Source: a virus
Lineage: Duplodnaviria; Caudoviricetes
IMG/VR virus record: IMGVR_UViG_3300047567_000025
Location: 128,001 to 192,000 of that record
Length of the DNA: 64,000 nt
Reading direction: 5' to 3' (one strand)
Positions 1-64,000 of the stretch are shown here, one piece after another. How positions within the stretch are numbered: position 1 is the stretch's first letter; each line of letters begins with the position of its first letter. The translations under genes and the position numbers were made by a program. The notes under the pieces are model-generated. The model made no database searches, was not told where the DNA came from, and saw only the letters and a program-made list of their open reading frames with translations.

Positions 1-225
1 AGCACTCATATTCTGTATTTTAACATTCCGAACTTCTTCCAATATAGAATCCATGATATTGTCATTCTTTATAAATTCATTATTAATAAATTTATATTTA
101 AATATATCTTTTAAAACGTCAAGAGGTATCTCATCGGGATTTACTTCATAACCATTTTCAGTAGGTTTAACACCCACTGAAATAACTTCAACGATATTGT
201 TATTATTGTCAGTGCGTATATACAT
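1..225 (-). CDS. Partial ORF running off the left edge (MYIRTDNNNIVEVISVG...), possible tail-fibre assembly/chaperone protein
   Basis: ATG at 225 preceded by SD GAGGTGA; open frame to the window edge; lies downstream of tail-fibre genes; absent from the ORF track. Confidence 0.55.
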   Translation of the reverse strand, partial: MYIRTDNNNNIVEVISVGVKPTENGYEVNPDEIPLDVLKDIFKYKFINNEFIKNDNIMDSILEEVRNVKIQNMSA

Positions 226-246
226 TTTAATCACCTCTGTAAGTAA

Positions 247-1212
247 TTACAATAACATTGAGCAGCCATATATTTTTTGAATGCTGCACGCAGTTTGTGT
301 CACTGCATCATAGCCGTATGTGGTTGTTCCTTTAATTACATATGCTGACATTGTTGCTGTGACCGTAGTGTTGTTCACGGATATACAGCATGATGAAACT
401 TTCGCGTTATTATTAGACGCACCATATTGCGGTGACATACCAATTGCTGCTGTTGTTATAGCTGTCGCAGATGCAGTATCAGGACATTTTGCTTCTACAT
501 AGTGTACACCCGTACTATCACTGATTTGGATAAGAAGATATTCAAAATTATTTGATGCCGAATTAATTGTAACTGTACCAGACCCTGATCCACTATATAG
601 CAACGATGGTGACAATGAATTACCACCAGTCGATACGGTACCTGTCGGTGTTGTTGTTTCTGGAGTATTACTTGTGACAAGGGTTGCGTGATAATATTCG
701 CTACTGCTTTGCTGCGCAAGAATTGTTACTCCTATACGACCATATCTCGGTATTCTCCTATAAACATATAATGTCCATACATTATTTGTAGAAGCAACAA
801 TAACATCGCCTTCGTTGAATCCATATCTAGTCATCCATTTTAATGTCTGAACATAAAGCGTTGTAGTGTTATTACATCTAATATGCACATGTATTATTCC
901 ACATTCCTGATCTCCATAGCCCGATTGCAATAATACAGTTAGAACTTGATCATTACTTCCGACTAAGCTACATGTTATCGCAGCATACCAACCGGTATTA
1001 TTACCCGCATCACTACTGCCAACAAATGACGAGCCAATATCTTTTATAGTTGTAGCAACACCAGACCAGCATACATTATCAAAATCATCATACCATTTTG
1101 CAATCGTACCAAGTGTATTTGATAAATTTGATCCAGAATTAATGTTTGATCTAACGCTTGCATGTGTAAATGTCGGGTATACTTTAACCTTGTTAAGTGT
1201 TTTTGTAGGCAT
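247..1212 (-). CDS. Tail fibre/receptor-binding-like protein
   Basis: 321 aa, Ser/Thr/Gly-rich beta-type composition; N-terminal ~50 aa paralogous to that of 1305..2474; SD GGAGGAG. Confidence 0.6.
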   Translation of the reverse strand: MPTKTLNKVKVYPTFTHASVRSNINSGSNLSNTLGTIAKWYDDFDNVCWSGVATTIKDIGSSFVGSSDAGNNTGWYAAITCSLVGSNDQVLTVLLQSGYGDQECGIIHVHIRCNNTTTLYVQTLKWMTRYGFNEGDVIVASTNNVWTLYVYRRIPRYGRIGVTILAQQSSSEYYHATLVTSNTPETTTPTGTVSTGGNSLSPSLLYSGSGSGTVTINSASNNFEYLLIQISDSTGVHYVEAKCPDTASATAITTAAIGMSPQYGASNNNAKVSSCCISVNNTTVTATMSAYVIKGTTTYGYDAVTQTACSIQKIYGCSMLL

Positions 1213-1247
1213 AGTTCTCCTCCTTGCTAATAAGCTAATTTATGTAT

Positions 1248-1276
1248 GAAATTGGAGCAAATAAGCTCCAATTTCA
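1248..1276. terminator. Intrinsic terminator-like hairpin
   Basis: GAAATTGGAGC-aaataa-GCTCCAATTTC inverted repeat between tail genes. Confidence 0.6.
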
Positions 1277-1304
1277 TAATAATATATTCATTATATAAGT
1301 TACT

Positions 1305-2474
1305 TTAATCTGCGATGCAGTTAAGTACTAATGTGTCAGCAGCAACAACTGGTTCACTAGTCCATGTACCGTTGCCTCTTAAAAATGTGCCTTGGTAACC
1401 TGCAGCTGGTATTGGAACTAAACCAGCTGTACCTGCAGAACCTGCGGTTGCACCTGTAAAAATATTATATGTTGTATCTTGTGCCGGTATTCCAAGTCCT
1501 GTTATATCTGCTTTCGCGATAGCTTCTGATCCTGTAACATGTCCTTGTGCATCATATTTGACTTTAAGAAGTGACGCTGTTGTTACTGCTGAAACCGAAT
1601 TGCTATGATTAATAGTTGTTCCTGATTTAGATAATCCGGAACCAGCTGTAGTAATAGCACCATCAATATTAGTTTGTGCTACTGTCCAGTCTGCATTAAC
1701 ATTACCAGTTCCTGCTCTATCAACAAGAGCGATAATTAAATCTCCTACCTCACAAGTGGCTCCAGCATAAGTTCCTGCTGTTATAACTCGATATGTCCAA
1801 CCTATGTTATATGTCGTAGGAAGTGCTGTAATAGTACCACTGGTACCGAGAGTTCCTTTGAATATCATAGCATCACTTGCAGCAATTCCGCTTGATATAG
1901 CTGACTGAACAAACGCAGTTGTTGCTAGTTGTGTTGTATTTGTTCCAGCGGCAGCTGTTGGTGCTGTTGGAGTTCCAGTAAACGCAGGACTTGCTATAGC
2001 AGCTAAAGATGCTATAGTGTGATATAAGTTTGTAACCTCTGTAATTGCATGTGTATGTGTTTTGGCAGCATAATTAGTAGCAATATCAGTGATGTTTGCA
2101 ACAGTATGTGTATGTGATGCTGTCGCATATGCTGTACTTGCTGTATATGCAGCTGTTCCAAGACCGTGTACTGTAACCGGAGTAGCAGTACCGCCATTTA
2201 CTGAGACATTAAACTTTCCGTTTGTAGTTCCTTCACTAAAAGTATATGTTGTATCAGTGTACTCAGCTCCAGCAGGAACATCAGAATTTACAGTATGTCC
2301 ATTTACTGTTGCTGCATCCCCAGTCCAAACGACAGAATTAAAATCAGTAAACCATTTGGAGATTTTACCAAGGCTGTTTGCAAGGTTTTCACCAGATGCG
2401 ATATTATCAGTATGAGTGGTTGCCGTTGTAAATGTAAAGTATGCTTTAACATTATCAAAAGTTTTTGTTGACAT
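1305..2474 (-). CDS. Tail fibre protein
   Basis: Contains SPAFTGTPTAPTAAAGTNTTQLATTAFV, HTH repeats and GLVPIPAAG..FLRGNGTW motifs typical of phage fibres. Confidence 0.8.
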   Translation of the reverse strand: MSTKTFDNVKAYFTFTTATTHTDNIASGENLANSLGKISKWFTDFNSVVWTGDAATVNGHTVNSDVPAGAEYTDTTYTFSEGTTNGKFNVSVNGGTATPVTVHGLGTAAYTASTAYATASHTHTVANITDIATNYAAKTHTHAITEVTNLYHTIASLAAIASPAFTGTPTAPTAAAGTNTTQLATTAFVQSAISSGIAASDAMIFKGTLGTSGTITALPTTYNIGWTYRVITAGTYAGATCEVGDLIIALVDRAGTGNVNADWTVAQTNIDGAITTAGSGLSKSGTTINHSNSVSAVTTASLLKVKYDAQGHVTGSEAIAKADITGLGIPAQDTTYNIFTGATAGSAGTAGLVPIPAAGYQGTFLRGNGTWTSEPVVAADTLVLNCIAD

Positions 2475-2495
2475 AATTCAATTCCTTTCTAATTA

Positions 2496-3161
2496 CTAAC
2501 GACAGTTAAGCGTCAAGTCGTCAGTAGACTTTATGTAATCACTATTGATCAAATCGAGTGTTGATTTATCTTCAGCACTATATGACGCTGTCGTTTTGTC
2601 CAATATATCTTTGTTAATATGCTTGTGTATCTGTCCGGAATTAATAAAATCATTTAATCGCACATCAATCTTTCCAATTTGTTCGTCGACATATTTTATT
2701 TTTGCATATTCCGAAAGATCTATATGAGTATTCGTTGTACCCAGCAGTTCCCATTTCAAATCAACAGACCAGATATACTCACCGAGGATAGTTTCCTTAT
2801 TGACAACTTCTGGAGAATCAACAACAAACCATACATCACCAATAAGATTTCCTTCTTGTGGCAATTCATATTTTGTTTGTTTTTTACCACATATTCTCAT
2901 TATATTGCCGATATTATTTATCGCTGCGGTAATTAATGATTTAGTTTCATCTTTAGTGAAATAATTTGTTAAGTCGATCTGATCTGTTACATATGGCAGT
3001 TCAATAAAGTTTTTATTTCCCTCACCAATCTTTATATTAGTCTTCCCTGTTGGTGTTAGCTCGACACATAGAACACCTGTTGGGATAATTTGATATTGAA
3101 AAGAACTTCTAGACCATTGTTCTGATGTACGCACGATATGTGTTAAGTCTTCTTGTGCCAC
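2496..3161 (-). CDS. Tail-associated protein with an Mtd_N/hyaluronidase-N-like N-terminal domain
   Basis: N-terminus RTSEQW..IIPTGVLCVE..TNIKIGEGNKNFIELPY resembles the Mtd-N-type fibre anchor; HKHINKDILDK fibre motif. Confidence 0.6.
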   Translation of the reverse strand: MAQEDLTHIVRTSEQWSRSSFQYQIIPTGVLCVELTPTGKTNIKIGEGNKNFIELPYVTDQIDLTNYFTKDETKSLITAAINNIGNIMRICGKKQTKYELPQEGNLIGDVWFVVDSPEVVNKETILGEYIWSVDLKWELLGTTNTHIDLSEYAKIKYVDEQIGKIDVRLNDFINSGQIHKHINKDILDKTTASYSAEDKSTLDLINSDYIKSTDDLTLNCR

Positions 3162-3195
3162 GATAATCTAACACCTCTTTCACTAATGCATTCAA

Positions 3196-4332
3196 TTACA
3201 CAGATGACTTTTCTAGTGCTGTTACGCGCACATCAAGTGATGCTATGTTGGTTTTATTAGTATTAATCAAATTACTGTGATCGGTTAATGTTGTATTGAT
3301 AGTATTGATAGCTGCTGCTGTTTTTACATCATCAGCAGTCAGTGATGTTATATCGCTCTTAAGCTGAGTAATCTCTGATAAAAATGTAGCATTCTCTGCT
3401 TTGAGTGTTTCAATAGAAGCTTTTAAATCAGCAATAACAGCTTCTGTCGGCTCATTAAGTGCCTCCCATACAGTGAATGTGTTTTCAGTCGATATAACAT
3501 TTGACATATATGCATTAAAAGAAACTTTCAGTCGTGTAGTTAGATTTGACTGGAATGCAAATGCTTTATTGATATCACATGATGCTATTAAAAGCTCACC
3601 GTCTGCTGTTGTATTAACAATCGTCTCATGCTGTATGGCAATCTTTGCGTTCGTATTAATAAATTGATAATATGGATTTAAACCTTCTGAAATATGACTC
3701 TGTGTATCGATATAATCAACATATGCTTCTATCTTAGTAAGCGTTAAAGTATATAATCCCTGATAATCCATTGCCGGAATATTTGTAACAAGTAAATTTG
3801 TGCAAGACGTTACAAGATAATCATCAATATCAGTTGCATGTAATTTCATATCATGTGATGTTACAATTTCAGAGTCCTCTCGTATTGTTCCGCCTTGTGA
3901 ATCTGTTATTGTATAATATAACTTGAATTTTGTAAAAGATTTCACAACAGGAAGAATACCATTTAATGTTTTATATTTATTTTGCATTATTTGTACGAGA
4001 TAATGATTCATGACAGCATTAGCATTGTGTGAATTTGTCATATCAAATGTTGCTTGAAGATTAAGGCATGAGTCTTCTGGTCGTTGCACAACTTTTGTGA
4101 TTATATTTTCTGATACGGAAGTAAACTGTCCATATTTAACAGATGTATTATCATAAACATATGGAATACTATTTACAATTGTGAATGCATTTTCTTTCAT
4201 AAAACCACTAGCGTTATGTGCCGGCGGTGGTGGCGGTGGAACCATGTGTTTGCAGCAATCACAATTATAATGATTATTATTCATGAATGGAAATGAAGGA
4301 TTTCCACATTCACATTGTGACATATTATACAT
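3196..4332 (-). CDS. Hypothetical virion/tail protein with C-terminal coiled coil
   Basis: 378 aa; Cys/Pro-rich N-terminus; heptad-rich C-terminus ending RVTALEK. Confidence 0.5.
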   Translation of the reverse strand: MYNMSQCECGNPSFPFMNNNHYNCDCCKHMVPPPPPPAHNASGFMKENAFTIVNSIPYVYDNTSVKYGQFTSVSENIITKVVQRPEDSCLNLQATFDMTNSHNANAVMNHYLVQIMQNKYKTLNGILPVVKSFTKFKLYYTITDSQGGTIREDSEIVTSHDMKLHATDIDDYLVTSCTNLLVTNIPAMDYQGLYTLTLTKIEAYVDYIDTQSHISEGLNPYYQFINTNAKIAIQHETIVNTTADGELLIASCDINKAFAFQSNLTTRLKVSFNAYMSNVISTENTFTVWEALNEPTEAVIADLKASIETLKAENATFLSEITQLKSDITSLTADDVKTAAAINTINTTLTDHSNLINTNKTNIASLDVRVTALEKSSV

Positions 4333-4349
4333 ATAAATCGACTCCTTTG

Positions 4350-5630
4350 TTATTTGATTTTTAATGTTTGTTTAATAATATAAATGATAATAGGTGTCCA
4401 TAAATATATCTCTTTTGACATAGAATTGTCAAATAATTGGTCACCTGTATAGAGTGACAATTTGCTTATATCAGTAATCTTGCCATGAATAAAGTCATGA
4501 ATTATTGATATATAATCGTATCGCTTTAACTTGTAATGCGAAATACATTCATTTTTAAGAGCACAGCATGGACAGTCACATATATGACATTGCCGTGTGT
4601 CATATTCATTCTCAAGTATTGAATGCACTTCAAATGGAAAAAATCTATCGCATCGTTCTGAATTACACCATGCATCGTCAGGTATCATTACGTCAACATC
4701 AGCACCATATCGAGCAAATGATGAATCAGTGTAATCATATCCTTTCATAGTATGATATTTAAATGTCTCTAGATATCTCAACGGTGCATCACGCTCAATC
4801 CATTTATATGGTGATTTCTGATACAACATGTCGATTCGTGGATCATTAACTTTGTTATTGTTTAATACAATATTACCATTAGAATCATCACGAATCATAA
4901 TACCGTGTTTTCCCATAAATGTATTTCCACATAAATCAAACAGTGATACTCCATCTAGATGACAAATAAAGCAGTTATGTATTTTGTCATAAAACTGTGC
5001 TATATATGATTCAATCATATCATTTGTCATTGATATCAATCTTGATCGGAGTTCATAATCTTCTTTACCAATTATAGGTGTTAGATCATTACCGCCTATC
5101 GTTTGAAGATCCATTACATATTCACTGACAGTCTGTCTTTTTAGATGATTAATGTCATCTTCATTTGTTGAGAATAAGCTATATGAAATCTTATACGATC
5201 CATCTGTATTAAGGCCATCCTGCATAACTTGTGTAACACGCATTAAATGATTCATTCGTAAATGATTTACTATAAAAAAATCATTCTCTCGTGGCATTAC
5301 AGTACCGGGTATTATAAAAGCATCGCCATTTAAATTATAATTCCGAACTTGTGTTGTAGATGCATTTCCTTCTTCAGGATTTAATGGTGAAAAACCCAAC
5401 AGAATCATATTTTCAATTCTATTATATCTCAACGGGGAGTCTGCACCAAGTATCTGATAAGCATCTCCCATTCCTAATGATGTTGATGTTTGCGCATCAT
5501 TACAACTGAAATATGTCACAATGGTTCTTCCACTGCCGGTATATTTATTTATACGGCTATGTAGAAACTTATCATATTTATACATTTGGGAATCAACTAA
5601 TGCATTCTCATCATATATCAAACCAGCCAA
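4350..5630 (-). CDS. Jumbo-phage hypothetical, probably structural protein
   Basis: 426 aa ORF with TTG start and SD GAAAGGA at the head of the tail-gene run. Confidence 0.5.
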   Translation of the reverse strand: MAGLIYDENALVDSQMYKYDKFLHSRINKYTGSGRTIVTYFSCNDAQTSTSLGMGDAYQILGADSPLRYNRIENMILLGFSPLNPEEGNASTTQVRNYNLNGDAFIIPGTVMPRENDFFIVNHLRMNHLMRVTQVMQDGLNTDGSYKISYSLFSTNEDDINHLKRQTVSEYVMDLQTIGGNDLTPIIGKEDYELRSRLISMTNDMIESYIAQFYDKIHNCFICHLDGVSLFDLCGNTFMGKHGIMIRDDSNGNIVLNNNKVNDPRIDMLYQKSPYKWIERDAPLRYLETFKYHTMKGYDYTDSSFARYGADVDVMIPDDAWCNSERCDRFFPFEVHSILENEYDTRQCHICDCPCCALKNECISHYKLKRYDYISIIHDFIHGKITDISKLSLYTGDQLFDNSMSKEIYLWTPIIIYIIKQTLKIK

Positions 5631-5704
5631 TTAAATCAGTCCTTTCTTCTGTAATTTGAATAGTGCATAGTTCTATCCATGATTATGAAGCGGTTTCACT
5701 ATAC

Positions 5705-6428
5705 TACATTTCTATTTCTATTTTTTTATTTTCTAAACATATATTTTTATAATGTAGGGGTTGATGTAATATAGTGATAATTACATCAATGGAAAAGTTG
5801 TGATATTAGATAATTAAAGATTAGAAAGCTAAGTAAGTAAGCTAATATTACATTTCTATTTCTATTTCTATTTTTTTATTTTCTAAACATATATTTTTAT
5901 AATGTAGGGGTTGATGTAATATAGTGATAATTACATCAGTGGAAAAGGTGTGATATTAGACTAATTAAAGATTAGAAAGCTAATAAGCTAATATTACATT
6001 TCTATTTCTATTTTTTTATTTTCTAAACATATATTTTTATAATGTAGGGGTTGATGTAATATAGTGATAATTACATCAGTGGAAAGAGTTGTGATATTAG
6101 ATAATTAAAGATTAGAAAGCTAAGTAAGCTTAATAAGCTAATATTACATTTCTATTTCTATTTCTATTTTTTTATTTTCTAAACATATATTTTTATAATG
6201 TATTGATGTAATATAGTGATAATTACATCTGGAAAAGTTGTGATATTAGATAATTAAAGATTAGAAAGCTAATAAGCTAATATTACATTTCTATTTCTAT
6301 TTTTTTATTTTCTAAACATATATTTTTATAATGTAGGGGTTGATGTAATATAGTGATAATTACATCAGTGAAAGAGGTGAGGATATTAGATAATTAAAGA
6401 TTAGAAAGCTAAGTAAGCTAATACTACA
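5705..6428 (+). repeat. Cluster 1 of a ~145-bp dispersed repeat family (5 tandem copies)
   Basis: Core TTTTCTAAACATATATTTTTATAATGTAGGGGTTGATGTAATATAGTGATAATTACATC recurs at ~5731, 5881, 6021, 6177 and 6310; the 4th copy lacks GGGG. Confidence 0.97.
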
Positions 6429-6443
6429 GAAAGAAGGTATCAT

Positions 6444-7643
6444 TTGATTATGAATGAAGAACAGAAATATGTTACACCAATAGAAGAGCTTGATAAGATA
6501 ATCGAGCAAATAGATATGGGTATTGAGCCAATGATGACTGATCAGATGTCACTGGAAGTAAAGCTTCGTTATAAAGAACTGCAGAATGAATTATTTGACG
6601 AAGATGATTCGAATGATGTTGATGTTCAGCGACATCGTGAAATGATGAAAGAACATATCGCAAAAAAGAAAAGAGAAGCAACAAAACAAGATGTATTGAT
6701 AATCTCATTATCAGATGAACAGAAAAGAAAACTTAGAGCTGATATGGAAACCTCTATAGTTCGTAGTAATCCCAATATACAATATAACATACCTGATGAA
6801 AAACTATATTCATCAGAGGAATTACGAATTGTAAGACAGAAATTATCTAGAATCAAAAATTGCTATTACAATCAGATCGATTACATTAATGCGGTTAGTA
6901 TTGTGAGAGAAGCAATTGATTATTCATTACGTAGTGACTATCCTTGGATGTCTAGAGAGGAAGCTGTCAAAGCTTTTAATTCTGGCGAAATAAAATTCTC
7001 TTATTGTAACATGCCTAAATTATTTATTAACTATCAAACGCAGATAACTGATCCTGAAATACTTAAGGGAATTGTAACAGGAGACGTTATTCTCAAGGAC
7101 AAAAATGATACGGCTGAATTTAAGAGTAAGAAAAACGAGAAGTGTAATCCAATTAATGCCGAGTATAATATAACTGGCGATACAGAATATAACGAAATGC
7201 TCAGCCTTCATAAACAGGGCTATGATACTCCTATGTCTGTTGTTATTAAATCAAAATCAACGGTATATAATAGATATGCATTACCATCATCAAATCGATT
7301 TGCTATTGGTAATAATAAAGATAATATTAACGATAAATCGATATTGTTTGATTGGTCTAAGCCTGGAGCAGGCAAAGATTATTATAATTTTATTCATAAT
7401 AAGAAATATCAAGTATCAGAAATAATTCATGACATTAATGATGATAATGATGGCTTATTAAATAATATTGTATCAACCAATGCTATACAATTTCTTGGCA
7501 GTATGACTAATGATCCAAATAAGTATACAAATAGCTATAATGATAATAACTTCATATCGACATCATTACATGTTAATCAAGAAGCAGCACAGGTTGAGCA
7601 TGATATTTTAAATGCAATAAGAGCTAATAATCCAACGAAATAA
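6444..7643 (+). CDS. Hypothetical protein (399 aa)
   Basis: Long ORF with SD GAAAGAAGG immediately after repeat cluster 1. Confidence 0.75.
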   Translation: MIMNEEQKYVTPIEELDKIIEQIDMGIEPMMTDQMSLEVKLRYKELQNELFDEDDSNDVDVQRHREMMKEHIAKKKREATKQDVLIISLSDEQKRKLRADMETSIVRSNPNIQYNIPDEKLYSSEELRIVRQKLSRIKNCYYNQIDYINAVSIVREAIDYSLRSDYPWMSREEAVKAFNSGEIKFSYCNMPKLFINYQTQITDPEILKGIVTGDVILKDKNDTAEFKSKKNEKCNPINAEYNITGDTEYNEMLSLHKQGYDTPMSVVIKSKSTVYNRYALPSSNRFAIGNNKDNINDKSILFDWSKPGAGKDYYNFIHNKKYQVSEIIHDINDDNDGLLNNIVSTNAIQFLGSMTNDPNKYTNSYNDNNFISTSLHVNQEAAQVEHDILNAIRANNPTK

Positions 7644-7654
7644 AAATTATATTT

Positions 7655-7700
7655 AATGCAATAACATCTTATTTGTGAGATGTTATTGCATTTATTTTTT
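7655..7700. terminator. Terminator-like hairpin after 6444..7643
   Basis: AATGCAATAACATCT...AGATGTTATTGCATT followed by a T-run. Confidence 0.6.
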
Positions 7701-7859
7701 TTAGTAAGTACAATCATATAATATCCGTTAGGATATTGATTTCTTTTCATTAGTATTCTGGTATATTTCATATGCCAGAAGAATTCCTCCATTCTTCTTT
7801 TTTATATTCAATCGGGGCAATATGCCCCGATTGTATTATTATTACATTTTTTCTATGCT

Positions 7860-7880
7860 GAGAGAGAGAGAGAGAGAGAG
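7860..7880. repeat. (AG)10 microsatellite
   Basis: G followed by ten AG units, directly visible. Confidence 0.95.
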
Positions 7881-7919
7881 TATAGTTTGAATTGATTATT
7901 CCTATTATTTTAATTTTTC

Positions 7920-7941
7920 AAATATATATTATTAATATGAA
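7920..7941 (+). promoter_or_regulatory. Putative phage early promoter motif AAATATATATTATTAATATGAA
   Basis: Identical at 22600-22621 and 34897-34918; similar motifs on the minus strand at 22481-22502, 44616-44634 and 53782-53800; resembles the TATATTAC-type early promoter of phiKZ. Confidence 0.65.
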
Positions 7942-7964
7942 TAAAAGAATAGCAATCAATATTT

Positions 7965-8012
7965 AAAAGCAATCACAGAGCTGTATATCTGTGAAGAAAG
8001 AGGCATATTATG
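7965..8012 (+). promoter_or_regulatory. Conserved 5' leader hairpin (TCACAGA...TCTGTGA) joined to an SD; copy 1 of 4
   Basis: Nearly identical elements at 8988-9035, 22657-22706 and 35114-35163. Confidence 0.85.
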
Positions 8013-8971
8013 ATGAATGATTATTTAACAATAGTAAATGGAGTAGTAATTGATTGCAATACTACTGATGTAACTGATGTTGTTATTCCTGATGGAGTAA
8101 CATCTATAGGAGACCGTGCTTTTAGATTTCATAAAAGTCTTGAATCAATTACAATCCCTGATAGCGTTACATCTATAGAAAATAGTGTTTTCTATAGATG
8201 TGAAAGTCTCAAAAGCATTGAAATCCCCAATAGCGTAACAACTATTGGGAACTATGCTTTTGCATATTGTAAAAGCCTTAAAAGCGTTATCATTCCTAAT
8301 AGCGTTAAAACTATAAAAGAGGGCTCATAGATGTGAAAGTCTCAAAAGCATTGAAATCCCCAATAGCGTAACAACTATTGGGAAATGCTTTTGCATATTG
8401 TGAAAATCTTAAAAACATCACAATCCCTAATAGTGTTACACATATTGAGGGTAGTGCTTTTGAAGGTTGCTTTAATCTTGAAAGTATTATTATTCCTAAT
8501 AGCGTTACATCTATAGAAAATAGTGTTTTCTATAGATGTGAAAGTCTCAAAAGCATTGAAATCCCCAATAGCGTAACAACTATTGGGAACTATGCTTTTG
8601 CATATTGTGAAAATCTTAAAAACATCACAATCCCTAATAGCGTTACATCTATAGAAAATAGTGTTTTCTATGAATGTGAAAGTCTTGAAGAAATTACAAT
8701 CCCTAATAGTGTTACAACTATAGAAGATATGGTGTTTGAAGGTTGCTCTAATCTTAAAACAATTACAATCCCTAACAGCGTTAAGCTTATAGGAGACGGT
8801 GCTTTTGCATATTGTAAAAGTCTTAAAAGCATTACAATCCCTAATAGCGTAACATCTATAAACATTGAAGCTTTCTATGGCCGTGCAAATGTCGTGATTC
8901 ACTGTTATAAAAATTCATATGCAGAGGAATATGCAAAGAAAAATAATATTCCTTACAAGATTATTGATTAA
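8010..8971 (+). pseudogene. BspA-type leucine-rich-repeat (LRR_5) gene broken into pieces (8010..8330 and 8378..8971)
   Basis: Repeats [22 protein letters not shown]; C-terminus [20 protein letters not shown]; frame changes near 8327 and 8383. Confidence 0.85.
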
Positions 8972-9032
8972 AATAACAAACAATAATAAAGCCATCACAG
9001 AGCTGTATAATCTGTGAAGAAAGAGGTATATT

Positions 9033-9242
9033 ATGACGAACTCTTTTAAAATAGCATTAGCTATTACAGGCGGAGTTGTTGCGGTTGAAGCAACAATATC
9101 AAAAGCATATAGACTTGGAAAAGTTAAAGGCGCGGAAGAATTCTCAATATACATTAAGAACAAAGAAGCTCAAGAAAGACAGCAGGAAGAAGAATACGAA
9201 GACTTAGACAGAACTTTGAAGAATATACATTCATTAAATTAA
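9033..9242 (+). CDS. Small protein with N-terminal hydrophobic helix (69 aa)
   Basis: Preceded by the conserved leader hairpin and SD; IALAITGGVVAV segment. Confidence 0.7.
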   Translation: MTNSFKIALAITGGVVAVEATISKAYRLGKVKGAEEFSIYIKNKEAQERQQEEEYEDLDRTLKNIHSLN

Positions 9243-9265
9243 TAAATAAAAAAATAAAAGTAGGA

Positions 9266-9305
9266 ACGGGGGCTGTTGCCCCCGTCACCGAAATTATTTT
9301 TTTAT
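9266..9305. terminator. Bidirectional terminator ending accessory cassette A
   Basis: ACGGGGGC-tgtt-GCCCCCGT with A/T tracts; flanks nearly identical to those at 23378-23418. Confidence 0.8.
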
Positions 9306-12300
9306 TTAAATAATACGAATTGGTTTAGTATTAGGAAATGTCGAATGCAGCCACATGCCATTATATGATTTATCAATAATGACATATACACCGGTCTTTA
9401 TAAATGATATAATTTTCACAGTATTATCAATATCATCAATATTTCCATCTGATTTTTTAGATATATATAATGTAAAATATCGAGAGCTAAATCCAGACGC
9501 AAATATTACAAAATCATTAGTATCGCTTCTGACATTGAGTTTGATATGCTGGTTATTTATTAATTCCATTCTATCGCGATGAGTTGTTAAAAATAAAGGA
9601 TTTGTTGTCTCTTCATACCGCCATATATTATCAAATAATTTAATAATATCTATATTTGGTATGTCGACTAATCCTAACGATTGAACTGTCTCGTGATTTA
9701 AAGAAATGCCATTTATCGATGGAATATTATATAATGTATTATAGTCAATAGATCCTTCAGGATCATTATATGACAACCCCATCAATATGTCATCTTCGAT
9801 ATCTCGGTTGTTTGTATCTGATATAATATTACCAATATAATCCTGTATTGGATGATGCTGATTTGCATTAAACATATATCGGATATCTTGTTTAGTTATA
9901 TTGGAATTACTTAGTAAAGCCAATTTATATGATGAAAAGGCTTTACCATTCAAATCAACATAAACGTTACCTTTCCGTATGATATTGGAATCCTTCGTAT
10001 CATCAACAAGTTCAACTAATTCAAAATTGTGTAATGACCTGAGGTTGCATAGCTGAAGAGTTGTTGGTGATAATATAATCAAGTCTTTGCTATTATTAAT
10101 ATATCGCCCATTTATCCAAAATTCATATCTATCGCGTGATAATGGTGTTGGTATATATCCAGTAACATCAATGAATCCATTTTCAGGAATTATATGTGCT
10201 GAATATCTGCAAATTCCAATATAGTTAGACTTAATTAATTTAACATCAGGATTTATAGATGTATCTATAGACAATCTGTTTGTATGTGAGTTTCTGCGAA
10301 TATCCGATAATGGCAATCTGATTTTATTTTTTGTATCGAAATAATATTCGAATGGATTAAATATAGCGCTGTTGTTAATCATAACAACATCACTGGAAGT
10401 CTTCTCATATTTATTGTTAAATATGATTTTTGTTTGCTTGCTTGTATCGATTGTATTATCATCATGCGGTACAAATATGCATTCGTTTGGTATTTCTTTA
10501 TGTATTGCCAATGAACTTGGTATCCGCATCCATGCACCTTTATCATCAATCAAGTTTTCCTTATCAAATGATATTTTTACCGTTATAATACCGCCACATG
10601 TTTTATACATATCATCTTTGAAAACAGTGCATATGAATTCACCTGCAACTACTTTGTCCATTGATGAGTTCGTTATCGATATTATTTGTTTATCATCTAT
10701 CAAAGCAGTTACTGCTTCAAACATAATGTTTCCTATATTACCATCATAAACACTACTTTCATTATTTTGAATACATAGTAATTTAATCGTGCGGCCATGT
10801 ATAAATGAATCGATTGGTTGATTGATAGTAACATCATACTTTGGAATTTTAAATTGCATCGTAGACGTTACGTCTTTAAAAGGCAAACGTACATACATAT
10901 CAAATTTTGTGAAATCATATGTAACGCCATTATTATAAATAGACACATCACATAATCTAATCACAGGTGCATTTGTATATTTACCAGTTCTTCTCGGGCG
11001 TATTATATGAAATGAATTTGCAATTGATATATCAGTCGGCGGATTATAACTATCAAAAATATATGATTCATTACAATCAAAATGCTTCCTTATCCGAATA
11101 TTATCGTAAGGATTAGCAGATGATGTTATATCATTTAATGAGTATACTGATTTAAAACGAACATCACATATATTATTAGATGAATGTATATCGTCAAATA
11201 CTTTTGACGACTTATATGAAATATATATTAACAATTCTTTTGACGGAACGAATCCAGATTTTGGGATAATTGATATAGAATGTAATACATTGTTTGTTGA
11301 ATAACTATCACATTCATCGATTTTGACAGCATTAACCATGTTTGTGCTAACTGAATACATATTTGGATTTATCCAGCACTTATGCTCCCAATCATATATG
11401 TATAATTCCAATTTGTCTGTAAATGGTATATCTCCGATATTTGACATAAATGAATGCGACAATTTAGCTCTGCCATTGGCAATATAAACAAGTGCGTCTT
11501 CATATGCACGAACATTATACCATGTTGTCGGTGATTCTAGTTGCTTGATATATGAGTCCATTCGTTTCTGAAACTCTATTTCATGTTCCTTGCCACGCTG
11601 GATTGAGTCAATCTGATTAATAATTCTTTCTCTTTCATAGTCTGTAGTAGCTCGCTCAAGTTGCTCTTTATATAAGACAAGTGCTCTTTCAAAATCAGGT
11701 ATCTTTGCTTCTGAACTACTCTTATACTGCTCAAATGTTTCAATTTCCTGATCCCATACAGCATGATCATTTGGCTCTTCTCTTAAAATAGGATATTTCT
11801 CCGGATTTGTCATAGTATCAAAGTCATGGTTTATCATTTTGATAGTAATTTCATCATCAATGTTATTTATACATCCATTGCCAATATAAATAAATCTATG
11901 TTGCTTATGTTCATCGTCGATAATATTATTTGGTACGAGAGAATTGAAAATCCATTGTAGACGGGTATATACATATGGCATATTGTTTTGCACATATATA
12001 GGATCTCCTGGGACAGAATAAGCATCCTTAACATTCTCATCTGAAATATCAACGTTAATATTTGCTAACGAGTTCGAATAAGTATTGAATGACGTATCGT
12101 TATATTCATCCAGGAAGTTTGATATATTATCAGCAATAATTGAGCATTTAATATTTGTTGTTAAGTAGCGTGTTATTTCATCTTCATCGTCAATACTAAA
12201 CCATTTACATTTTTTAGAATCAACGATTGCTTCAACAAATCCTTTATTTATTGAATGATCTATTGCTGTTATTATTATCGGAAATATATAGCGTTTATCA

Positions 12301-15300
12301 TCCGTAGAGACATATACATGTTGTCCAACATGATATCTACTACCTATAGAAGTAATAGATCCGTTTTCATTAAATGGTATATGAAATACTTGTACTGGCT
12401 TAAAGAATATTTTTTTTGAAACATTTTTTCCAAATTCTTGATTTATAATTCCATTAATAGTCTGATTATTAATAAAGATACGATCGATTGATCCTGGAAG
12501 CAATGACTTTGGCTGTAATATCATCTCAGACGTGTGATCGAGCTGTGTAAAATGATTACCTGCAAGCATTTCATAATTCATATTGCTTGATTTTTTATTA
12601 ACAATTAATCCATCCGGATTTATATCAAATGACTCATGTATATTTTCAATATCAATTTTAATATTGCTAATATTTAAAATCTGTTTAAATTTACCAACGA
12701 CTGTTGCTGACGATGATACCTTGCTAAATGTCAAAGAGCAATCAATTGTTTCTATAGTATTACCAGTTGCATCAATGATATTTAACTTGCATCCAGATAT
12801 TGAATCTCCATTAAAGAATGCATATTCGCATATTTTTATTAAAGAATTAATATAATATTTCCCATCGATCAATTCAACTATTGGCTTGAATATCATAGTG
12901 ATATCACCAATTAAACTTGTTCCGACAGGTGGATAAAAGTGACTATCCCTTGGTAATGTTATTGATGCAAATATTGGCTTTACTTGATAGCTTAGTTGAC
13001 TATCATATGTGATTCTATCAAGGGTATACATGCTAAATATATATTTTTTAAATATTGAATCACAATATTTGACGAGAGGTACTATGTGAGAATAGTGCAA
13101 TGACGTTGTTAAAGATGATAGTAAATTAATCATATCATCTATTACAGGTATTCTTGTATCCTGATATGCTTTACATGATTGACTCAGCTGATCGAATGTT
13201 TCTGCATTAATACCATCTATGATTATTGTGCTATTTGAAATAGCATTACCTAGATTTTTGATCAATTCAGAATCGATCGAATTAAGCCACTGCTTATACT
13301 GGTAAGGATTCATACATGTATTTATCTTCTTTAATGTTAGATATATCTTTCGTGCATAATCCAATATATAATTATCAAATCCTTTGTTTATGTATATTTG
13401 CTTCAGTATTGATAATATACGATTGAAGAATATTATAACCGAGATAGTCTTTCCATTAAATGTACATGTGCCTATTGTATCAATTTTACTTGTCATATCA
13501 TTAAATAATGATATTATTGGATTATTTGTTATGATAGACTCGACAATATTTGATATGGTATAATATTCAAATGAAGTTTCATGATCATGATAATATTTTG
13601 CAATTGCATAAATATGCTTTTGCAATGTTTCAATACCACTTTCGATACGAGAGCGCTGGTTATATGAAATATTATAGTTCGTTTGTAAATCACTGATGTA
13701 ATCATAAACAGAAGATATATATGACATTATTAATTTTGCAATATAGATATCATTATGATATGATTTTGTTTGATATCCATGTGATGATATATCTCTATAT
13801 TGCACGAAATATTGTTTGTCAATGTCAGCATCTGCTATTAACGGATATGATATATTATTGTCATATGAATTAAAAGTATATCTATACAATGATTTTATCG
13901 TCGGCGCGCCTGTATTATCAGTTATGATAGGTAGACCGTAGAACATATATTGACCACTAATCTCTGGTAATTTTGATGAATCAATATCAATTGTATTAGG
14001 AGCTAAAGAAAATTGAGAATAATCGATATCAAATGAATCCTTTCCATCAAACAGTTGACTGATACAGATATCAGAATATCTATTGCTAAATTTATTATGC
14101 GTTAACGAATTAAGAAAAAACGATTGAAGTTTATCTTCATTATCATATAACATGGATAATGTATAATAAAGAAAATTAATCGCAAATGGAGCACGATCGT
14201 CATCTTCACCCGCATGAATATTATCAGATGTAATGTTAGATACTTCGTAATTGATATCAGATGGATAAATATCAATGATGTCATCACCTGATATTTTTCT
14301 TTTAAGTATTTTAGAAAGTACCTGTGTACATGTTTCACCATCATATTTATTATATAACATCTTTGATATCTTGAGCAATTTATTCTCGGCATACCAATAA
14401 CGGATGTATCCAATATGATTATTTACTTCTGAATAGAATGCATCAAAATCTAATACGGTGTTCATATCAAGCGGATTTACATCTTTCTCTATAGGAGATT
14501 TTGTATCAGTATATAGCACGAAGAATTTAAATATTTCATCACCAGCAAGATTTTCATCAATGTAGAATGCGTTTTGAATACCATTGAAGTGTTTAATCAA
14601 AGGCGATGCAAATAGCCAACATTCTTCAGTACGACTATATTGCATTGTAATAAAGCATTGTTCTGTTACAGGACGATTGAAACGAGTGAAATTTTCATTT
14701 ACAAAATAATTATTTGATAAATTACTTAAATTTGCGAAGTTTGCTAATGTATTATTTCTGAATGGCTTTGTTATTGTATTAACAAATATCTGATAATTAT
14801 TATCGTAGAATTCATCAATAACATATTTCTGAAGGTCGGTAATTGATGTAACCTTGCGAAGCTCATCTATGTTATCCAATAACGTTGCAAACAATGTGAT
14901 TGATTCAGTTGATACTAACGATGTTAATATACTACCTTGCAGATAATCATTGTAACATTTCGAAAGGTCATCATAAATATCATTTAAAGGATATATTATG
15001 TCTTCATACAGATGATTATCATCTAATGAATTATAATGTATAGCACTTCCGATATTTCTAAATGATGAATCATATTTTATCATTCGATTGTACATGTCGA
15101 GACAATTTAAAATAATTTTAAATGATAAATTGATTGGTCTATCTAGTACTATAGGAGGTGTGCATACTTCAAGTGCATTAATATTGTTTGCTGAGCTAGC
15201 AACTATCTTATTTCCATCAACATCAACGACTCTACTTTCATCGTCTGTGAATACATGTCGTGAATCTATAATATCATAATAATTACAAGCAGGATATACA

Positions 15301-16262
15301 TTAGGTACTTCATGCAAATATCTAAATATATATATTACGGCAGTAACTGTTTCTGATTTATAATGAGATATATCATCCAATGTTCGTTTTTGTATATTAT
15401 TAATAGATAAGCCTGAATCATTAAAGATGCCATAGTTCGGAACACTTGGTACTGTTTTCGAGAAATCTTTATCATATATATTTATCAGACATTTCATATC
15501 TGACACATTAATATTATCATTAAGATTATTCAATTGCGAAAATGGAATCTTTCCTTCCAAAATATAGGATGAATCTATATCATATGATCTAACAAGAGAT
15601 TCATCCAGCTTATATATAATAAAATCAACATCAGCAGAATATTTCCAGCCAATCTTAAACTTAAAGCCTTTGTCATCAATCGCAATCATGCAATCGTTAC
15701 ATATAAATCCATTTACGGTACATAATATTGTGAATCCCAATATGTCTGATATATCGCTCATCACAAATTCATTTATTGGAATAAAATATTCATTTTCTGT
15801 AGTATGCATTTTGCATAACTTTTGACGAATAAATTCATCTCTATCTCCAAAATGTAATTGATTAAAAGGGACATCAATCATATAGTAATGAGCCGATTTA
15901 TCCATATACACATGATCTCGATCCATATTATTACAATGAAACATGACTGCATGCGTATTTACCAACATACTACTCATTGCATTTTTTAAAGAGATATCGT
16001 ATGTTTCAATTAATGATTGATTTATATCCTCGAATGTATAATTTGATCGACTCATTAAGTCTATAAGTCTATCAAAGCCTGCGTTGTTTCCTACAACACC
16101 AAATGGTTGCTCACTTAATAATTGTGATGACATGTCTATGAGTGTTTTATAACGTTCACCAACATCAATAGCTTTAGTATCATTATATGATTCTTTACCA
16201 TCACGAATACCTGTCAAATACCGATGTTGCTCATAAAACCATTTATTGTAGTTCATTATCAT
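9306..16262 (-). CDS. Giant (2318 aa) probable virion structural protein
   Basis: Very long ORF; short coiled coil; YNTLYNIPSINGISL motif near the C-terminus; no enzymatic motifs recognised. Confidence 0.6.
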   Translation of the reverse strand: MIMNYNKWFYEQHRYLTGIRDGKESYNDTKAIDVGERYKTLIDMSSQLLSEQPFGVVGNNAGFDRLIDLMSRSNYTFEDINQSLIETYDISLKNAMSSMLVNTHAVMFHCNNMDRDHVYMDKSAHYYMIDVPFNQLHFGDRDEFIRQKLCKMHTTENEYFIPINEFVMSDISDILGFTILCTVNGFICNDCMIAIDDKGFKFKIGWKYSADVDFIIYKLDESLVRSYDIDSSYILEGKIPFSQLNNLNDNINVSDMKCLINIYDKDFSKTVPSVPNYGIFNDSGLSINNIQKRTLDDISHYKSETVTAVIYIFRYLHEVPNVYPACNYYDIIDSRHVFTDDESRVVDVDGNKIVASSANNINALEVCTPPIVLDRPINLSFKIILNCLDMYNRMIKYDSSFRNIGSAIHYNSLDDNHLYEDIIYPLNDIYDDLSKCYNDYLQGSILTSLVSTESITLFATLLDNIDELRKVTSITDLQKYVIDEFYDNNYQIFVNTITKPFRNNTLANFANLSNLSNNYFVNENFTRFNRPVTEQCFITMQYSRTEECWLFASPLIKHFNGIQNAFYIDENLAGDEIFKFFVLYTDTKSPIEKDVNPLDMNTVLDFDAFYSEVNNHIGYIRYWYAENKLLKISKMLYNKYDGETCTQVLSKILKRKISGDDIIDIYPSDINYEVSNITSDNIHAGEDDDRAPFAINFLYYTLSMLYDNEDKLQSFFLNSLTHNKFSNRYSDICISQLFDGKDSFDIDYSQFSLAPNTIDIDSSKLPEISGQYMFYGLPIITDNTGAPTIKSLYRYTFNSYDNNISYPLIADADIDKQYFVQYRDISSHGYQTKSYHNDIYIAKLIMSYISSVYDYISDLQTNYNISYNQRSRIESGIETLQKHIYAIAKYYHDHETSFEYYTISNIVESIITNNPIISLFNDMTSKIDTIGTCTFNGKTISVIIFFNRILSILKQIYINKGFDNYILDYARKIYLTLKKINTCMNPYQYKQWLNSIDSELIKNLGNAISNSTIIIDGINAETFDQLSQSCKAYQDTRIPVIDDMINLLSSLTTSLHYSHIVPLVKYCDSIFKKYIFSMYTLDRITYDSQLSYQVKPIFASITLPRDSHFYPPVGTSLIGDITMIFKPIVELIDGKYYINSLIKICEYAFFNGDSISGCKLNIIDATGNTIETIDCSLTFSKVSSSATVVGKFKQILNISNIKIDIENIHESFDINPDGLIVNKKSSNMNYEMLAGNHFTQLDHTSEMILQPKSLLPGSIDRIFINNQTINGIINQEFGKNVSKKIFFKPVQVFHIPFNENGSITSIGSRYHVGQHVYVSTDDKRYIFPIIITAIDHSINKGFVEAIVDSKKCKWFSIDDEDEITRYLTTNIKCSIIADNISNFLDEYNDTSFNTYSNSLANINVDISDENVKDAYSVPGDPIYVQNNMPYVYTRLQWIFNSLVPNNIIDDEHKQHRFIYIGNGCINNIDDEITIKMINHDFDTMTNPEKYPILREEPNDHAVWDQEIETFEQYKSSSEAKIPDFERALVLYKEQLERATTDYERERIINQIDSIQRGKEHEIEFQKRMDSYIKQLESPTTWYNVRAYEDALVYIANGRAKLSHSFMSNIGDIPFTDKLELYIYDWEHKCWINPNMYSVSTNMVNAVKIDECDSYSTNNVLHSISIIPKSGFVPSKELLIYISYKSSKVFDDIHSSNNICDVRFKSVYSLNDITSSANPYDNIRIRKHFDCNESYIFDSYNPPTDISIANSFHIIRPRRTGKYTNAPVIRLCDVSIYNNGVTYDFTKFDMYVRLPFKDVTSTMQFKIPKYDVTINQPIDSFIHGRTIKLLCIQNNESSVYDGNIGNIMFEAVTALIDDKQIISITNSSMDKVVAGEFICTVFKDDMYKTCGGIITVKISFDKENLIDDKGAWMRIPSSLAIHKEIPNECIFVPHDDNTIDTSKQTKIIFNNKYEKTSSDVVMINNSAIFNPFEYYFDTKNKIRLPLSDIRRNSHTNRLSIDTSINPDVKLIKSNYIGICRYSAHIIPENGFIDVTGYIPTPLSRDRYEFWINGRYINNSKDLIILSPTTLQLCNLRSLHNFELVELVDDTKDSNIIRKGNVYVDLNGKAFSSYKLALLSNSNITKQDIRYMFNANQHHPIQDYIGNIISDTNNRDIEDDILMGLSYNDPEGSIDYNTLYNIPSINGISLNHETVQSLGLVDIPNIDIIKLFDNIWRYEETTNPLFLTTHRDRMELINNQHIKLNVRSDTNDFVIFASGFSSRYFTLYISKKSDGNIDDIDNTVKIISFIKTGVYVIIDKSYNGMWLHSTFPNTKPIRII

Positions 16263-16311
16263 TATCTAATCATCCTCTCCTGTTATATCAAAGACTTACT
16301 GATTCGTTTAT

Positions 16312-16613
16312 ATTTCTATTTCTATTTTTTTATTTTCTAAACATATATTTTTATAATGTAGGGGTTGATGTAATATAGTGATAATTACATCAATGGAAAA
16401 GGTGAGGATATTAGACTAATTAAAGATTAGAAAGCTAAATAAGCTAATAAGCTTAATAAGCTAATATTACTATTTCTTAATTTCTATTTTTTTATTTTCT
16501 AAACATATATTTTTATAATGTAGGGGTTGATGTAATATAGTGATAATTACATCAATGGAAAAGTTGTGATATTAACTAATTAAAGATTAGAAAGCTAAGT
16601 AAGCTAATATTAC
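16312..16613 (+). repeat. Cluster 2 of the ~145-bp repeat (2 copies)
   Basis: Same core at ~16335 and ~16497. Confidence 0.97.
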
Positions 16614-16643
16614 AAATATAATACTAAAAGGAGTAAATAAGTA

Positions 16644-17003
16644 ATGTATGATTTGACGTTTAAAGTTAAGCAACATGGAACATATCAGGGAATGACGTAT
16701 ATTATATTTTCATCGGCATCCGGATACTATAGATGCTATATAGGAATTCCCCAAAAGCAATGGCATGATGAAATCATCTATACTAAATTTAATAAAAGAA
16801 TGACTATAGGTGATAGATTTCTCAAAAGGCAATATCCCAATTTATCATTAAAAGATATTGATAATATTTGGATGTGTTTTGTTGCAAATAGTGATACTTC
16901 ATATGATAATTATGATAACACAAAAGATTTTGACCGATATATGTTGCATGAATGTCATGATGTGATAAATCGTATCATAGATGTTACCGATAATGCACAT
17001 TGA
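16644..17003 (+). CDS. Hypothetical protein (119 aa)
   Basis: SD AAGGAG; follows repeat cluster 2. Confidence 0.7.
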   Translation: MYDLTFKVKQHGTYQGMTYIIFSSASGYYRCYIGIPQKQWHDEIIYTKFNKRMTIGDRFLKRQYPNLSLKDIDNIWMCFVANSDTSYDNYDNTKDFDRYMLHECHDVINRIIDVTDNAH

Positions 17004-17015
17004 CAAAAAATATGT

Positions 17016-17040
17016 ATTGGGGGCTTAATAGCCCCCAATA
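17016..17040. terminator. Bidirectional terminator
   Basis: TATTGGGGGCT-taat-AGCCCCCAATA between convergent genes. Confidence 0.8.
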
Positions 17041-17043
17041 TAA

Positions 17044-20000
17044 TTATTTACTTTCCCATATTTTTCGCATTTTATTTTTTGTTTCAATCAAGACTTTGTT
17101 TGCTGATGCTGTTATCATTACAGAAGGTATCATACGTTTAAATATCGATGCTGGTGCAACAAACATAGATATTTCCTCTTCAGGCTTTCCCTCAGCATAA
17201 GGTTCAAGTCCTTCTGGAATTACCTCTGAAATTATTTGCTTAGAAGCACCATATGCAACTGCTTTATCACCAGTTGATGCTTCATCACTATGCTCAATAT
17301 ATATTTCGATAAGAATATCACATGTTATTCCTTTTATAGTAGATCCTTTTAGTGGTTCTGTTGGTAAAGAATATAATGTATCCAGCTTATATACCGAATC
17401 ACTTTTATCATATTTATCAAGTATTTTTCTTTTTCGTTTATTTGTGTTGAAATAATCCTCAAATAATTTAAATAGTGAAGGCGACAACTTGTCCATACTT
17501 TTAACAGTATACATACGGACATCAACAACAGTACCTGCATGTTTAGCCTTCATGATTCGTTTTGCTGCGTTAATTATATTATTATTATTAGATTTATCGG
17601 TATTATTTTGAAATGCTTTAAGAAAATTATCAACAGAGGTATCACCTGTATTTCCCAAGCCAAATACAATTAATGGATCATTGATTTCAACTTCGTCACC
17701 AACTTTTACAATTGATTCAATATCATCTGTTACATCTATTTTCATAGACTCCATCATCGTTAAATTTGTTTTAAGAAGCTTTGACATCTTTGTTGTAATA
17801 ATACCAGCATCTTCGTATGTTGAATATATACCAGTAAAAGCAATTTTTGCCATAGGTCCAATATTCATACGAACAAGTCCTGCAGAATCCTTATGGAAGA
17901 ACTTCTCATGATATGCTAATATGTCATTCTTTTTAAATTTATCATTAACTTCGAAATTTGATTGTAACCTATTATTTACATAAAAGCCGGAGCCTGTATT
18001 GAATGAATATTTATTATCAACGTTGATAGCTTGTTTCTTGCCATTCTTATACTGTACGACCATATATCCATCTGCAATTTCTAGTACAGTTCCATCATCT
18101 TGTGCTGTTACTGCAAATTCATCTGATAGATATGTTGGTACGATTTCATCAACTCCATTAGAAACGATAGCTGGTTCAGCACCATCTGTTGATAGGATAT
18201 GCGATGTTTGTGATGTAGCGATTGCTGTACGAATAGAATCATCTCGTGTTACCGTTCCAGGTGTCAATAATTCTGAGAATGATGCTAATTGTAAATCATT
18301 GAAATCTGTTTCAATTCCATCTGTTGACGTATATCCTCTGACAGATTCTATTTTTGGGTCAGCAACAAGCTGTCTTGTTATACCAACCGTACCATTATTA
18401 GGTGATGATATTGCCATTTTACCAATCATGGTGCTATCATATGTTCGCTTATCAAGTGAATATGCACGATCGTCATTTACACCTTTGAAACCTTTCTTAG
18501 TTATATTCTCTTTTGAATGCAATTCGACCATTGGATTTAAAGCTGATGATGGCTCAACGTTTGGAACTGCCAATAATTCATTAATTACTTCATTTGGATT
18601 AAATGCTAATGAATTACCACGTGTTTTAGAGCCAATATTATTATTGTATCTTGAGATTGCAACTGCTAATCTGTAATGTATTATAGCAGGGATTATTTCA
18701 GATGAGCGTATACGATACAACGATGAGGCATTCTCATTAGTATAGTTATTATCAGCTAATAAATTTGATGCATATATCAACATTCCAGTTATATCATTCG
18801 GAATATTATAATGACTACATACATCTTCAGTTATAGCATCAACAAAGAAATTATAATATGTAATAAATGTTGTTAGCTGTGAATACTGTTTAAAGAATTG
18901 CTGATTGAATATATCGACAAATACAGAATTAGTATTCATGATTGGAATATCAAAATCAGACACATTAAATGCTTTAGTATTAATACGATAGAAACCATTA
19001 AAGATTAATTGATTTGCTATAGTATTTGCTATGGCAAGCGTTTTATCCTTAAATGGAATACGTAAATAACCCGTATCATCAAAAGAACTATCAACAAATT
19101 GATATTTACATCCAGCTTTTTTTAGTATAGTGCTTAAACCTTCCCATGCTGTTATTGCAACACCTAATGGTACTGTTACACCAATCGTAATTTCAGAAAT
19201 ACATTGAAAGCTTTCCTGGTTTGATTTTTTTATATGTCCCTTTAAGTTCATCTGGTAAAGTATTAAATATAACGTCAGTTAAAGTTATGCCATCTCTAGT
19301 CAATCCTGTTTCTGTGTTAATAACAATTGGTACTTTATTAATCATGCCACAGCAGAACTCATTGTTTTGGACATTTACAAATGTATATGATTTTAAACAT
19401 TGCTGTCTGTTAAAGTATATTTCACATGCACTATCTGTATTAATATATGAAAACCATTTTCTTGCATATTCATCATATTCTATCGTGGAAACGAACCTAG
19501 AATTTGCAGATGTTGAAGATCCATTTTTTACATATTTATTACGACCGGATTCATCAGTTGCTGATTCGATTGTTTTCATCATAATGCTTAAATCAACCAA
19601 TGATCTAGTGTCATACCTATTGACTGTAATCTTATTGTAGTTACTCGTTAAAATAACTTTTTTCTTATTTATTTTGAGTATTGGTATAGGAAAATCTTGC
19701 TTTCCAATATTATACCAAATTCCATTATTATAAAACCTACCATTCATTACTCTTGGAACTCGTATATTTATAATCGATTGCATTCCAGATTGTTTATTTT
19801 TTAGAGTAACCTTCCAGTTATTTGTTAATGAAGTAATCGTACTAACATCAGTAACTTCGACATTAGTCACATAAAATCCATCTGGCAATTTCGAAAGATT
19901 CATAAAGGTAGCTACAATATCTCTATCCATAAGATTATCTTCATATGCTTTTGATATATTTGCAAAAGATGAGCCTCTTACAGAACCTCTATTCGTTGTC

Positions 20001-21331
20001 GTTATTTTCAATGGTGTTAATGGTGCTGGTTTTGGTATATCTGTTATAGATGTGAGTTTATTAAATGTCACATTGTTTAATTTAAGCTGTCCAATTTGCG
20101 TTCTAATCTTTAGCTCTCGTGCAGATGTTGTTGTATTCATAACATTTGTAGCATTTATAGGAGAAGCATCCTTTTCAATCTTTTTAGAAGCGTCTTTTAT
20201 TAGTTTTTCTTCAACCGGATTATCTGACGAATTAATCAATTCTTCTGTAAGTTTCTTATAATTGCTGATGGAATCACTATCAGGAGTTATACGATGAATT
20301 AACTCAGCATTGATATTCAATGTCTTCGCGTTATATAAACTATTTGGTGTACTAATATTATCGTTAAGATGATTTGTTTTGCCATATTTAGCTGCTAATA
20401 ATTCAATTGATGATTTAACAGAATCTGCTGTTGATTTGTTTGATTCTTTAACACCAACGATTTCACCATCTTCTATATCAACATCATCAAGTGAATCAGA
20501 ACTATCATCATCATCAGTATCACCATCATTTTCCGTTGAAAATGAATCTATACTATCACCTGCTTCTTCATTGCTAGTAGCACTCATTTCCATAGGTTTT
20601 CCTATTTCATTAATAACCGATTTTAATTGAATTATATCATTATTATTTAATAATGATAAATCTAATCGATAATCAGCATCTGGTGATCGGAATATAATTA
20701 TAATTGGTAATGGCTTAATCATATCACGATTGTTAAGAATATATGCAGAAAGCAATGCATTGATAACATCTGTTTTGAATGTACTTCTTATTGGATTCTG
20801 ATATATACCAAATCTCTTTGTATCTATAATAAGTACTTTCTGTTTAGAAAAGTTAAATATATTCATTATCTTTGAAAATATATCAAATATATTAGACTGA
20901 ATATACTCTATGCTAAATGATCTGATATGTTGTGTCATTGCTAATATTACTTCTGACATTGGTATATAAATATTATCAGTTATCGTTTTTGGATAAGGCG
21001 GCTTTATATTGGTTAATCTCGGAAGAATATTTTGAGCATTAAGATACATTAGTTTCTTATTATAATCATTTGAATTAACATTAAATCGAAATTGTTTTAT
21101 TCCAATTTTCTCATTAATATTGCTTGGGATTATGATATCTTTATAATCACTTTTAGGGGCTGGCATATGCTTTATTAATTCAATATCATATTCATAAGAA
21201 TCTGATAATAAAAATATCGAGGCATCTTTTTTTTGAGCAGGAAGCTGAAGACGCATCTTATTTGCTGATAAATTATTACCAAATGTAAAACTTGTTGCTT
21301 CTTGAAAATAATGTTTCATTAAATAAATCAC
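17044..21331 (-). CDS. Multisubunit RNA polymerase beta-like subunit (probably of the virion RNAP), interrupted by a +1 frameshift at ~19197
   Basis: C-terminal part has GDKAVAYGASKQIISEVIP (cf. RpoB GDKxxxRHGNKG) and STYEDAGII; the upstream ORF ends ...KLSMYF* while the +1 frame continues SEITIGVTVPLG. Confidence 0.8.
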
Positions 21332-21409
21332 TCCTTATATGAATTTCAGATTATTAATCTTTAAAATATCGTCACTTATGTATTAATATTATCGAGGAGG
21401 ACATTCTAA

Positions 21410-21586
21410 ATGCAAAATGATGAATATTATACTTGCCGAACATGTGGTGCGAATCTGGATATCGGCGAAGAATGTGAAGATTGCCGAAAGATATATGATA
21501 ATGTTTTCGTAGAAACACGATTGTCAGATTATGAAAATGATGATGGTGAAGGAGGTGATACATTTGAAAACTACAATTACATATAG
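21410..21586 (+). CDS. Small Zn-ribbon protein (58 aa), not in the ORF track
   Basis: SD GAGGAGG; MQNDEYYTCRTCGANLDIGEECEDCRK with CxxC...CxxC. Confidence 0.7.
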   Translation: MQNDEYYTCRTCGANLDIGEECEDCRKIYDNVFVETRLSDYENDDGEGGDTFENYNYI

Positions 21587-21821
21587 CCCATTCGTATGCA
21601 TTTCGGATGTAACTGGAAATATGGAGAAATTAAACACTGTCATATTTAATCCAATTCTTTCAAAAGAGCATAATAAAATCGTAATAAAAAAAGAATGCAA
21701 TTTACGATATGATCTCATGTTGTCGGATGAGCAACTAGAGTCATTAGTAAATAATTCTGTTAATGATTTTATCACAGAATTACACGGAATTATAGTTCGG
21801 CATAAAGCAAATAGATCATAA
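21564..21821 (+). CDS. Hypothetical protein
   Basis: TTG start after SD GGAGGTGA, in frame with track ORF 21531..21821. Confidence 0.6.
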   Translation: MKTTITYSPFVCISDVTGNMEKLNTVIFNPILSKEHNKIVIKKECNLRYDLMLSDEQLESLVNNSVNDFITELHGIIVRHKANRS

Positions 21822-21834
21822 AATAAAAAAATTA

Positions 21835-21861
21835 TATACGGGGATTTATTCCCCCGTATAT
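21835..21861. terminator. Bidirectional terminator
   Basis: TATACGGGG...CCCCGTATA between convergent genes. Confidence 0.75.
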
Positions 21862-21876
21862 AATAATATTTACTGT

Positions 21877-22467
21877 TTATGCCATTTCTTTAAATTCTGC
21901 AAATAATAAATGATCGGTCATATTAACTATTCTTGATATAGTATTGATCGATATCTTTATATCGCTGGTATCTTCGCTATTGTTATATTTTGCTACTAAC
22001 TGTGCAATATTATTGACGATCGTTGGCTTTAATGTATTTACCATTTTATTACGTATCATCTGTGGTGTGATATTAAACTGATCGATGACATACTCAAATA
22101 AACCATTAAAGGATACTACTGGGCCGGTAAATACCCATTCTTTAATTGTATTTGACATATCAGATTCCATTAAATAGATAACACAACAGATGGAGTGTTG
22201 ATGATTTCTGATATCGGATAATATGCAGCCTAACTTCATCTGTGATAATGAGTTAGTTGCAGAATTTAATAACTTGATTAGACGGTCATTTAATGATTCT
22301 GCATGTATAACTTTATCCGATACCGCTCTACATAGTGCCTGCATAAGTATGTCGTTGCCTGCCTTGTTGTCCATATTGAGAGTCGGCTTTGCATTAACAA
22401 TGTCTTTTAGTTTACTAATAGATTCCATTGTCATCATATTTTTAGCTTCTTCCAATGATATACTCAT
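21877..22467 (-). CDS. Hypothetical protein
   Basis: Likely start MSISLEE at 22467 with SD GAAAGGA; early-type promoter motif at 22481-22502. Confidence 0.65.
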   Translation of the reverse strand: MSISLEEAKNMMTMESISKLKDIVNAKPTLNMDNKAGNDILMQALCRAVSDKVIHAESLNDRLIKLLNSATNSLSQMKLGCILSDIRNHQHSICCVIYLMESDMSNTIKEWVFTGPVVSFNGLFEYVIDQFNITPQMIRNKMVNTLKPTIVNNIAQLVAKYNNSEDTSDIKISINTISRIVNMTDHLLFAEFKEMA

Positions 22468-22703
22468 TGTATCACTTCCTTTCATATTAATAATATATTT
22501 TTCAAATCGCAAAAAAATATTATTGCATTTTTTCTATGCTTAGAGGGAGCGTAAAAGAAGGAATGGTTGGATTGATTATTCCTATTATTTTAACTTTTCA
22601 AATATATATTATTAATATGAATAAAAGAATAACAATCGATCAATAAATCAATATTTAAAAGCCATCACAGAGGTGTATTAATCTGTGAAGAAAGAGGTAT
22701 ATT

Positions 22704-22952
22704 ATGATGAACGTTTTTAAAAGAATTGAGACACTTGAAAAGCTTACAGAAATCAACACAGCTTCGAACGCTATAACAGCGCTGATTGTAACTACAGGTG
22801 CTGCAGTTACGATTGTTTCATCAGTAGTAAAAGGCGGAATGGCTATTACAAAGGCTATAAAAAATAAGAAACTTGCTAAGGAAAATAGCAAAGGTACAGA
22901 AAAAGACAATAGCAAAGGTACAGAAGAAAAGATCGATCAATCAAAAGAGTAA
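22704..22952 (+). CDS. Small membrane-anchored protein (82 aa), cassette B cargo
   Basis: Conserved leader hairpin and SD; hydrophobic segment; NSKGTE duplicated. Confidence 0.7.
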   Translation: MMNVFKRIETLEKLTEINTASNAITALIVTTGAAVTIVSSVVKGGMAITKAIKNKKLAKENSKGTEKDNSKGTEEKIDQSKE

Positions 22953-23025
22953 TGACATTACTATCAATATATTAGATGATATAACATCTAATAATATATC
23001 AAATTAATTTTAGGAGGAAAATATA

Positions 23026-23361
23026 ATGATTAATGAAATTATGAATGTGGCCGGACTTGCCCTAAGTGCATCTGCTAGTTGTTTAAACTCAATTAGCTTA
23101 GGTAAAAATGCAAAAAAGATAGCAGAGCTTTCTGATAGAGTGACCTCTCTTGAAAAGAGAGATCTTATCATGGAGGGTTGCTTCGTAGGCTTTGGTGCAG
23201 CAGCATTAACTGCTGACATAATCAATAAGCGTAAGCAGAATAAACTTAAAAAGAGGATAGATCTTCTCGAATCAACTGTAGAGGTACTTCAAGGAAGCTG
23301 TGTTAAGCAGTCTGACTTGAAGGCATCTACAGATGCAATTATATCAGCTATCAATAAATAA
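23026..23361 (+). CDS. Small coiled-coil/membrane protein (111 aa), cassette B cargo
   Basis: SD AGGAGG; hydrophobic segments alternating with coiled coil. Confidence 0.7.
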   Translation: MINEIMNVAGLALSASASCLNSISLGKNAKKIAELSDRVTSLEKRDLIMEGCFVGFGAAALTADIINKRKQNKLKKRIDLLESTVEVLQGSCVKQSDLKASTDAIISAINK

Positions 23362-23377
23362 AAAAATAAAAGTAGGA

Positions 23378-23418
23378 ACGGGGGTAATAACCCCCGTCAC
23401 CGAAATTATTTTTTTTTG
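23378..23418. terminator. Bidirectional terminator ending cassette B
   Basis: ACGGGGGT-aata-ACCCCCGT-CACCGAAATTATTTTT, paralogous to 9266-9305. Confidence 0.8.
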
Positions 23419-23419
23419 A

Positions 23420-24199
23420 TTAAAGGTATTTTGCATATATTGATATCTTAGGATTCTGCTTAAATAGAAAATCCATTTCAGCAATGCAATACTCTACAAT
23501 TGCTTGATTGAGACCATCTTCGGTTAATATGGTATTGCCAGCAATTGCTGCTTCAGCAACAATATTACCGCACATCCTAAGAATTACTGATTCTTCAGTA
23601 TTGTCGACCGTATTTGTATTAGCATCTGATTTGACAAGTTTACTATCAAGATCATCAAATACAGGTGCGTCATTACTTGTTAAGACAACACCAGCAACAT
23701 CATTTATGACTTTTTTTGAAACTTGATCTTTTAGCTTTTCTCGGAGTTCATCATAGTTTTCAACATTTTTTGTTAAAGTATCAATATTAATCTTGTCAGC
23801 ATTCCCAATGTCTTTTGAATCTGATATTTCATCAGCAACATCATCTACAGTGTTATCAATCTCTTGCACAATATTTCCAATAATTGGTGATTTTAAACGA
23901 TCTCGTGCACTTGTAAGATATCCATAACACGTACCGTTGTAATCATCATGTATATGTCGCATAATTGATTCATCTATCATGTTATCAACATCTTTTGTTT
24001 CATCATGCATCATAGCACCAATCAAATCTTTCATGACATATAGACTCAATTTTTCTCTAAAAGAATCTTTGTCAAATGCTACTGGATTAAAAATGTGATT
24101 CTTTTTATCATCTGAATTATTATATTCTCCGGGTTTTGGATATGATGTATTCGTATCATTTATAATGCTATCAATTAGATTTTTTACTTCGTTAGCCAT
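23420..24199 (-). CDS. Hypothetical, probably virion protein (259 aa)
   Basis: Acidic helical ORF co-oriented with the 820-aa QE-motif protein; SD GAGGTGA. Confidence 0.55.
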   Translation of the reverse strand: MANEVKNLIDSIINDTNTSYPKPGEYNNSDDKKNHIFNPVAFDKDSFREKLSLYVMKDLIGAMMHDETKDVDNMIDESIMRHIHDDYNGTCYGYLTSARDRLKSPIIGNIVQEIDNTVDDVADEISDSKDIGNADKINIDTLTKNVENYDELREKLKDQVSKKVINDVAGVVLTSNDAPVFDDLDSKLVKSDANTNTVDNTEESVILRMCGNIVAEAAIAGNTILTEDGLNQAIVEYCIAEMDFLFKQNPKISIYAKYL

Positions 24200-24214
24200 A
24201 TTATTTCACCTCAA

Positions 24215-26677
24215 TTATTTTTCGCCAATAGGATTTCCGTTAGCTGGATTGTAAGCTGGTCCGACGCTAATTAATGCGTCTTCTTGTACATTGTTAGTTG
24301 CGCCACTAATTTTCTTTTGATCACCGACGATAATCTTATCAACAACAGCACACTGTTTTGCAAAACCAATTACTTCATTCTTAAATGCTTCATTCTGAAC
24401 ACCATTTGTCTTTATGAAATTTGCGAAAGATTTACACATTGTTCTGAGCTTAACAAGTTGATCCGATTCTGATATTTTAGAAACCTTTGGTTTCAGATAC
24501 AGACAATTATCAGCAAGCTTCTTGAGCTTCTTAATAAGTTTTCTTGGATCAATAGAAGGATCACTATTTAGCATTGTCAATAATTCAATGATAGATGTAT
24601 GTGTGTCTACTCCGGATCTTGAAATTTTTACAGCAGCGACAATTCCACCGATGATCGGATTTAATACACCGATTGTGATGTTACCGGCTAAATTAACCTC
24701 TTGGACTACAATATCAGTATCGTCGAAGCAATCGTCGAATGATTCTTGTACGTTTTTAGATGATGAATCCATTTTCTTGCGTTCAACAAATTCTGAAACA
24801 TTGGTACACTGTACAGTGAATATTTTAATCAATCTCTTAGTGACAGCCACATCATTATCAGTTACTTGTACTTTAAGAGTCATCATTAAATCTGTTAAAA
24901 TCTTATTGAGCTTCATGATACTATTAAGCTCTTCATCAGAATACACATCTTTCATTTTATAAGCTTTTGAAAGCACTCTGTTAAGTCGCTTTCCTTCATG
25001 CTTAAATGTTTTGACGATTTCTGTAAATGACATATCACTTGCATTTAGTATGCCAAGAGCTTTTCTGATATGTGTATCAACTTCGGAGTTAATGTTCTTT
25101 TTTGTAAGAATGAATGCTTCCTGAATAGCATCAGCATTATTGTCATTTAAAAATGATTTAAGCTGTTTAATTGTCATTCCCTTGAGTTTTTCAGAGCCAT
25201 TCTCAATAAGTTGATCAACTGTCATATTGTCAAAATCTGTAGTAGAATCATCATCGTCATCGTCAGATTTTTTAATTGATGTATCGAGATCATCCAGTTT
25301 ATCATCAATAGAACTATCATCATCGTTGATGTCCGAAGTATCTACATCCTGATCAGTTGACTCATCTTTGCTTGACGCAGTATTCATATCATCTGTATCA
25401 TCTGTATCTTTATTGTCGTCAGCATCTGTATTGTTTTTATTATCATCTGTATCAGCTGTGCCTTTATTATCATTATCATCTGTAGTGTCTTTATTATCAT
25501 CTGTATCAGATGTATCTTTATTGTTGTCAGAATCTGATGCAACTTTATCAGCGATTTTATCAGAGACATCATTACTATCAACTGGTGTAGTATTGACATC
25601 AGTATCAGTATTATCAGTATTCACATCAGTATTACTATCAGTTTCCTTGTCATTATCAGTAGCACCATCTTGCTCTGCAGAATCATTGAAATCAATAGCC
25701 TCTTGTACAAATCGGTTAGGCACATGCTTCTTGATTTTAAAACTTTCTCGGATAATATCTCTTTTACTAATAAAATTGTCAGCAGGTTCATTGTCAATTT
25801 TTAACGCATTTTGTGTACTACTACCTTCCATTGATTTAATCGGTACAGCCCATGCTAAATAAAGCTTATCGCTATTATTTTCTATTTCAAATTCAATTAC
25901 GACCTTATATTGGTCAATAGGATCTACTGGAACAAATAAGTTAGTCGGAGTTGCGATATCCCATACATTTGTTCCATCTGGAACATTATTATTCTCACGA
26001 ATCATTGACAGCAAGACGTCACCAGATTCCAACATTGCATCTGCGTTAGCAATAAAGCAATTAAGAGAGGCTAGCTGCTTTTTTAAGACTTTTTTATTGT
26101 TATCAGTTTTAAAAAGCACCGGAAGCTTTACAAAATAATGCTGATCAGAATCTCTTTTTATCGGACCAAAATCTATTGTTGCTACAGAAGGAACTGCATT
26201 ATCATTAATATCAATTTTATCAAATCCAAATAAACCTTCCTGGATGATATAATTGCTATACTCGTTGAATCTTTTAGAAGCATATTCGTTGCATCTATTT
26301 TTAAATCTATTTTCAGATTCACGTGGTAATTGCGAAAATTTGGAAACTGCTTCCTGATAGAAATCATCAAATGTTTTAATTTTCTTATAAAGTGACTCCT
26401 GTATAGCGGCATCTGCAGGAACATCGACAACTCGTCCATCTGCTAAGTTCATTTCGATAGATTCAATCTCAATGTCATCTTCGAGTGGAATATCAACATC
26501 CATCTTTCTGATTTTACCAGAATCGGTTCCCTCAACAGATATATCATCCAGCTCTTGAAATAAGTGTGCATATTCGTTGATGAGTTTATTTTCATCAGCG
26601 TCATTCGTAGCATGTTTCATTGAACGACCACTTGCTTCTTCACGAGCAAGAATTTGTTTTTTAATATAATCGATCAT
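24215..26677 (-). CDS. Probable internal head protein/polyprotein with Asp/Thr-rich linker (820 aa)
   Basis: About 8 hydrophobic-QE sites; long D/T/N low-complexity tract. Confidence 0.55.
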   Translation of the reverse strand: MIDYIKKQILAREEASGRSMKHATNDADENKLINEYAHLFQELDDISVEGTDSGKIRKMDVDIPLEDDIEIESIEMNLADGRVVDVPADAAIQESLYKKIKTFDDFYQEAVSKFSQLPRESENRFKNRCNEYASKRFNEYSNYIIQEGLFGFDKIDINDNAVPSVATIDFGPIKRDSDQHYFVKLPVLFKTDNNKKVLKKQLASLNCFIANADAMLESGDVLLSMIRENNNVPDGTNVWDIATPTNLFVPVDPIDQYKVVIEFEIENNSDKLYLAWAVPIKSMEGSSTQNALKIDNEPADNFISKRDIIRESFKIKKHVPNRFVQEAIDFNDSAEQDGATDNDKETDSNTDVNTDNTDTDVNTTPVDSNDVSDKIADKVASDSDNNKDTSDTDDNKDTTDDNDNKGTADTDDNKNNTDADDNKDTDDTDDMNTASSKDESTDQDVDTSDINDDDSSIDDKLDDLDTSIKKSDDDDDDSTTDFDNMTVDQLIENGSEKLKGMTIKQLKSFLNDNNADAIQEAFILTKKNINSEVDTHIRKALGILNASDMSFTEIVKTFKHEGKRLNRVLSKAYKMKDVYSDEELNSIMKLNKILTDLMMTLKVQVTDNDVAVTKRLIKIFTVQCTNVSEFVERKKMDSSSKNVQESFDDCFDDTDIVVQEVNLAGNITIGVLNPIIGGIVAAVKISRSGVDTHTSIIELLTMLNSDPSIDPRKLIKKLKKLADNCLYLKPKVSKISESDQLVKLRTMCKSFANFIKTNGVQNEAFKNEVIGFAKQCAVVDKIIVGDQKKISGATNNVQEDALISVGPAYNPANGNPIGEK

Positions 26678-26765
26678 TATTAAAACTCCTTTTCAAATAT
26701 TTTAAAATGATATAGATATATCATTTTAATGTATGGGGAAATATGTTGTATGATATAATAATTAA

Positions 26766-26912
26766 TCAAAGAATAAATCCAAAGGTTTCCAAGATAATCT
26801 CGGTTACCATATCGGGTGTCATCTCTGATATTCCTATATCATCAAGTCCCATTCCAGAGGTTAATTCAACTCCGTTTATAGACGGTTTGTTTTCGAGAGC
26901 TTCATAATCCAT
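26766..26912 (-). CDS. Small ORF (48 aa) MDYEALENKPSINGVELTSG..., not in the ORF track
   Basis: Strong SD GGAGGTGA; YxxLxNKPSINGVxL motif typical of phage virion/fibre proteins. Confidence 0.7.
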   Translation of the reverse strand: MDYEALENKPSINGVELTSGMGLDDIGISEMTPDMVTEIILETFGFIL

Positions 26913-26955
26913 GGATGGCTCACCTCCAAATTTAAACGTGAAAGGTTGTGTTTAT

Positions 26956-28887
26956 GTGAGTAATATTGTTGACAGATATCAGCAAACAGTATATGATATG
27001 TATATGCAAACTCACCCGAATGTAAATCCAAGCAAGGTTCGTCAATTAATAAATCAATTGACAGAATCTAAATTACGGGATATTCCGTGTACACTGCATA
27101 ATAGTACCACTCGAGAGAAAATCGAGACGTCAATTATTAACACTTTTGACTGGATAGAAACCAGACAACCAATAATATCTGGTAATGGTACTTTCTTTAA
27201 GCAGCATGTAGAGTACCTTGCTCCGACTACAAAAATGCTAGAGCATGACAAGAATACTCGTAGTAAAAAGAAAAATGAGATGTACCAATTGAAAAAAGGC
27301 ACTGTCGGATATAATAATAAAAACCTCGGGCAAGTTTCAATAAAAGTTATTATGAATGCCGACTATGGTGGATCTGGAACACAGTTATCACCATTTTATT
27401 CATGCTATATTCCGCCGGCAACAACTGGTAGTGCTAAGAATATCACTACAACCTTAATTTGCTGTTTGGAGTTTATATCAGGTAATACAGACCCATGGGC
27501 AAAGATAAACAATATAAACGAATTATTTGATATGATATTTTCAGTGCTCAATGACAATGATGATACCAGAGACCTAATTATTGACAGCTATACTGTTGAT
27601 CAAGTTGAGCAATGGCTTTTTGATAAAACAAATAATCTGTCTTTGTCAGACAAAAAAATTATACGAAAATTCTTAATGACACTATCAGATTCAGATCTGA
27701 CAAAGTTGATGCTCTCATTCAATACACGCTTAGTACTTACTAAATATTTATATAGTAATGTGGAAACATGTATGAGTTATCTTAAAGCACATCAGATTGA
27801 CATTAATAACATCACAGAAGAGTCGCTCTATGTAGCTGGATATGGCGTCAAACCACCAGAAGAAATAGCAGATCAATTGGCTTATATAAGCAAGACGATT
27901 AATGATAATTGTGTTTATCCATTCATCTTGAACGACTCGGAAATAAGAGCAAATGAGATGAAACGAATAATTGTTTGTGTAACAGATACGGATTCACTCA
28001 TGCTGCACTTTTCATCATATTTGGATGATTTCCAAGCACGTGTCAGTAACTTTCGTGATAGTTGCATTATAGCTTCCGCATTGGGATTTCGGTTATTTAT
28101 TGAAAATATAATACCAAAAATGGTAAAATATATAGCATCATTCTGCAATATTAAGGATGAATATTATAGAAAGAAATTTGTATTTAAGAATGAATATGCT
28201 TTTCTAGCGATGGCATTATTTGCAAAAAAGATGTATGCAGCAGCGATGTTCGTCCAAGAAGGAAAACCGAGAGATCCACATGATGTATCAATAACAGGAC
28301 TGTCATTCAAAAAGCGTGATTCTGCAGAATTTCTAGAACCGATTATGACCAGATTGTATGATGAACTTATATTGACAACATCTGATATACAAGTCGGCAA
28401 ATTGCTAGATGAATTTTATGCATTGCGCAAAAAGTTGCAAAATGAGATAGACAAAGACCCATCATATTTTAAAATGTTATCTATCAAGGATATCGGTGCA
28501 TATGATCCAACCAAAGTTTTACCAGAGCAAATGCGTGGTGCAATTGTATGGAATGCTATGATGCATGATGAAGAAATGCTACCAATGGATCGAGTAATAG
28601 TTATACCATTATCATTTACATTGCTACGTGAATATTCAGCAACTAATTCAAGAGTTGCTGAAATACTAAGGCTGTCATTAATTGATAATGAAAAAGAAAA
28701 ACACAATCCTGTTATATGTTTACCAGAATATTACCATGATATACCTGATTGGATAGCATGTGTTATTGATAAAGAATATACTATTGACAAACTGCTGACA
28801 CCATTCAAGCAGATTCTTGGATTATTTGATGTAAATATGTGTGATACAAGAGGCGGAATGATTCCTAGTAGAATGATTTTTATATAA
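26956..28887 (+). CDS. Family B DNA polymerase, polymerase (motif B/C) subunit of a split phiKZ-type PolB
   Basis: KVIMNADYGG (motif B), TDTDSL (motif C), KKMYAA and GLSFKKRD; no exonuclease domain or motif A seen; probable GTG start at 26956 after GAAAGG. Confidence 0.8.
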   Translation: MSNIVDRYQQTVYDMYMQTHPNVNPSKVRQLINQLTESKLRDIPCTLHNSTTREKIETSIINTFDWIETRQPIISGNGTFFKQHVEYLAPTTKMLEHDKNTRSKKKNEMYQLKKGTVGYNNKNLGQVSIKVIMNADYGGSGTQLSPFYSCYIPPATTGSAKNITTTLICCLEFISGNTDPWAKINNINELFDMIFSVLNDNDDTRDLIIDSYTVDQVEQWLFDKTNNLSLSDKKIIRKFLMTLSDSDLTKLMLSFNTRLVLTKYLYSNVETCMSYLKAHQIDINNITEESLYVAGYGVKPPEEIADQLAYISKTINDNCVYPFILNDSEIRANEMKRIIVCVTDTDSLMLHFSSYLDDFQARVSNFRDSCIIASALGFRLFIENIIPKMVKYIASFCNIKDEYYRKKFVFKNEYAFLAMALFAKKMYAAAMFVQEGKPRDPHDVSITGLSFKKRDSAEFLEPIMTRLYDELILTTSDIQVGKLLDEFYALRKKLQNEIDKDPSYFKMLSIKDIGAYDPTKVLPEQMRGAIVWNAMMHDEEMLPMDRVIVIPLSFTLLREYSATNSRVAEILRLSLIDNEKEKHNPVICLPEYYHDIPDWIACVIDKEYTIDKLLTPFKQILGLFDVNMCDTRGGMIPSRMIFI

Positions 28888-29008
28888 TTATATAATTAAT
28901 ATGATGGAGGTATTATATTGCATGCTATCTGAAAATATAATAGATATTCGATTTACAAAATGAAGATGAAGAAGCAACATCCGAAGTAGAGAAAGGAGGT
29001 GATATTAT

Positions 29009-29551
29009 ATGTGGTCAGAATTATTTATTTGGCTGGAAAGATATTCTGGAGTATCATATGATTTCAGTGAAGATATTGCAAGCATTAAAGGCGATATAGC
29101 TTTCATAGACACATATGAATGGTTTAACGTAATAAGCAATTTGTTTGATAATCTTTCTGAAGCGATTGATGTTGTTGACGAGTTTGGTGATAATCTTACA
29201 GATGAATTACCAAATAAAAAGAAAGTCAAAAATATGTTAACATCATATGTTATTAGTAATCTTCTCGATAATGTAAATGATATTAAGCGAAAATTAAATA
29301 TTGATATTGTTGACATATCAAATTCTGATACATTGATACAGCACATAAATATTATTATGGAACTAATTCAAATGTTATCAGAAAATGAAATGGATGACAT
29401 ATTCAAGCAGCAATTATTTGAAAAACATGAAGAAGAAAATGGTAATACTTTTACCGAGATACTTAATATTCAAAAGGATGATATCACAAATATGTATTTC
29501 ACGGTATCATCAATACAGCAGGATTATTTTGATTCTCTTGATGAGAATTAA
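29009..29551 (+). CDS. Acidic hypothetical protein (180 aa)
   Basis: SD AAGGAGGTGA. Confidence 0.7.
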   Translation: MWSELFIWLERYSGVSYDFSEDIASIKGDIAFIDTYEWFNVISNLFDNLSEAIDVVDEFGDNLTDELPNKKKVKNMLTSYVISNLLDNVNDIKRKLNIDIVDISNSDTLIQHINIIMELIQMLSENEMDDIFKQQLFEKHEEENGNTFTEILNIQKDDITNMYFTVSSIQQDYFDSLDEN

Positions 29552-29624
29552 TATAATAATAATGTTATTATTAATAATAACATTATTGTATTCTATTTAT
29601 TTAATATGAAAGGGGCAGTTTATT

Positions 29625-30224
29625 ATGGCTTTTCAGCAGAATTCTAATGTTAATGGTTTTGGCAATAATAACACTAATAACACTAATAATCAGGGAGGAG
29701 AAAAGAAGAAAAGTAATTTCCGTGTTGGAAGAATATATGGAACTGATGGTACAATTGATGTGTCAATATGGAACTCTGATAAGGGAGGAGTATATACTAT
29801 TCTTTCTATCAAGTCAGCTGTCGGCAAAGACCCTTCTACTGGTGCAAATGTTTATGAACAGAAAATGTCAGGTGAACTACCATCAATATTTATGAATCTT
29901 GAACTGATAAGGGCATTTCTCGACGGAGTTAAGGGTCATGATGTAGCTACACTTAATTTCACAATTGATACAAAACATGGTTCGAAATTGACAATGCAGG
30001 GCTCGGCTGATGCTGTTAAGATTACAATTGAAAATCAGAAGACGGGTACACGAACAATTACACTTGATGCTGTTCCAATTGGTAATGTTAATGTACACGC
30101 AAATGTTCTCAATCTAATCAGTATGATTGAAATTTGCTTCAAGAAAGCATTAAGCAATAAACTCGATCCGGAAGAATTTGCAATGGCTGTAAACACAGAC
30201 GACACTGAAGTGCCGTTTAATTAA
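29625..30224 (+). CDS. Probable single-stranded DNA-binding protein
   Basis: Beta-rich core, SSB-like acidic C-terminal tail DDTEVPFN, location near the DNA polymerase gene. Confidence 0.5.
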   Translation: MAFQQNSNVNGFGNNNTNNTNNQGGEKKKSNFRVGRIYGTDGTIDVSIWNSDKGGVYTILSIKSAVGKDPSTGANVYEQKMSGELPSIFMNLELIRAFLDGVKGHDVATLNFTIDTKHGSKLTMQGSADAVKITIENQKTGTRTITLDAVPIGNVNVHANVLNLISMIEICFKKALSNKLDPEEFAMAVNTDDTEVPFN

Positions 30225-30844
30225 TGATTGATTTTAGTTTTATAGGCAAAGAAGGATTAATCATTCAATATGAAGATATAATATCTCTAATGGGCTTTAA
30301 TGTTGCATGTTATCTTCGTGAACAAAAAGCATTTGAGAAAATCAACAAGATGTCGACAGCGGACATCTTGTTGAGTTATATCAACAGATCAACTGAAGAT
30401 ATTTCTTCTTGGCTAAAAAAAGAGTTTGATATTGATTTTGATATCAAAAATTATATTGATTCATTCGCTATGCTAAGGCCGAATCTATTATATTCTTATA
30501 AGATTTTCAGTTCAGCATACAAAAATGGAATCAAAAAGCTGGGAATACATTCGAATTATTATTCAAAAGCAATAGAGCAGGCTATACAAACATATCAAAT
30601 TCCAATCGAATATACATACGGGGATATCATCCCCGTACTGAATAATCGACCTAATATTACGTACACAACAGCTTCTACAGCAAATATCATAAAATGTTCT
30701 GATATAGAAGTGCCTATTGCAATAACCATTGTTGACGATTTTATGTACACAGCTGATGTATTAATAAATAAAATAGACGATAAGTTACGAAATAATGGAA
30801 AATTTGTTTGTTTTACTAGCGTTCTAAGTGCTGGTATGATATGA
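30224..30844 (+). CDS. Hypothetical protein (206 aa), possibly degenerate HAD-like
   Basis: Translationally coupled (TAATG); weak resemblance only. Confidence 0.45.
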   Translation: MIDFSFIGKEGLIIQYEDIISLMGFNVACYLREQKAFEKINKMSTADILLSYINRSTEDISSWLKKEFDIDFDIKNYIDSFAMLRPNLLYSYKIFSSAYKNGIKKLGIHSNYYSKAIEQAIQTYQIPIEYTYGDIIPVLNNRPNITYTTASTANIIKCSDIEVPIAITIVDDFMYTADVLINKIDDKLRNNGKFVCFTSVLSAGMI

Positions 30845-30869
30845 CAAATACAGAGACTGGAGGAGTTAT

Positions 30870-32495
30870 ATGAAAGAGCCATCGAATAAGACACTCATGT
30901 ACATGTTTGATCCAGATGAAGAGTACACCTACAATATTAAGCATGGAACAGTTTATCCTTATAACGGTTTTCCAAAAGGACTATATGGAAGGAAATATAA
31001 AAAGACAAGATTCATACTCTGGGAGCCTATTCCGGAAGATATTATAATTAGGCATTATGGCTCACAGATATTTGTTAATTTCTCTGCAGTTTTTCCAAAT
31101 GATATTGAAGATCCAGCAATTCAATTGTTTCAGATGCGTGCTAAACGTGTTGATTTACAAAATCTAATTTGTGAACAAATAAATTTCTTCACGGCATTAT
31201 ATGATGACGATAATGATCTAATAACATCAATGCTGATTGCAAAATATATAACTGATTCACAAACATACACGATTGTCACGTTTGAAGATTTCTATATGAA
31301 ATTATATGAGACATTATTCCCCGAGAGGACACTTGAGAAAATCAGAAAGATGGTAGATGAAAATGATGTTGGCGATGATATCGTAGGATTGTTTCCATTA
31401 GACTTTCTCAGAGATGTATATATTGTATCTTTCATGATAAAAGTCATGCATATATACATTGAGCATTTCATTTTATCGACAGGCAATTCTCCTAAAGATT
31501 TATATGAATTATTTGCAAAAGCATTTACTTATATTATGAATTCTATTAATCCAAATATGTATGTGCTTTTGTATAACTATGTAAACAAGAGTGTTGCTCA
31601 GTCAATATCAAGCAATTCAAATATATATGATATGCAAGCTATAGATGGTGTTACTGCACCAACTACATCGCAGGTTGTAATGAGAAAGATATTACTATGT
31701 GATGGTCTAATTAAATTAACATTTGCTTCGGCATGGGATAAAATTAATAAAAGACCAACATTTTCATGTGTAGGTCTTATCAAAGCAATTGTATCAAGAG
31801 CTGCTTTCCTAACAAGGAAAACACAATTGCGATTTTCATTAGTAAATGTTGATGACGTGTCACAACTTCTCAGCGACAATATTAATTCAAATTCTCCTAT
31901 TTCAATGATTAGATCTTTTAATCCCGGAGAATATAGCTGCATGTTAAAAGATTTAAATATTATAATTGCACAAATTGCATTAGAAATAGATTTATCGCCC
32001 GTTGATTATTATCTTGAGAATATAGTACAGATCAACGATCTATCAAAAATGTTAATAGATCTTGTTCTGTATAACAAGTTTCATTCTTCTATATCGACAA
32101 ATACATTGTCTATGAAGCAAAAATTTATCCTGCTACTTTATGTACGGCATCTAGTTATGAAAATATACAATCTAACAGAAGAAGATACAAAAGGAAATCT
32201 TTTGATTAATATTTTAATGGCAAAGATTGTTTCACAAACAACGAAAACATTGACGCAGAAAGACTTGAATGGTATCAAGAAATATATCAAGCTTAATAAC
32301 TTGAAGAGTTACCTGCTTTCTGAGAAAAATACGAACATGTTTATTGAATCAATAATGCATTGTGTATTAGCATCATATACAATCGTAAATCATAACAGTG
32401 TAGAATTATTAGGAACACCATTACTATATGAATCAGGTAATATGACATTATCACTTTTGGATATGGTTATCCAGTTATTCGAATTTATGAAATGA
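30870..32495 (+). CDS. Probable sigma-like promoter-specificity subunit of the non-virion RNAP (AR9 gp226/phiKZ gp68 type)
   Basis: 541 aa, appears largely alpha-helical, directly upstream of the beta' gene; assignment inferred from size, character and context. Confidence 0.45.
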   Translation: MKEPSNKTLMYMFDPDEEYTYNIKHGTVYPYNGFPKGLYGRKYKKTRFILWEPIPEDIIIRHYGSQIFVNFSAVFPNDIEDPAIQLFQMRAKRVDLQNLICEQINFFTALYDDDNDLITSMLIAKYITDSQTYTIVTFEDFYMKLYETLFPERTLEKIRKMVDENDVGDDIVGLFPLDFLRDVYIVSFMIKVMHIYIEHFILSTGNSPKDLYELFAKAFTYIMNSINPNMYVLLYNYVNKSVAQSISSNSNIYDMQAIDGVTAPTTSQVVMRKILLCDGLIKLTFASAWDKINKRPTFSCVGLIKAIVSRAAFLTRKTQLRFSLVNVDDVSQLLSDNINSNSPISMIRSFNPGEYSCMLKDLNIIIAQIALEIDLSPVDYYLENIVQINDLSKMLIDLVLYNKFHSSISTNTLSMKQKFILLLYVRHLVMKIYNLTEEDTKGNLLINILMAKIVSQTTKTLTQKDLNGIKKYIKLNNLKSYLLSEKNTNMFIESIMHCVLASYTIVNHNSVELLGTPLLYESGNMTLSLLDMVIQLFEFMK

Positions 32496-32521
32496 TTTAA
32501 TGGGAAAACGGAGGAAGAAGA

Positions 32522-33901
32522 ATGAAATCAGTAAGATTTAATTATGAAGTCGAATATTTGGTTGATATGATTACAAATAATGGATTCCTCATTAAGAATG
32601 ATGATAAATATTCACCAACAAATATTGACGCATTAATTAATTCATCAAATTTTATGGATTGCGAATATCGTTGTGATTGTGGTGCTTTTATCGGTCAAGA
32701 CATTATTGGTCAGATCTGTCCTAAATGCCATTCGGAAATAGCATTGCACTCACTAAATTTTCAATATACAGGATGGCTTAATCTAAGTCCACACAAAGTA
32801 ATTTCGCCAATATATTACAATATGCTTAAACGAGTCCTTGGAGTAAATATGCTAAAGTTTATTCTTGGAGACTATAAAACTGATAATTCCGTACAGTATA
32901 ACGAAAATGACGTTGACTTCGAAAATAATAAGAAGAATAAGAAGACTGGTAGAATATCACAGAACGATATAGCTTATATACAGAAGAAGATACCTAAGTC
33001 AAAATATATGTATAAGGGTATTGGTCATGATGAATTCTGTAATCGCTTTGAAGAAATAATGACAGCTTGTGCGCCTAAAAATAATGAAGAATTATCAATT
33101 CTTTTAAATGAAAAAGATGATGTATTTACATCGAAAATTCCTATATATTCAACAGCATTTCGACCTGTATCAAAAACATCAGAGACAATGTTCTATCCAA
33201 AAATAAATAAATGGTTTTCTATGATGACATCGATATATTGCAAACTTGAGGATATGGTTCTCGACATTGAAAAAATACAAGCATTAAATTTCATTCAAAA
33301 CTATTGGATTGAAGCCGTCGATTATGTTATCAAAAATGAACTGTCTAAAAAGGATGGCTTTGTCCGTTCAGAAATAGTCGGAGGAACATTTTCGTTTTCT
33401 GCTAGATCAGTCATAATTCTTGACATATCACTGAATGCAGATGAAGTTGATTTGCCGCTATCGATGGTCATGACAGCGTATCAATACAAAATAACACATC
33501 GTTTAGCTGTTAGATATAATATGACATTAGAGCAAGCATATTTGTTTGTGAATACAAATGAGAATAATGAAATTGTTATGAAAATAATTGACGAGATAAT
33601 CGCTGAAGAGCAGTGGATATTTATTCTTCGTGAGCCGACTGATAATCTCGCATCTATTGCACTTTGTAAAATACGTAATTACAAAGTCAATGATGATACA
33701 ATTTCACTACCGCCTGAACCTTTATCAGGATTCAATGCAGATTTTGATGGAGATGCTTTAAATCTAGCATTCTTACCGAAAGAAGTTGTTCCTGATTTTG
33801 AAGCATTTCACTATTCATGCATGACGAATTATGTAACTGAGAATATCAGTATTGATCTACTTTCATGGTGTGATATCTCATTAGGCAGAATGTCAGAATA
33901 A
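32522..33901 (+). CDS. RNA polymerase beta'-like subunit (N-terminal Zn-binding plus catalytic part), probably non-virion RNAP
   Basis: CDCG...CPKC Zn finger, SARSVII, LREPT and catalytic FNADFDGD. Confidence 0.92.
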   Translation: MKSVRFNYEVEYLVDMITNNGFLIKNDDKYSPTNIDALINSSNFMDCEYRCDCGAFIGQDIIGQICPKCHSEIALHSLNFQYTGWLNLSPHKVISPIYYNMLKRVLGVNMLKFILGDYKTDNSVQYNENDVDFENNKKNKKTGRISQNDIAYIQKKIPKSKYMYKGIGHDEFCNRFEEIMTACAPKNNEELSILLNEKDDVFTSKIPIYSTAFRPVSKTSETMFYPKINKWFSMMTSIYCKLEDMVLDIEKIQALNFIQNYWIEAVDYVIKNELSKKDGFVRSEIVGGTFSFSARSVIILDISLNADEVDLPLSMVMTAYQYKITHRLAVRYNMTLEQAYLFVNTNENNEIVMKIIDEIIAEEQWIFILREPTDNLASIALCKIRNYKVNDDTISLPPEPLSGFNADFDGDALNLAFLPKEVVPDFEAFHYSCMTNYVTENISIDLLSWCDISLGRMSE

Positions 33902-33911
33902 TAAATCATAT

Positions 33912-33943
33912 AGATATTGGGGCTAATATGCCCCAATATCTAT
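33912..33943. terminator. Terminator hairpin after the RNAP operon
   Basis: AGATATTGGGGC-taatat-GCCCCAATATCT. Confidence 0.8.
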
Positions 33944-34062
33944 AATTTCTAATATTTAAATATAGCATTACAATTAATAAATTCATCATATATGTATTCG
34001 TATACCTGTATTATCGCTTTCACAACAGTAAATCAACATTATAGAAATAAGGAGGACTTACT

Positions 34063-34275
34063 ATGAAGCAAAATCATTATGGAAATATGTGTTGGTATTG
34101 CAGTAATAACGAATGCAAATTTATTTATACAAATAAATTACAAGAAGGGATGGAACTTGAAGAAGGATCAAAATACAGCCTGAAAAAATGTCCATATTTT
34201 ATAAAGATGACAAAAACAAAGAAACAAAAAACAGAGTGGGTTAAGTCATTTAATGACTTACTTATTATTCACTAA
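34063..34275 (+). CDS. Small Cys-containing protein (70 aa)
   Basis: SD AGGAGG; CWYC...C...CPYF. Confidence 0.65.
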   Translation: MKQNHYGNMCWYCSNNECKFIYTNKLQEGMELEEGSKYSLKKCPYFIKMTKTKKQKTEWVKSFNDLLIIH

Positions 34276-34427
34276 TTAAAAAAACAATCATAAATAGGCT
34301 GATTTATTTAATCAGCCTATTTTTTTTATTTGATATAATAAACCTATTAATATATTTGGATGAGTTAAACAATAAATCATTATAAAAATATCCAAATATA
34401 ATAGTAACGATTAATATTATTATAATT

Positions 34428-34513
34428 GCCTTTGTGGTGGAATTGGCAGACACGAGGGACTTAAAATCCCTTGATTTGATATCATACCGGTTCGAGTCCG
34501 GTCAAAGGCACCA
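34428..34513 (+). tRNA. tRNA-Leu (anticodon TAA)
   Basis: Acceptor stem GCCTTTG/CAAAGGC, D-arm GGAATTGGCAGAC, anticodon arm AGGGA-CTTAAAA-TCCCT, long variable arm, GGTTCGAGTCC, encoded CCA. Confidence 0.96.
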
Positions 34514-34524
34514 GATGTTTTGAT

Positions 34525-34830
34525 GGTACGCTTTCTCAGTATTAAAAAGCGGCTGAATTATTTGTCTCTGGAACGGTAATTCGTATATAGTTATTATTAA
34601 ACGATTAATACAGATCATTAGTATAAATCTATTGTTCGACTTTAACCAGATAAAGCGTGTATTGAAATACAATAGTTATTCAACATATGTTATTATAGAC
34701 TAATTCCAGATGGATTAAAATTGTATATGTGGGATTAGGAGTGACTTAACGATTTAGTTTGATATATATAGTCTTAATAAGTCATAAAGTATGAAATTAG
34801 GATTATAATAACATTACGTTGAACAATAAA
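34525..34830 (+). ncRNA. Candidate structured ncRNA downstream of the tRNA
   Basis: No ORF in the track; several complementary segments, including two pseudoknot-type pairings; closed by a terminator at 34838-34880. Confidence 0.45.
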
Positions 34831-34837
34831 AAGACAT

Positions 34838-34880
34838 TTTATAATTGGAGCCCATATGGGCTCCAATTATAATGTTTTTT
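34838..34880 (+). terminator. Strong terminator after the tRNA/ncRNA region
   Basis: ATAATTGGAGCCC-atat-GGGCTCCAATTAT followed by a T-run. Confidence 0.85.
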
Positions 34881-35160
34881 ATTATTTTGAATCTTTAAAT
34901 ATATATTATTAATATGAATAATAATCGAGCAAGAATACATAAATATGAAAGAAGGTGTTATTATGAATGAAATTAGTGAAATTGTCATTATTGACACAAC
35001 AGATTCAATCATTATAAATGATTAATTTTTAAATACTTTCCAAAACAGCATAAACCAACTTGCTCGATTATTATATAATAAGTAAAATATTTAAATATAA
35101 TAAATTTATTATTAAAGCAATCACAGAGCTGTATACAATCTGTGAAGAAAGAGGTATATT

Positions 35161-35532
35161 ATGATGCAAGACTTTAAAACAATTGATGAATTCGTACGGT
35201 TCCTCGAAACAGTTCCAGCAGGCCTATTCACAAGTGAATCATCATATGAATCATTAGATGATGATGACTCTTCTGATGATGCATTTGACGATTGTTGTCA
35301 TTCATGTGCAACACTCTCATGTTGGCCGAAGTCATATAACGATCCGACAATCGATCAGATCGATTATACATGTTGCTCATTGTTTATCCTCGGAAATGGA
35401 AAATGTAATTGGAATAATATAAACAAAATCCGCGAATATGGTTATGAAGTGCGTGCTGGCGAGGAGGATAGCTTCAGTTGGTTGACCGGTATATTGGAAT
35501 TCCCAGACGGTCGTCAGGTTGTATATGGTTAA
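35161..35532 (+). CDS. Hypothetical protein (123 aa), cassette C cargo
   Basis: Preceded by the conserved leader hairpin and SD. Confidence 0.75.
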   Translation: MMQDFKTIDEFVRFLETVPAGLFTSESSYESLDDDDSSDDAFDDCCHSCATLSCWPKSYNDPTIDQIDYTCCSLFILGNGKCNWNNINKIREYGYEVRAGEEDSFSWLTGILEFPDGRQVVYG

Positions 35533-35566
35533 GAGGTGATGTCATATAAATAAGAAAATAAGCAAT

Positions 35567-37090
35567 ATGTTGTCAAGATTTCCAATGTGTCTTATGTGCA
35601 TATTGGCTATCATGTCCAGTACTGCAATAGGAATTGTCATTAGCAAAATTAACTTGATGGAATCCAAAATATCTCAGTTGTTCACAGTAGAAACCCTGAT
35701 AAATCTGTTTCTGTTATATGTGTTAACCCATGCTTTAGAGATCTTTTTGAAGGTATTTCAAAAAGGCTTTAGTATGAAAGTTACGAATAATTGCTATTTG
35801 AAGTATTTTGACAGAATCTCAAAATCGTCAATAGCTGATATTCAACGAGTATCAACCGGTAAAATATTCGATGCTGTCAACGACATTTCCAAGCATACCG
35901 GTGATATCTTTTCGGAAATGATTACAATCATGCCAACCATAGTCCCGTTTGGTGTATTGATTTATAAACTTGGAAAGGTTTCAATAATATCAGCATTGAT
36001 AACGGTTGTTGACATTATTGTATCGCTCGTCATGATAATGATGACTGATAAGATGTTCAGTTTCGATACGGAGGCAAAGAAATATAAAGCAAAATTGTCA
36101 GGTGTCACTGTTGATAATTTTATGAATATCAAAACCCTGAAATACTTAGGGAAATTTAGTTTTGGTTATTCAAGGTTGAAGAACCAACAACAAGAAACAT
36201 ATCCATATTTTGTCAATAGTGGAAAGATACTCTTTTGGCAATTAATAGATATCGTGATGATAACACCGCTGATTATAAATATTTATATAAGTCGTGGTGA
36301 TACTAATATGATAGCTTTTATACTTTTGAGCAATTATACAATTGATAATACAACTGGCTATTTATGTAATATAGCTGATTTGATTATCGAAAGAAATGCA
36401 GCGTTATCTGTCATCAAAGACATCGATGGTTCTGATATGGAAAAACCAAAATCGATGCCAGACGTATTGAAGCTACATAATATGGGATTCAACTACGGAA
36501 AAGATTCGACACATTTCTATATTGAAGATCTTGAATTCAGGAAAGGTGAAAGATATCATGTCACTGGTGAATCTGGTCAGGGTAAATCTTCATTAGCTAA
36601 TCTGATAGTTGGTGCTATCAAACCAACAAATGGAAAAATTGATAAAATCAAAACATTTTATGTATACCAAGAAACTGAATGTTTTGATGATACATTACGA
36701 AACAATATCAAGTTCTATGATGATTCAATATCCGATCTTGAAATACTGAAACTCTTCGACGAATGCAATATGCTGGATTGGTATTACTCATTGAAAGATG
36801 GGCTTGATACGGTAATGGGTGAAAGAGGATTCAAGCTATCATCTGGTCAGAAGCAGCGTATCAATATTATACGTGCGATTCTGCGTATGAGAGAAATGAA
36901 TGATGAGTTCATTATTCTTGATGAGATTACGTCGAACTTGGATACTGAAACTGAAAAGCTTGCTATTGATCTTATCGACAAGAATTGTAAAGGAACACTG
37001 ATGGTTATATCACATCATGGTGACTTTGCTAATATATGTCGGAACCACATTGAGGTTGTTGAGCATAAATTCATTCAAGCAAAATCATAG
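35567..37090 (+). CDS. ABC transporter, fused permease and ATP-binding domains (exporter type)
   Basis: N-terminal TM helices; Walker A GESGQGKS, signature LSSGQKQR, Walker B IILDE, H-loop ISH. Confidence 0.92.
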   Translation: MLSRFPMCLMCILAIMSSTAIGIVISKINLMESKISQLFTVETLINLFLLYVLTHALEIFLKVFQKGFSMKVTNNCYLKYFDRISKSSIADIQRVSTGKIFDAVNDISKHTGDIFSEMITIMPTIVPFGVLIYKLGKVSIISALITVVDIIVSLVMIMMTDKMFSFDTEAKKYKAKLSGVTVDNFMNIKTLKYLGKFSFGYSRLKNQQQETYPYFVNSGKILFWQLIDIVMITPLIINIYISRGDTNMIAFILLSNYTIDNTTGYLCNIADLIIERNAALSVIKDIDGSDMEKPKSMPDVLKLHNMGFNYGKDSTHFYIEDLEFRKGERYHVTGESGQGKSSLANLIVGAIKPTNGKIDKIKTFYVYQETECFDDTLRNNIKFYDDSISDLEILKLFDECNMLDWYYSLKDGLDTVMGERGFKLSSGQKQRINIIRAILRMREMNDEFIILDEITSNLDTETEKLAIDLIDKNCKGTLMVISHHGDFANICRNHIEVVEHKFIQAKS

Positions 37091-37173
37091 AAATAAACGG
37101 GTCTTTAAAGACCCGTTTAAATAATATTAACGTTTCATGGTATTATATAAATCCATGAGGAAGGAATTTAAAA

Positions 37174-38139
37174 ATGTTATACGCTTACAAAATTCTCACA
37201 GGAAAAGAAAAAATCAAAAAAATCGACTTTATCAACGGTATTGATCCTACTCGTTATGTTGTAACCAATACAGGATACGTTATCGATGATAAAAGAGGAG
37301 TACTAAAGACAGCAAAAAGTGCAAATGGTATACCTGTCATGTCGAATGCTGTATATCTATGTACTGTCGACAATAAATATGTTGAATGTTCAACAGCATA
37401 TATAGTCGCTAAGGCATTCATACCGGTGCCTAAATATATTAGCGAAAAATATTTGATTGCTCATGTTAAATCATGCAATGAGCAAGAATGCTATAATGTA
37501 AATAATATATGCTGGGATATAGATTACTCATATTTCATCGATGACAAATCACTATTGACAAAGACACGCCTACTAATATCTGCAGATGAGCTTCCAGACA
37601 TTATAGCAGCTATTAAGACATCTTTTAATAATGGTGAATTTAATATGTCACACATTGCAAATAAACTAAATTGCAGTCGTAGTAAAGTAGTAACAATATT
37701 ACACTGTAAAAAATTACATCCTGAGTTGGATAAACTTCGTGAAATGTATATGATGAATAGAAGAGCATGCGGCGTTCGTTATTCATTTACGATACCTGAA
37801 ATTGAGGAGATGTGCAAATCTTTAGCAAATAATGAAAAGATTTCAGACGCCATCAGAGAAGTTAATGAAAAAGGTATATCTGTAAGCATCAAATATATGT
37901 CGTTGCTTAGAAAGAAAATCATATGCACTGATATATCAGACAACTTCTTTGGATATGAAAATGCATATAATCCTCCAATAGAAGAATATGATGATATAAC
38001 AGGTGATAAACTGATGGAATATGCCTCATTGGAGGAACTATCATATGTATCATGCTTACGTCGAGATTTGATATACAGTCACATCATGCACAAATATCCA
38101 TATAACGGCGTTATATGGGTAATCAAAGATAATGAATAA
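37174..38139 (+). CDS. Degenerate HNH homing-endonuclease-like DNA-binding protein
   Basis: YVVTNTGYV, YIVAKAFIPVP and NVNNICW resemble the NUMOD4-HNH scaffold (HRLVAEAFIPNP...NLEW); C-terminal HTH-like segments. Confidence 0.55.
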   Translation: MLYAYKILTGKEKIKKIDFINGIDPTRYVVTNTGYVIDDKRGVLKTAKSANGIPVMSNAVYLCTVDNKYVECSTAYIVAKAFIPVPKYISEKYLIAHVKSCNEQECYNVNNICWDIDYSYFIDDKSLLTKTRLLISADELPDIIAAIKTSFNNGEFNMSHIANKLNCSRSKVVTILHCKKLHPELDKLREMYMMNRRACGVRYSFTIPEIEEMCKSLANNEKISDAIREVNEKGISVSIKYMSLLRKKIICTDISDNFFGYENAYNPPIEEYDDITGDKLMEYASLEELSYVSCLRRDLIYSHIMHKYPYNGVIWVIKDNE

Positions 38140-38174
38140 TATGAGATTAATTATTAAAAAATAAAATAAAAAAT

Positions 38175-38197
38175 AGTGGGGCATTAATGCCCCACTT
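38175..38197. terminator. Bidirectional terminator
   Basis: AGTGGGGC-attaat-GCCCCACT with A/T tracts. Confidence 0.8.
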
Positions 38198-38205
38198 TAT
38201 TTTTT

Positions 38206-39522
38206 TTATTCTGATATATAATCATCTATATCAAATGGATTAATTTTTCCCGCATTATCAGGAGCTTTAGAAACTATCTTCAAAAGCTCTTCTTTCGCTG
38301 TTTTCATAAAGATTTTCATTGTAGCTGGGTTTTCATTAAAGTCTTGATAAACAGTTTTCCATGAAAACTTCTCTGATATTGGTTCACCTTTATCATCAAT
38401 AACACGAAATCCTGCTTTATTACCTTTGAGACGTCCTTTGTTATTAAGGAACAATATCAATGAACGAATATTATCAGCACCATTTTCACGTTTATCAATT
38501 ACAATTTGAAATCCCAAACCAGAACGTATATTTCCGCTTTCGCTTGTCGAAGACTTTGTTGGTTCAAATAAAACAGTATTGCCTTCAAATCCATCAATTT
38601 GTGTATGATATCGTGAGTCTTCTGATGTTTCTGCAGAAAGATTAATTACACCAGACGCATTATATTCAAGAGCTTTTCCTCCCGCGATTTTTTCATCATG
38701 TGCACCATACTGAAATTGCTTCTTTACACCAAATGGTCCTGAGATAACTGATGATTTATGAGAAATTACTAAAAACATTATATTTGCTTCTTTCGTCATA
38801 GGTAATATATCTCCTAAGAAGTTTCGCAGCGTCTTGGCATATTGTGCACCTGCCATATTTGATCTGAGTTCATCAATACCATCTATAGATTTTTTATCAC
38901 ATAAATCATATTCTTTTGCAATGACATCTGATATCGAATCTAAGAATACTATTGTCGGAGGCATGAGCTTTATTGGTTTATTGTGTGAGTCTCGACAACC
39001 TGTATCAGTTAGAAGTTTATCTCTATATTTACATTTTGTCTGCCATATTTCTGCTATATCATTTTGCAATGTGTCGTAACCAATTGCTCCACTTCTCAGT
39101 TTATAACGCGGACAATCTTCGTCGAACCATGAATCTGGTAATTTAGATAATGTCCTTGCACGCTGAACAACTAAACGATTCTCAGCATCATAGTGGTATA
39201 TATTTCCATTATATTTATATGCTATATTAGAGCATATTTGTATTCCTATTGTAGATTTGAATGTCTGTGTTGCTCCGGCAATAACATTAAAAGTGCCTGC
39301 TTGTAAGCCTGTGCATAAACGTTTGTCTATTATTGTGCCAGTATCATCTTTGATATTGATTTCATATCCGAAAGCATAATCAATAAGCGATATTCCTGTT
39401 GGATATGAATAATCAATCATATCATTCTTTTTAAAAATATTACTTGATCCACCATTTGACAGTATTGTCATTAAATCAGCGTCTTCAAGTTCTGACTCGA
39501 GTAAACATTTTGCTTTTGCCAT
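38206..39522 (-). CDS. RecA/UvsX-like recombinase
   Basis: PTGISLID, Walker A GATQTFKST, YDAE, Walker B VFLDSI, GGKALEYNAS. Confidence 0.85.
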   Translation of the reverse strand: MAKAKCLLESELEDADLMTILSNGGSSNIFKKNDMIDYSYPTGISLIDYAFGYEINIKDDTGTIIDKRLCTGLQAGTFNVIAGATQTFKSTIGIQICSNIAYKYNGNIYHYDAENRLVVQRARTLSKLPDSWFDEDCPRYKLRSGAIGYDTLQNDIAEIWQTKCKYRDKLLTDTGCRDSHNKPIKLMPPTIVFLDSISDVIAKEYDLCDKKSIDGIDELRSNMAGAQYAKTLRNFLGDILPMTKEANIMFLVISHKSSVISGPFGVKKQFQYGAHDEKIAGGKALEYNASGVINLSAETSEDSRYHTQIDGFEGNTVLFEPTKSSTSESGNIRSGLGFQIVIDKRENGADNIRSLILFLNNKGRLKGNKAGFRVIDDKGEPISEKFSWKTVYQDFNENPATMKIFMKTAKEELLKIVSKAPDNAGKINPFDIDDYISE

Positions 39523-39545
39523 TTAAAATTCCTCCTAAATATTCA

Positions 39546-40505
39546 TTATTCAGATGCGCGATCCTTTGAAATATATCCTAATATATCAAATTCTTTTACA
39601 TATTTCATCGATGTTAACATCTGAACAATGTCATATGCTTCTACAAAAATATCATAAGATTCGTTGTCACTAACAATTGCACCAATATCACGCCTGATTG
39701 TGTAATTGTCATTATTAATATCACATCCTTTTATATTAGGAATCCACATGCCTGACCTGCGTGCATATATTGGTGTCAGTCTATATTTGTCGATGAATCC
39801 TGCTCTATTTTTGTAAGCATTGTATCCTCTGTTATATTTTATGATATCACTTAATTTATATATATTTGCAATAATTTCGTCAATAAACTTTTCAAGATAC
39901 TCTGCTAAAGTCGTTTGTGACTCATTCGAACCAGTCATACCATTTTGCTCCCATGTCAAGCATATCTTATTTTCACAATAGTTTGATGCATATTTCTTGA
40001 TAGTACCAAAGTTACAATCACGTACACAGCAATTTATGTTACAGGAATCGCACCATTTGAGTATATCAAAAAGATGATTTTGATCACTGTCAAGAAGGAA
40101 CGTTGAACGAATTATTGGAGAGCAGTGCATATCAATTATAATGTCACTGTTGTCAATAACATTTTTGATATTTTCTCTTACAGCAGCATTGTTATTCGGA
40201 TTTTCATCAATCCATCCGCGATTTAAATCATTCATGTTTGTATTTGGTATTGGTACATCACGGCAATTTTGAGTCATTCCAGCATAGTTCGCACATGGAA
40301 GTATCGTCAATTGTGATATATTATTACCAGGAAAACCTTTACGGGTTTTATTTTTAAATGATTCATTTAACATGTTAGCCATACTAATAGTGCCCATTTC
40401 ATTACCATGAACACCTGCAATAATTCCAAGTCTTATCGGTGTTGTCGATGATGTTGCATCATTCATTTCAGTCGTTAATAATTCATATTGATATACATTA
40501 TGCAT
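39546..40505 (-). CDS. Succinylglutamate desuccinylase/aspartoacylase (M14-type Zn hydrolase) family protein
   Basis: GVHGNE, DLNR and IDMH motifs. Confidence 0.85.
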   Translation of the reverse strand: MHNVYQYELLTTEMNDATSSTTPIRLGIIAGVHGNEMGTISMANMLNESFKNKTRKGFPGNNISQLTILPCANYAGMTQNCRDVPIPNTNMNDLNRGWIDENPNNNAAVRENIKNVIDNSDIIIDMHCSPIIRSTFLLDSDQNHLFDILKWCDSCNINCCVRDCNFGTIKKYASNYCENKICLTWEQNGMTGSNESQTTLAEYLEKFIDEIIANIYKLSDIIKYNRGYNAYKNRAGFIDKYRLTPIYARRSGMWIPNIKGCDINNDNYTIRRDIGAIVSDNESYDIFVEAYDIVQMLTSMKYVKEFDILGYISKDRASE

Positions 40506-40509
40506 AATA

Positions 40510-41577
40510 TTACTCCTTATTTATTTTATCATCATATTCATGTATCTCTTTTGATGTATCAATATCATATTTGTCAGAAATATATGATATTAATGATTGT
40601 ATGGGTTCTTCTATTTGATTTGCTACTGAGCTTGATATTGATTCTACATCAGCTTCATTATCACAATTAGTATTAACAGTATCTGAGAGTATTTGATACT
40701 TGAGATTCTGATTTTTCTTATTTGTATTCATTATTGCATGATATGTTTCGAGATCTTCATTCGGTGCATGTATTATAAATCTATGCGGAGTTGTGATATT
40801 AGTTGATATGATATCTCGTAATTCTTCTGGATTCTTAATATCAATGGTTTTGTATTCAAGTGCTATGGGATTTGGAAATGTCTCAACTTCAAAGTTATCA
40901 TTACAAAAGAAAAATCTACGAGGTTCGTCTTCACCATATTGCCATCGTAACCACGGCCCAGCATAGAAAACATTCTTTCCAAAGTCGGTATAACCATGAT
41001 AATGCCCAAATACGCATATCTTTGATATATCACCTAATAGAGTCGCAGAATGTGTTATTTCGCGGGGAGAAGATTTACATGGTGACTTGCTATCAGAAGA
41101 CATAGGGCCATGACCAACGATAATATCATATTTTTTATCAAAATATTTTGCATAATCATCGTCGCCATATTGTGGAAGATATAATATCTTCACATCATTT
41201 CGTAATTTACCGATACATACTTCTTTTGTATAAAATATTTCAGTATTATCAATTCTTTCAAGTATCGGCATAAACACTTTATATTGTTCGTAATCATGTG
41301 TGTATGTACCATGTATAAAATGAACAGGTACATGTGTCCTTCCATTTCGACCACAATTATTACAAACAAGATTCAATAGAAAGATGCTCGCATGTCGAGC
41401 ATCTTCTATTGAAAGTTTATAATCGAATAAGTCACCACATACGAATATGCAGTGACACTCTTCTTTATGATTTTTAATTATGCTTAGGAACATATCAAGG
41501 GACTTCAGATAATCATTTGGATTTAATTTAGCAGCTCCAAGATGAGTATCAGCCATAAACGCATACAATATTATCAC
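40510..41577 (-). CDS. SbcD/Mre11-like nuclease
   Basis: ADTHLG, GDLFD, HGTYTHD, GHYH and YAGP metallophosphoesterase motifs. Confidence 0.85.
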   Translation of the reverse strand: MIILYAFMADTHLGAAKLNPNDYLKSLDMFLSIIKNHKEECHCIFVCGDLFDYKLSIEDARHASIFLLNLVCNNCGRNGRTHVPVHFIHGTYTHDYEQYKVFMPILERIDNTEIFYTKEVCIGKLRNDVKILYLPQYGDDDYAKYFDKKYDIIVGHGPMSSDSKSPCKSSPREITHSATLLGDISKICVFGHYHGYTDFGKNVFYAGPWLRWQYGEDEPRRFFFCNDNFEVETFPNPIALEYKTIDIKNPEELRDIISTNITTPHRFIIHAPNEDLETYHAIMNTNKKNQNLKYQILSDTVNTNCDNEADVESISSSVANQIEEPIQSLISYISDKYDIDTSKEIHEYDDKINKE

Positions 41578-42284
41578 TCCTCGGTATCAGGATATGGATC
41601 TTGCTTTAGTATAAAATAGCTATACCAATCCATGCAATTCTCAAAGACAGATTCTTGAACAGATTCAACCTTATCCCATTTAACTTTGATTGTTTTTGCA
41701 TATTCCGGTTGCTCTTTAATAATATCAAAAAGTTTTACCGGCACACGTTCTTTATTAAATACATCAATCTGATTTCTGTAAGGAATCCAGTATGTTCGAT
41801 ACCCATGAAGATGTCCGTGCATATTTATTTTATTATCATTTTCTAATGGCATGTGCGAGAATAATATATCATTCCATACAAAAGATCGAGTAATATATCT
41901 GAAGCCACAAGATCTGTAAAATTGATAATTGAATAGATCATTATTTCCTCGAACAAGAATTTTTGTACAAGGTATAGATAGTATAACATCACGTAATGCT
42001 TTCTCATTAATGAATTCTCCGTCAACGAGATCGCCTAAAATAATCAGCAGATCATTTTGATCTATTTTTTGATATGTTTCAATAATATTATTGAAGTTTA
42101 ATCGCTTATGACATTCAGATTTATTCTTTTCAACACGTGTCCACAAATGCCAATCTGTCGTAATCCATATGTTTCTGCGCTTTCTCAGTTTGCTGGATAT
42201 TAATGATGATATCTCTTGCGAATGTGACAACTCTGCATCTTTACATTTTTCAAGTTCAAGCTCTTCTTTTTGCCGATTCGTCAT
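41574..42284 (-). CDS. Calcineurin-like metallophosphoesterase
   Basis: TDWH, LGDLVD, RGNND, SHMP and HGHLH. Confidence 0.85.
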   Translation of the reverse strand: MTNRQKEELELEKCKDAELSHSQEISSLISSKLRKRRNIWITTDWHLWTRVEKNKSECHKRLNFNNIIETYQKIDQNDLLIILGDLVDGEFINEKALRDVILSIPCTKILVRGNNDLFNYQFYRSCGFRYITRSFVWNDILFSHMPLENDNKINMHGHLHGYRTYWIPYRNQIDVFNKERVPVKLFDIIKEQPEYAKTIKVKWDKVESVQESVFENCMDWYSYFILKQDPYPDTEE

Positions 42285-42416
42285 TTTAGCAGCTCCTTCG
42301 TATTATTAATTGATTTATAGAATCAATCATATCATTGGAAATAAATCCAGTAGCATTAAATGTATCAGTTTCTCATTCTGACATTATAAATTTATCATTA
42401 TGATTAACTCTGTCTA

Positions 42417-44240
42417 TCATTCGATGAGGGTGTCATATGCTTCTTTAATTGTTAATATTGGTATATTTTTATACTTCGCTTTATTAACCTTTGCTGACAC
42501 AAAGTTTTTATCAGGTATTATTAAATACTTCGTATCATTTGTAAATTCATTTACAATATACCCAGACTTTGTTAAAGCAGCTGATAATGATTGATCTCTA
42601 GTCCCTGACATTGCAACAGCACCTTTACTGCCTTGAATATTATTATTATTAAAGGAAATGTACGGGAGACACAAGCTTATCAATGGAATGTTTCTAGTGA
42701 TGCCATCAATCATCTTCATTTTAGTTACATCTCCAATACCTGGTAACTTTTGATTTTCCAGAATCCATATTATTACAGCCGGATCCATACGTTTAAAAGT
42801 ATTTATATTATTGCAATTATCTATTACAGTTTTCCATGTCTTTACTGAGACATCATCCATCGGGAATGAACCCAGAAATCTTTGGATAGGAACATTTTGT
42901 GATGCATGCTTTATTGAATTAATGATATTTTGTGCTGATTTTTCTCCGAATCCTTCTATATCTTTTATTTTATCAACTGTCAATTCATATATATCCGGTA
43001 TTCGCTTGATAATACCTTCGTCAAAAAGCTTTGTAAGAATTCCTTCTGATATTCCCATCATCAACATTATTTGGCAATGTCTTATAATTGAGCCGAGTTG
43101 AAGTCCGGGACAATTAACATTTTTACATTTAACAACAGATGCCGTTGACAAATCAAAAGGTGAGCCACATATGGGACACTTTTCCGGAGGCTGTATTGGA
43201 AGAGTTCCATCATGTCTCGTACCTTTCAGGTATGGCACGATGTTATACATAATTTCAACAGTATCTCCATATTTTAATCCAAGACTCATAAGTCTATCAA
43301 TATTAGATACTGTTATATGGTCAACTGTTATATTACCAAATTTAACAGGTTCAACAATTGCTACTGGTGTAATTCTACCAGTCTTACCAAACTGAAATTC
43401 AATTCTTAGTAATTTTGATTCCATCGTCAAATTCAGAATCTTGATTGCAACTTCATCATCAGAAACATAATAGCCATATTCATCATGCTTAACTATCGAT
43501 ACGACAACTCCATCACATTCGAATTGTTCTCCATTATCGGTGATGATTGCATTGTTATTTAACAATTCATCAATAAATAACTGAATAGCGCCATAATCAT
43601 TAATTCCAAGAATCCTTGATTTTACTTCAAGATTCTGCGGTATATATTGCTTTCCATTACGGTATTCCCTAAGAGGTGCTAAATGTATATAATTTCCAAT
43701 AATACGTGAAGTAATTGCTGCTGATACAGCATCTCTTGGACGTAAATATTTACTTGATAAATTTAAAGAATCATATACCTGATGTGACATTATAGCCTCG
43801 AATTTAATAGAAGATATTTCTGAATCATTTACATCAATTTCTCTAGCGAATACATGAGTAACGTTAACACTTTCGCCGTTATCGTAATCTCCCCGTGTAA
43901 AAAATTGATGTAGCATTGCATCGTATGCGACAGAGCAGCCATCATACTTTGGCTGTATACAAATTAAATCATTTAGATTCATGTGCCTTTTCTCAAGCCA
44001 TTCTTTATACGTAGGACGATTCTCAATCATAGGTATAATTACTCCAAATGTTTTGTCAAGTGATCCTACAATATCATTTATTGCATCTGATTGTTTTTGA
44101 CGTAAGAATGGTCTTGCCGCTTGACCGTGTTCATCAAGATATTCTTCAAGAATTCTATCATATTCCTCATCCGAAATTAATGGGTGTCCTTCAGTATAAC
44201 ATTTGATATATTCATCAAGTTTATCTTTTGATATTGCCAT
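42417..44240 (-). CDS. ligA: NAD-dependent DNA ligase
   Basis: ISDEEYD, KYDG adenylation motif, DGVV, GKTGRITPV, CPIC...C Zn finger, HhH repeats and BRCT. Confidence 0.92.
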   Translation of the reverse strand: MAISKDKLDEYIKCYTEGHPLISDEEYDRILEEYLDEHGQAARPFLRQKQSDAINDIVGSLDKTFGVIIPMIENRPTYKEWLEKRHMNLNDLICIQPKYDGCSVAYDAMLHQFFTRGDYDNGESVNVTHVFAREIDVNDSEISSIKFEAIMSHQVYDSLNLSSKYLRPRDAVSAAITSRIIGNYIHLAPLREYRNGKQYIPQNLEVKSRILGINDYGAIQLFIDELLNNNAIITDNGEQFECDGVVVSIVKHDEYGYYVSDDEVAIKILNLTMESKLLRIEFQFGKTGRITPVAIVEPVKFGNITVDHITVSNIDRLMSLGLKYGDTVEIMYNIVPYLKGTRHDGTLPIQPPEKCPICGSPFDLSTASVVKCKNVNCPGLQLGSIIRHCQIMLMMGISEGILTKLFDEGIIKRIPDIYELTVDKIKDIEGFGEKSAQNIINSIKHASQNVPIQRFLGSFPMDDVSVKTWKTVIDNCNNINTFKRMDPAVIIWILENQKLPGIGDVTKMKMIDGITRNIPLISLCLPYISFNNNNIQGSKGAVAMSGTRDQSLSAALTKSGYIVNEFTNDTKYLIIPDKNFVSAKVNKAKYKNIPILTIKEAYDTLIE

Positions 44241-44320
44241 TTAAAATTCCTCACTTTCTAAATAATAAAATGATATAATATGTGGTGGGCTATAAGCCCA
44301 CCATTAATCATTTTATTTTA

Positions 44321-44575
44321 TCATGCATATGGATTTATGAATCCCGGATTAGATATATAATTTGTGTTCGACAGCCATGGTGGCCTATTAGCGTCATCTT
44401 CTTCTGTTTTCCAATTCACAGGAAAAGGTTCACCTGTACCGGTTGGTATATCACCTCTGGAGATAGCATCAAGTATTTTAGAGAAATCCGATATCATTGC
44501 ATATGTGTGTGCTGGTGTTAATTCTGTGCCAAACATATTTGCGACTTGATCAGTATAAATTATCATGCAAATCAC
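44321..44575 (-). CDS. Small hypothetical protein
   Basis: SD AAGGAG and an upstream early-type promoter motif at 44616-44634. Confidence 0.55.
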   Translation of the reverse strand: MICMIIYTDQVANMFGTELTPAHTYAMISDFSKILDAISRGDIPTGTGEPFPVNWKTEEDDANRPPWLSNTNYISNPGFINPYA

Positions 44576-44651
44576 TCCTTGTATATTATTAGATTGAAGA
44601 GATACAATCTCTTTATCATATTAATAATATATGTATGACTTATGACAATAT

Positions 44652-47600
44652 TTATTTACGTTCAACGTATTTATTACTATTCGTTTTAGCTTGAACTGAT
44701 GGATTTGATGTGGGACCTGTCCATTGTCCTCCTGTTTGCTCAATTCGATCACGATTACGTGACATCTCTAAGATACCATTATCCAGCTTCATTACAGTAT
44801 TTAAATCATGTGTCATAGCACCTAGTATTGTGTTGTATGATTTACCTACTTCTTGCATTACTCGTGTTGCATTATTATATAATGATCTATTTTTATAATA
44901 GATGCTATTAGTGTCTCCTTCGAAACGAGACAACATATCAACGACTGCATTAGCAACATTCGCATATTCAGTCGTCAATGAAATCAGAGCCTCCATTCTA
45001 TTATAGAAATTTCCGCTTTCATGAATAATAGGCTCATCTTCACCACGGCTTGTTCCAACACGTAGTTTATTCTCTTTATATCCGAACAATTCTTCAAGTA
45101 TAGCTGCTTCACTATTATCTGTTAATATAACTTTGGTTTTTGTTAATACAATACCATGCAGTATATTAATAGCAGCGTCTGTTGTTTTGAATGGTATTGG
45201 GTTTCGGATAGTTTTATACTTTGCTGGTTCTTTAAGGCGCATACCTGTATTCGCAGCAACCATTTTAGTTATGCGATATAAAAGATCAACATATCGAATA
45301 GCTTCTTCAACATCAAATGATGCAGTCTTTTCTGAATAGAAATATAGTGAAACACCACCGGCAAGCAAGTCTTTTATGCCATGCTTTTTAATCCAATCAA
45401 ATTTTCTCTTACGACGTATTTTTGATTTATTAATATAATCTCTTGTCTTGCGTGATAATTGCATCAGCATCTTAATTAATGCATTAACACCTTTCATCAG
45501 AAGTTTTAATGGATTTGCAGCACGCTGTGATTTACCTAATGCTGAAGAAACATTATCCATTTCTTCCATATAAATATATGATTCGATAAACAAACCAAAG
45601 GCTGCATCACAGTCTTCTACTGTCGATATTTTATATTCACATATAGCCATTAGTAATTCATTTTGATAAATTGCTGATTCAATAACAGAAACATCATCTT
45701 CAATATCTTCCATGTCGGAATCATCTTCATCATCGTCGTCGACCATATTACGCTTATCAATAGCCGTAGACATTGCTGTTTCTTCATCCATACCCATTTT
45801 AAGAAGATCTTCATATTCGCTTTTAACCTTCGGATCTTGTGGAGAATACTTCTCTCCTGTGATTGTCGATTTAGCATACATAAGTTGCTCGGCATGAAAT
45901 CTTTCTTCATCACCAATATTTGCATATAGACGAGTAAGAATATCAATCTTTGAATTTAATGCTCCATGATAATATCCGGACATAGCCTGCTCTTCATCTG
46001 CGATAAGGTCATTTAATATTTTAATTTCATTTTCGTTGTATTCATTGTCAGGTGTTGATCCATCAGTATCTGATCCGAATGACTCAAGATTATCTTCATC
46101 ATCTTCATCTTTGTCATCTTCATCATCTTCTTCGTCATCATCATCTTCTTCGTCATCTTTATCGGCTATCTTTTTATCAGAGTCATCATCGTCATTAGAA
46201 TCATCATCAGAATCTTGATCTTTGGATGGTAAATCATCTGTCTTTGAATCATCATCATCATCGTCAATATCCATCTCCATGATATTAATTGGATCTTCAG
46301 GAAGATCATAGAAATCGTTTTTCATAATATTGCCTTCTTTTTCATTATTGTTATAATATTCCATTATTGAGTACATCATGCCATAATCATCGATAATACA
46401 ATCATTATCAATATCAGCATTGCATTTATATTCGTATTCAAGATTTTTCATTATAGTATCAACTGATATATCTCTTGCAGTTTCATCGAATACCGCATTT
46501 TCATATACAATATCCAGTTCAGAACAGAGATGCTCTAATGTCATTCTTGCAAAAAATTCAGGAGTGTATGTTTCAGAAAATAAATCCTTATTCTTTTTGC
46601 ATTCATCAAACTTTTTCATTTCTTGTAAAAATTTAATCCTATGAAGAAATTCAATATTATTGTCTTTTTCGAATTGAGAAACTTCTTTATCAATTTTTTC
46701 GAAGTTTACTATTTCAGAATTGGGCGATTCTTTTAATCGTTCAATTTGCGATATTAATGATGATAGACTATTGATATCTGATTTTATCCTATCGATCATC
46801 TCAGGATCGGATGTCATAGATATCAATCTATTTTTATCAGCGATCTTTTTTCTGATATTAGCAATTTCAGTATTACATCTATTTATAAATTCTTTCTTAT
46901 TATCAGATACCAGATCTTTTCGTACTTGATGTTTTAACCAATTACCCAAATTTTGTTTTCCTGGAACAGTTATAAATGATCTAAATAGATTAATTGTTTT
47001 CTTGTATCCGTTTTGCCGTGCTGCATACAAATCAGATAGATATTCCTCTGGATTCATTCCATGTGAAATGTTCTTTAATACTGAGCTATGACAATCAATA
47101 AAATTATTAATTAATTCCATATCAGAAGCATCTTTTTCATCACCAAAATAATCATATATTGGTTTTGCTGGTTGACCAAACGACCGCCCTTGTATTCCAA
47201 CACTTTTTAATCGTCTAATATGATTTATTTCATGATCGAGTATTGGCGATGCTTTATCTGGATGCATTTTCATTGTCTTATTTGTCATATTAATATGCTT
47301 ATACTCAAACTCCGGTCTGTATACTCGTCCATCAACTGGGTTTGTGATTGGTTTTGTTTGTACATCAAACATATCAGCTTTTTCACCAATATTAATTTTG
47401 ACACGTTCTGACGATCCATCATTATGTTTCACAAGAATAGTTTGTGTCTCAGGATCATACCCATGTTTTTCGAGGGTTCTTTGCATATTACGTTTTTCTT
47501 TAGTTTTTCTTGATTGTGAACCTTCGAGAACAATAGATGCATCATCTATTCCTGTAACATTTTTAGAATATTCAGTAAGTGTTTTACTTGTAGTATCCGA

Positions 47601-47912
47601 CTGATATAAATAATCAGATGTCACTGATTCCTGAATATGTTGTTTATAGCTGTCGGACAGATATCTACGTATCCCTAACCAGTTCTCCCAGTTCATACCA
47701 AACTTCTTGGCTTTCAACACGATTCGTTCAGCTAACTCATGTCGATCCGATTCGTCTGCATATGAAAACATCTGGACTGCTTTTCTGACATGCTCTTCAT
47801 CTGTCAAAGGGTATTCTCTTTTATCAGGAATGCCAAAATCAGAATCTTTTAAAGAATCACGTTGTTTTGTACTAATTTTAGATTCTTGAAATATATTATC
47901 ATACACAATCAT
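44652..47912 (-). CDS. Multidomain probable virion protein (1086 aa): DUF6582-like N-terminus, HExxH metalloprotease-like domain, acidic linker, ferritin-like domain, helical C-terminus
   Basis: LKDSDFGIPDKREYPLTDEEHVRKA; DHEINH...EEYLSD; D/E tract; DEEQAMSGYY...DEERFH. Confidence 0.6.
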   Translation of the reverse strand: MIVYDNIFQESKISTKQRDSLKDSDFGIPDKREYPLTDEEHVRKAVQMFSYADESDRHELAERIVLKAKKFGMNWENWLGIRRYLSDSYKQHIQESVTSDYLYQSDTTSKTLTEYSKNVTGIDDASIVLEGSQSRKTKEKRNMQRTLEKHGYDPETQTILVKHNDGSSERVKINIGEKADMFDVQTKPITNPVDGRVYRPEFEYKHINMTNKTMKMHPDKASPILDHEINHIRRLKSVGIQGRSFGQPAKPIYDYFGDEKDASDMELINNFIDCHSSVLKNISHGMNPEEYLSDLYAARQNGYKKTINLFRSFITVPGKQNLGNWLKHQVRKDLVSDNKKEFINRCNTEIANIRKKIADKNRLISMTSDPEMIDRIKSDINSLSSLISQIERLKESPNSEIVNFEKIDKEVSQFEKDNNIEFLHRIKFLQEMKKFDECKKNKDLFSETYTPEFFARMTLEHLCSELDIVYENAVFDETARDISVDTIMKNLEYEYKCNADIDNDCIIDDYGMMYSIMEYYNNNEKEGNIMKNDFYDLPEDPINIMEMDIDDDDDDSKTDDLPSKDQDSDDDSNDDDDSDKKIADKDDEEDDDDEEDDEDDKDEDDEDNLESFGSDTDGSTPDNEYNENEIKILNDLIADEEQAMSGYYHGALNSKIDILTRLYANIGDEERFHAEQLMYAKSTITGEKYSPQDPKVKSEYEDLLKMGMDEETAMSTAIDKRNMVDDDDEDDSDMEDIEDDVSVIESAIYQNELLMAICEYKISTVEDCDAAFGLFIESYIYMEEMDNVSSALGKSQRAANPLKLLMKGVNALIKMLMQLSRKTRDYINKSKIRRKRKFDWIKKHGIKDLLAGGVSLYFYSEKTASFDVEEAIRYVDLLYRITKMVAANTGMRLKEPAKYKTIRNPIPFKTTDAAINILHGIVLTKTKVILTDNSEAAILEELFGYKENKLRVGTSRGEDEPIIHESGNFYNRMEALISLTTEYANVANAVVDMLSRFEGDTNSIYYKNRSLYNNATRVMQEVGKSYNTILGAMTHDLNTVMKLDNGILEMSRNRDRIEQTGGQWTGPTSNPSVQAKTNSNKYVERK

Positions 47913-47949
47913 TTGTACATAATGCTCCTTTCGTTATTAATTGTCAATG

Positions 47950-49362
47950 CTAATAGAACAATGATGTGTCTTTGGTTATTACAAATTGTATGATTTTGAC
48001 AGATGCGGTAAAAGGACCTCCCATGATAAATGTCAAAGGATTTCCATGAGCATATGTTTGGTGGTTATATGCTTGATCATCAGTCCATCCATATGTTTCT
48101 TCTTTGATATTATCAAGAGTAATCATTGCCATCTGCATTGTTTTGTTTGTTTTTATTTTTAATTCCTTACGGATATTAACATCTTCATCATATATTGCGG
48201 CGAAGTTATGATGTGCTGTATAAAGATATGTATTGATCGTATCAATGTTCTTTACAATTGCTGGTATATTATGAACCATACCTACAAATTGATTAGCAAG
48301 TAATGATAGCAATGATTTAACTGGTCTTCCTCCATACATCGCATTTTTTAATTTATCATATTCAAAACTACTAACACCTGAAGTGTCATTAAAAGCTTTG
48401 CCTAATGTATCGCAAAATTTTTGAATGAGATCAAGATCTTTTTCCAATTTATCCGAATCAGTTTCTTTTAAATATTTAATCTTCTCTTCTGCTTTATTAT
48501 TTATATCATTATTAGCTAATTGCATCGACACATTTGCATTTACTTTACGAAGAGGCGTTATTGTGCTCAACTCTTGAAAAGCTCTCACAAATCTTTCCTC
48601 GGCAAATATTTGACCAATTGTCATATATAATCGTATCTTTTTAATAATGCCCATAGAGGGTTTACTTTCATTCATTATTCTGCGGATTGAGGATACACAT
48701 TGGTCGAATTCTGAAGTAGGTGCTACTTTAGCAATAAACTCTGCAATATTTATTATTTCATTTTCTGATAATTCTCGATATAAAGTATTTTTATTAAATC
48801 CTTTTGGTAGATATTTGGAAATATCTGTGTCTTTTAATATTGTTTTTGCTTTCTGTTTTGCAATAGTTTCTTCTTCCTTATGAGCTTTCTTTTGCTCTTT
48901 TATATTTTCTTCGCGAGCTTTCTTAGCGGTTGCCATTAATTTCTCTTGCGGGGTTTTATTTATCAACCCTTCTTGATAGATATCTCCATTGTCAGAATAA
49001 GATTCCTTAACAAATTTAGATTTACCTATCATTTCAACTTGTTCCGATATACGTAAAATATTTGCAGTATAAATCAGTCGTTTATCTGAAAATATTTTGA
49101 GCATCATATTCTTGACGTTTTGGAATATTTTCTTAAAGAAATTGAAAAGATTAGAAAAAATACCTTTAATAGAATCTGTCAATCCCTCTTGAAAGATGCT
49201 ATATGATTCCTTAACGATATCATTCTTGTCATCATCAATAGATTCTATTATTGATAAAGCCTTCTGATAACTCTGACCTATTGAAATTAATACGTTTATT
49301 TCAGATTCCATAATAGTCGTATCGATTGCATCTACATAATCAAGGACTTCTTGCTTGTACAT
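47950..49362 (-). CDS. Probable internal head protein (470 aa)
   Basis: IMES, VKES, IFQEG and IYQEG motifs; helical. Confidence 0.55.
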   Translation of the reverse strand: MYKQEVLDYVDAIDTTIMESEINVLISIGQSYQKALSIIESIDDDKNDIVKESYSIFQEGLTDSIKGIFSNLFNFFKKIFQNVKNMMLKIFSDKRLIYTANILRISEQVEMIGKSKFVKESYSDNGDIYQEGLINKTPQEKLMATAKKAREENIKEQKKAHKEEETIAKQKAKTILKDTDISKYLPKGFNKNTLYRELSENEIINIAEFIAKVAPTSEFDQCVSSIRRIMNESKPSMGIIKKIRLYMTIGQIFAEERFVRAFQELSTITPLRKVNANVSMQLANNDINNKAEEKIKYLKETDSDKLEKDLDLIQKFCDTLGKAFNDTSGVSSFEYDKLKNAMYGGRPVKSLLSLLANQFVGMVHNIPAIVKNIDTINTYLYTAHHNFAAIYDEDVNIRKELKIKTNKTMQMAMITLDNIKEETYGWTDDQAYNHQTYAHGNPLTFIMGGPFTASVKIIQFVITKDTSLFY

Positions 49363-49489
49363 ATTATATTCATCTCACTTAAAAGCATTATTACCAATAC
49401 CATATTGATCAATTGCTATATTTATCAATAATGGCTAAAATTATATATTACAAATTGCATTCATAGGAAATAAGAATATATCAAAGTAG

Positions 49490-49516
49490 AAAGGATGGGC
49501 TTAAGCCCATCCTTTT
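49490..49516. terminator. Terminator hairpin
   Basis: AAGGATGGGC-ttaa-GCCCATCCTT. Confidence 0.75.
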
Positions 49517-49543
49517 GTTTGTTCTACTTTAGACATGGCTATA

Positions 49544-49819
49544 TTAAGCGAATCTTCCTGGCTTAGGTGCTGTTGCAGCTCCAGATGTTTTATATCCGAG
49601 AGCAAGATCAGAATCTTCGATATTAATATCAAACATTCCGCTCTGAAGTTTGTTATTACCGCCACTTACAATGCTTTCTGGGTTAAATGAATTAAACTTT
49701 CCATTGAAAAAATCAGAAAAACCCGAGCTTGCAGCATCGTAGCTTTCCTGTGTGACAGATGAATCTCCAAAATCGAAGTTGAGATCCATATCATCAAATT
49801 CATTAAATGTACTACGCAT
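49544..49819 (-). CDS. Small acidic protein (91 aa), possibly virion
   Basis: SD AAGGAG; VTQES motif. Confidence 0.6.
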   Translation of the reverse strand: MRSTFNEFDDMDLNFDFGDSSVTQESYDAASSGFSDFFNGKFNSFNPESIVSGGNNKLQSGMFDINIEDSDLALGYKTSGAATAPKPGRFA

Positions 49820-49843
49820 AATAAAATCTCCTTTTTAATAATT

Positions 49844-51208
49844 TTAAGTTTTACCATACATCTCATTTAGCATATTATTGATATACAGCTGGTTGACAGC
49901 TATTATCAAACGATATGTATGTGTATAGTTAATGTTTGTGAATACTAAAGTTCGGCGAGGCCAATCAACATAGTATCCATCGTTAATTAGGCATCGATTA
50001 TCTCGAAGTTTGACCGTCATAAACAATTCGATTTTTAAATTCTTTCGCAAATGATAATCAATCATTTCGTTTATAGTTTGGCCAAAACTACTGCCTATAT
50101 ATATTTCCGTTTCTCCCCAATCCATTTTGCAAATAGGTCGTGCATGAATTTTCCATCCATATAGCAAAGGGAAATCTGCTTCATTAAAATAATCAGAGAA
50201 AATTGGAATTGTAATAGAACTTTCTTTAGGCGTTATTTCTCTGAAAGGTCCGGGATTAGGTACAGACAGATCGAATAATCCAATAGTGTTGAATTCACAT
50301 CGTAATGTAAATGATATTGGACAATCTGATTCAACCTGATTATTCGACTTTGTGACGTTCGAATAATTAAGCTCGTTTATGTTACACATCAACGATGCCA
50401 TATAATTTAAATAAAATGCATCCGTATGTCGACCCGAAGAGAATCGATATGATATCGGATATGAACTGTTCATATTTAGATAATCTACAAAACGGGACAC
50501 ATCATCATTAGGTCCTTTTACAGGAATACCAGCATACTTCGTAGTCTCTTGCAAAAATCCATCCGGTATTGCTAATTCCAGTACAGTGTCAATATCGAAG
50601 AAGCCTCCATCTGTGGGTATTTTATTAATTAAATAAGATGCCCATCTAATTTGTTCGGTCATGCTTCTGAATGATAATACGAAATCAAAGTACATGACAA
50701 CTCTATTTAGTTTACCACGCCATTCAATTCCCTTCTGTTTGTCGAAGAACAACTTCTCCATTTCAGAGCGATTCTGGAATCTATTAGACGTAGTAGACCA
50801 AAGTGTTGTTCCGAAAGATCCGGCAGCCATTCTATTATCAATTCCTGACAAAGATATTCTAGGATTGACAATACACATTGGATACGGTTGTGTACGTATT
50901 TGTTTAGGAGTGTGACGAAGTTGCCTATGTGCAATCGTTGTTGATGGTAACGCTGTAGCAAATGTGTTAGTTGGAAATTGATCTAGTATAAATTGCAGTA
51001 TTATTGCGGTAACGTTGCCAACTGTATGTGCCATATCTGTTCCGCTTTGACAAGCGAGTGATAATGAATATCCATGTGCATTATTTCTTGGCGATAATCC
51101 ATTATATTGATAAGTCAGTCCACTATCACGAATCGCTGTATCTGTTTTACCTTCATTGAAATTATTAGAATTTGCATTATTAGTTCTGTCGTCAGTATAG
51201 CTACTCAT
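49844..51208 (-). CDS. Jumbo-phage structural protein (454 aa)
   Basis: Long ORF coupled to the baseplate-like gene; function not recognised. Confidence 0.5.
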   Translation of the reverse strand: MSSYTDDRTNNANSNNFNEGKTDTAIRDSGLTYQYNGLSPRNNAHGYSLSLACQSGTDMAHTVGNVTAIILQFILDQFPTNTFATALPSTTIAHRQLRHTPKQIRTQPYPMCIVNPRISLSGIDNRMAAGSFGTTLWSTTSNRFQNRSEMEKLFFDKQKGIEWRGKLNRVVMYFDFVLSFRSMTEQIRWASYLINKIPTDGGFFDIDTVLELAIPDGFLQETTKYAGIPVKGPNDDVSRFVDYLNMNSSYPISYRFSSGRHTDAFYLNYMASLMCNINELNYSNVTKSNNQVESDCPISFTLRCEFNTIGLFDLSVPNPGPFREITPKESSITIPIFSDYFNEADFPLLYGWKIHARPICKMDWGETEIYIGSSFGQTINEMIDYHLRKNLKIELFMTVKLRDNRCLINDGYYVDWPRRTLVFTNINYTHTYRLIIAVNQLYINNMLNEMYGKT

Positions 51209-51629
51209 CGTTTTGAACCCTCGACATCAATACTGATACTATTGAAGTAAATTTTGTGATATCATAATACCTTATAAATTCAAAATTGAATCTATTTATT
51301 GTTGGGCATCTGTTTAATATCATCAATGGTCGCCACATATTAGTTGAACCATATCGTTCGTAAGCACACATTTTAGGATTTCGTATATATTTCTTATCAA
51401 ACTTTTCAATTGAATATATGTCTTGATATGATTCGATCAATCTATAAAATTTCAATGGTAGATAAGATACTACAGATTCCCAACTTGTGCTTGAATTATC
51501 AGCGTCATTTGGAATGGTCAACTTTACTGAAGATGAGATGTTGTCCAACGTAAATAAGTCTGAATTAAGATAATTTATCAATGAAGGTATTATTGTTTTT
51601 TCGTCAGATGTCATTATGCAAGATCGCAT
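51201..51629 (-). CDS. Baseplate wedge/LysM-like protein (T4 gp53-like)
   Basis: NPKMCAYERYGSTNMWRPLMILN matches the gp53/LysM-type AxxxYGxxxxWxxIxxxN pattern. Confidence 0.6.
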   Translation of the reverse strand: MRSCIMTSDEKTIIPSLINYLNSDLFTLDNISSSVKLTIPNDADNSSTSWESVVSYLPLKFYRLIESYQDIYSIEKFDKKYIRNPKMCAYERYGSTNMWRPLMILNRCPTINRFNFEFIRYYDITKFTSIVSVLMSRVQNDE

Positions 51630-51644
51630 CCCTTCTTCTGTAGA

Positions 51645-51932
51645 TTATACGAGTTCTTTGACATACATTTTGAATATGTCATCATCATCGCATACAAGTG
51701 TTGCTTTCATAGTTTCTGATGCATTTGTTATATATCCATTGCTATTTGAGACTCGCATAGGCACATCAAAACGATCACTCATATTGATAGCTTTTGATAT
51801 GAAATTTGTTGACGCAAATATAGGTGATGTAATTGTTATTACATCACCATCACATATCTTACCAACTGTATGGACTATACATGTCGATGTATGTGGCACT
51901 GATAAAGTATCATCTTGATATGACAATAACAT
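51645..51932 (-). CDS. Hypothetical protein (95 aa)
   Basis: ORF within the minus-strand operon. Confidence 0.55.
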   Translation of the reverse strand: MLLSYQDDTLSVPHTSTCIVHTVGKICDGDVITITSPIFASTNFISKAINMSDRFDVPMRVSNSNGYITNASETMKATLVCDDDDIFKMYVKELV

Positions 51933-51949
51933 TTAAGCCACCTGCTATT

Positions 51950-52924
51950 TTAATTCATAGCTTCTGTTAATGTTGATACTGAATCACAATAACCTTTTAC
52001 GATTGAATCAGTTACAGAAGTAACATTTGCGGTCCATGTTTTAATATCATCATTAATTGATTCTGCTGCTCGAGAAATCTTTTTATCCTTACCAGCATCT
52101 GATGCACATAGTTTATCGATTTCAAGCTTTGCTGTTTTCTTTGCTGAAGTGCTTGCTGCAGCAATTACAGCCTTTGAAATATTAAGAACATCATAAATAC
52201 CCATAGCAAGATCACATACATCTGATGCCTTAACAGAATCAGTATAATGTGAATCCTGTGATACGATATTGTCAAATGCAATGAGTTTACCGCCATTAGA
52301 CAGATTGGATTCAACATCGCTTAAAGAAGTAACGGACTGATTACAGCCGCATGCAGATTTAAGTGATGATGTGTTTTTGACAGAATCTTCAATATTAACA
52401 CCATATGCTGCAAGTAAACAGCACATACCTTTTGCATAATTTGAAGCAATTTTAGCAGAGAATTTACCTTTGAGGAATTGCTTTTTATCGAATGACAGTT
52501 TTCCTTTGTCTTTTCCAATAGCAGTACATAATGGCTTCACGAATGAATTCTCAAAGTCACCAGAATCTGCAGAAATATTATATTTCTTACCAGCTGCAAG
52601 AATAAGCTTCATGCTCTTTTCAGTAGCTTCTTTTACCTTCTTTGCAGTTGCAACTACTAAGTCATAGAATGCAGCAAGCTCCTGATTAACGGATGCACAA
52701 GCAAGGCCGCGAGCCTTTTTAGGATCTGTTGGAAGTCCTACCTCAGCTGCTTCCTGAACAAAGTCATATGTTTCAGCCGAGCCGACTGGTAATTCTGAGA
52801 TTTTGTATGCTGCCTGGAAAATTGCATTAGATACTGCAACCTTACCAGCGGCTTCCTGAATAAATGCATCATGAACAGATGAATCACCAGTTGCCAAATC
52901 TAACATGAGATCTGAAACTTTCAT
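51950..52924 (-). CDS. Probable abundant head/internal protein (324 aa)
   Basis: FIQEA and FVQEA motifs near the N-terminus; Ala/Lys-rich; SD AAGGAG. Confidence 0.55.
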   Translation of the reverse strand: MKVSDLMLDLATGDSSVHDAFIQEAAGKVAVSNAIFQAAYKISELPVGSAETYDFVQEAAEVGLPTDPKKARGLACASVNQELAAFYDLVVATAKKVKEATEKSMKLILAAGKKYNISADSGDFENSFVKPLCTAIGKDKGKLSFDKKQFLKGKFSAKIASNYAKGMCCLLAAYGVNIEDSVKNTSSLKSACGCNQSVTSLSDVESNLSNGGKLIAFDNIVSQDSHYTDSVKASDVCDLAMGIYDVLNISKAVIAAASTSAKKTAKLEIDKLCASDAGKDKKISRAAESINDDIKTWTANVTSVTDSIVKGYCDSVSTLTEAMN

Positions 52925-53050
52925 AATTAAAAATCTCCTTTTTTACAATAATATTTTTACAAGGCATAAAGGTAAGAGCCCCCTAATACCATTATAAGTT
53001 GTAAATTTACAAATGAGTTGGGTGAATGAATAACTTAATACTATTATAGA

Positions 53051-53410
53051 TCAATCATCAGATAATGAATTTTTATACAGCAATTCATTTCTCTTATCAT
53101 CTTTGTATTTATTTATCATCTGATTTGCCTGATCTTTATAAGTATTAATTATATCCGTTTTAATTGATCTTTTCTGGATACCTGCTTGAACAAGATTATT
53201 ATATCGTGAATCGTTATCTCGTTTTGCAAGAAGCATTGCTATAACTGATACTGCAATATTGTTGACAGTATCATCTGTCAGTTTTATGGTATTCTTGATA
53301 TCGAGACCATTTTGCTCGGCTAAGTTCTGGAGCTGCTGATTCTTTGCTAGTCGTTCCATTAATTCACCAACCTTAGAAAAAATAACATCATCGGTCATAT
53401 TAACATTCAT
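53051..53410 (-). CDS. Hypothetical protein (119 aa)
   Basis: SD GAAAGGAG. Confidence 0.65.
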   Translation of the reverse strand: MNVNMTDDVIFSKVGELMERLAKNQQLQNLAEQNGLDIKNTIKLTDDTVNNIAVSVIAMLLAKRDNDSRYNNLVQAGIQKRSIKTDIINTYKDQANQMINKYKDDKRNELLYKNSLSDD

Positions 53411-53494
53411 AATACAAAGCCATCTCCTTTCATTAAAACTTTATTAATACGTGTGCCTTATGTTATCTTGTAATAAGGCACACGTATTCATTTT

Positions 53495-53743
53495 TTACGT
53501 ATCAGGTGATATAATACTGGGATCATTCAATAAATCAAAATAATCACGACACTTTATGCACCTAGCAATTTCTTCAAGTGTGTTCAATACGTGTGAATCA
53601 TTCTGAGTTGTGAATAATACATTCTTTCGATAGACATCTACGAACTTTTGTAATTGTTCCCCAAGATGTTGAAAGTCAATATCTTCAATCGTTTCAATAG
53701 ATCCTTGCTTGTCAGAATATAATATCATTTTATACAACCTCAT
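53495..53743 (-). CDS. Hypothetical protein (82 aa)
   Basis: ORF downstream of the early-type promoter motif at 53782-53800. Confidence 0.55.
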   Translation of the reverse strand: MRLYKMILYSDKQGSIETIEDIDFQHLGEQLQKFVDVYRKNVLFTTQNDSHVLNTLEEIARCIKCRDYFDLLNDPSIISPDT

Positions 53744-53815
53744 TTCTTTATGAACATTTCAAAAATGAATAACTTATTCATTTCATATTAATAATATAAA
53801 TACGGAGGGAAAAAA

Positions 53816-54247
53816 ATGTTTGATGTTAATAATAAAGATATTATTGTTAAATTAATTATGACAAAGGATGATGATATCGTAATACCATTATATGTTAAGA
53901 TATATAATATGAGATACTCTATATTGGAATTAAATGATATTACTGATTTTGATGCGTCTTCCTTTAAAGTTGGCTTTGGCACATCTACATCTTTTCTATT
54001 AAAGAATTCATTTCCAGATAAGAATATTTTTGATTTTGATAACATATCAACATTTATCGAATTTGATGAGAAACTTAATTCAAATATAATTTATCGTGTA
54101 TTTGAGTCTGCACACGCAAATGGAGGTGATGTTGTACATAAGCAAATTAATAAATATTATGAAATGTTGAATAATTATGTTTCTAATCTTGCAATTGAAA
54201 AAAAGAAAGAATTAATAAAGAAAACAATGGAAGAATATTCTTCATAA
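53816..54247 (+). CDS. Hypothetical protein (143 aa)
   Basis: SD GGAGG. Confidence 0.7.
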   Translation: MFDVNNKDIIVKLIMTKDDDIVIPLYVKIYNMRYSILELNDITDFDASSFKVGFGTSTSFLLKNSFPDKNIFDFDNISTFIEFDEKLNSNIIYRVFESAHANGGDVVHKQINKYYEMLNNYVSNLAIEKKKELIKKTMEEYSS

Positions 54248-54770
54248 TTTTTTTATTTTCTAAACATATATTTTTATAATGTAGGGGTTGATGTAATATA
54301 GTGATAATTACATCAGTGAAAGAGGTGAGGATATTAGATAATTAAAGATTAGAAAGCTAAGTAAGCTAATATTACATTTCTATTCCTTAATTTCTATTTT
54401 TTTATTTTCTAAACATATATTTTTATAATGTAGGGGTTGATGTAATATAGTGATAATTACATCAATGGAAAAGTTGTGATATTAGATAATTAAAGATTAG
54501 AAAGCTAAGTAAGCTTAATAAGCTAATTAAAGCTAATATTACATTTCTATTCCTTAATTTCTATATTTTCTAAACATATATTTTTATAATGTAGGGGTTG
54601 ATGTAATATAGTGATAATTACATCAATGGAAAAGTTGTGATATTAACTAATTAAAACTAAATAAGCTTAATAAGCTAATTAAAGCTAATATTACATTTCT
54701 ATTTCTATTTTTTTATTTTCTAAACATATATTTTTATAATGTAGGGCAGTGATGATATAGTGGTAATTAT
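54248..54770 (+). repeat. Cluster 3 of the ~145-bp repeat (3 full copies plus a degenerate 4th leading into the primase gene)
   Basis: Core at ~54258, 54407 and 54568; the copy at ~54718 diverges after TATAATGTAGGG. Confidence 0.97.
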
Positions 54771-54797
54771 GTATAGTATGAGAGGATGAAAATATGA

Positions 54798-55739
54798 ATG
54801 AATGATAAAGACATAGAGTACAAAGAGAAGCTACTAGCATCTGGTATATTCCGTAGAGTTGGTGTTAGTGAGCGATATACTTGTCAATGTCCTTTTTGCA
54901 ATGATAACAAAAGACACATGTATGTACTAATAAGACTGACTGATGATACACCATGCTTGTATCGATGTTTCAAATGTGAAGCTAAAGGTAAAATGAATAA
55001 GCAATTTTTAGAGTATTTTGGTATTGACAATATATCGATACCACGAACATCAACTCGACGTAAAATTGATATAGACAAAGCATCCACTACATCAAATCTT
55101 ACACTTGTCAATGAAAATGATACCTATAATATTAACTTTGCATGCTCATACATTGAATCAAGAGTTGGCCATTATCCATCAATAGCAGAACTTCAATATT
55201 TTCAATTTATATCAAACCCACAATCATACGCTAACGAATTTCTTGGTGATAATAAGGAATCCAATTATTTTAAAGATCGATCATGGTTTAAATTGACAAA
55301 TGGAAATATCATGGGCAGATATAAAGATGATACTACAAATTATCGTTGGCTGCGATATAAGTCTCAACGAGTTACGGATAAAGGCTTATATACTTTCAAG
55401 ATGCCATTTGATTTATATCAACCAATAAACGTATATATTGCAGAAGGTGCTTTTGATTTAATTGGCTTATATTATAATCATAAGCGTGATAATAATATTT
55501 ATATTGCATCATTAGGTAGAGACTATGTCAGTTGCATTCGATATCTCATATCTATTGGCATATTCGGAATAAGCGTCAATATATTCATATTTAAAGATGC
55601 TGATGTCCCTGCAAGTTCGATATATATCAACAAGAATATGCGATCATTATTTAACAAGATTGATATATATCAAAATATATTGGCGAAAGATTATGGTGTA
55701 ATGCCGAATGATCTTGAAATACAAAAATGCATAATATAA
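54798..55739 (+). CDS. DNA primase (DnaG/T4 gp61-like)
   Basis: CPFC...CFKC Zn-binding domain; TOPRIM AEGAFD and FKDAD; KDYG. Confidence 0.85.
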   Translation: MNDKDIEYKEKLLASGIFRRVGVSERYTCQCPFCNDNKRHMYVLIRLTDDTPCLYRCFKCEAKGKMNKQFLEYFGIDNISIPRTSTRRKIDIDKASTTSNLTLVNENDTYNINFACSYIESRVGHYPSIAELQYFQFISNPQSYANEFLGDNKESNYFKDRSWFKLTNGNIMGRYKDDTTNYRWLRYKSQRVTDKGLYTFKMPFDLYQPINVYIAEGAFDLIGLYYNHKRDNNIYIASLGRDYVSCIRYLISIGIFGISVNIFIFKDADVPASSIYINKNMRSLFNKIDIYQNILAKDYGVMPNDLEIQKCII

Positions 55740-55758
55740 GAAAGAAAGGATATATAAT

Positions 55759-56247
55759 ATGGAAAGAATTTCAAAAACTGAATACTATTTAAAAATTGCA
55801 GAGGCTGTCGCTATGAGAGGTACGTGCTTACGACGCAAATATGGCTCTATTATTGTCAAAGATGATAGAGTTGTATCATCAGGATATGCAGGAGCCCCAA
55901 CAGGTCGTATGAATTGTTGTGAAATTGGAACTTGCGTTCGTGAGATTAATAATATACCGAGAGGAACTCATTATGAGTTGTGCAGATCGGTACATTCTGA
56001 AATGAATGCTATAATACAAGCATCTCCTGAAGAGCTTAAAGATGCCACATTATATCTCGTTGGAATTGAATATAATTCAGGAGATTATGTTAAAGATGCA
56101 AATTGTTGTGCAATGTGCAAAAGAGTTATAATAAATGCCGGTATAAAGAATGTCATCATTCGAACAGAGTCGGATCATTATAAAACTATTAACGTGAAAG
56201 AATGGGTTGATGATGATGATAGTCTTAATTTAATAGCCGGATATTAA
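55759..56247 (+). CDS. dCMP deaminase
   Basis: RGTCLRRKYGS, HSEMNAI and CCAMCKR Zn motifs. Confidence 0.9.
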   Translation: MERISKTEYYLKIAEAVAMRGTCLRRKYGSIIVKDDRVVSSGYAGAPTGRMNCCEIGTCVREINNIPRGTHYELCRSVHSEMNAIIQASPEELKDATLYLVGIEYNSGDYVKDANCCAMCKRVIINAGIKNVIIRTESDHYKTINVKEWVDDDDSLNLIAGY

Positions 56248-56268
56248 TGATTAATGGAGGAATTTTTA

Positions 56269-56646
56269 ATGAAGAATGAAGTATGCAATAGGTCTGTAAA
56301 GATACTTGAAATGGAAAACTGCCTTGTCGATATATCCGATAACACTAAGAAATTGAATGTTGGTCAATTTTATAAATGCATAACGACAATCAATTCATAT
56401 TCTTATAAAATGATACATGTTTCTGATGATGAGACTGATCAAAAATATGGTATGATGAGTGTATATTTTACTGCTAATGATATTGATTGTCAATCTCTTA
56501 TTGTATCAGCCAATGACATTAATGAAATTAAACTTGCATCTGATGAAAATGATTTGTTTGAAATAATTTTTAAATGTTTAAATTTTGATATAAAAAAATC
56601 TGCATTCGTTAATATCGTATCAATAAAGCATATGAAAAATAATTAA
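56269..56646 (+). CDS. Hypothetical protein
   Basis: Start after SD GGAGG, in frame with track ORF 56254..56646. Confidence 0.65.
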   Translation: MKNEVCNRSVKILEMENCLVDISDNTKKLNVGQFYKCITTINSYSYKMIHVSDDETDQKYGMMSVYFTANDIDCQSLIVSANDINEIKLASDENDLFEIIFKCLNFDIKKSAFVNIVSIKHMKNN

Positions 56647-56665
56647 TATTATGGAGGAATTTTTA

Positions 56666-56782
56666 ATGAAGAATGTAATCTCATTTATAACAGTAACCAT
56701 CGTTGGATATATCATTGGATATGTTCTCGAAAATATAATAACAAACAAGTTCACTGTTGATGATACTATATTCAAAAGATAA
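56666..56782 (+). CDS. Small single-TM protein (38 aa), not in the ORF track
   Basis: SD GGAGG; MKNVISFITVTIVGYIIGYVLENIITNK... Confidence 0.55.
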   Translation: MKNVISFITVTIVGYIIGYVLENIITNKFTVDDTIFKR

Positions 56783-56808
56783 TAATATCATTGACCAATA
56801 TAACAAAA

Positions 56809-56834
56809 ATAGTGGGGCATTAAGCCCCACTATT
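56809..56834. terminator. Bidirectional terminator
   Basis: ATAGTGGGGC-attaa-GCCCCACTAT. Confidence 0.8.
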
Positions 56835-56845
56835 ATGTTATTTTT

Positions 56846-59800
56846 TTATATTTTATTCCACGTACCTGTGTCAGAATTAAATAACTTTAATGAAATATCA
56901 GTACCAACTGTATCAATTACAACACTTTTTGCATTTAAAACATTACCAGATTCATCAGTAATATTTGCGTCATTGGAAATGTTGCTACACCTAATTGCTT
57001 GAAGCCTTACTGGGTTAAATGCCATACCACTTTTGTTTGTAATTGTAAATGTATTTACCCTTGGAAATACCAGTTGCCATACACCCATTGGCTGATGTAA
57101 TGCATCTATATTTGATATATTTGTATTAATACTGATAAATTCGGTTAATTTTGGCTGCTGATATATTGGATCTTTATCAGTATAAGTTTCATTTATCTGT
57201 GCTGGATTATTTGTGAGAATATTATAATTTAATACTCCGGTTACTGAATCAACAAGCTGTGGAAATGTCGATGATCCATCTACAGTATTTCTAAAGTCAA
57301 CATCAGCCCAAGTGATATTTTCAGTTGTCATTCCAAAATCATATGATGTTTTGTCGATAAAGTATGTTTCATGTCTGCTGGATTTTGGATTATATGTCCA
57401 CATCATAGCACCAACTTTATCAACATTCCAAACAATAGTTGTTGATTGATTTGAATGTACATAATTATTACAATTTAAAGAATTCTTTGGTAGCATTGTT
57501 GTTGAATCAGTCGTCATGAAATTATTAAAAGAACGGCTAATAACACCAGCAACAATTTCTAATACTGATGTATCATTCTGAGAAGTACTGTTCCATCTCC
57601 ATACGACATATGAGTCATATCGTGCTATAGCGTTTAATGCAGCAATAACATCTGTTATATTGTGACGGGCAATTTTGATTTTACGAAGACCTGTGCAATA
57701 AAATTTTGACATGTCAATTCGTGTATAAGCATCATCTTCATTAGAGCTAATTGTTGATTTTAATGGAGATTTTGTTTCATCAATGATATTAATAAATGAT
57801 GCAGTTGAAAACGCTAATACTGTTGTTGGATCTTTGTATTTTTCTTGTTTAGCAGTCATGATGTTTCTCATAGATGGAATAATCGAATTAATATATGATT
57901 CTTGTGTTGATACATTAATTCCTTTTGACGTTGATGATTGCTCAAATTCTGATATAAGAACTGACCTATTCCATTCACCCATTTTTGGCGTTGATGTATC
58001 TTCTGTATTAATATCATATTGCCATAACCATAATCCATCTGATTCACGGGAAAATGCAAATAGGTTGTCAAATATTTCGCCTTTATGTGTTATTATAGAA
58101 GAATATTCATTAATCATAAATCTAAACTTAAGGCCGACACCATTTCCTGTTAATGGAGATGTACCATATGGCTCCGTATATCCAGTCATATCAGCAGTCA
58201 TACTAAAGTTTGATAGATTTATATTAGTACTATCAGCAGGTGTTACACCAAGTTCTGTTACATTTCCATCTGTACCAACTTTTGTTACTGTATAATGGAA
58301 AGCAAAACCTCCTACAATAACAACACCGATATCTCCAACGGCATATCCAGTTCCTTGCTCCGTAATATTGCCAATTGTGACATTTGCTGGATTGACCATT
58401 GGATTGATATTTTCGTAATGACGAAAATCATTATGATCTACTAAATCAACGGCTTTTAATCCCTCATATGGTTGAGTAAACACAAAATCATTGTGTTCAC
58501 CATATCGTGAATTCGGATCGTTTACGGGTACTCCATATTTATCGAGAGCAGTTGGTCTGACCCATCTATCTCCAAGTATATTATATAATCGATCTTTGTC
58601 TGCTGATTTATATGAAGCTTCTGATCTAACATATTGCTTATCAACAACTTGTGTTGGAGATAAACCTGATATACCAGATAACTGCATTACTGATGTTGGT
58701 ACATCACATATTCGAGCAACTGTTCTTGCTGGCTTTGGATATTTGGATGTAGCATTATTTTCATACTCAATACTGTCATTTGAAATAATATATCCTCGAC
58801 CACGTTCATCATTGCTAGTTTCATCAGTCGAATCTTTTGTTTTCATTTTTCCAGGGTCAAGCAAGATAGCAGCGACCTGTCGACTATTAGGAATGTCAGG
58901 AGTATAAGTTGGAGTATTGTGTATTGCATATATTGCCATATGTTGCGGTACGGCACCTTCATCAATATTAGTCAGCCATTTAGGTAGGCCATCCCATTTG
59001 TTTAAATCATATGGGTATCTATCGTATATGTCAGATGTCATATTCGATGATCCCATTCTAACACCAGCATATCCAACATCATTTGTCGATGTTGCAAAAG
59101 AAACATTCTCATCAAAATGAACATTAAATGCTTCTGTTAATGGTGATTGTGCGACCTGTAAGCAATTAGTATCAAACACTGATAATGAAATAGTTGCGGT
59201 TGTATCTTTTCTAACCCATTGTACTTTATCCAGCGATAATGTTATGATATCATTATCTGTACATGTCACTCCTATAGCTGTAGATGTTCCATCTTTATTT
59301 ACCATTGATATTGATGTCGGGTCTATTGGAATATCCGCATCGGACGATACTCCTGAAAAAGTATATCCAGATTTACAAGTACATTGAAGAGTATAGTTAC
59401 TTGTAGCTGTACCATCAGGTGTAGCATTACAATTACCATCAATCCCAGCATACAATTTAGCATTATATTTTGACGAATTACCAGAATTTGATATGAACAT
59501 TAACTGATTTCCTGCAGAGTTTATGTTATGTGAAAATGTCATTGTTGGACCAACATCCGTTTGATCACAAGTAAACCAATATAATGGATAACCTATTAGA
59601 CCATCATCATTAACAGCCAATGTTTCATAGACACCATCACCTTTTGATTCAATGCTGAGTGGTTGTAGGGCTTCTGTTAATGGATAATAATATACAGTAT
59701 TTGTTATGCTACTATCAAAGTCAAGTGTTCGCTCGATTGAATATGCTCCATCAGGACCAATCATCATAACAGTTGGTGTGGTAGATGTCTTTAGCCATCT

Positions 59801-60250
59801 ACCACAGAAAACATCAGATGTGTTGATGCTTCCTCCAAAAAGTATTGTACATTCTTTGCAATCTTTAAATTTAATTTTATAATTTTTATATTGAACAATA
59901 CCTCCGACGTTTAATGGATATTCTGTCGATGTTATACGAGCAAACATTAATCCATTTACCATTGATGAATATGCAAACGCAGATGAATATATTGATAAAA
60001 TTTTTGATGATGCTGTATTGACATATTTAATAGAAGCGACGCTATCATTTTTAAATGGCATCTTTTCTGTTTCTATAATAATATCAGATCCAATATTATC
60101 GATTTGACCTAGGAAAACATCACCTGTATATTTATCTTGCAACTGCTTTTTTTTATCTGTTTTTAATAACCAATGTTTTTTCTCTTGCTCTAATATTAGA
60201 GCAAGATCATTATATCCGAGAAACCAATATATTTTATCTGGAATAGACAT
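56846..60250 (-). CDS. Large tail/baseplate-associated structural protein (1134 aa)
   Basis: Paralogue of 60250..63885; GTGYAVGD motif; S/T/N-rich. Confidence 0.6.
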   Translation of the reverse strand: MSIPDKIYWFLGYNDLALILEQEKKHWLLKTDKKKQLQDKYTGDVFLGQIDNIGSDIIIETEKMPFKNDSVASIKYVNTASSKILSIYSSAFAYSSMVNGLMFARITSTEYPLNVGGIVQYKNYKIKFKDCKECTILFGGSINTSDVFCGRWLKTSTTPTVMMIGPDGAYSIERTLDFDSSITNTVYYYPLTEALQPLSIESKGDGVYETLAVNDDGLIGYPLYWFTCDQTDVGPTMTFSHNINSAGNQLMFISNSGNSSKYNAKLYAGIDGNCNATPDGTATSNYTLQCTCKSGYTFSGVSSDADIPIDPTSISMVNKDGTSTAIGVTCTDNDIITLSLDKVQWVRKDTTATISLSVFDTNCLQVAQSPLTEAFNVHFDENVSFATSTNDVGYAGVRMGSSNMTSDIYDRYPYDLNKWDGLPKWLTNIDEGAVPQHMAIYAIHNTPTYTPDIPNSRQVAAILLDPGKMKTKDSTDETSNDERGRGYIISNDSIEYENNATSKYPKPARTVARICDVPTSVMQLSGISGLSPTQVVDKQYVRSEASYKSADKDRLYNILGDRWVRPTALDKYGVPVNDPNSRYGEHNDFVFTQPYEGLKAVDLVDHNDFRHYENINPMVNPANVTIGNITEQGTGYAVGDIGVVIVGGFAFHYTVTKVGTDGNVTELGVTPADSTNINLSNFSMTADMTGYTEPYGTSPLTGNGVGLKFRFMINEYSSIITHKGEIFDNLFAFSRESDGLWLWQYDINTEDTSTPKMGEWNRSVLISEFEQSSTSKGINVSTQESYINSIIPSMRNIMTAKQEKYKDPTTVLAFSTASFINIIDETKSPLKSTISSNEDDAYTRIDMSKFYCTGLRKIKIARHNITDVIAALNAIARYDSYVVWRWNSTSQNDTSVLEIVAGVISRSFNNFMTTDSTTMLPKNSLNCNNYVHSNQSTTIVWNVDKVGAMMWTYNPKSSRHETYFIDKTSYDFGMTTENITWADVDFRNTVDGSSTFPQLVDSVTGVLNYNILTNNPAQINETYTDKDPIYQQPKLTEFISINTNISNIDALHQPMGVWQLVFPRVNTFTITNKSGMAFNPVRLQAIRCSNISNDANITDESGNVLNAKSVVIDTVGTDISLKLFNSDTGTWNKI

Positions 60251-63200
60251 TATGAAGCCTCCCTATTTATTTTTACCCATTCAGAGCTGATATATATGTA
60301 TAATGCGTTATTATAAATTATCAATGAATGTCTAGATATATCATTTCCTGAATTATCCATTATAACAAACCCATCTAATGATGATATTGATATTGCATCA
60401 TCAATTTTAAATATAAATAATTCTTCAGATATATTTGATTTATTATTTAAATAAATCTTCGGATTATATATGTATGATAAAATGTCATAACCTCCGGTTG
60501 GCTGTTCACCAATTCCATCATACGACCCATTAATATATTTAACAACCGATTCTCCGGCTTTTCGTAATATTGAAATATTATTTCGATTATATATAGGGCT
60601 ATCATATTTATTCATTATAATATAATCTATTAGCATCTCATCAGAATATTTATATGATGAATCTTCATATATAATAGGCTCTGAATATGTACTAATTTCC
60701 GAAGATATTATAGCTAATAATTCTTTATGGGTTTTTGTTTTAAGATTATTGATATATGTTGATCTCCAATCTGGCTCTTTGAATTCATTATATTGGTATA
60801 CGTTATATGGCAATATTCCATCTGATGCTTTAAAATCAAACTTTGAACCAAATACGTCATTAAATGTTAATTTACGCTCTTTTGATAATAAATAAGTATC
60901 AGTTGTCAACGGCTCGTATGTTTGTATATGATTTTTCTTTGGATTAAATACCATCGGCAAAGGTTGATAATCTTTGACATTTTCATCTATTGAGTATGAT
61001 ACCATATTGGATATATTATAATATTTTCTAAGATTTACTTTGTGTAATTTTGGTAAAATATACTCACCTGATATAGGAGGATACATTGTAAATGTTTCCA
61101 ATTGATGGTTATTTCCTATTTCTTGTGATGGCTCTACGACATAATACGTGTTCTGTAAGTTCACATACTCTGATATGATTGCGGATGTTAGGTCATCATT
61201 AATATTAACTGAACTCGAAATTTCTGTTTGTAATTTGGAATTATTTACGATAATATCTTTCCAAAAAGAAGTATTGTTTTTATTCGTCTGATTTATGATA
61301 TTATTAATAATAGCATCTGATATTGAATAACCTTTGTCTCGAGATTCATCATAATAGTTAACCGGTATTTCTGCATTTGTAAACTGAGTATGCTCATGCC
61401 ACTGTCCATTATCATATGTCCATATCCACAAAGTTCCATATCTGTCAAATTTGAATGCATATAATCCATTAAAATAATCAGTAGATTTTATTGGCTGTAA
61501 AGCATTCCAATCTGACTCATCAATTGTCAATTTTACAGTTAATCCAGTTCCAGAGCCAGATAGTTTTGTCGTGGTATAATCCGATATTCGAGATTGGATA
61601 TTACTTATATTAATTTTTGATGCATCATTATTATCTTCAATAGTAATTGTTACTGCAATTCCTAAATCTGATGTCAATACAGTTCCATTAAAATATATAC
61701 CGCCTATATTAAAGGTGAATCTATCACCATTAGCATACCCAGAACCGCCATTAAGAACTTCGAATTTATAATTAGTCGACGTTGATGGTTTTGATATATC
61801 TGATGTCATATTCATTCGTGTCATAGGATGATATTGTGAGTTTATTGATTCATCTTTGAATATTGTATTTATATCGGTACTATAATCAAATATGATATTA
61901 TCTTTATCACGTAATAGAACTGATGCTTTATTATTATACAACATATCTTGATCGATAGCTGTATATGGAACTTCGGTTCTGACATATTGCTTATCAATAA
62001 CTATTGGCGGTGCAACATATGTAATATTTGTTAATTGAATAAATGATGTCGGAATATCACATACTCGACATATTGTTCGTGCCGGCTTGCGTTGTTTTGA
62101 TGTTTCATTGTTATCATAATACTCTTCATCATTTGATATATAATATACACGACCCATTCCAATAAATGGATCAAAAGACATCATGCCAGTTGAAAATACT
62201 CGATTTCCATGATATACGAATTTAGGCATTAATTTATAACGTACTATATCCGAGTTTCCAAAAGTATTTCCATCAACAAATACGATTTCTGATAAGCTAT
62301 TATTAGGCGATATACTTTCGCCATATGTTTTATACAATCTTCCAGTATCCCAATCATATTTTATTATGAGATTCAAATTGGCAAGAATACCGATTACATC
62401 GTTTTGTGGAACTGCTGAATCAACAATAATGCCAGAGAGTTGTTTATCAGTAACCTTCTGATTTGTATTATTTAAGTCATCGCGTATTGAATATAATTCA
62501 ACATGTGAACGATGAATCGTTCTATCCATCATGTATCTGAAGTATGGAGGGAGTCCTTCGAAATCACCGATATTATGTATAGTACCATTTTTCTTAGAAA
62601 TGCTATTATCTGAATAATCTGATGATGAATCTACATGGAGTCCTGAATAAGCATTTTCACAGATTCCTTCATATTGATGAAGATATTTATCATCAAATTC
62701 AATGACAAATGCTGATAGAAGTTGTTTCTTAGTATCTGCGCTATATTCAGGATAGTTATTACTAAAGCTTGTCATTGGTATATATGCGTAACATGTATTT
62801 TTATATGTCGTTCCATCATAATCATAGTCACCAACAGATGGTGACTTAAAAGACCATTCTACATCTTTACTTAGCGTGATATGAATGAATGATTGATCAA
62901 ATGTAATGATATTCTCAACAGATGGTGCTGTACTGATTGAATTAGATTTCATGAATATTATCTTTGATATTGGTATATAATAATTATTTACATTATTAAC
63001 AGATTTCACAAAACTATTGCCATCAACTGGCATAACCTTGATGAACCAACTATCATCAACAATATCACCTGACGGAGTATTGTTAGATCCATATACCAAT
63101 GGATATATTTTTGATATATCATGTCCATCTGTTCCTATTGTAAGCAAATTATTATTATTCGAATCAAGGTTATTCTTAAATGATATATCAGGATATAATC

Positions 63201-63885
63201 GGAATATATCTACGCAAAACCATACAAATGGAAGTTCACTCATATTATTAGTGATCGGTTTCGTCAGTAGTATTCCATCTTTATATGAATCTATAAAAGA
63301 ATTCATATTATCATTCATGAGAAAATAATAATCTACTGATTTACCGGATCCATCATCAACTGATAAAGGCAACTCGATATCTTTGATTGTTATGTCAGTG
63401 AAATCATGTATTACTAAAACAGGCGGTGTTGTTGTAAATGCAAAGATATCACGTCTTACAATAGTATCGCTCAAGCTTTCTGATCTTAAAATGAAACACT
63501 TTTTGCAATTGCTAAATTTAATACGATATTCTTTATTTGATAATAAAGCATCTTTTGACAGTTTGGCCTCAAGAATATACTGCTGATCATATGTGTTAAT
63601 CAAATTTGAATATGTAATATCAAAATAGAACTCGAAAGTGTTATGTATAAAAATATTTTTCAATGACGGCTTATCCATCAATATTTTTCGAGATTCCAAC
63701 AGTAATTCAGATCCGAAGTTCTCAGCAACACCCGAATATTGTGAGCCATTAATATCTTCATATCCGTAATTCTTTTTCGTATATGAATCATAATAGTTTC
63801 TCAAGAATTGTAAAGTACTTCTCAATCCATCAGGACTAATAAAGGGGGAATATTCTTTTGGAATATTATTACTCAATTTAATCAT
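60250..63885 (-). CDS. Large tail/baseplate-associated structural protein (1211 aa)
   Basis: Shares GRxYxISND..KPARTxxRxCDxPTS..DKQYVRxE with 56846..60250; GSGYANGD motif. Confidence 0.6.
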   Translation of the reverse strand: MIKLSNNIPKEYSPFISPDGLRSTLQFLRNYYDSYTKKNYGYEDINGSQYSGVAENFGSELLLESRKILMDKPSLKNIFIHNTFEFYFDITYSNLINTYDQQYILEAKLSKDALLSNKEYRIKFSNCKKCFILRSESLSDTIVRRDIFAFTTTPPVLVIHDFTDITIKDIELPLSVDDGSGKSVDYYFLMNDNMNSFIDSYKDGILLTKPITNNMSELPFVWFCVDIFRLYPDISFKNNLDSNNNNLLTIGTDGHDISKIYPLVYGSNNTPSGDIVDDSWFIKVMPVDGNSFVKSVNNVNNYYIPISKIIFMKSNSISTAPSVENIITFDQSFIHITLSKDVEWSFKSPSVGDYDYDGTTYKNTCYAYIPMTSFSNNYPEYSADTKKQLLSAFVIEFDDKYLHQYEGICENAYSGLHVDSSSDYSDNSISKKNGTIHNIGDFEGLPPYFRYMMDRTIHRSHVELYSIRDDLNNTNQKVTDKQLSGIIVDSAVPQNDVIGILANLNLIIKYDWDTGRLYKTYGESISPNNSLSEIVFVDGNTFGNSDIVRYKLMPKFVYHGNRVFSTGMMSFDPFIGMGRVYYISNDEEYYDNNETSKQRKPARTICRVCDIPTSFIQLTNITYVAPPIVIDKQYVRTEVPYTAIDQDMLYNNKASVLLRDKDNIIFDYSTDINTIFKDESINSQYHPMTRMNMTSDISKPSTSTNYKFEVLNGGSGYANGDRFTFNIGGIYFNGTVLTSDLGIAVTITIEDNNDASKINISNIQSRISDYTTTKLSGSGTGLTVKLTIDESDWNALQPIKSTDYFNGLYAFKFDRYGTLWIWTYDNGQWHEHTQFTNAEIPVNYYDESRDKGYSISDAIINNIINQTNKNNTSFWKDIIVNNSKLQTEISSSVNINDDLTSAIISEYVNLQNTYYVVEPSQEIGNNHQLETFTMYPPISGEYILPKLHKVNLRKYYNISNMVSYSIDENVKDYQPLPMVFNPKKNHIQTYEPLTTDTYLLSKERKLTFNDVFGSKFDFKASDGILPYNVYQYNEFKEPDWRSTYINNLKTKTHKELLAIISSEISTYSEPIIYEDSSYKYSDEMLIDYIIMNKYDSPIYNRNNISILRKAGESVVKYINGSYDGIGEQPTGGYDILSYIYNPKIYLNNKSNISEELFIFKIDDAISISSLDGFVIMDNSGNDISRHSLIIYNNALYIYISSEWVKINREAS

Positions 63886-63892
63886 CTCCTTA

Positions 63893-64000
63893 TATTTCTT
63901 AATTTCTATTTTTTTATTTTCTAAACATATATTTTTATAATGTAGGGGTTGATGTAATATAGTGATAATTACATCAATGGAAAAGTTGTGATATTAACTA
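63893..64000 (+). repeat. Cluster 4 of the ~145-bp repeat (truncated by the window edge)
   Basis: Same core starting at ~63918. Confidence 0.95.

What the first reader, a model, noticed from the sequence alone, without database searches (positions are those of the whole stretch)
5705..6428. Dispersed tandem ~145-bp repeat family built like a multicopy small-RNA gene
Seen: 11 recognisable copies (one cut by the window edge) plus one degenerate copy, in four clusters (5705-6428 x5, 16312-16613 x2, 54248-54770 x3+1, 63893-edge), all on the + strand. Each unit has the same order. (i) AAACATATATTTTTATAATGTA, a variant of the phage's recurrent early-type promoter motif AAATATATATTATTAATATGAA. (ii) Stem-loop 1, TTGATGTAAT-9nt-ATTACATCAA (5761-5789). 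(iii) A purine-rich linker, GGAAAAG or GAAAGAGG. (iv) Stem-loop 2, TGTGATATTAG (5799-5809) pairing with CTAATATTACA (5842-5852), around a loop with a variable number of AAGCTAA-like units. (v) A (TTTCTA)n-T7 tract that would act as a terminator U-tail. No meaningful ORF lies inside. Inference: each unit is an autonomous promoter-RNA-terminator module making a ~100-nt RNA at high dose early in infection. It could act as a decoy or sponge against host defence, by analogy with phiTE pseudo-ToxI repeats or RNA anti-CRISPRs. Alternatively it is an hr-like multicopy replication origin. I do not recognise the family.
Basis: partly seen in the sequence, partly recalled or inferred. Interest (0 to 1): 0.85.

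Follow-up and report, generated by a model that had tools for sequence, protein, structure and literature searches.

The report
Tandem early-promoter cassettes in jumbo phage
An uncultivated giant phage of the AR9/PBS1 kind has multiplied one of its early-gene promoter cassettes into head-to-tail arrays (20 copies at 7 sites) in front of six genes, most likely to draw more of its injected RNA polymerase to those genes rather than to make a new small RNA.

Summary
The repeats are real. The window is part of a 212-kb jumbo-phage record with 20 copies of a 131-162-bp unit in 7 clusters. Every cluster points at, and abuts, a downstream gene.

The unit's invariant 22-mer is a variant of the AR9 virion-RNA-polymerase early promoter (AAATATATATTAT-6N-G+1, PMC5312081), and the phage encodes AR9-like split RNA polymerase subunits.

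Comparison with relatives decides the reading. The closest complete relative (G001) has no tandem repeats. It carries one early promoter cassette of the same class (T-rich tract, promoter, conserved start of the transcript) at the syntenic site of five of the six gene-proximal arrays. The arrays are therefore an in-situ, lineage-specific amplification of a promoter cassette.

- The T-tract is the promoter's conserved upstream element, not specifically a terminator tail.
- Stem-loop 2 is weak, loses pairs without compensation, and is unlike the phage's own GC-rich terminators.
- Neither stem is conserved in ten related genomes.
- Promoter plus hairpin 1 (53 columns) is invariant in all 20 copies, while the rest varies.

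The small-RNA, decoy and origin readings are not excluded, but nothing supports them. This scan had already flagged the same arrays in overlapping windows of this genome. I retrieved no note of them on other DNA.

The parts
5709..6428 (+). Array C: 5 tandem units (promoter 22-mers start at 5735, 5885, 6025, 6181, 6314). Each unit has a T-rich tract, the promoter, a GGGG run, hairpin 1, a purine-rich linker and the variable stem-loop 2.
5735..5754 (+). Example promoter: 13-mer at 5735-5747, 6-nt spacer at 5748-5753, predicted +1 G at 5754 (AR9 rule).
5761..5789 (+). Hairpin 1: a perfect 10-bp inverted repeat with a 9-nt loop, at +8 to +36 of the predicted transcript. Invariant in 19 full units.
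5799..5852 (+). Stem-loop 2: an AT-rich stem of up to 11 bp around a 27-50-nt loop that holds a variable-number 8-9-nt microsatellite.
6444..7643 (+). Gene driven by array C (399 aa, no family match), followed by a canonical terminator at 7655-7692.
16312..16614 (+). Array D: 2 units (promoters at 16339 and 16501).
16644..17003 (+). Gene driven by array D (119 aa, unknown, no orthologue in G001), followed by a bidirectional terminator at 17013-17042.
54248..54721 (+). Array E: 3 full units (promoters at 54262, 54411, 54572).
54722..54797 (+). The 'degenerate' fourth copy. This is the native primase promoter: its T-tract, promoter and first 6 transcribed bases are identical to the units, and the following leader is homologous to that of relatives.
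54798..55739 (+). DNA primase gene driven by array E.
63893..64000 (+). Cluster F: a single unit cut by the window edge. It runs to about genome position 192,030 and precedes a highly conserved 435-aa gene.
7920..7941 (+). Example of the phage's other ('class I') early promoter, an exact match to the AR9 consensus. Further copies are at 22600 and 34897.
17044..21331 (-). Two genes for split multisubunit RNA polymerase beta-like subunits. A further one lies at 32522-33901 on the + strand.

Best explanation
Each unit is a copy of this phage clade's 'class II' early promoter cassette. The cassette is a T-rich upstream tract, an AR9-type promoter for the virion-packaged multisubunit RNA polymerase (13-mer, 6 nt, G+1) and a conserved start of the transcript. 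In this one lineage the cassette, together with about 100 nt of leader, was duplicated head to tail in place. It was then homogenised between sites by recombination, so that six early genes now sit behind 1 to 6 identical co-oriented promoters. These genes are the primase, a DUF7487 endonuclease and four of unknown function.

Inferred mechanism: few polymerase molecules are injected with the DNA. Extra promoter copies therefore raise these genes' share of early initiations. Most transcripts read through the weak AU-rich stem-loop 2 into the gene. The 5'-proximal hairpin 1 and the Shine-Dalgarno-like purine tract (which has no start codon) probably stabilise the RNA, as 5' stabilisers do in Firmicutes. 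Some short leader RNAs may arise as a by-product.

Shown here: the anatomy, the promoter homology, the synteny and the lineage-specific amplification. Inferred only: promoter activity, read-through, the dosage effect and RNA stabilisation.
For: (1) The phage encodes AR9-like split RNA polymerase subunits, about 31% identical to those of Staphylococcus jumbo phages S6 and MarsHill, Listeria LPJP1 and phiR1-37.
(2) The published AR9 early consensus is AAATATATATTAT-(6N)-G+1 (PMC5312081). The phage's class I motif matches it exactly (8 copies). The unit motif matches 11 of 13 positions with the same spacing and G. An active AR9 promoter (g047) carries the C at position 4.
(3) All 7 clusters are co-oriented with, and abut, a downstream gene.
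(4) G001 is the closest complete relative (231 kb, primase 58% identical). It has no tandem repeat of period 30 or more. It has 7 dispersed single class II cassettes, and 5 of them lie at the syntenic sites of arrays A-E. Four further primase loci of relatives carry one promoter in an 83-184-bp spacer.
(5) BLAST of the unit against five relatives matches only the T-tract plus promoter.
(6) 0 of 53 columns covering promoter, GGGG and hairpin 1 carry a substitution, against 32 of 80 columns downstream (Fisher p = 4e-9).
(7) The fourth copy in array E keeps exactly the promoter and then continues as the native primase leader.
(8) G002, G004, AR9, S6 and LPJP1 have dispersed promoters only, with a minimum spacing of about 250 nt.
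Against: - No transcript data exist.
- The unit promoter changes the A in the conserved TATATTAT core to T. No such variant is among the 39 mapped AR9 promoters, and AR9's polymerase is sensitive to some single changes.
- Internal units do end in a hairpin followed by a U-rich tract, so partial termination is possible. The termination signals of this polymerase are not known.
- The invariance of hairpin 1 could reflect a DNA-binding site or recent gene conversion rather than an RNA role.
- A dosage benefit is pure inference.
Confidence: 0.58

Rival explanations
1. Autonomous multicopy small-RNA genes. Each unit makes an RNA of about 100-125 nt that ends at the U-rich tract. The RNA would be produced in bulk early in infection and act as a decoy or sponge, for example against a host defence, an RNA-binding protein or ribosomes, through its Shine-Dalgarno-like tract.
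For: Each internal unit has a promoter, two hairpins and then a U-rich tract. The last units of arrays C and D lack the T-tract before the gene. 5'UTR-derived short RNAs made by premature termination are documented in the jumbo phage 201phi2-1 (PMC11512511). The one variable pair of hairpin 1 switches between U-A and U-G, which keeps pairing in RNA only.
Against: The T-tract is the conserved upstream element of single-copy promoters in relatives that have no preceding hairpin. Stem-loop 2 is weak and variable, and it loses pairs in 8-9 of 20 copies without compensation. The body of the RNA is the least conserved part of the unit. Neither stem is conserved in relatives. There is no Rfam match. 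The hairpin 1 pattern occurs nowhere in JGI metagenomes as a CRISPR-like array. No ToxN-like neighbour was found.
Confidence: 0.15
2. A by-product of recombination with no selected function of its own. On this reading the arrays are 'empty' promoter cassettes, left by unequal crossing-over or by loss of the ORFs between neighbouring cassettes, as proposed for PeSL elements of T4-like phages. The promoters still fire, but their multiplicity is neutral.
For: Microsatellite-like variable parts, two linker types and hybrids between them, mixed among arrays, all point to frequent slippage and gene conversion. The gene behind array D has no orthologue in G001 although the cassette site is conserved, which looks like cassette-flanked cargo exchange. 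Tandem PeSLs and deletion of the DNA between them are described in PMC4122927.
Against: Amplification happened at 5 separate sites in one genome and at none in G001, G002, G004, AR9, S6 or LPJP1. Promoter plus hairpin 1 is strictly invariant while the rest drifts. About 2.9 kb of non-coding DNA is kept in a phage that packages a fixed headful.
Confidence: 0.14
3. DNA-level arrays: multicopy replication origins (a promoter plus an AT-rich unwinding region, as at T4 and T7 origins, or baculovirus hr-like elements), or operator arrays for a phage protein that binds the perfect inverted repeat of hairpin 1.
For: The 10-bp perfect palindrome is invariant, and its 7-nt core occurs three times per unit in both orientations. 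Array B lies at a local minimum of cumulative GC skew and near the centre of an 11-kb block that is inverted relative to G001. Array E precedes the primase gene.
Against: GC skew here follows gene orientation, and every array lies at a transcription start, so skew is not independent evidence. The primase adjacency is ancestral and exists in relatives without arrays. The palindrome is absent from 10 related genomes, except for one primase leader, L024. The strict co-orientation with downstream genes is not required of an origin.
Confidence: 0.1
4. Assembly artefact: a single promoter cassette at each site was inflated into tandem copies by the assembler.
For: The record comes from a short-read metagenome. 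Other assemblies of the same phage break at the repeat instead of crossing it.
Against: Units within an array differ from one another in linker type and microsatellite counts, which loops in an assembly graph do not produce. Unit-to-unit junctions are consistent across five arrays. Three other samples show the repeat is multicopy.
Confidence: 0.03

Closest known systems
Early (virion RNA polymerase) promoters of Bacillus phage AR9 / PBS1-like jumbo phages (PMC5312081; also predicted in Staphylococcus phage MarsHill, bioRxiv 10.1101/2020.12.14.422802)
   Same: An extended AT-rich 13-mer, a 6-nt spacer and a G start; position upstream of, and co-oriented with, early genes; a phage that encodes split multisubunit RNA polymerases. 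This phage's class I motif equals the AR9 consensus exactly.
   Different: The unit promoter differs at two of 13 positions, one of them in the conserved TATATTAT core. It has a conserved T-rich upstream tract and a conserved transcribed hairpin. It is tandemly amplified, whereas AR9, S6 and LPJP1 show only dispersed single promoters.
PeSL (promoter-early stem-loop) cassettes of T4-like phages (PMC2839356, PMC4122927)
   Same: A highly conserved composite regulatory cassette (AT-rich region, stem-loop, early promoter, Shine-Dalgarno sequence) repeated at many sites in a large lytic phage genome. It is linked to cargo exchange and homogenised by recombination. Tandem PeSLs are known.
   Different: PeSLs use host sigma-70 promoters, sit between ORFs, and have the stem-loop upstream acting as a terminator. 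Here the promoter is for a phage polymerase, the conserved hairpin is inside the transcript, and up to six ORF-less cassettes stand head to tail.
Tandem early promoters in front of one transcription unit (e.g. T7 A1-A2-A3; general knowledge, not checked here)
   Same: Several co-oriented strong promoters feed the same downstream genes at the very start of infection.
   Different: Those promoters are different sequences, not near-identical repeat units, and they occur at one site rather than seven.
5'UTR-derived short RNAs by premature termination in jumbo phages 201phi2-1 and phiKZ (PMC11512511)
   Same: A promoter followed closely by a possible stop signal ahead of a gene, giving short leader RNAs.
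   Different: Those are single-copy and, in one case, structurally conserved between genera. The stems here are not conserved even among close relatives.
Baculovirus homologous regions (hr); ToxI antitoxin repeats; RNA anti-CRISPRs
   Same: Dispersed tandem repeats containing a palindrome (hr); tandem non-coding repeats in a phage (ToxI, Racr).
   Different: There is no ToxN-like gene next to the arrays, the unit is 145 nt rather than 36 nt, no CRISPR-array counterpart of the hairpin was found, and origin or enhancer activity is untested.

Membership tests
AR9-type virion-RNAP early promoter | 13-mer AAATATATATTAT | tested here: inconclusive
   The unit has 11 of 13 positions. C at position 4 occurs in the active AR9 promoter g047. 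T at position 12 is not seen among the 39 mapped AR9 promoters, although syntenic primase promoters of relatives also vary at positions 11-12.
AR9-type virion-RNAP early promoter | G start exactly 6 nt after the 13-mer | tested here: met
   All 20 copies meet it, and they are collinear with G001 class II promoters.
AR9-type virion-RNAP early promoter | Lies upstream of, and co-oriented with, a gene, in a phage encoding AR9-like multisubunit RNAPs | tested here: met
   7 of 7 clusters; RNAP beta-like subunits.
AR9-type virion-RNAP early promoter | Early, protein-synthesis-independent transcription from the site | not testable with these tools
   No transcriptome is available and the host is unknown.
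Intrinsic (rho-independent) terminator | Compact GC-rich stem, short loop, U-tract directly after the stem | tested here: not met
   0 terminator-like sites in 5500-6600. Stem-loop 2 folds at -2.9 to -17 kcal/mol with 27-50-nt loops and at most 2 G-C pairs, and in type B units 3 nt separate the stem from the U-tract. The phage's own terminators are hairpins of -18 to -21 kcal/mol.
Structured RNA family (Rfam) | Match to a curated covariance model | tested here: not met
   No match at gathering score or at E up to 10.
Structured RNA (any) | Stems kept by compensatory change, or conserved in relatives | tested here: not met
   Hairpin 1: 9 of 10 pairs never vary and one switches between U-A and U-G. 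Stem 2: two pairs are lost in 8-9 of 20 copies with no compensation. Covariation is no better than in shuffles (57 of 500). The stems are absent from relatives.
PeSL cassette | Repeated composite of AT-rich tract, stem-loop, early promoter and SD, dispersed in the genome and flanking variable cargo | tested here: met
   The resemblance is in layout only.
PeSL cassette | T4-like phage with sigma-70 -35/-10 early promoter | tested here: not met
   The phage is AR9-like. The sigma-70 scan is no better than shuffles.
ToxIN-like RNA antitoxin array | Short (about 36-nt) tandem repeats directly upstream of a ToxN/AbiEii-type toxin gene | tested here: not met
   Units are 131-162 nt, each with its own promoter. 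The six downstream proteins give no such Pfam or PHROG match.
RNA anti-CRISPR (solitary repeat unit) | Hairpin mimics a host CRISPR repeat | tested here: inconclusive
   The hairpin 1 pattern gave 26 metagenome hits. 24 are unrelated single palindromes and none forms an array. The host is unknown, and only exact stems were searched.
hr-like or promoter-type replication origin | Replication initiates at the repeats | not testable with these tools
   GC skew is confounded by gene orientation.

The most novel reading that the evidence does not exclude
The arrays are more than extra promoters. Each unit would be fired by the injected polymerase within seconds of infection to make large amounts of a short hairpin RNA with an exposed Shine-Dalgarno-like tract. 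That RNA would act in trans, as a sponge for ribosomes or an RNA-binding host factor, or as an anti-defence decoy. Alternatively, the transcribed AT-rich units would form R-loops that serve as multiple replication origins. Either would be a new kind of early takeover device in jumbo phages.
Probability: 0.15. Interest if true: 0.8.

Novelty: new variant of a known kind. Interest (0 to 1): 0.48.

Why it matters
Promoters for the virion-packaged multisubunit polymerase of AR9/phiKZ-type jumbo phages are known only as dispersed single sites. How a handful of injected polymerase molecules is shared among early genes is not known. This phage offers a natural experiment: one promoter class, amplified to 2-6 identical copies at five conserved sites, next to relatives that have one copy at each. 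If copy number sets early expression, that would be a simple, evolvable dosage control for a limiting polymerase. It would also mark the six downstream genes, four of them of unknown function and one 76-79% identical across the clade, as especially important early functions.

The comparison also defines two classes of early cassette, each with its own conserved transcribed start, and a conserved T-rich upstream element. Both can be tested for polymerase recognition.

Tried and rejected
- **Rfam:** searched at gathering score on the window and at E up to 10 on the array. Nothing found except a tRNA-Leu elsewhere.
- **Cultured phages:** blastn of the unit gave no match.
- **Public collections:** exact-pattern scans of IMG/VR and JGI metagenomes recovered only near-identical strains (L022, L039, L053). 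The other 24 hairpin hits are unrelated palindromes.
- **Unit derived from the primase 5' coding region:** I tested whether the unit's variable half is a decayed copy of it. Local alignment is no better than shuffles (z about 1), so I rejected the idea.
- **Second conserved element after the last unit of arrays A and B:** it is not a genome-wide promoter, with only 2 hits at up to 3 mismatches.
- **Sigma-70 promoter reading:** hit counts equal those of shuffles.
- **Arrays as inversion end-points:** the one inversion relative to G001 has its ends about 4-6 kb away from array B, at a separate 46-nt inverted repeat.
- **Function of the downstream genes:** the 435-aa, 399-aa and 305-aa proteins gave no useful PDB match by sequence, and the 435-aa and 399-aa proteins gave no tblastn match to cultured phages. 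A single primase query found no IMG/VR relatives; an alignment was needed.
- **Hairpin 1-type palindromes in five more relatives:** none in a promoter context.

Full report
**Observation.** The window is bases 128,001-192,000 of a 212,263-bp IMG/VR virus record (GC about 31%, estimated 76% complete). Tandem Repeats Finder and direct reading confirm arrays at 5701-6428, 16312-16614 and 54247-54770, and a unit cut by the window edge at 63893.

In the whole record the exact 22-mer that opens each unit occurs 20 times in 7 clusters: 2, 6, 5, 2, 3+1 and 1 copies. The first two clusters are on the minus strand, outside the window. Units are 131-162 bp long.

Contigs from three other samples carry the same last-unit-to-gene junctions, and each breaks in or at the promoter, as expected of a real multicopy repeat. 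Units within an array differ from each other, which argues against an assembly loop. Even so, copy numbers rest on one short-read assembly.

**What the phage is.** Three ORFs in the window match phage multisubunit RNA polymerase beta-type subunits. The best cultured relatives, at about 31% identity, are Staphylococcus jumbo phages S6, MarsHill and PALS_2, Listeria LPJP1 and Yersinia phiR1-37. This is the AR9/PBS1-like group.

For AR9, transcript mapping defined 41 early promoters used by the injected virion polymerase. Their consensus is AAATATATATTAT-(6N)-G+1 (PMC5312081). The TATATTAT core recurs in MarsHill.

This phage's other recurrent motif matches that consensus exactly: 8 exact intergenic copies, all pointing at genes. 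The array unit has the same layout with two changes in the 13-mer. One of them, C at position 4, is present in an active AR9 promoter. The other, A to T in the core, is not.

**Anatomy and context.** Every cluster is co-oriented with, and abuts, a gene. The genes are a 305-aa unknown, a DUF7487 endonuclease, a 399-aa unknown, a 119-aa unknown, the DNA primase and a 435-aa protein that is 76-79% identical in relatives.

The genes after arrays C and D are monocistronic and end at strong GC-rich terminators.

In an alignment of 20 units, the 53 columns covering promoter, GGGG and hairpin 1 carry no substitution. By contrast, 32 of 80 well-occupied later columns do (p = 4e-9). Part of that contrast comes from the differing flanks of the last units.

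The linker comes in two types, one of them a near-perfect Shine-Dalgarno sequence with no start codon behind it. Hybrids between the types exist, and the types are mixed among arrays. Two microsatellites vary in copy number.

**The comparison that decides.** Primase homologues at 43-60% identity exist on long contigs. In four such loci the spacer before the primase gene is 83-184 bp and holds one AR9-type promoter preceded by a T-rich tract. None has a tandem repeat.

I fetched the closest complete relative, G001 (231,437 bp, with terminal repeats). It has no tandem repeat of period 30 or more. It has two classes of dispersed single early promoters, each with its own conserved first 10-20 transcribed bases.

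Seven class II cassettes are present in G001. By tblastn of the flanking genes, five of them lie exactly at the syntenic positions of arrays A, B, C, D and E.

The 'degenerate' fourth copy of array E is the native primase promoter. It is collinear base for base with the G001 cassette, through the T-tract, 13-mer, spacer and G and then a shared word in the leader.

BLAST of a whole unit against five relatives matches only the T-tract plus promoter. G002, G004, AR9, S6 and LPJP1 likewise have only dispersed promoters.

The arrays are therefore a lineage-specific, in-situ amplification of a conserved promoter cassette. They were later homogenised between sites.

The T-tract is the conserved upstream element of single promoters in this clade, so it needs no terminator role.

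Stem-loop 2 folds at only -2.9 to -17 kcal/mol around 27-50-nt loops. It loses one pair in 9 copies and another in 8 copies, without compensation. In type B units it does not reach the U-tract. The phage's own terminators are compact hairpins of -18 to -21 kcal/mol.

Hairpin 1 is stable (-9.9 kcal/mol, z = -3.7) but invariant, so it gives no covariation signal. It is absent from the class II leaders of G001 and from five further relatives, and recurs only in one primase leader, L024. Rfam finds nothing. It is not excluded as a lineage-specific novelty.

**Mechanism proposed (inference).** Few polymerase molecules enter with the DNA. Initiations should then be shared among promoters according to number and affinity. 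With 20 of roughly 35 early-type promoters sitting in arrays, the six downstream genes would take a large share.

Unit spacing of 131-162 bp is probably wide enough for neighbouring promoters to be occupied at once (general knowledge of polymerase footprints, not measured here).

The 5'-proximal hairpin and the start-less Shine-Dalgarno-like tract resemble 5' stabilisers described in Bacillus. I take this from general knowledge and did not check it here. Partial stopping at stem-loop 2 could add short leader RNAs, as seen in 201phi2-1.

**Rivals.**
- Autonomous small-RNA genes: 0.15.
- A neutral recombination by-product in the manner of empty PeSL cassettes: 0.14. The gene behind array D has been exchanged while the cassette site is kept.
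- DNA-level origin or operator arrays: 0.10. Array B lies near the centre of an 11-kb block that is inverted relative to G001, and at a local GC-skew minimum. However, skew follows gene orientation, and the inversion ends at a separate inverted repeat.
- Assembly artefact: 0.03.

**Novelty.** The parts are known: AR9-type early promoters, and repeated promoter cassettes of the PeSL kind. I found no description of tandem amplification of a virion-polymerase promoter cassette at several conserved sites in one genome, neither in the papers read nor in the six related or cultured genomes examined. I rate it a new variant of a known kind, of moderate interest.

Earlier first-stage notes of this scan flagged the same arrays in overlapping windows of this genome. 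I retrieved none on other DNA.

Noticed in passing
window 7920-7941, 22600-22621, 34897-34918 (and 5 more in the genome): A second, 'class I' early promoter cassette. It matches the AR9 consensus exactly and has its own T-rich upstream tract and a conserved transcribed start. G001 has the same two classes, so the first 10-20 transcribed bases are class-specific across the clade.
   Followed up: partly
G000:C1 about 92,800-103,950 (outside the window): An 11-kb block containing array B is inverted relative to the otherwise collinear genome G001. It is flanked by a 46-nt (96% identical) plus a 20-nt inverted repeat at 92,789-92,870 and 103,889-103,970, inside the 5' ends of two oppositely oriented genes.
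   Followed up: partly
L017:1763-3070 (+), just beyond the window end: The 435-aa protein behind cluster F is 76-79% identical in relatives whose primase is only 53-60% identical. It has no PHROG, Pfam, PDB or cultured-phage match. The true start is probably the Met at residue 28 of the longest ORF.
   Followed up: partly
L006:1440-1475 (-), L018:1440-1475 (-), L017:1675-1700 (+): A shared T-run plus a roughly 19-nt element follows the last unit of arrays A and B, with a variant in cluster F and in L022, just before the gene. It is not found elsewhere in the genome. Its role is unknown.
   Followed up: partly
window 8134-8860: A coding tandem repeat of 69/207-bp period (10.6 copies). Similar repeats lie at genome positions 2170-4063 and 38774-39043. 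These look like repeat-protein gene cassettes, which earlier scan notes called LRR genes.
   Followed up: no
window 17013-17042: A perfect GC-rich palindrome with T-runs on both strands between convergent genes: a bidirectional terminator. Together with 7655-7692, 7809-7833 and 9265-9286 it shows what terminators look like in this phage.
   Followed up: yes
window 34428-34513: tRNA-Leu (anticodon TAA), the only tRNA or Rfam hit in the window.
   Followed up: no
G000:C1:120,935-121,209 (outside the window): A perfect 135-bp tandem duplication (2.0 copies, 100% identical), unrelated to the promoter units.
   Followed up: no
G001 class II leaders (L086-L097; e.g. G001:C1 38,436 and 19,787 minus strand): The 7-nt word at the core of hairpin 1, or a one-base variant of it, recurs at +17 and +22/+28 in 6 of 7 class II leaders of G001. 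In G001 it occurs as direct repeats rather than as a palindrome. It may be a binding motif.
   Followed up: partly

Follow-up and report, generated by a model that had tools for sequence, protein, structure and literature searches.

A long rod-like hairpin, candidate for a structured RNA, in the noncoding trailer behind the tRNA-Leu gene of an uncultured phage

What is encoded in the DNA that separates a phage tRNA gene from its terminator, when this DNA is several hundred nucleotides long and holds no gene? The question is raised by a locus in the window analyzed here, a stretch of 64,000 nt taken from positions 128001-192000 of an IMG/VR viral contig 212 kb long, in which 325 nt (34514-34838) follow a tRNA-Leu gene. 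The original prediction was a pseudoknotted RNA of about 300 nt, possibly a new ribozyme, with elements like P3 and P7 of group I introns. The analysis divides the trailer into two halves, of which the first is a plain spacer, and the second remains, by its predicted fold, a candidate for a structured RNA of ~150 nt.

The contig has a G+C content of 31%, and the trailer region one of 27%. The large ORF upstream of the tRNA gene (Table 1) encodes a fragment of the RNA polymerase β′ subunit, and has hundreds of relatives, located on contigs of up to ~290 kb; therefore, the virus is regarded as a jumbo phage of the phiKZ-like type, whose multisubunit polymerase is split. A scan of the whole contig found the tRNA-Leu(UAA) gene as its sole tRNA gene. 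Terminators stand on both outer sides of the tRNA unit, with no terminator-like site on the + strand from 34513 to 34839, and the trailer probably shares the transcription unit of the tRNA, with which it would be cotranscribed from the promoter candidate listed in Table 1. The 18-mer around this candidate does not recur in the window above chance. The 70-aa ORF that precedes the unit displays the spacing CxxC...C...CP and matches no Pfam family; in several strain contigs it takes forms of 46-62 aa with an altered or truncated C terminus, and its third-position diversity (0.05, five times that of β′) suggests relaxed constraint.

Table 1. Features of the tRNA-Leu locus, in window coordinates
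Feature	Position	Strand	Basis or remark
β′-N ORF	32522-33901	+	Pfam (RNA_pol_Rpb1_2)
Terminator after β′-N ORF	33909-33944	+	terminator scan
70-aa Cys-rich ORF	34063-34275	+	ORF call
Terminator of 70-aa ORF	34292-34322	+	terminator scan
TGATATAAT, extended -10-like promoter candidate of the tRNA unit	34331-34339	+	directly 3′ of the terminator of the 70-aa ORF; putative activity
tRNA-Leu(UAA), encoded CCA	34428-34513	+	ARAGORN; Rfam RF00005, 57.9 bits
AT-rich trailer spacer, without ORF or structure signal	34514-34674	+	fold z, stops, Rfam; contains the first two short hairpins of the original prediction
Long unbranched imperfect hairpin	34675-34827	+	folding energy and z (see text)
Degenerate phage promoter motif in the 3′ arm of the hairpin	34758-34782	+	PWM (see text)
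Intrinsic terminator, 15 pairs (6 G-C), then T-run	34839-34872	+	closes the tRNA unit; also first part of the repeated cassette
Phage promoter motif	34893-34917	+	motif scan
Repeated intergenic cassette (terminator, promoter motif, micro-ORF, leader with RBS)	34836-35169	+	right boundary of the unique trailer
Next gene start	35161	+	

The stretch between the CCA of the tRNA and the strong, T-run terminator had been described as free of ORFs, and so it is: each of the six frames of the 325 nt contains 5-12 stops; in five frames TAA is joined by TAG and/or TGA, and in the sixth by TAG. Because more than one stop type occurs in every frame, no single codon reassignment opens a frame. Two candidates were discarded, namely, a 56-aa ORF on the - strand (34502-34672), which lacks an RBS and whose frame is shifted by the +AA variant of the strain contig L103, and a pseudogene remnant, for which a tblastn search using 827 fragments of ORFs from relatives returned only noise. 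Likewise, Rfam contains no match at E <= 10 for a second tRNA-like element in the trailer.

The two halves of the trailer differ in their folding. When compared with dinucleotide-shuffled controls, the spacer (34514-34675) has z = -0.09, with 80 of 200 shuffles folding as well, while the + strand of 34672-34830 reaches -41.6 kcal/mol against -23.6 ± 2.9 in shuffles (z = -6.3). Thus, the folding signal that was anticipated for a unit of ~300 nt is confined to its 3′ 150 nt. The structure is a hairpin of 58 pairs (40 A-U, 7 G-C, and 11 G-U) with the apex near 34743-34748 and an asymmetric internal loop at ~34784-34795, and it ends 11 nt before the terminator. A scan of both strands of all 44 intergenic segments in the contig, 15.4 kb in sum, ranked it as the longest and most stable unbranched fold, the sole window of comparable stability (contig 117147-117293) being an ordinary G+C-rich bidirectional terminator. 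When the predicted transcript of 540 nt (34346-34885) is folded as a whole, the hairpin stays a domain of its own adjoining the terminator.

All of the complementarities on which the pseudoknot had been built are present in the sequence: CGCTTT/AAAGCG at 34529-34534/34546-34551, GAATTA/TAATTC at 34555-34560/34577-34582, TCTGGAA at 34567-34573 with TTCCAGA at 34704-34710, AGACTA at 34697-34702 with TAGTCT at 34769-34774, and TGACTTA at 34742-34748 with TAAGTCA at 34778-34784. The outer stem, 34679-34697/34804-34823, is the base of the 58-bp hairpin. However, the region contains 45 perfectly complementary 6-mer pairs and 16 7-mer pairs, versus 38 ± 8 and 11 ± 5 in 500 dinucleotide shuffles, and helices this short are uninformative in a sequence with 27% G+C. 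The energies argue in the same direction, as the outer stem alone yields -10.3 kcal/mol, and -12.1 or -13.7 kcal/mol when one or the other crossing helix is added; these contribute only -1.8 and -3.4 kcal/mol, and both compete with the nested hairpin, so that the pseudoknot is ~26 kcal/mol worse than the plain hairpin and is not supported.

The same holds for the proposed catalytic core. Rfam was searched by cmscan over the window at the gathering score, where only the tRNA was recovered, and over 34300-35000 at E <= 10 with 4227 families, where nothing emerged but the tRNA and chance microRNA-type matches on the terminator palindrome; at E <= 10 there is no match to the group I intron (RF00028), GOLLD, ROOL, HEARO, HDV-type, or 6S families. 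A self-splicing RNA with a group-I-like core would also interrupt a gene, and here the tRNA is intact, no ORF fragment flanks the stretch, and the search for protein similarity to genes of the neighbors was negative; the first reading had itself seen no evident split host gene. What is shared with group I introns, GOLLD, and ROOL is the neighborhood only, a structured RNA near phage tRNA genes, whereas the fold seen here is a simple hairpin with no multidomain core.

A second version of the catalytic reading is an HDV-like theta ribozyme that trims the tRNA's 3′ terminus. Theta ribozymes adjoin phage tRNAs, with tRNA-Leu among their commonest partners, and their G1 lies within ±5 nt of the tRNA's 3′ end (PMC10879173). 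The noncoding sequence directly behind this phage tRNA-Leu resembles that arrangement, and a very lax HDV-like descriptor of our own (run over 34505-34664) is satisfied by a fold beginning at 34518, 4 nt past the CCA. This solution, however, places U rather than G at position 1 and combines a P1 of A-U and G-U pairs only with a 3-bp P2 that includes two wobbles; all solutions begin at U34518, none having G1, and solutions also occur in 29 of 300 shuffles; thus, the theta-type fold is at chance level. The locus also differs from theta ribozymes by the absence of a G1 within 5 nt and of a credible nested double pseudoknot, and by its encoded CCA, which is found in only 4.5% of theta-linked tRNAs (PMC10879173). 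Furthermore, theta ribozymes belong to gut phages of Bacteroidota or Bacillota, whereas the record names here look like sewage samples. Taken with the chance frequency of the group-I-like helices, their defeat by the nested hairpin, and the lack of Rfam ribozyme or intron matches, a self-cleaving or self-splicing RNA is extremely improbable, and the description of the stretch as a pseudoknotted or group-I-like ribozyme is not supported. The broader suggestion of a noncoding RNA fares better in part: the noncoding 3′ half folds far beyond shuffles, even though its catalytic interpretation does not stand.

The signal may belong to an RNA or to the DNA itself. The - strand of the same segment also folds better than shuffles (-29.1 kcal/mol, z = -4.6); therefore, much of the signal is a Watson-Crick palindrome in the DNA. 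The + strand is nevertheless more stable by 12.5 kcal/mol, and an arm-to-arm alignment, which scored both transition types alike, contains 49 Watson-Crick positions, 11 of the G-U type on the + strand, and 4 of the A-C type, which become G-U on the - strand; this 11:4 bias is not significant (one-sided p ~0.06, our own binomial estimate). The apical part, where GGGAUUAGG faces UUUAGUUUG, pairs almost solely via G-U, and for this reason, the apical stem can form only as + strand RNA and is no DNA palindrome. The strand asymmetry and the G-U apex lean, without proof, toward an RNA hairpin made from the tRNA strand. The apex GAGTGACTTAA (34739-34749) also matches the anticodon arm of the tRNA, GAGGGACTTAA (34454-34464, including CUUAA of the anticodon loop), at 10 of 11 bases, a likeness that is probably due to chance, since eight short repeats of this type occur within 650 nt.

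The preferred explanation, with a probability of roughly 0.4, is that the trailer acts in cis as a 3′ module in the transcript of tRNA-Leu, composed of the long duplex and the terminator. Transcription would probably start at the extended -10-like TGATATAAT, run through the tRNA and the 325 nt of noncoding RNA, and stop at the terminator that closes the unit. The first 160 nt would then provide an unstructured AU-rich spacer, of the type where host endonucleases begin tRNA 3′ maturation, while the last 150 nt would form the rod-like 58-bp hairpin abutting the terminator hairpin. This double stem-loop may block 3′-to-5′ exonucleases until the tRNA is released, the duplex may be a site for double-strand-specific (RNase III-type) cutting, and the two stems together may back up termination ahead of the next expression cassette; the leftover would be a stable byproduct RNA of roughly 200 nt. 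In favor of such a module are the flanking terminators and the uninterrupted path between them, the z value of the hairpin, which stays at -4.3 in the major haplotype, its rank among the intergenic folds and its independence in the folded transcript, the greater stability of the + strand with the (not significant) excess of G-U-type positions, and the invariance of the basal stem described below. On the other side are the - strand fold, since most of the signal can be accounted for by a palindrome in the DNA, and the comparative data.

These data concern, first, the distribution of the element. The stretch is carried by ~16 metagenomic contigs, recovered from ENA and Logan assemblies via the clusters of the neighboring 70-aa ORF and β′, which are 98-99.6% identical to the window and whose record names suggest sewage surveys. 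The route via the neighboring genes through a set of 5.8 billion proteins retrieved only strain-level copies; matches in phage GenBank records were limited to the tRNA; searches of viral, metagenome, and genome collections for two exact words, one from the hairpin and one from the variable arm of the tRNA, had no match; and nhmmer over ~700 kb of the loci of relatives gave no homologue. A covariance model built on the hairpin (R1) recovers its own locus (E 8e-38) but no further site, whether in the contig or in 45 related records, and the 212-kb contig contains no paralogue. Relatives with a 58-81% identical β′ (L002, L007, L009, L011, L012, L014-L016, and L022) have unrelated genes directly after it, and neither the tRNA nor the trailer was found there by BLAST, nhmmer, or tRNA scans. 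So far, the element is known from one phage species, where it lies inside a hypervariable island.

This island spans 33902-38139 in the present phage and includes the 70-aa ORF, the tRNA, a 123-aa ORF, an ABC-type ATPase, and a 321-aa ORF; the strain-level contig L149 is devoid of the ATPase gene. In L002, L007, L009, L011, L014-L016, and L022, the ORFs directly after β′-N are 83-240 aa long and unrelated. The number of tRNA genes also varies among relatives, with 10 in G001, 13 in G002, and 4 in G006, compared with the one of this phage, whose contig is 76% complete. The genes are clustered at 95253-102915 in G001 and at 232006-247962 in G002. The G002 cluster, the one inspected, has gaps of ~600-680 nt between some tRNAs, two of them with ORFs of 158-181 aa, perhaps mobile endonucleases, and none of these long spacers has a long hairpin.

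The second kind of comparative data comes from the strain contigs themselves. The trailer varies at 34543 (+AA), 34588, 34591, 34600, 34722, 34728, and in the length of a TA repeat at 34761-34763. Segregating sites number 3/161 in the spacer and 4/153 in the hairpin, and together (7/314) they are as frequent as at the third codon positions of β′ (14/459), a comparison of low power, while the tRNA has 0/86. Thus, at this power, the trailer of the strain contigs gives no sign of constraint above a near-neutral level. The window haplotype, with T at 34728, is the one that folds with -41.6 kcal/mol; the majority haplotype has G at this position, which creates a G·A mismatch and reduces the energy to -37.6 kcal/mol (z = -4.3). 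The extra TA of L101 reduces it to -35.8 kcal/mol, and T34722C with the loss of a TA, seen in L102 and L144, to -32.8 kcal/mol with refolding of the apical part. Hence, across four haplotypes of 98-99.6% identical homologues, the natural variants all destabilize the apical stem or change its pairing, and none of them comes with a compensating change. The outer, basal stem of ~25 pairs is invariant in all strain contigs, as is most of the region. For the cis-acting module, the missing diverged homologues, the undetectable constraint, and the uncompensated apical variants are the principal counterarguments.

The same observations are at home in a different explanation, in which the hairpin is a neutral DNA relic, that is, a scar of inverted duplication or recombination with a decayed copy of the promoter in it. 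The scar would date from the entry of the tRNA cassette into the hypervariable island, and it would be transcribed only passively, with no selected role for the RNA. One argument for this possibility is the promoter copy. A recurrent 25-nt motif with the consensus TTTCAAATATATATTATTAATATGA occurs at 12 sites of the contig, upstream of genes, including the window positions 7916, 22482(-), 22596, 34893, 44616(-), and 53783(-). At 22482(-), it lies ~16 nt before the start codon, and therefore transcription would start at or near its TATG end; by analogy with phiKZ late promoters, the motif is probably a promoter of the phage polymerase with its start at TATG. The 3′ arm of the hairpin contains a degenerate copy, with a PWM score of 12.7 that falls in the top 0.006% of genome positions, compared with 25-36 for the trained sites, and this copy ends in TAAG where good copies have TATG. 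PhiKZ late promoters cannot do without TATG, at whose G transcription starts (PMC4666361), which argues, by analogy, that the copy in the hairpin arm is inactive.

Promoter-bearing intergenic DNA may have given rise to the hairpin by inverted duplication or recombination, an origin with which the copy is compatible. It matches an intergenic motif of the relative G004 at 21 of 22 bases, and is closer to this version than to that of the phage itself, and elsewhere in the window a divergent promoter pair, 22482(-)/22596(+), already forms an inverted repeat in DNA. The hypervariable site behind β′-N, where relatives have unrelated genes and no tRNA or hairpin, the SNP density equal to that of third codon positions, the slippage of the TA repeat with the uncompensated stem changes, and the fold of the - strand all agree with a relic. 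It is opposed by the apical pairing of nearly only G-U, available to the + strand RNA alone, by the 12.5 kcal/mol that separate the strands, and by the intactness of the element in ~16 contigs from many samples, although these differ by only 0.4-2%. On balance, a neutral relic is a serious, if tentative, possibility, nearly as likely as the cis-acting module.

The right boundary of the trailer is itself a repeated sequence. A second copy of the cassette, 94.6% identical, lies at contig 124992-125323, 3 kb before the window, and at its two sites the 336-bp cassette stands in front of unrelated genes. Its micro-ORF (34945-35025) encodes 26 aa and has its own RBS, and several metagenome assemblies break at the left edge of the cassette. 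Another repeat of this genome has a 28-nt core, TTTTCTAAACATATATTTTTATAATGTA, in 22 exact copies; in most cases GGGG and a conserved hairpin come next, and the units, of ~145 bp, are arranged in tandem. Copies are located at 5729-6335, 16333-16522, 54256-54743, and 63917 of the window and at 36832-37016(-) and 96934-97672(-) of the contig, and together they look like a multicopy family of promoters plus small RNAs.

The hairpin could also be imagined as a miniature inverted-repeat mobile element inserted behind the tRNA, given its size of 153 bp, its terminal inverted repeats of ~20 nt, and the presence of ACAATA at both edges (34668-34673 and 34823-34828). Nevertheless, a flanking repeat of 6 nt is expected by chance at 27% G+C, the pairing spans the whole unit and not its ends alone, and there is no second copy in the contig by BLAST or the covariance model, nor any copy in the 45 related phage records or the exact-word scans of public collections, all of which make such an insertion very improbable.

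A further explanation moves the function away from the transcript of origin. Processing of the tRNA precursor would set free the hairpin and the terminator as a stable ~200-nt RNA acting in trans, as a decoy or sponge for host RNase III or for a defense that senses double-stranded RNA, as a sponge of small RNAs in the manner of 3′ETS-leuZ, or as a promoter mimic that titrates the phage polymerase. Its position and architecture match those of RNAC and RNAD of phage T4 (PMC3014915), its stability is exceptional for this genome, and its duplex contains a promoter-like sequence. Conversely, no constraint and no homologue was detected, no 6S family matches in Rfam at E <= 10, and the best complementarity or similarity to the genome (32.6 bits, window 218-258) is equaled or beaten by 77% of shuffled queries, by which this segment was dismissed as an antisense target or similar leader. 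A trans-acting RNA is, therefore, unlikely. The narrower proposal, that the rod and terminator are excised and accumulate as a lineage-specific trans RNA of ~200 nt, serving as a double-stranded decoy for host RNase III or RNA-sensing defense or as a 6S-like promoter mimic that titrates one of the multisubunit RNA polymerases of the phage, is more doubtful still; the 6S-like variant is conceivable because the duplex carries a copy of the promoter motif of the phage.

Other systems help to place the cis-acting module, which stays the preferred reading. 3′ETS-leuZ, the 3′ external transcribed spacer of the E. coli glyW-cysT-leuZ operon, is a sponge for sRNAs, short, and active via single-stranded complementarity to them. 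Like the present trailer, it lies between the 3′ end of a tRNA-Leu and an intrinsic terminator, and it survives processing and can function itself, but the trailer examined here is 325 nt long, dominated by the duplex, and without complementarity to a target beyond chance. RNase III processing hairpins, such as the sites of the phage T7 early region (~20-30 bp) and the leader-trailer stalks of rRNA, are likewise long imperfect duplexes with internal loops between functional units of a primary transcript; the hairpin described here differs by its 58 bp, compared with ~20-30 bp in T7, and its cleavage is putative.

The closest parallel is offered by RNAC and RNAD of T4, also named species 1 and 2 stable RNAs, which are strongly folded noncoding RNAs located downstream in a tRNA transcription unit and have no known role (PMC3014915). 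They share with the present element the location of a folded noncoding RNA downstream of a phage tRNA, in the same predicted unit, and differ in that they accompany a tRNA cluster, whereas here one tRNA is followed by a single, predicted 58-bp rod.

The value of the finding is modest, as the element belongs to one phage species, constraint on it is not detectable, and it may be a relic without function. Still, structured RNA behind phage tRNA genes is a recurrent theme, represented by T4 RNAC and RNAD, theta ribozymes, GOLLD, and ROOL, most of them without a known role, and to these the locus would add a simple example, in which one tRNA is followed by a rod-like hairpin and a terminator in an uncultured phiKZ-like jumbo phage.
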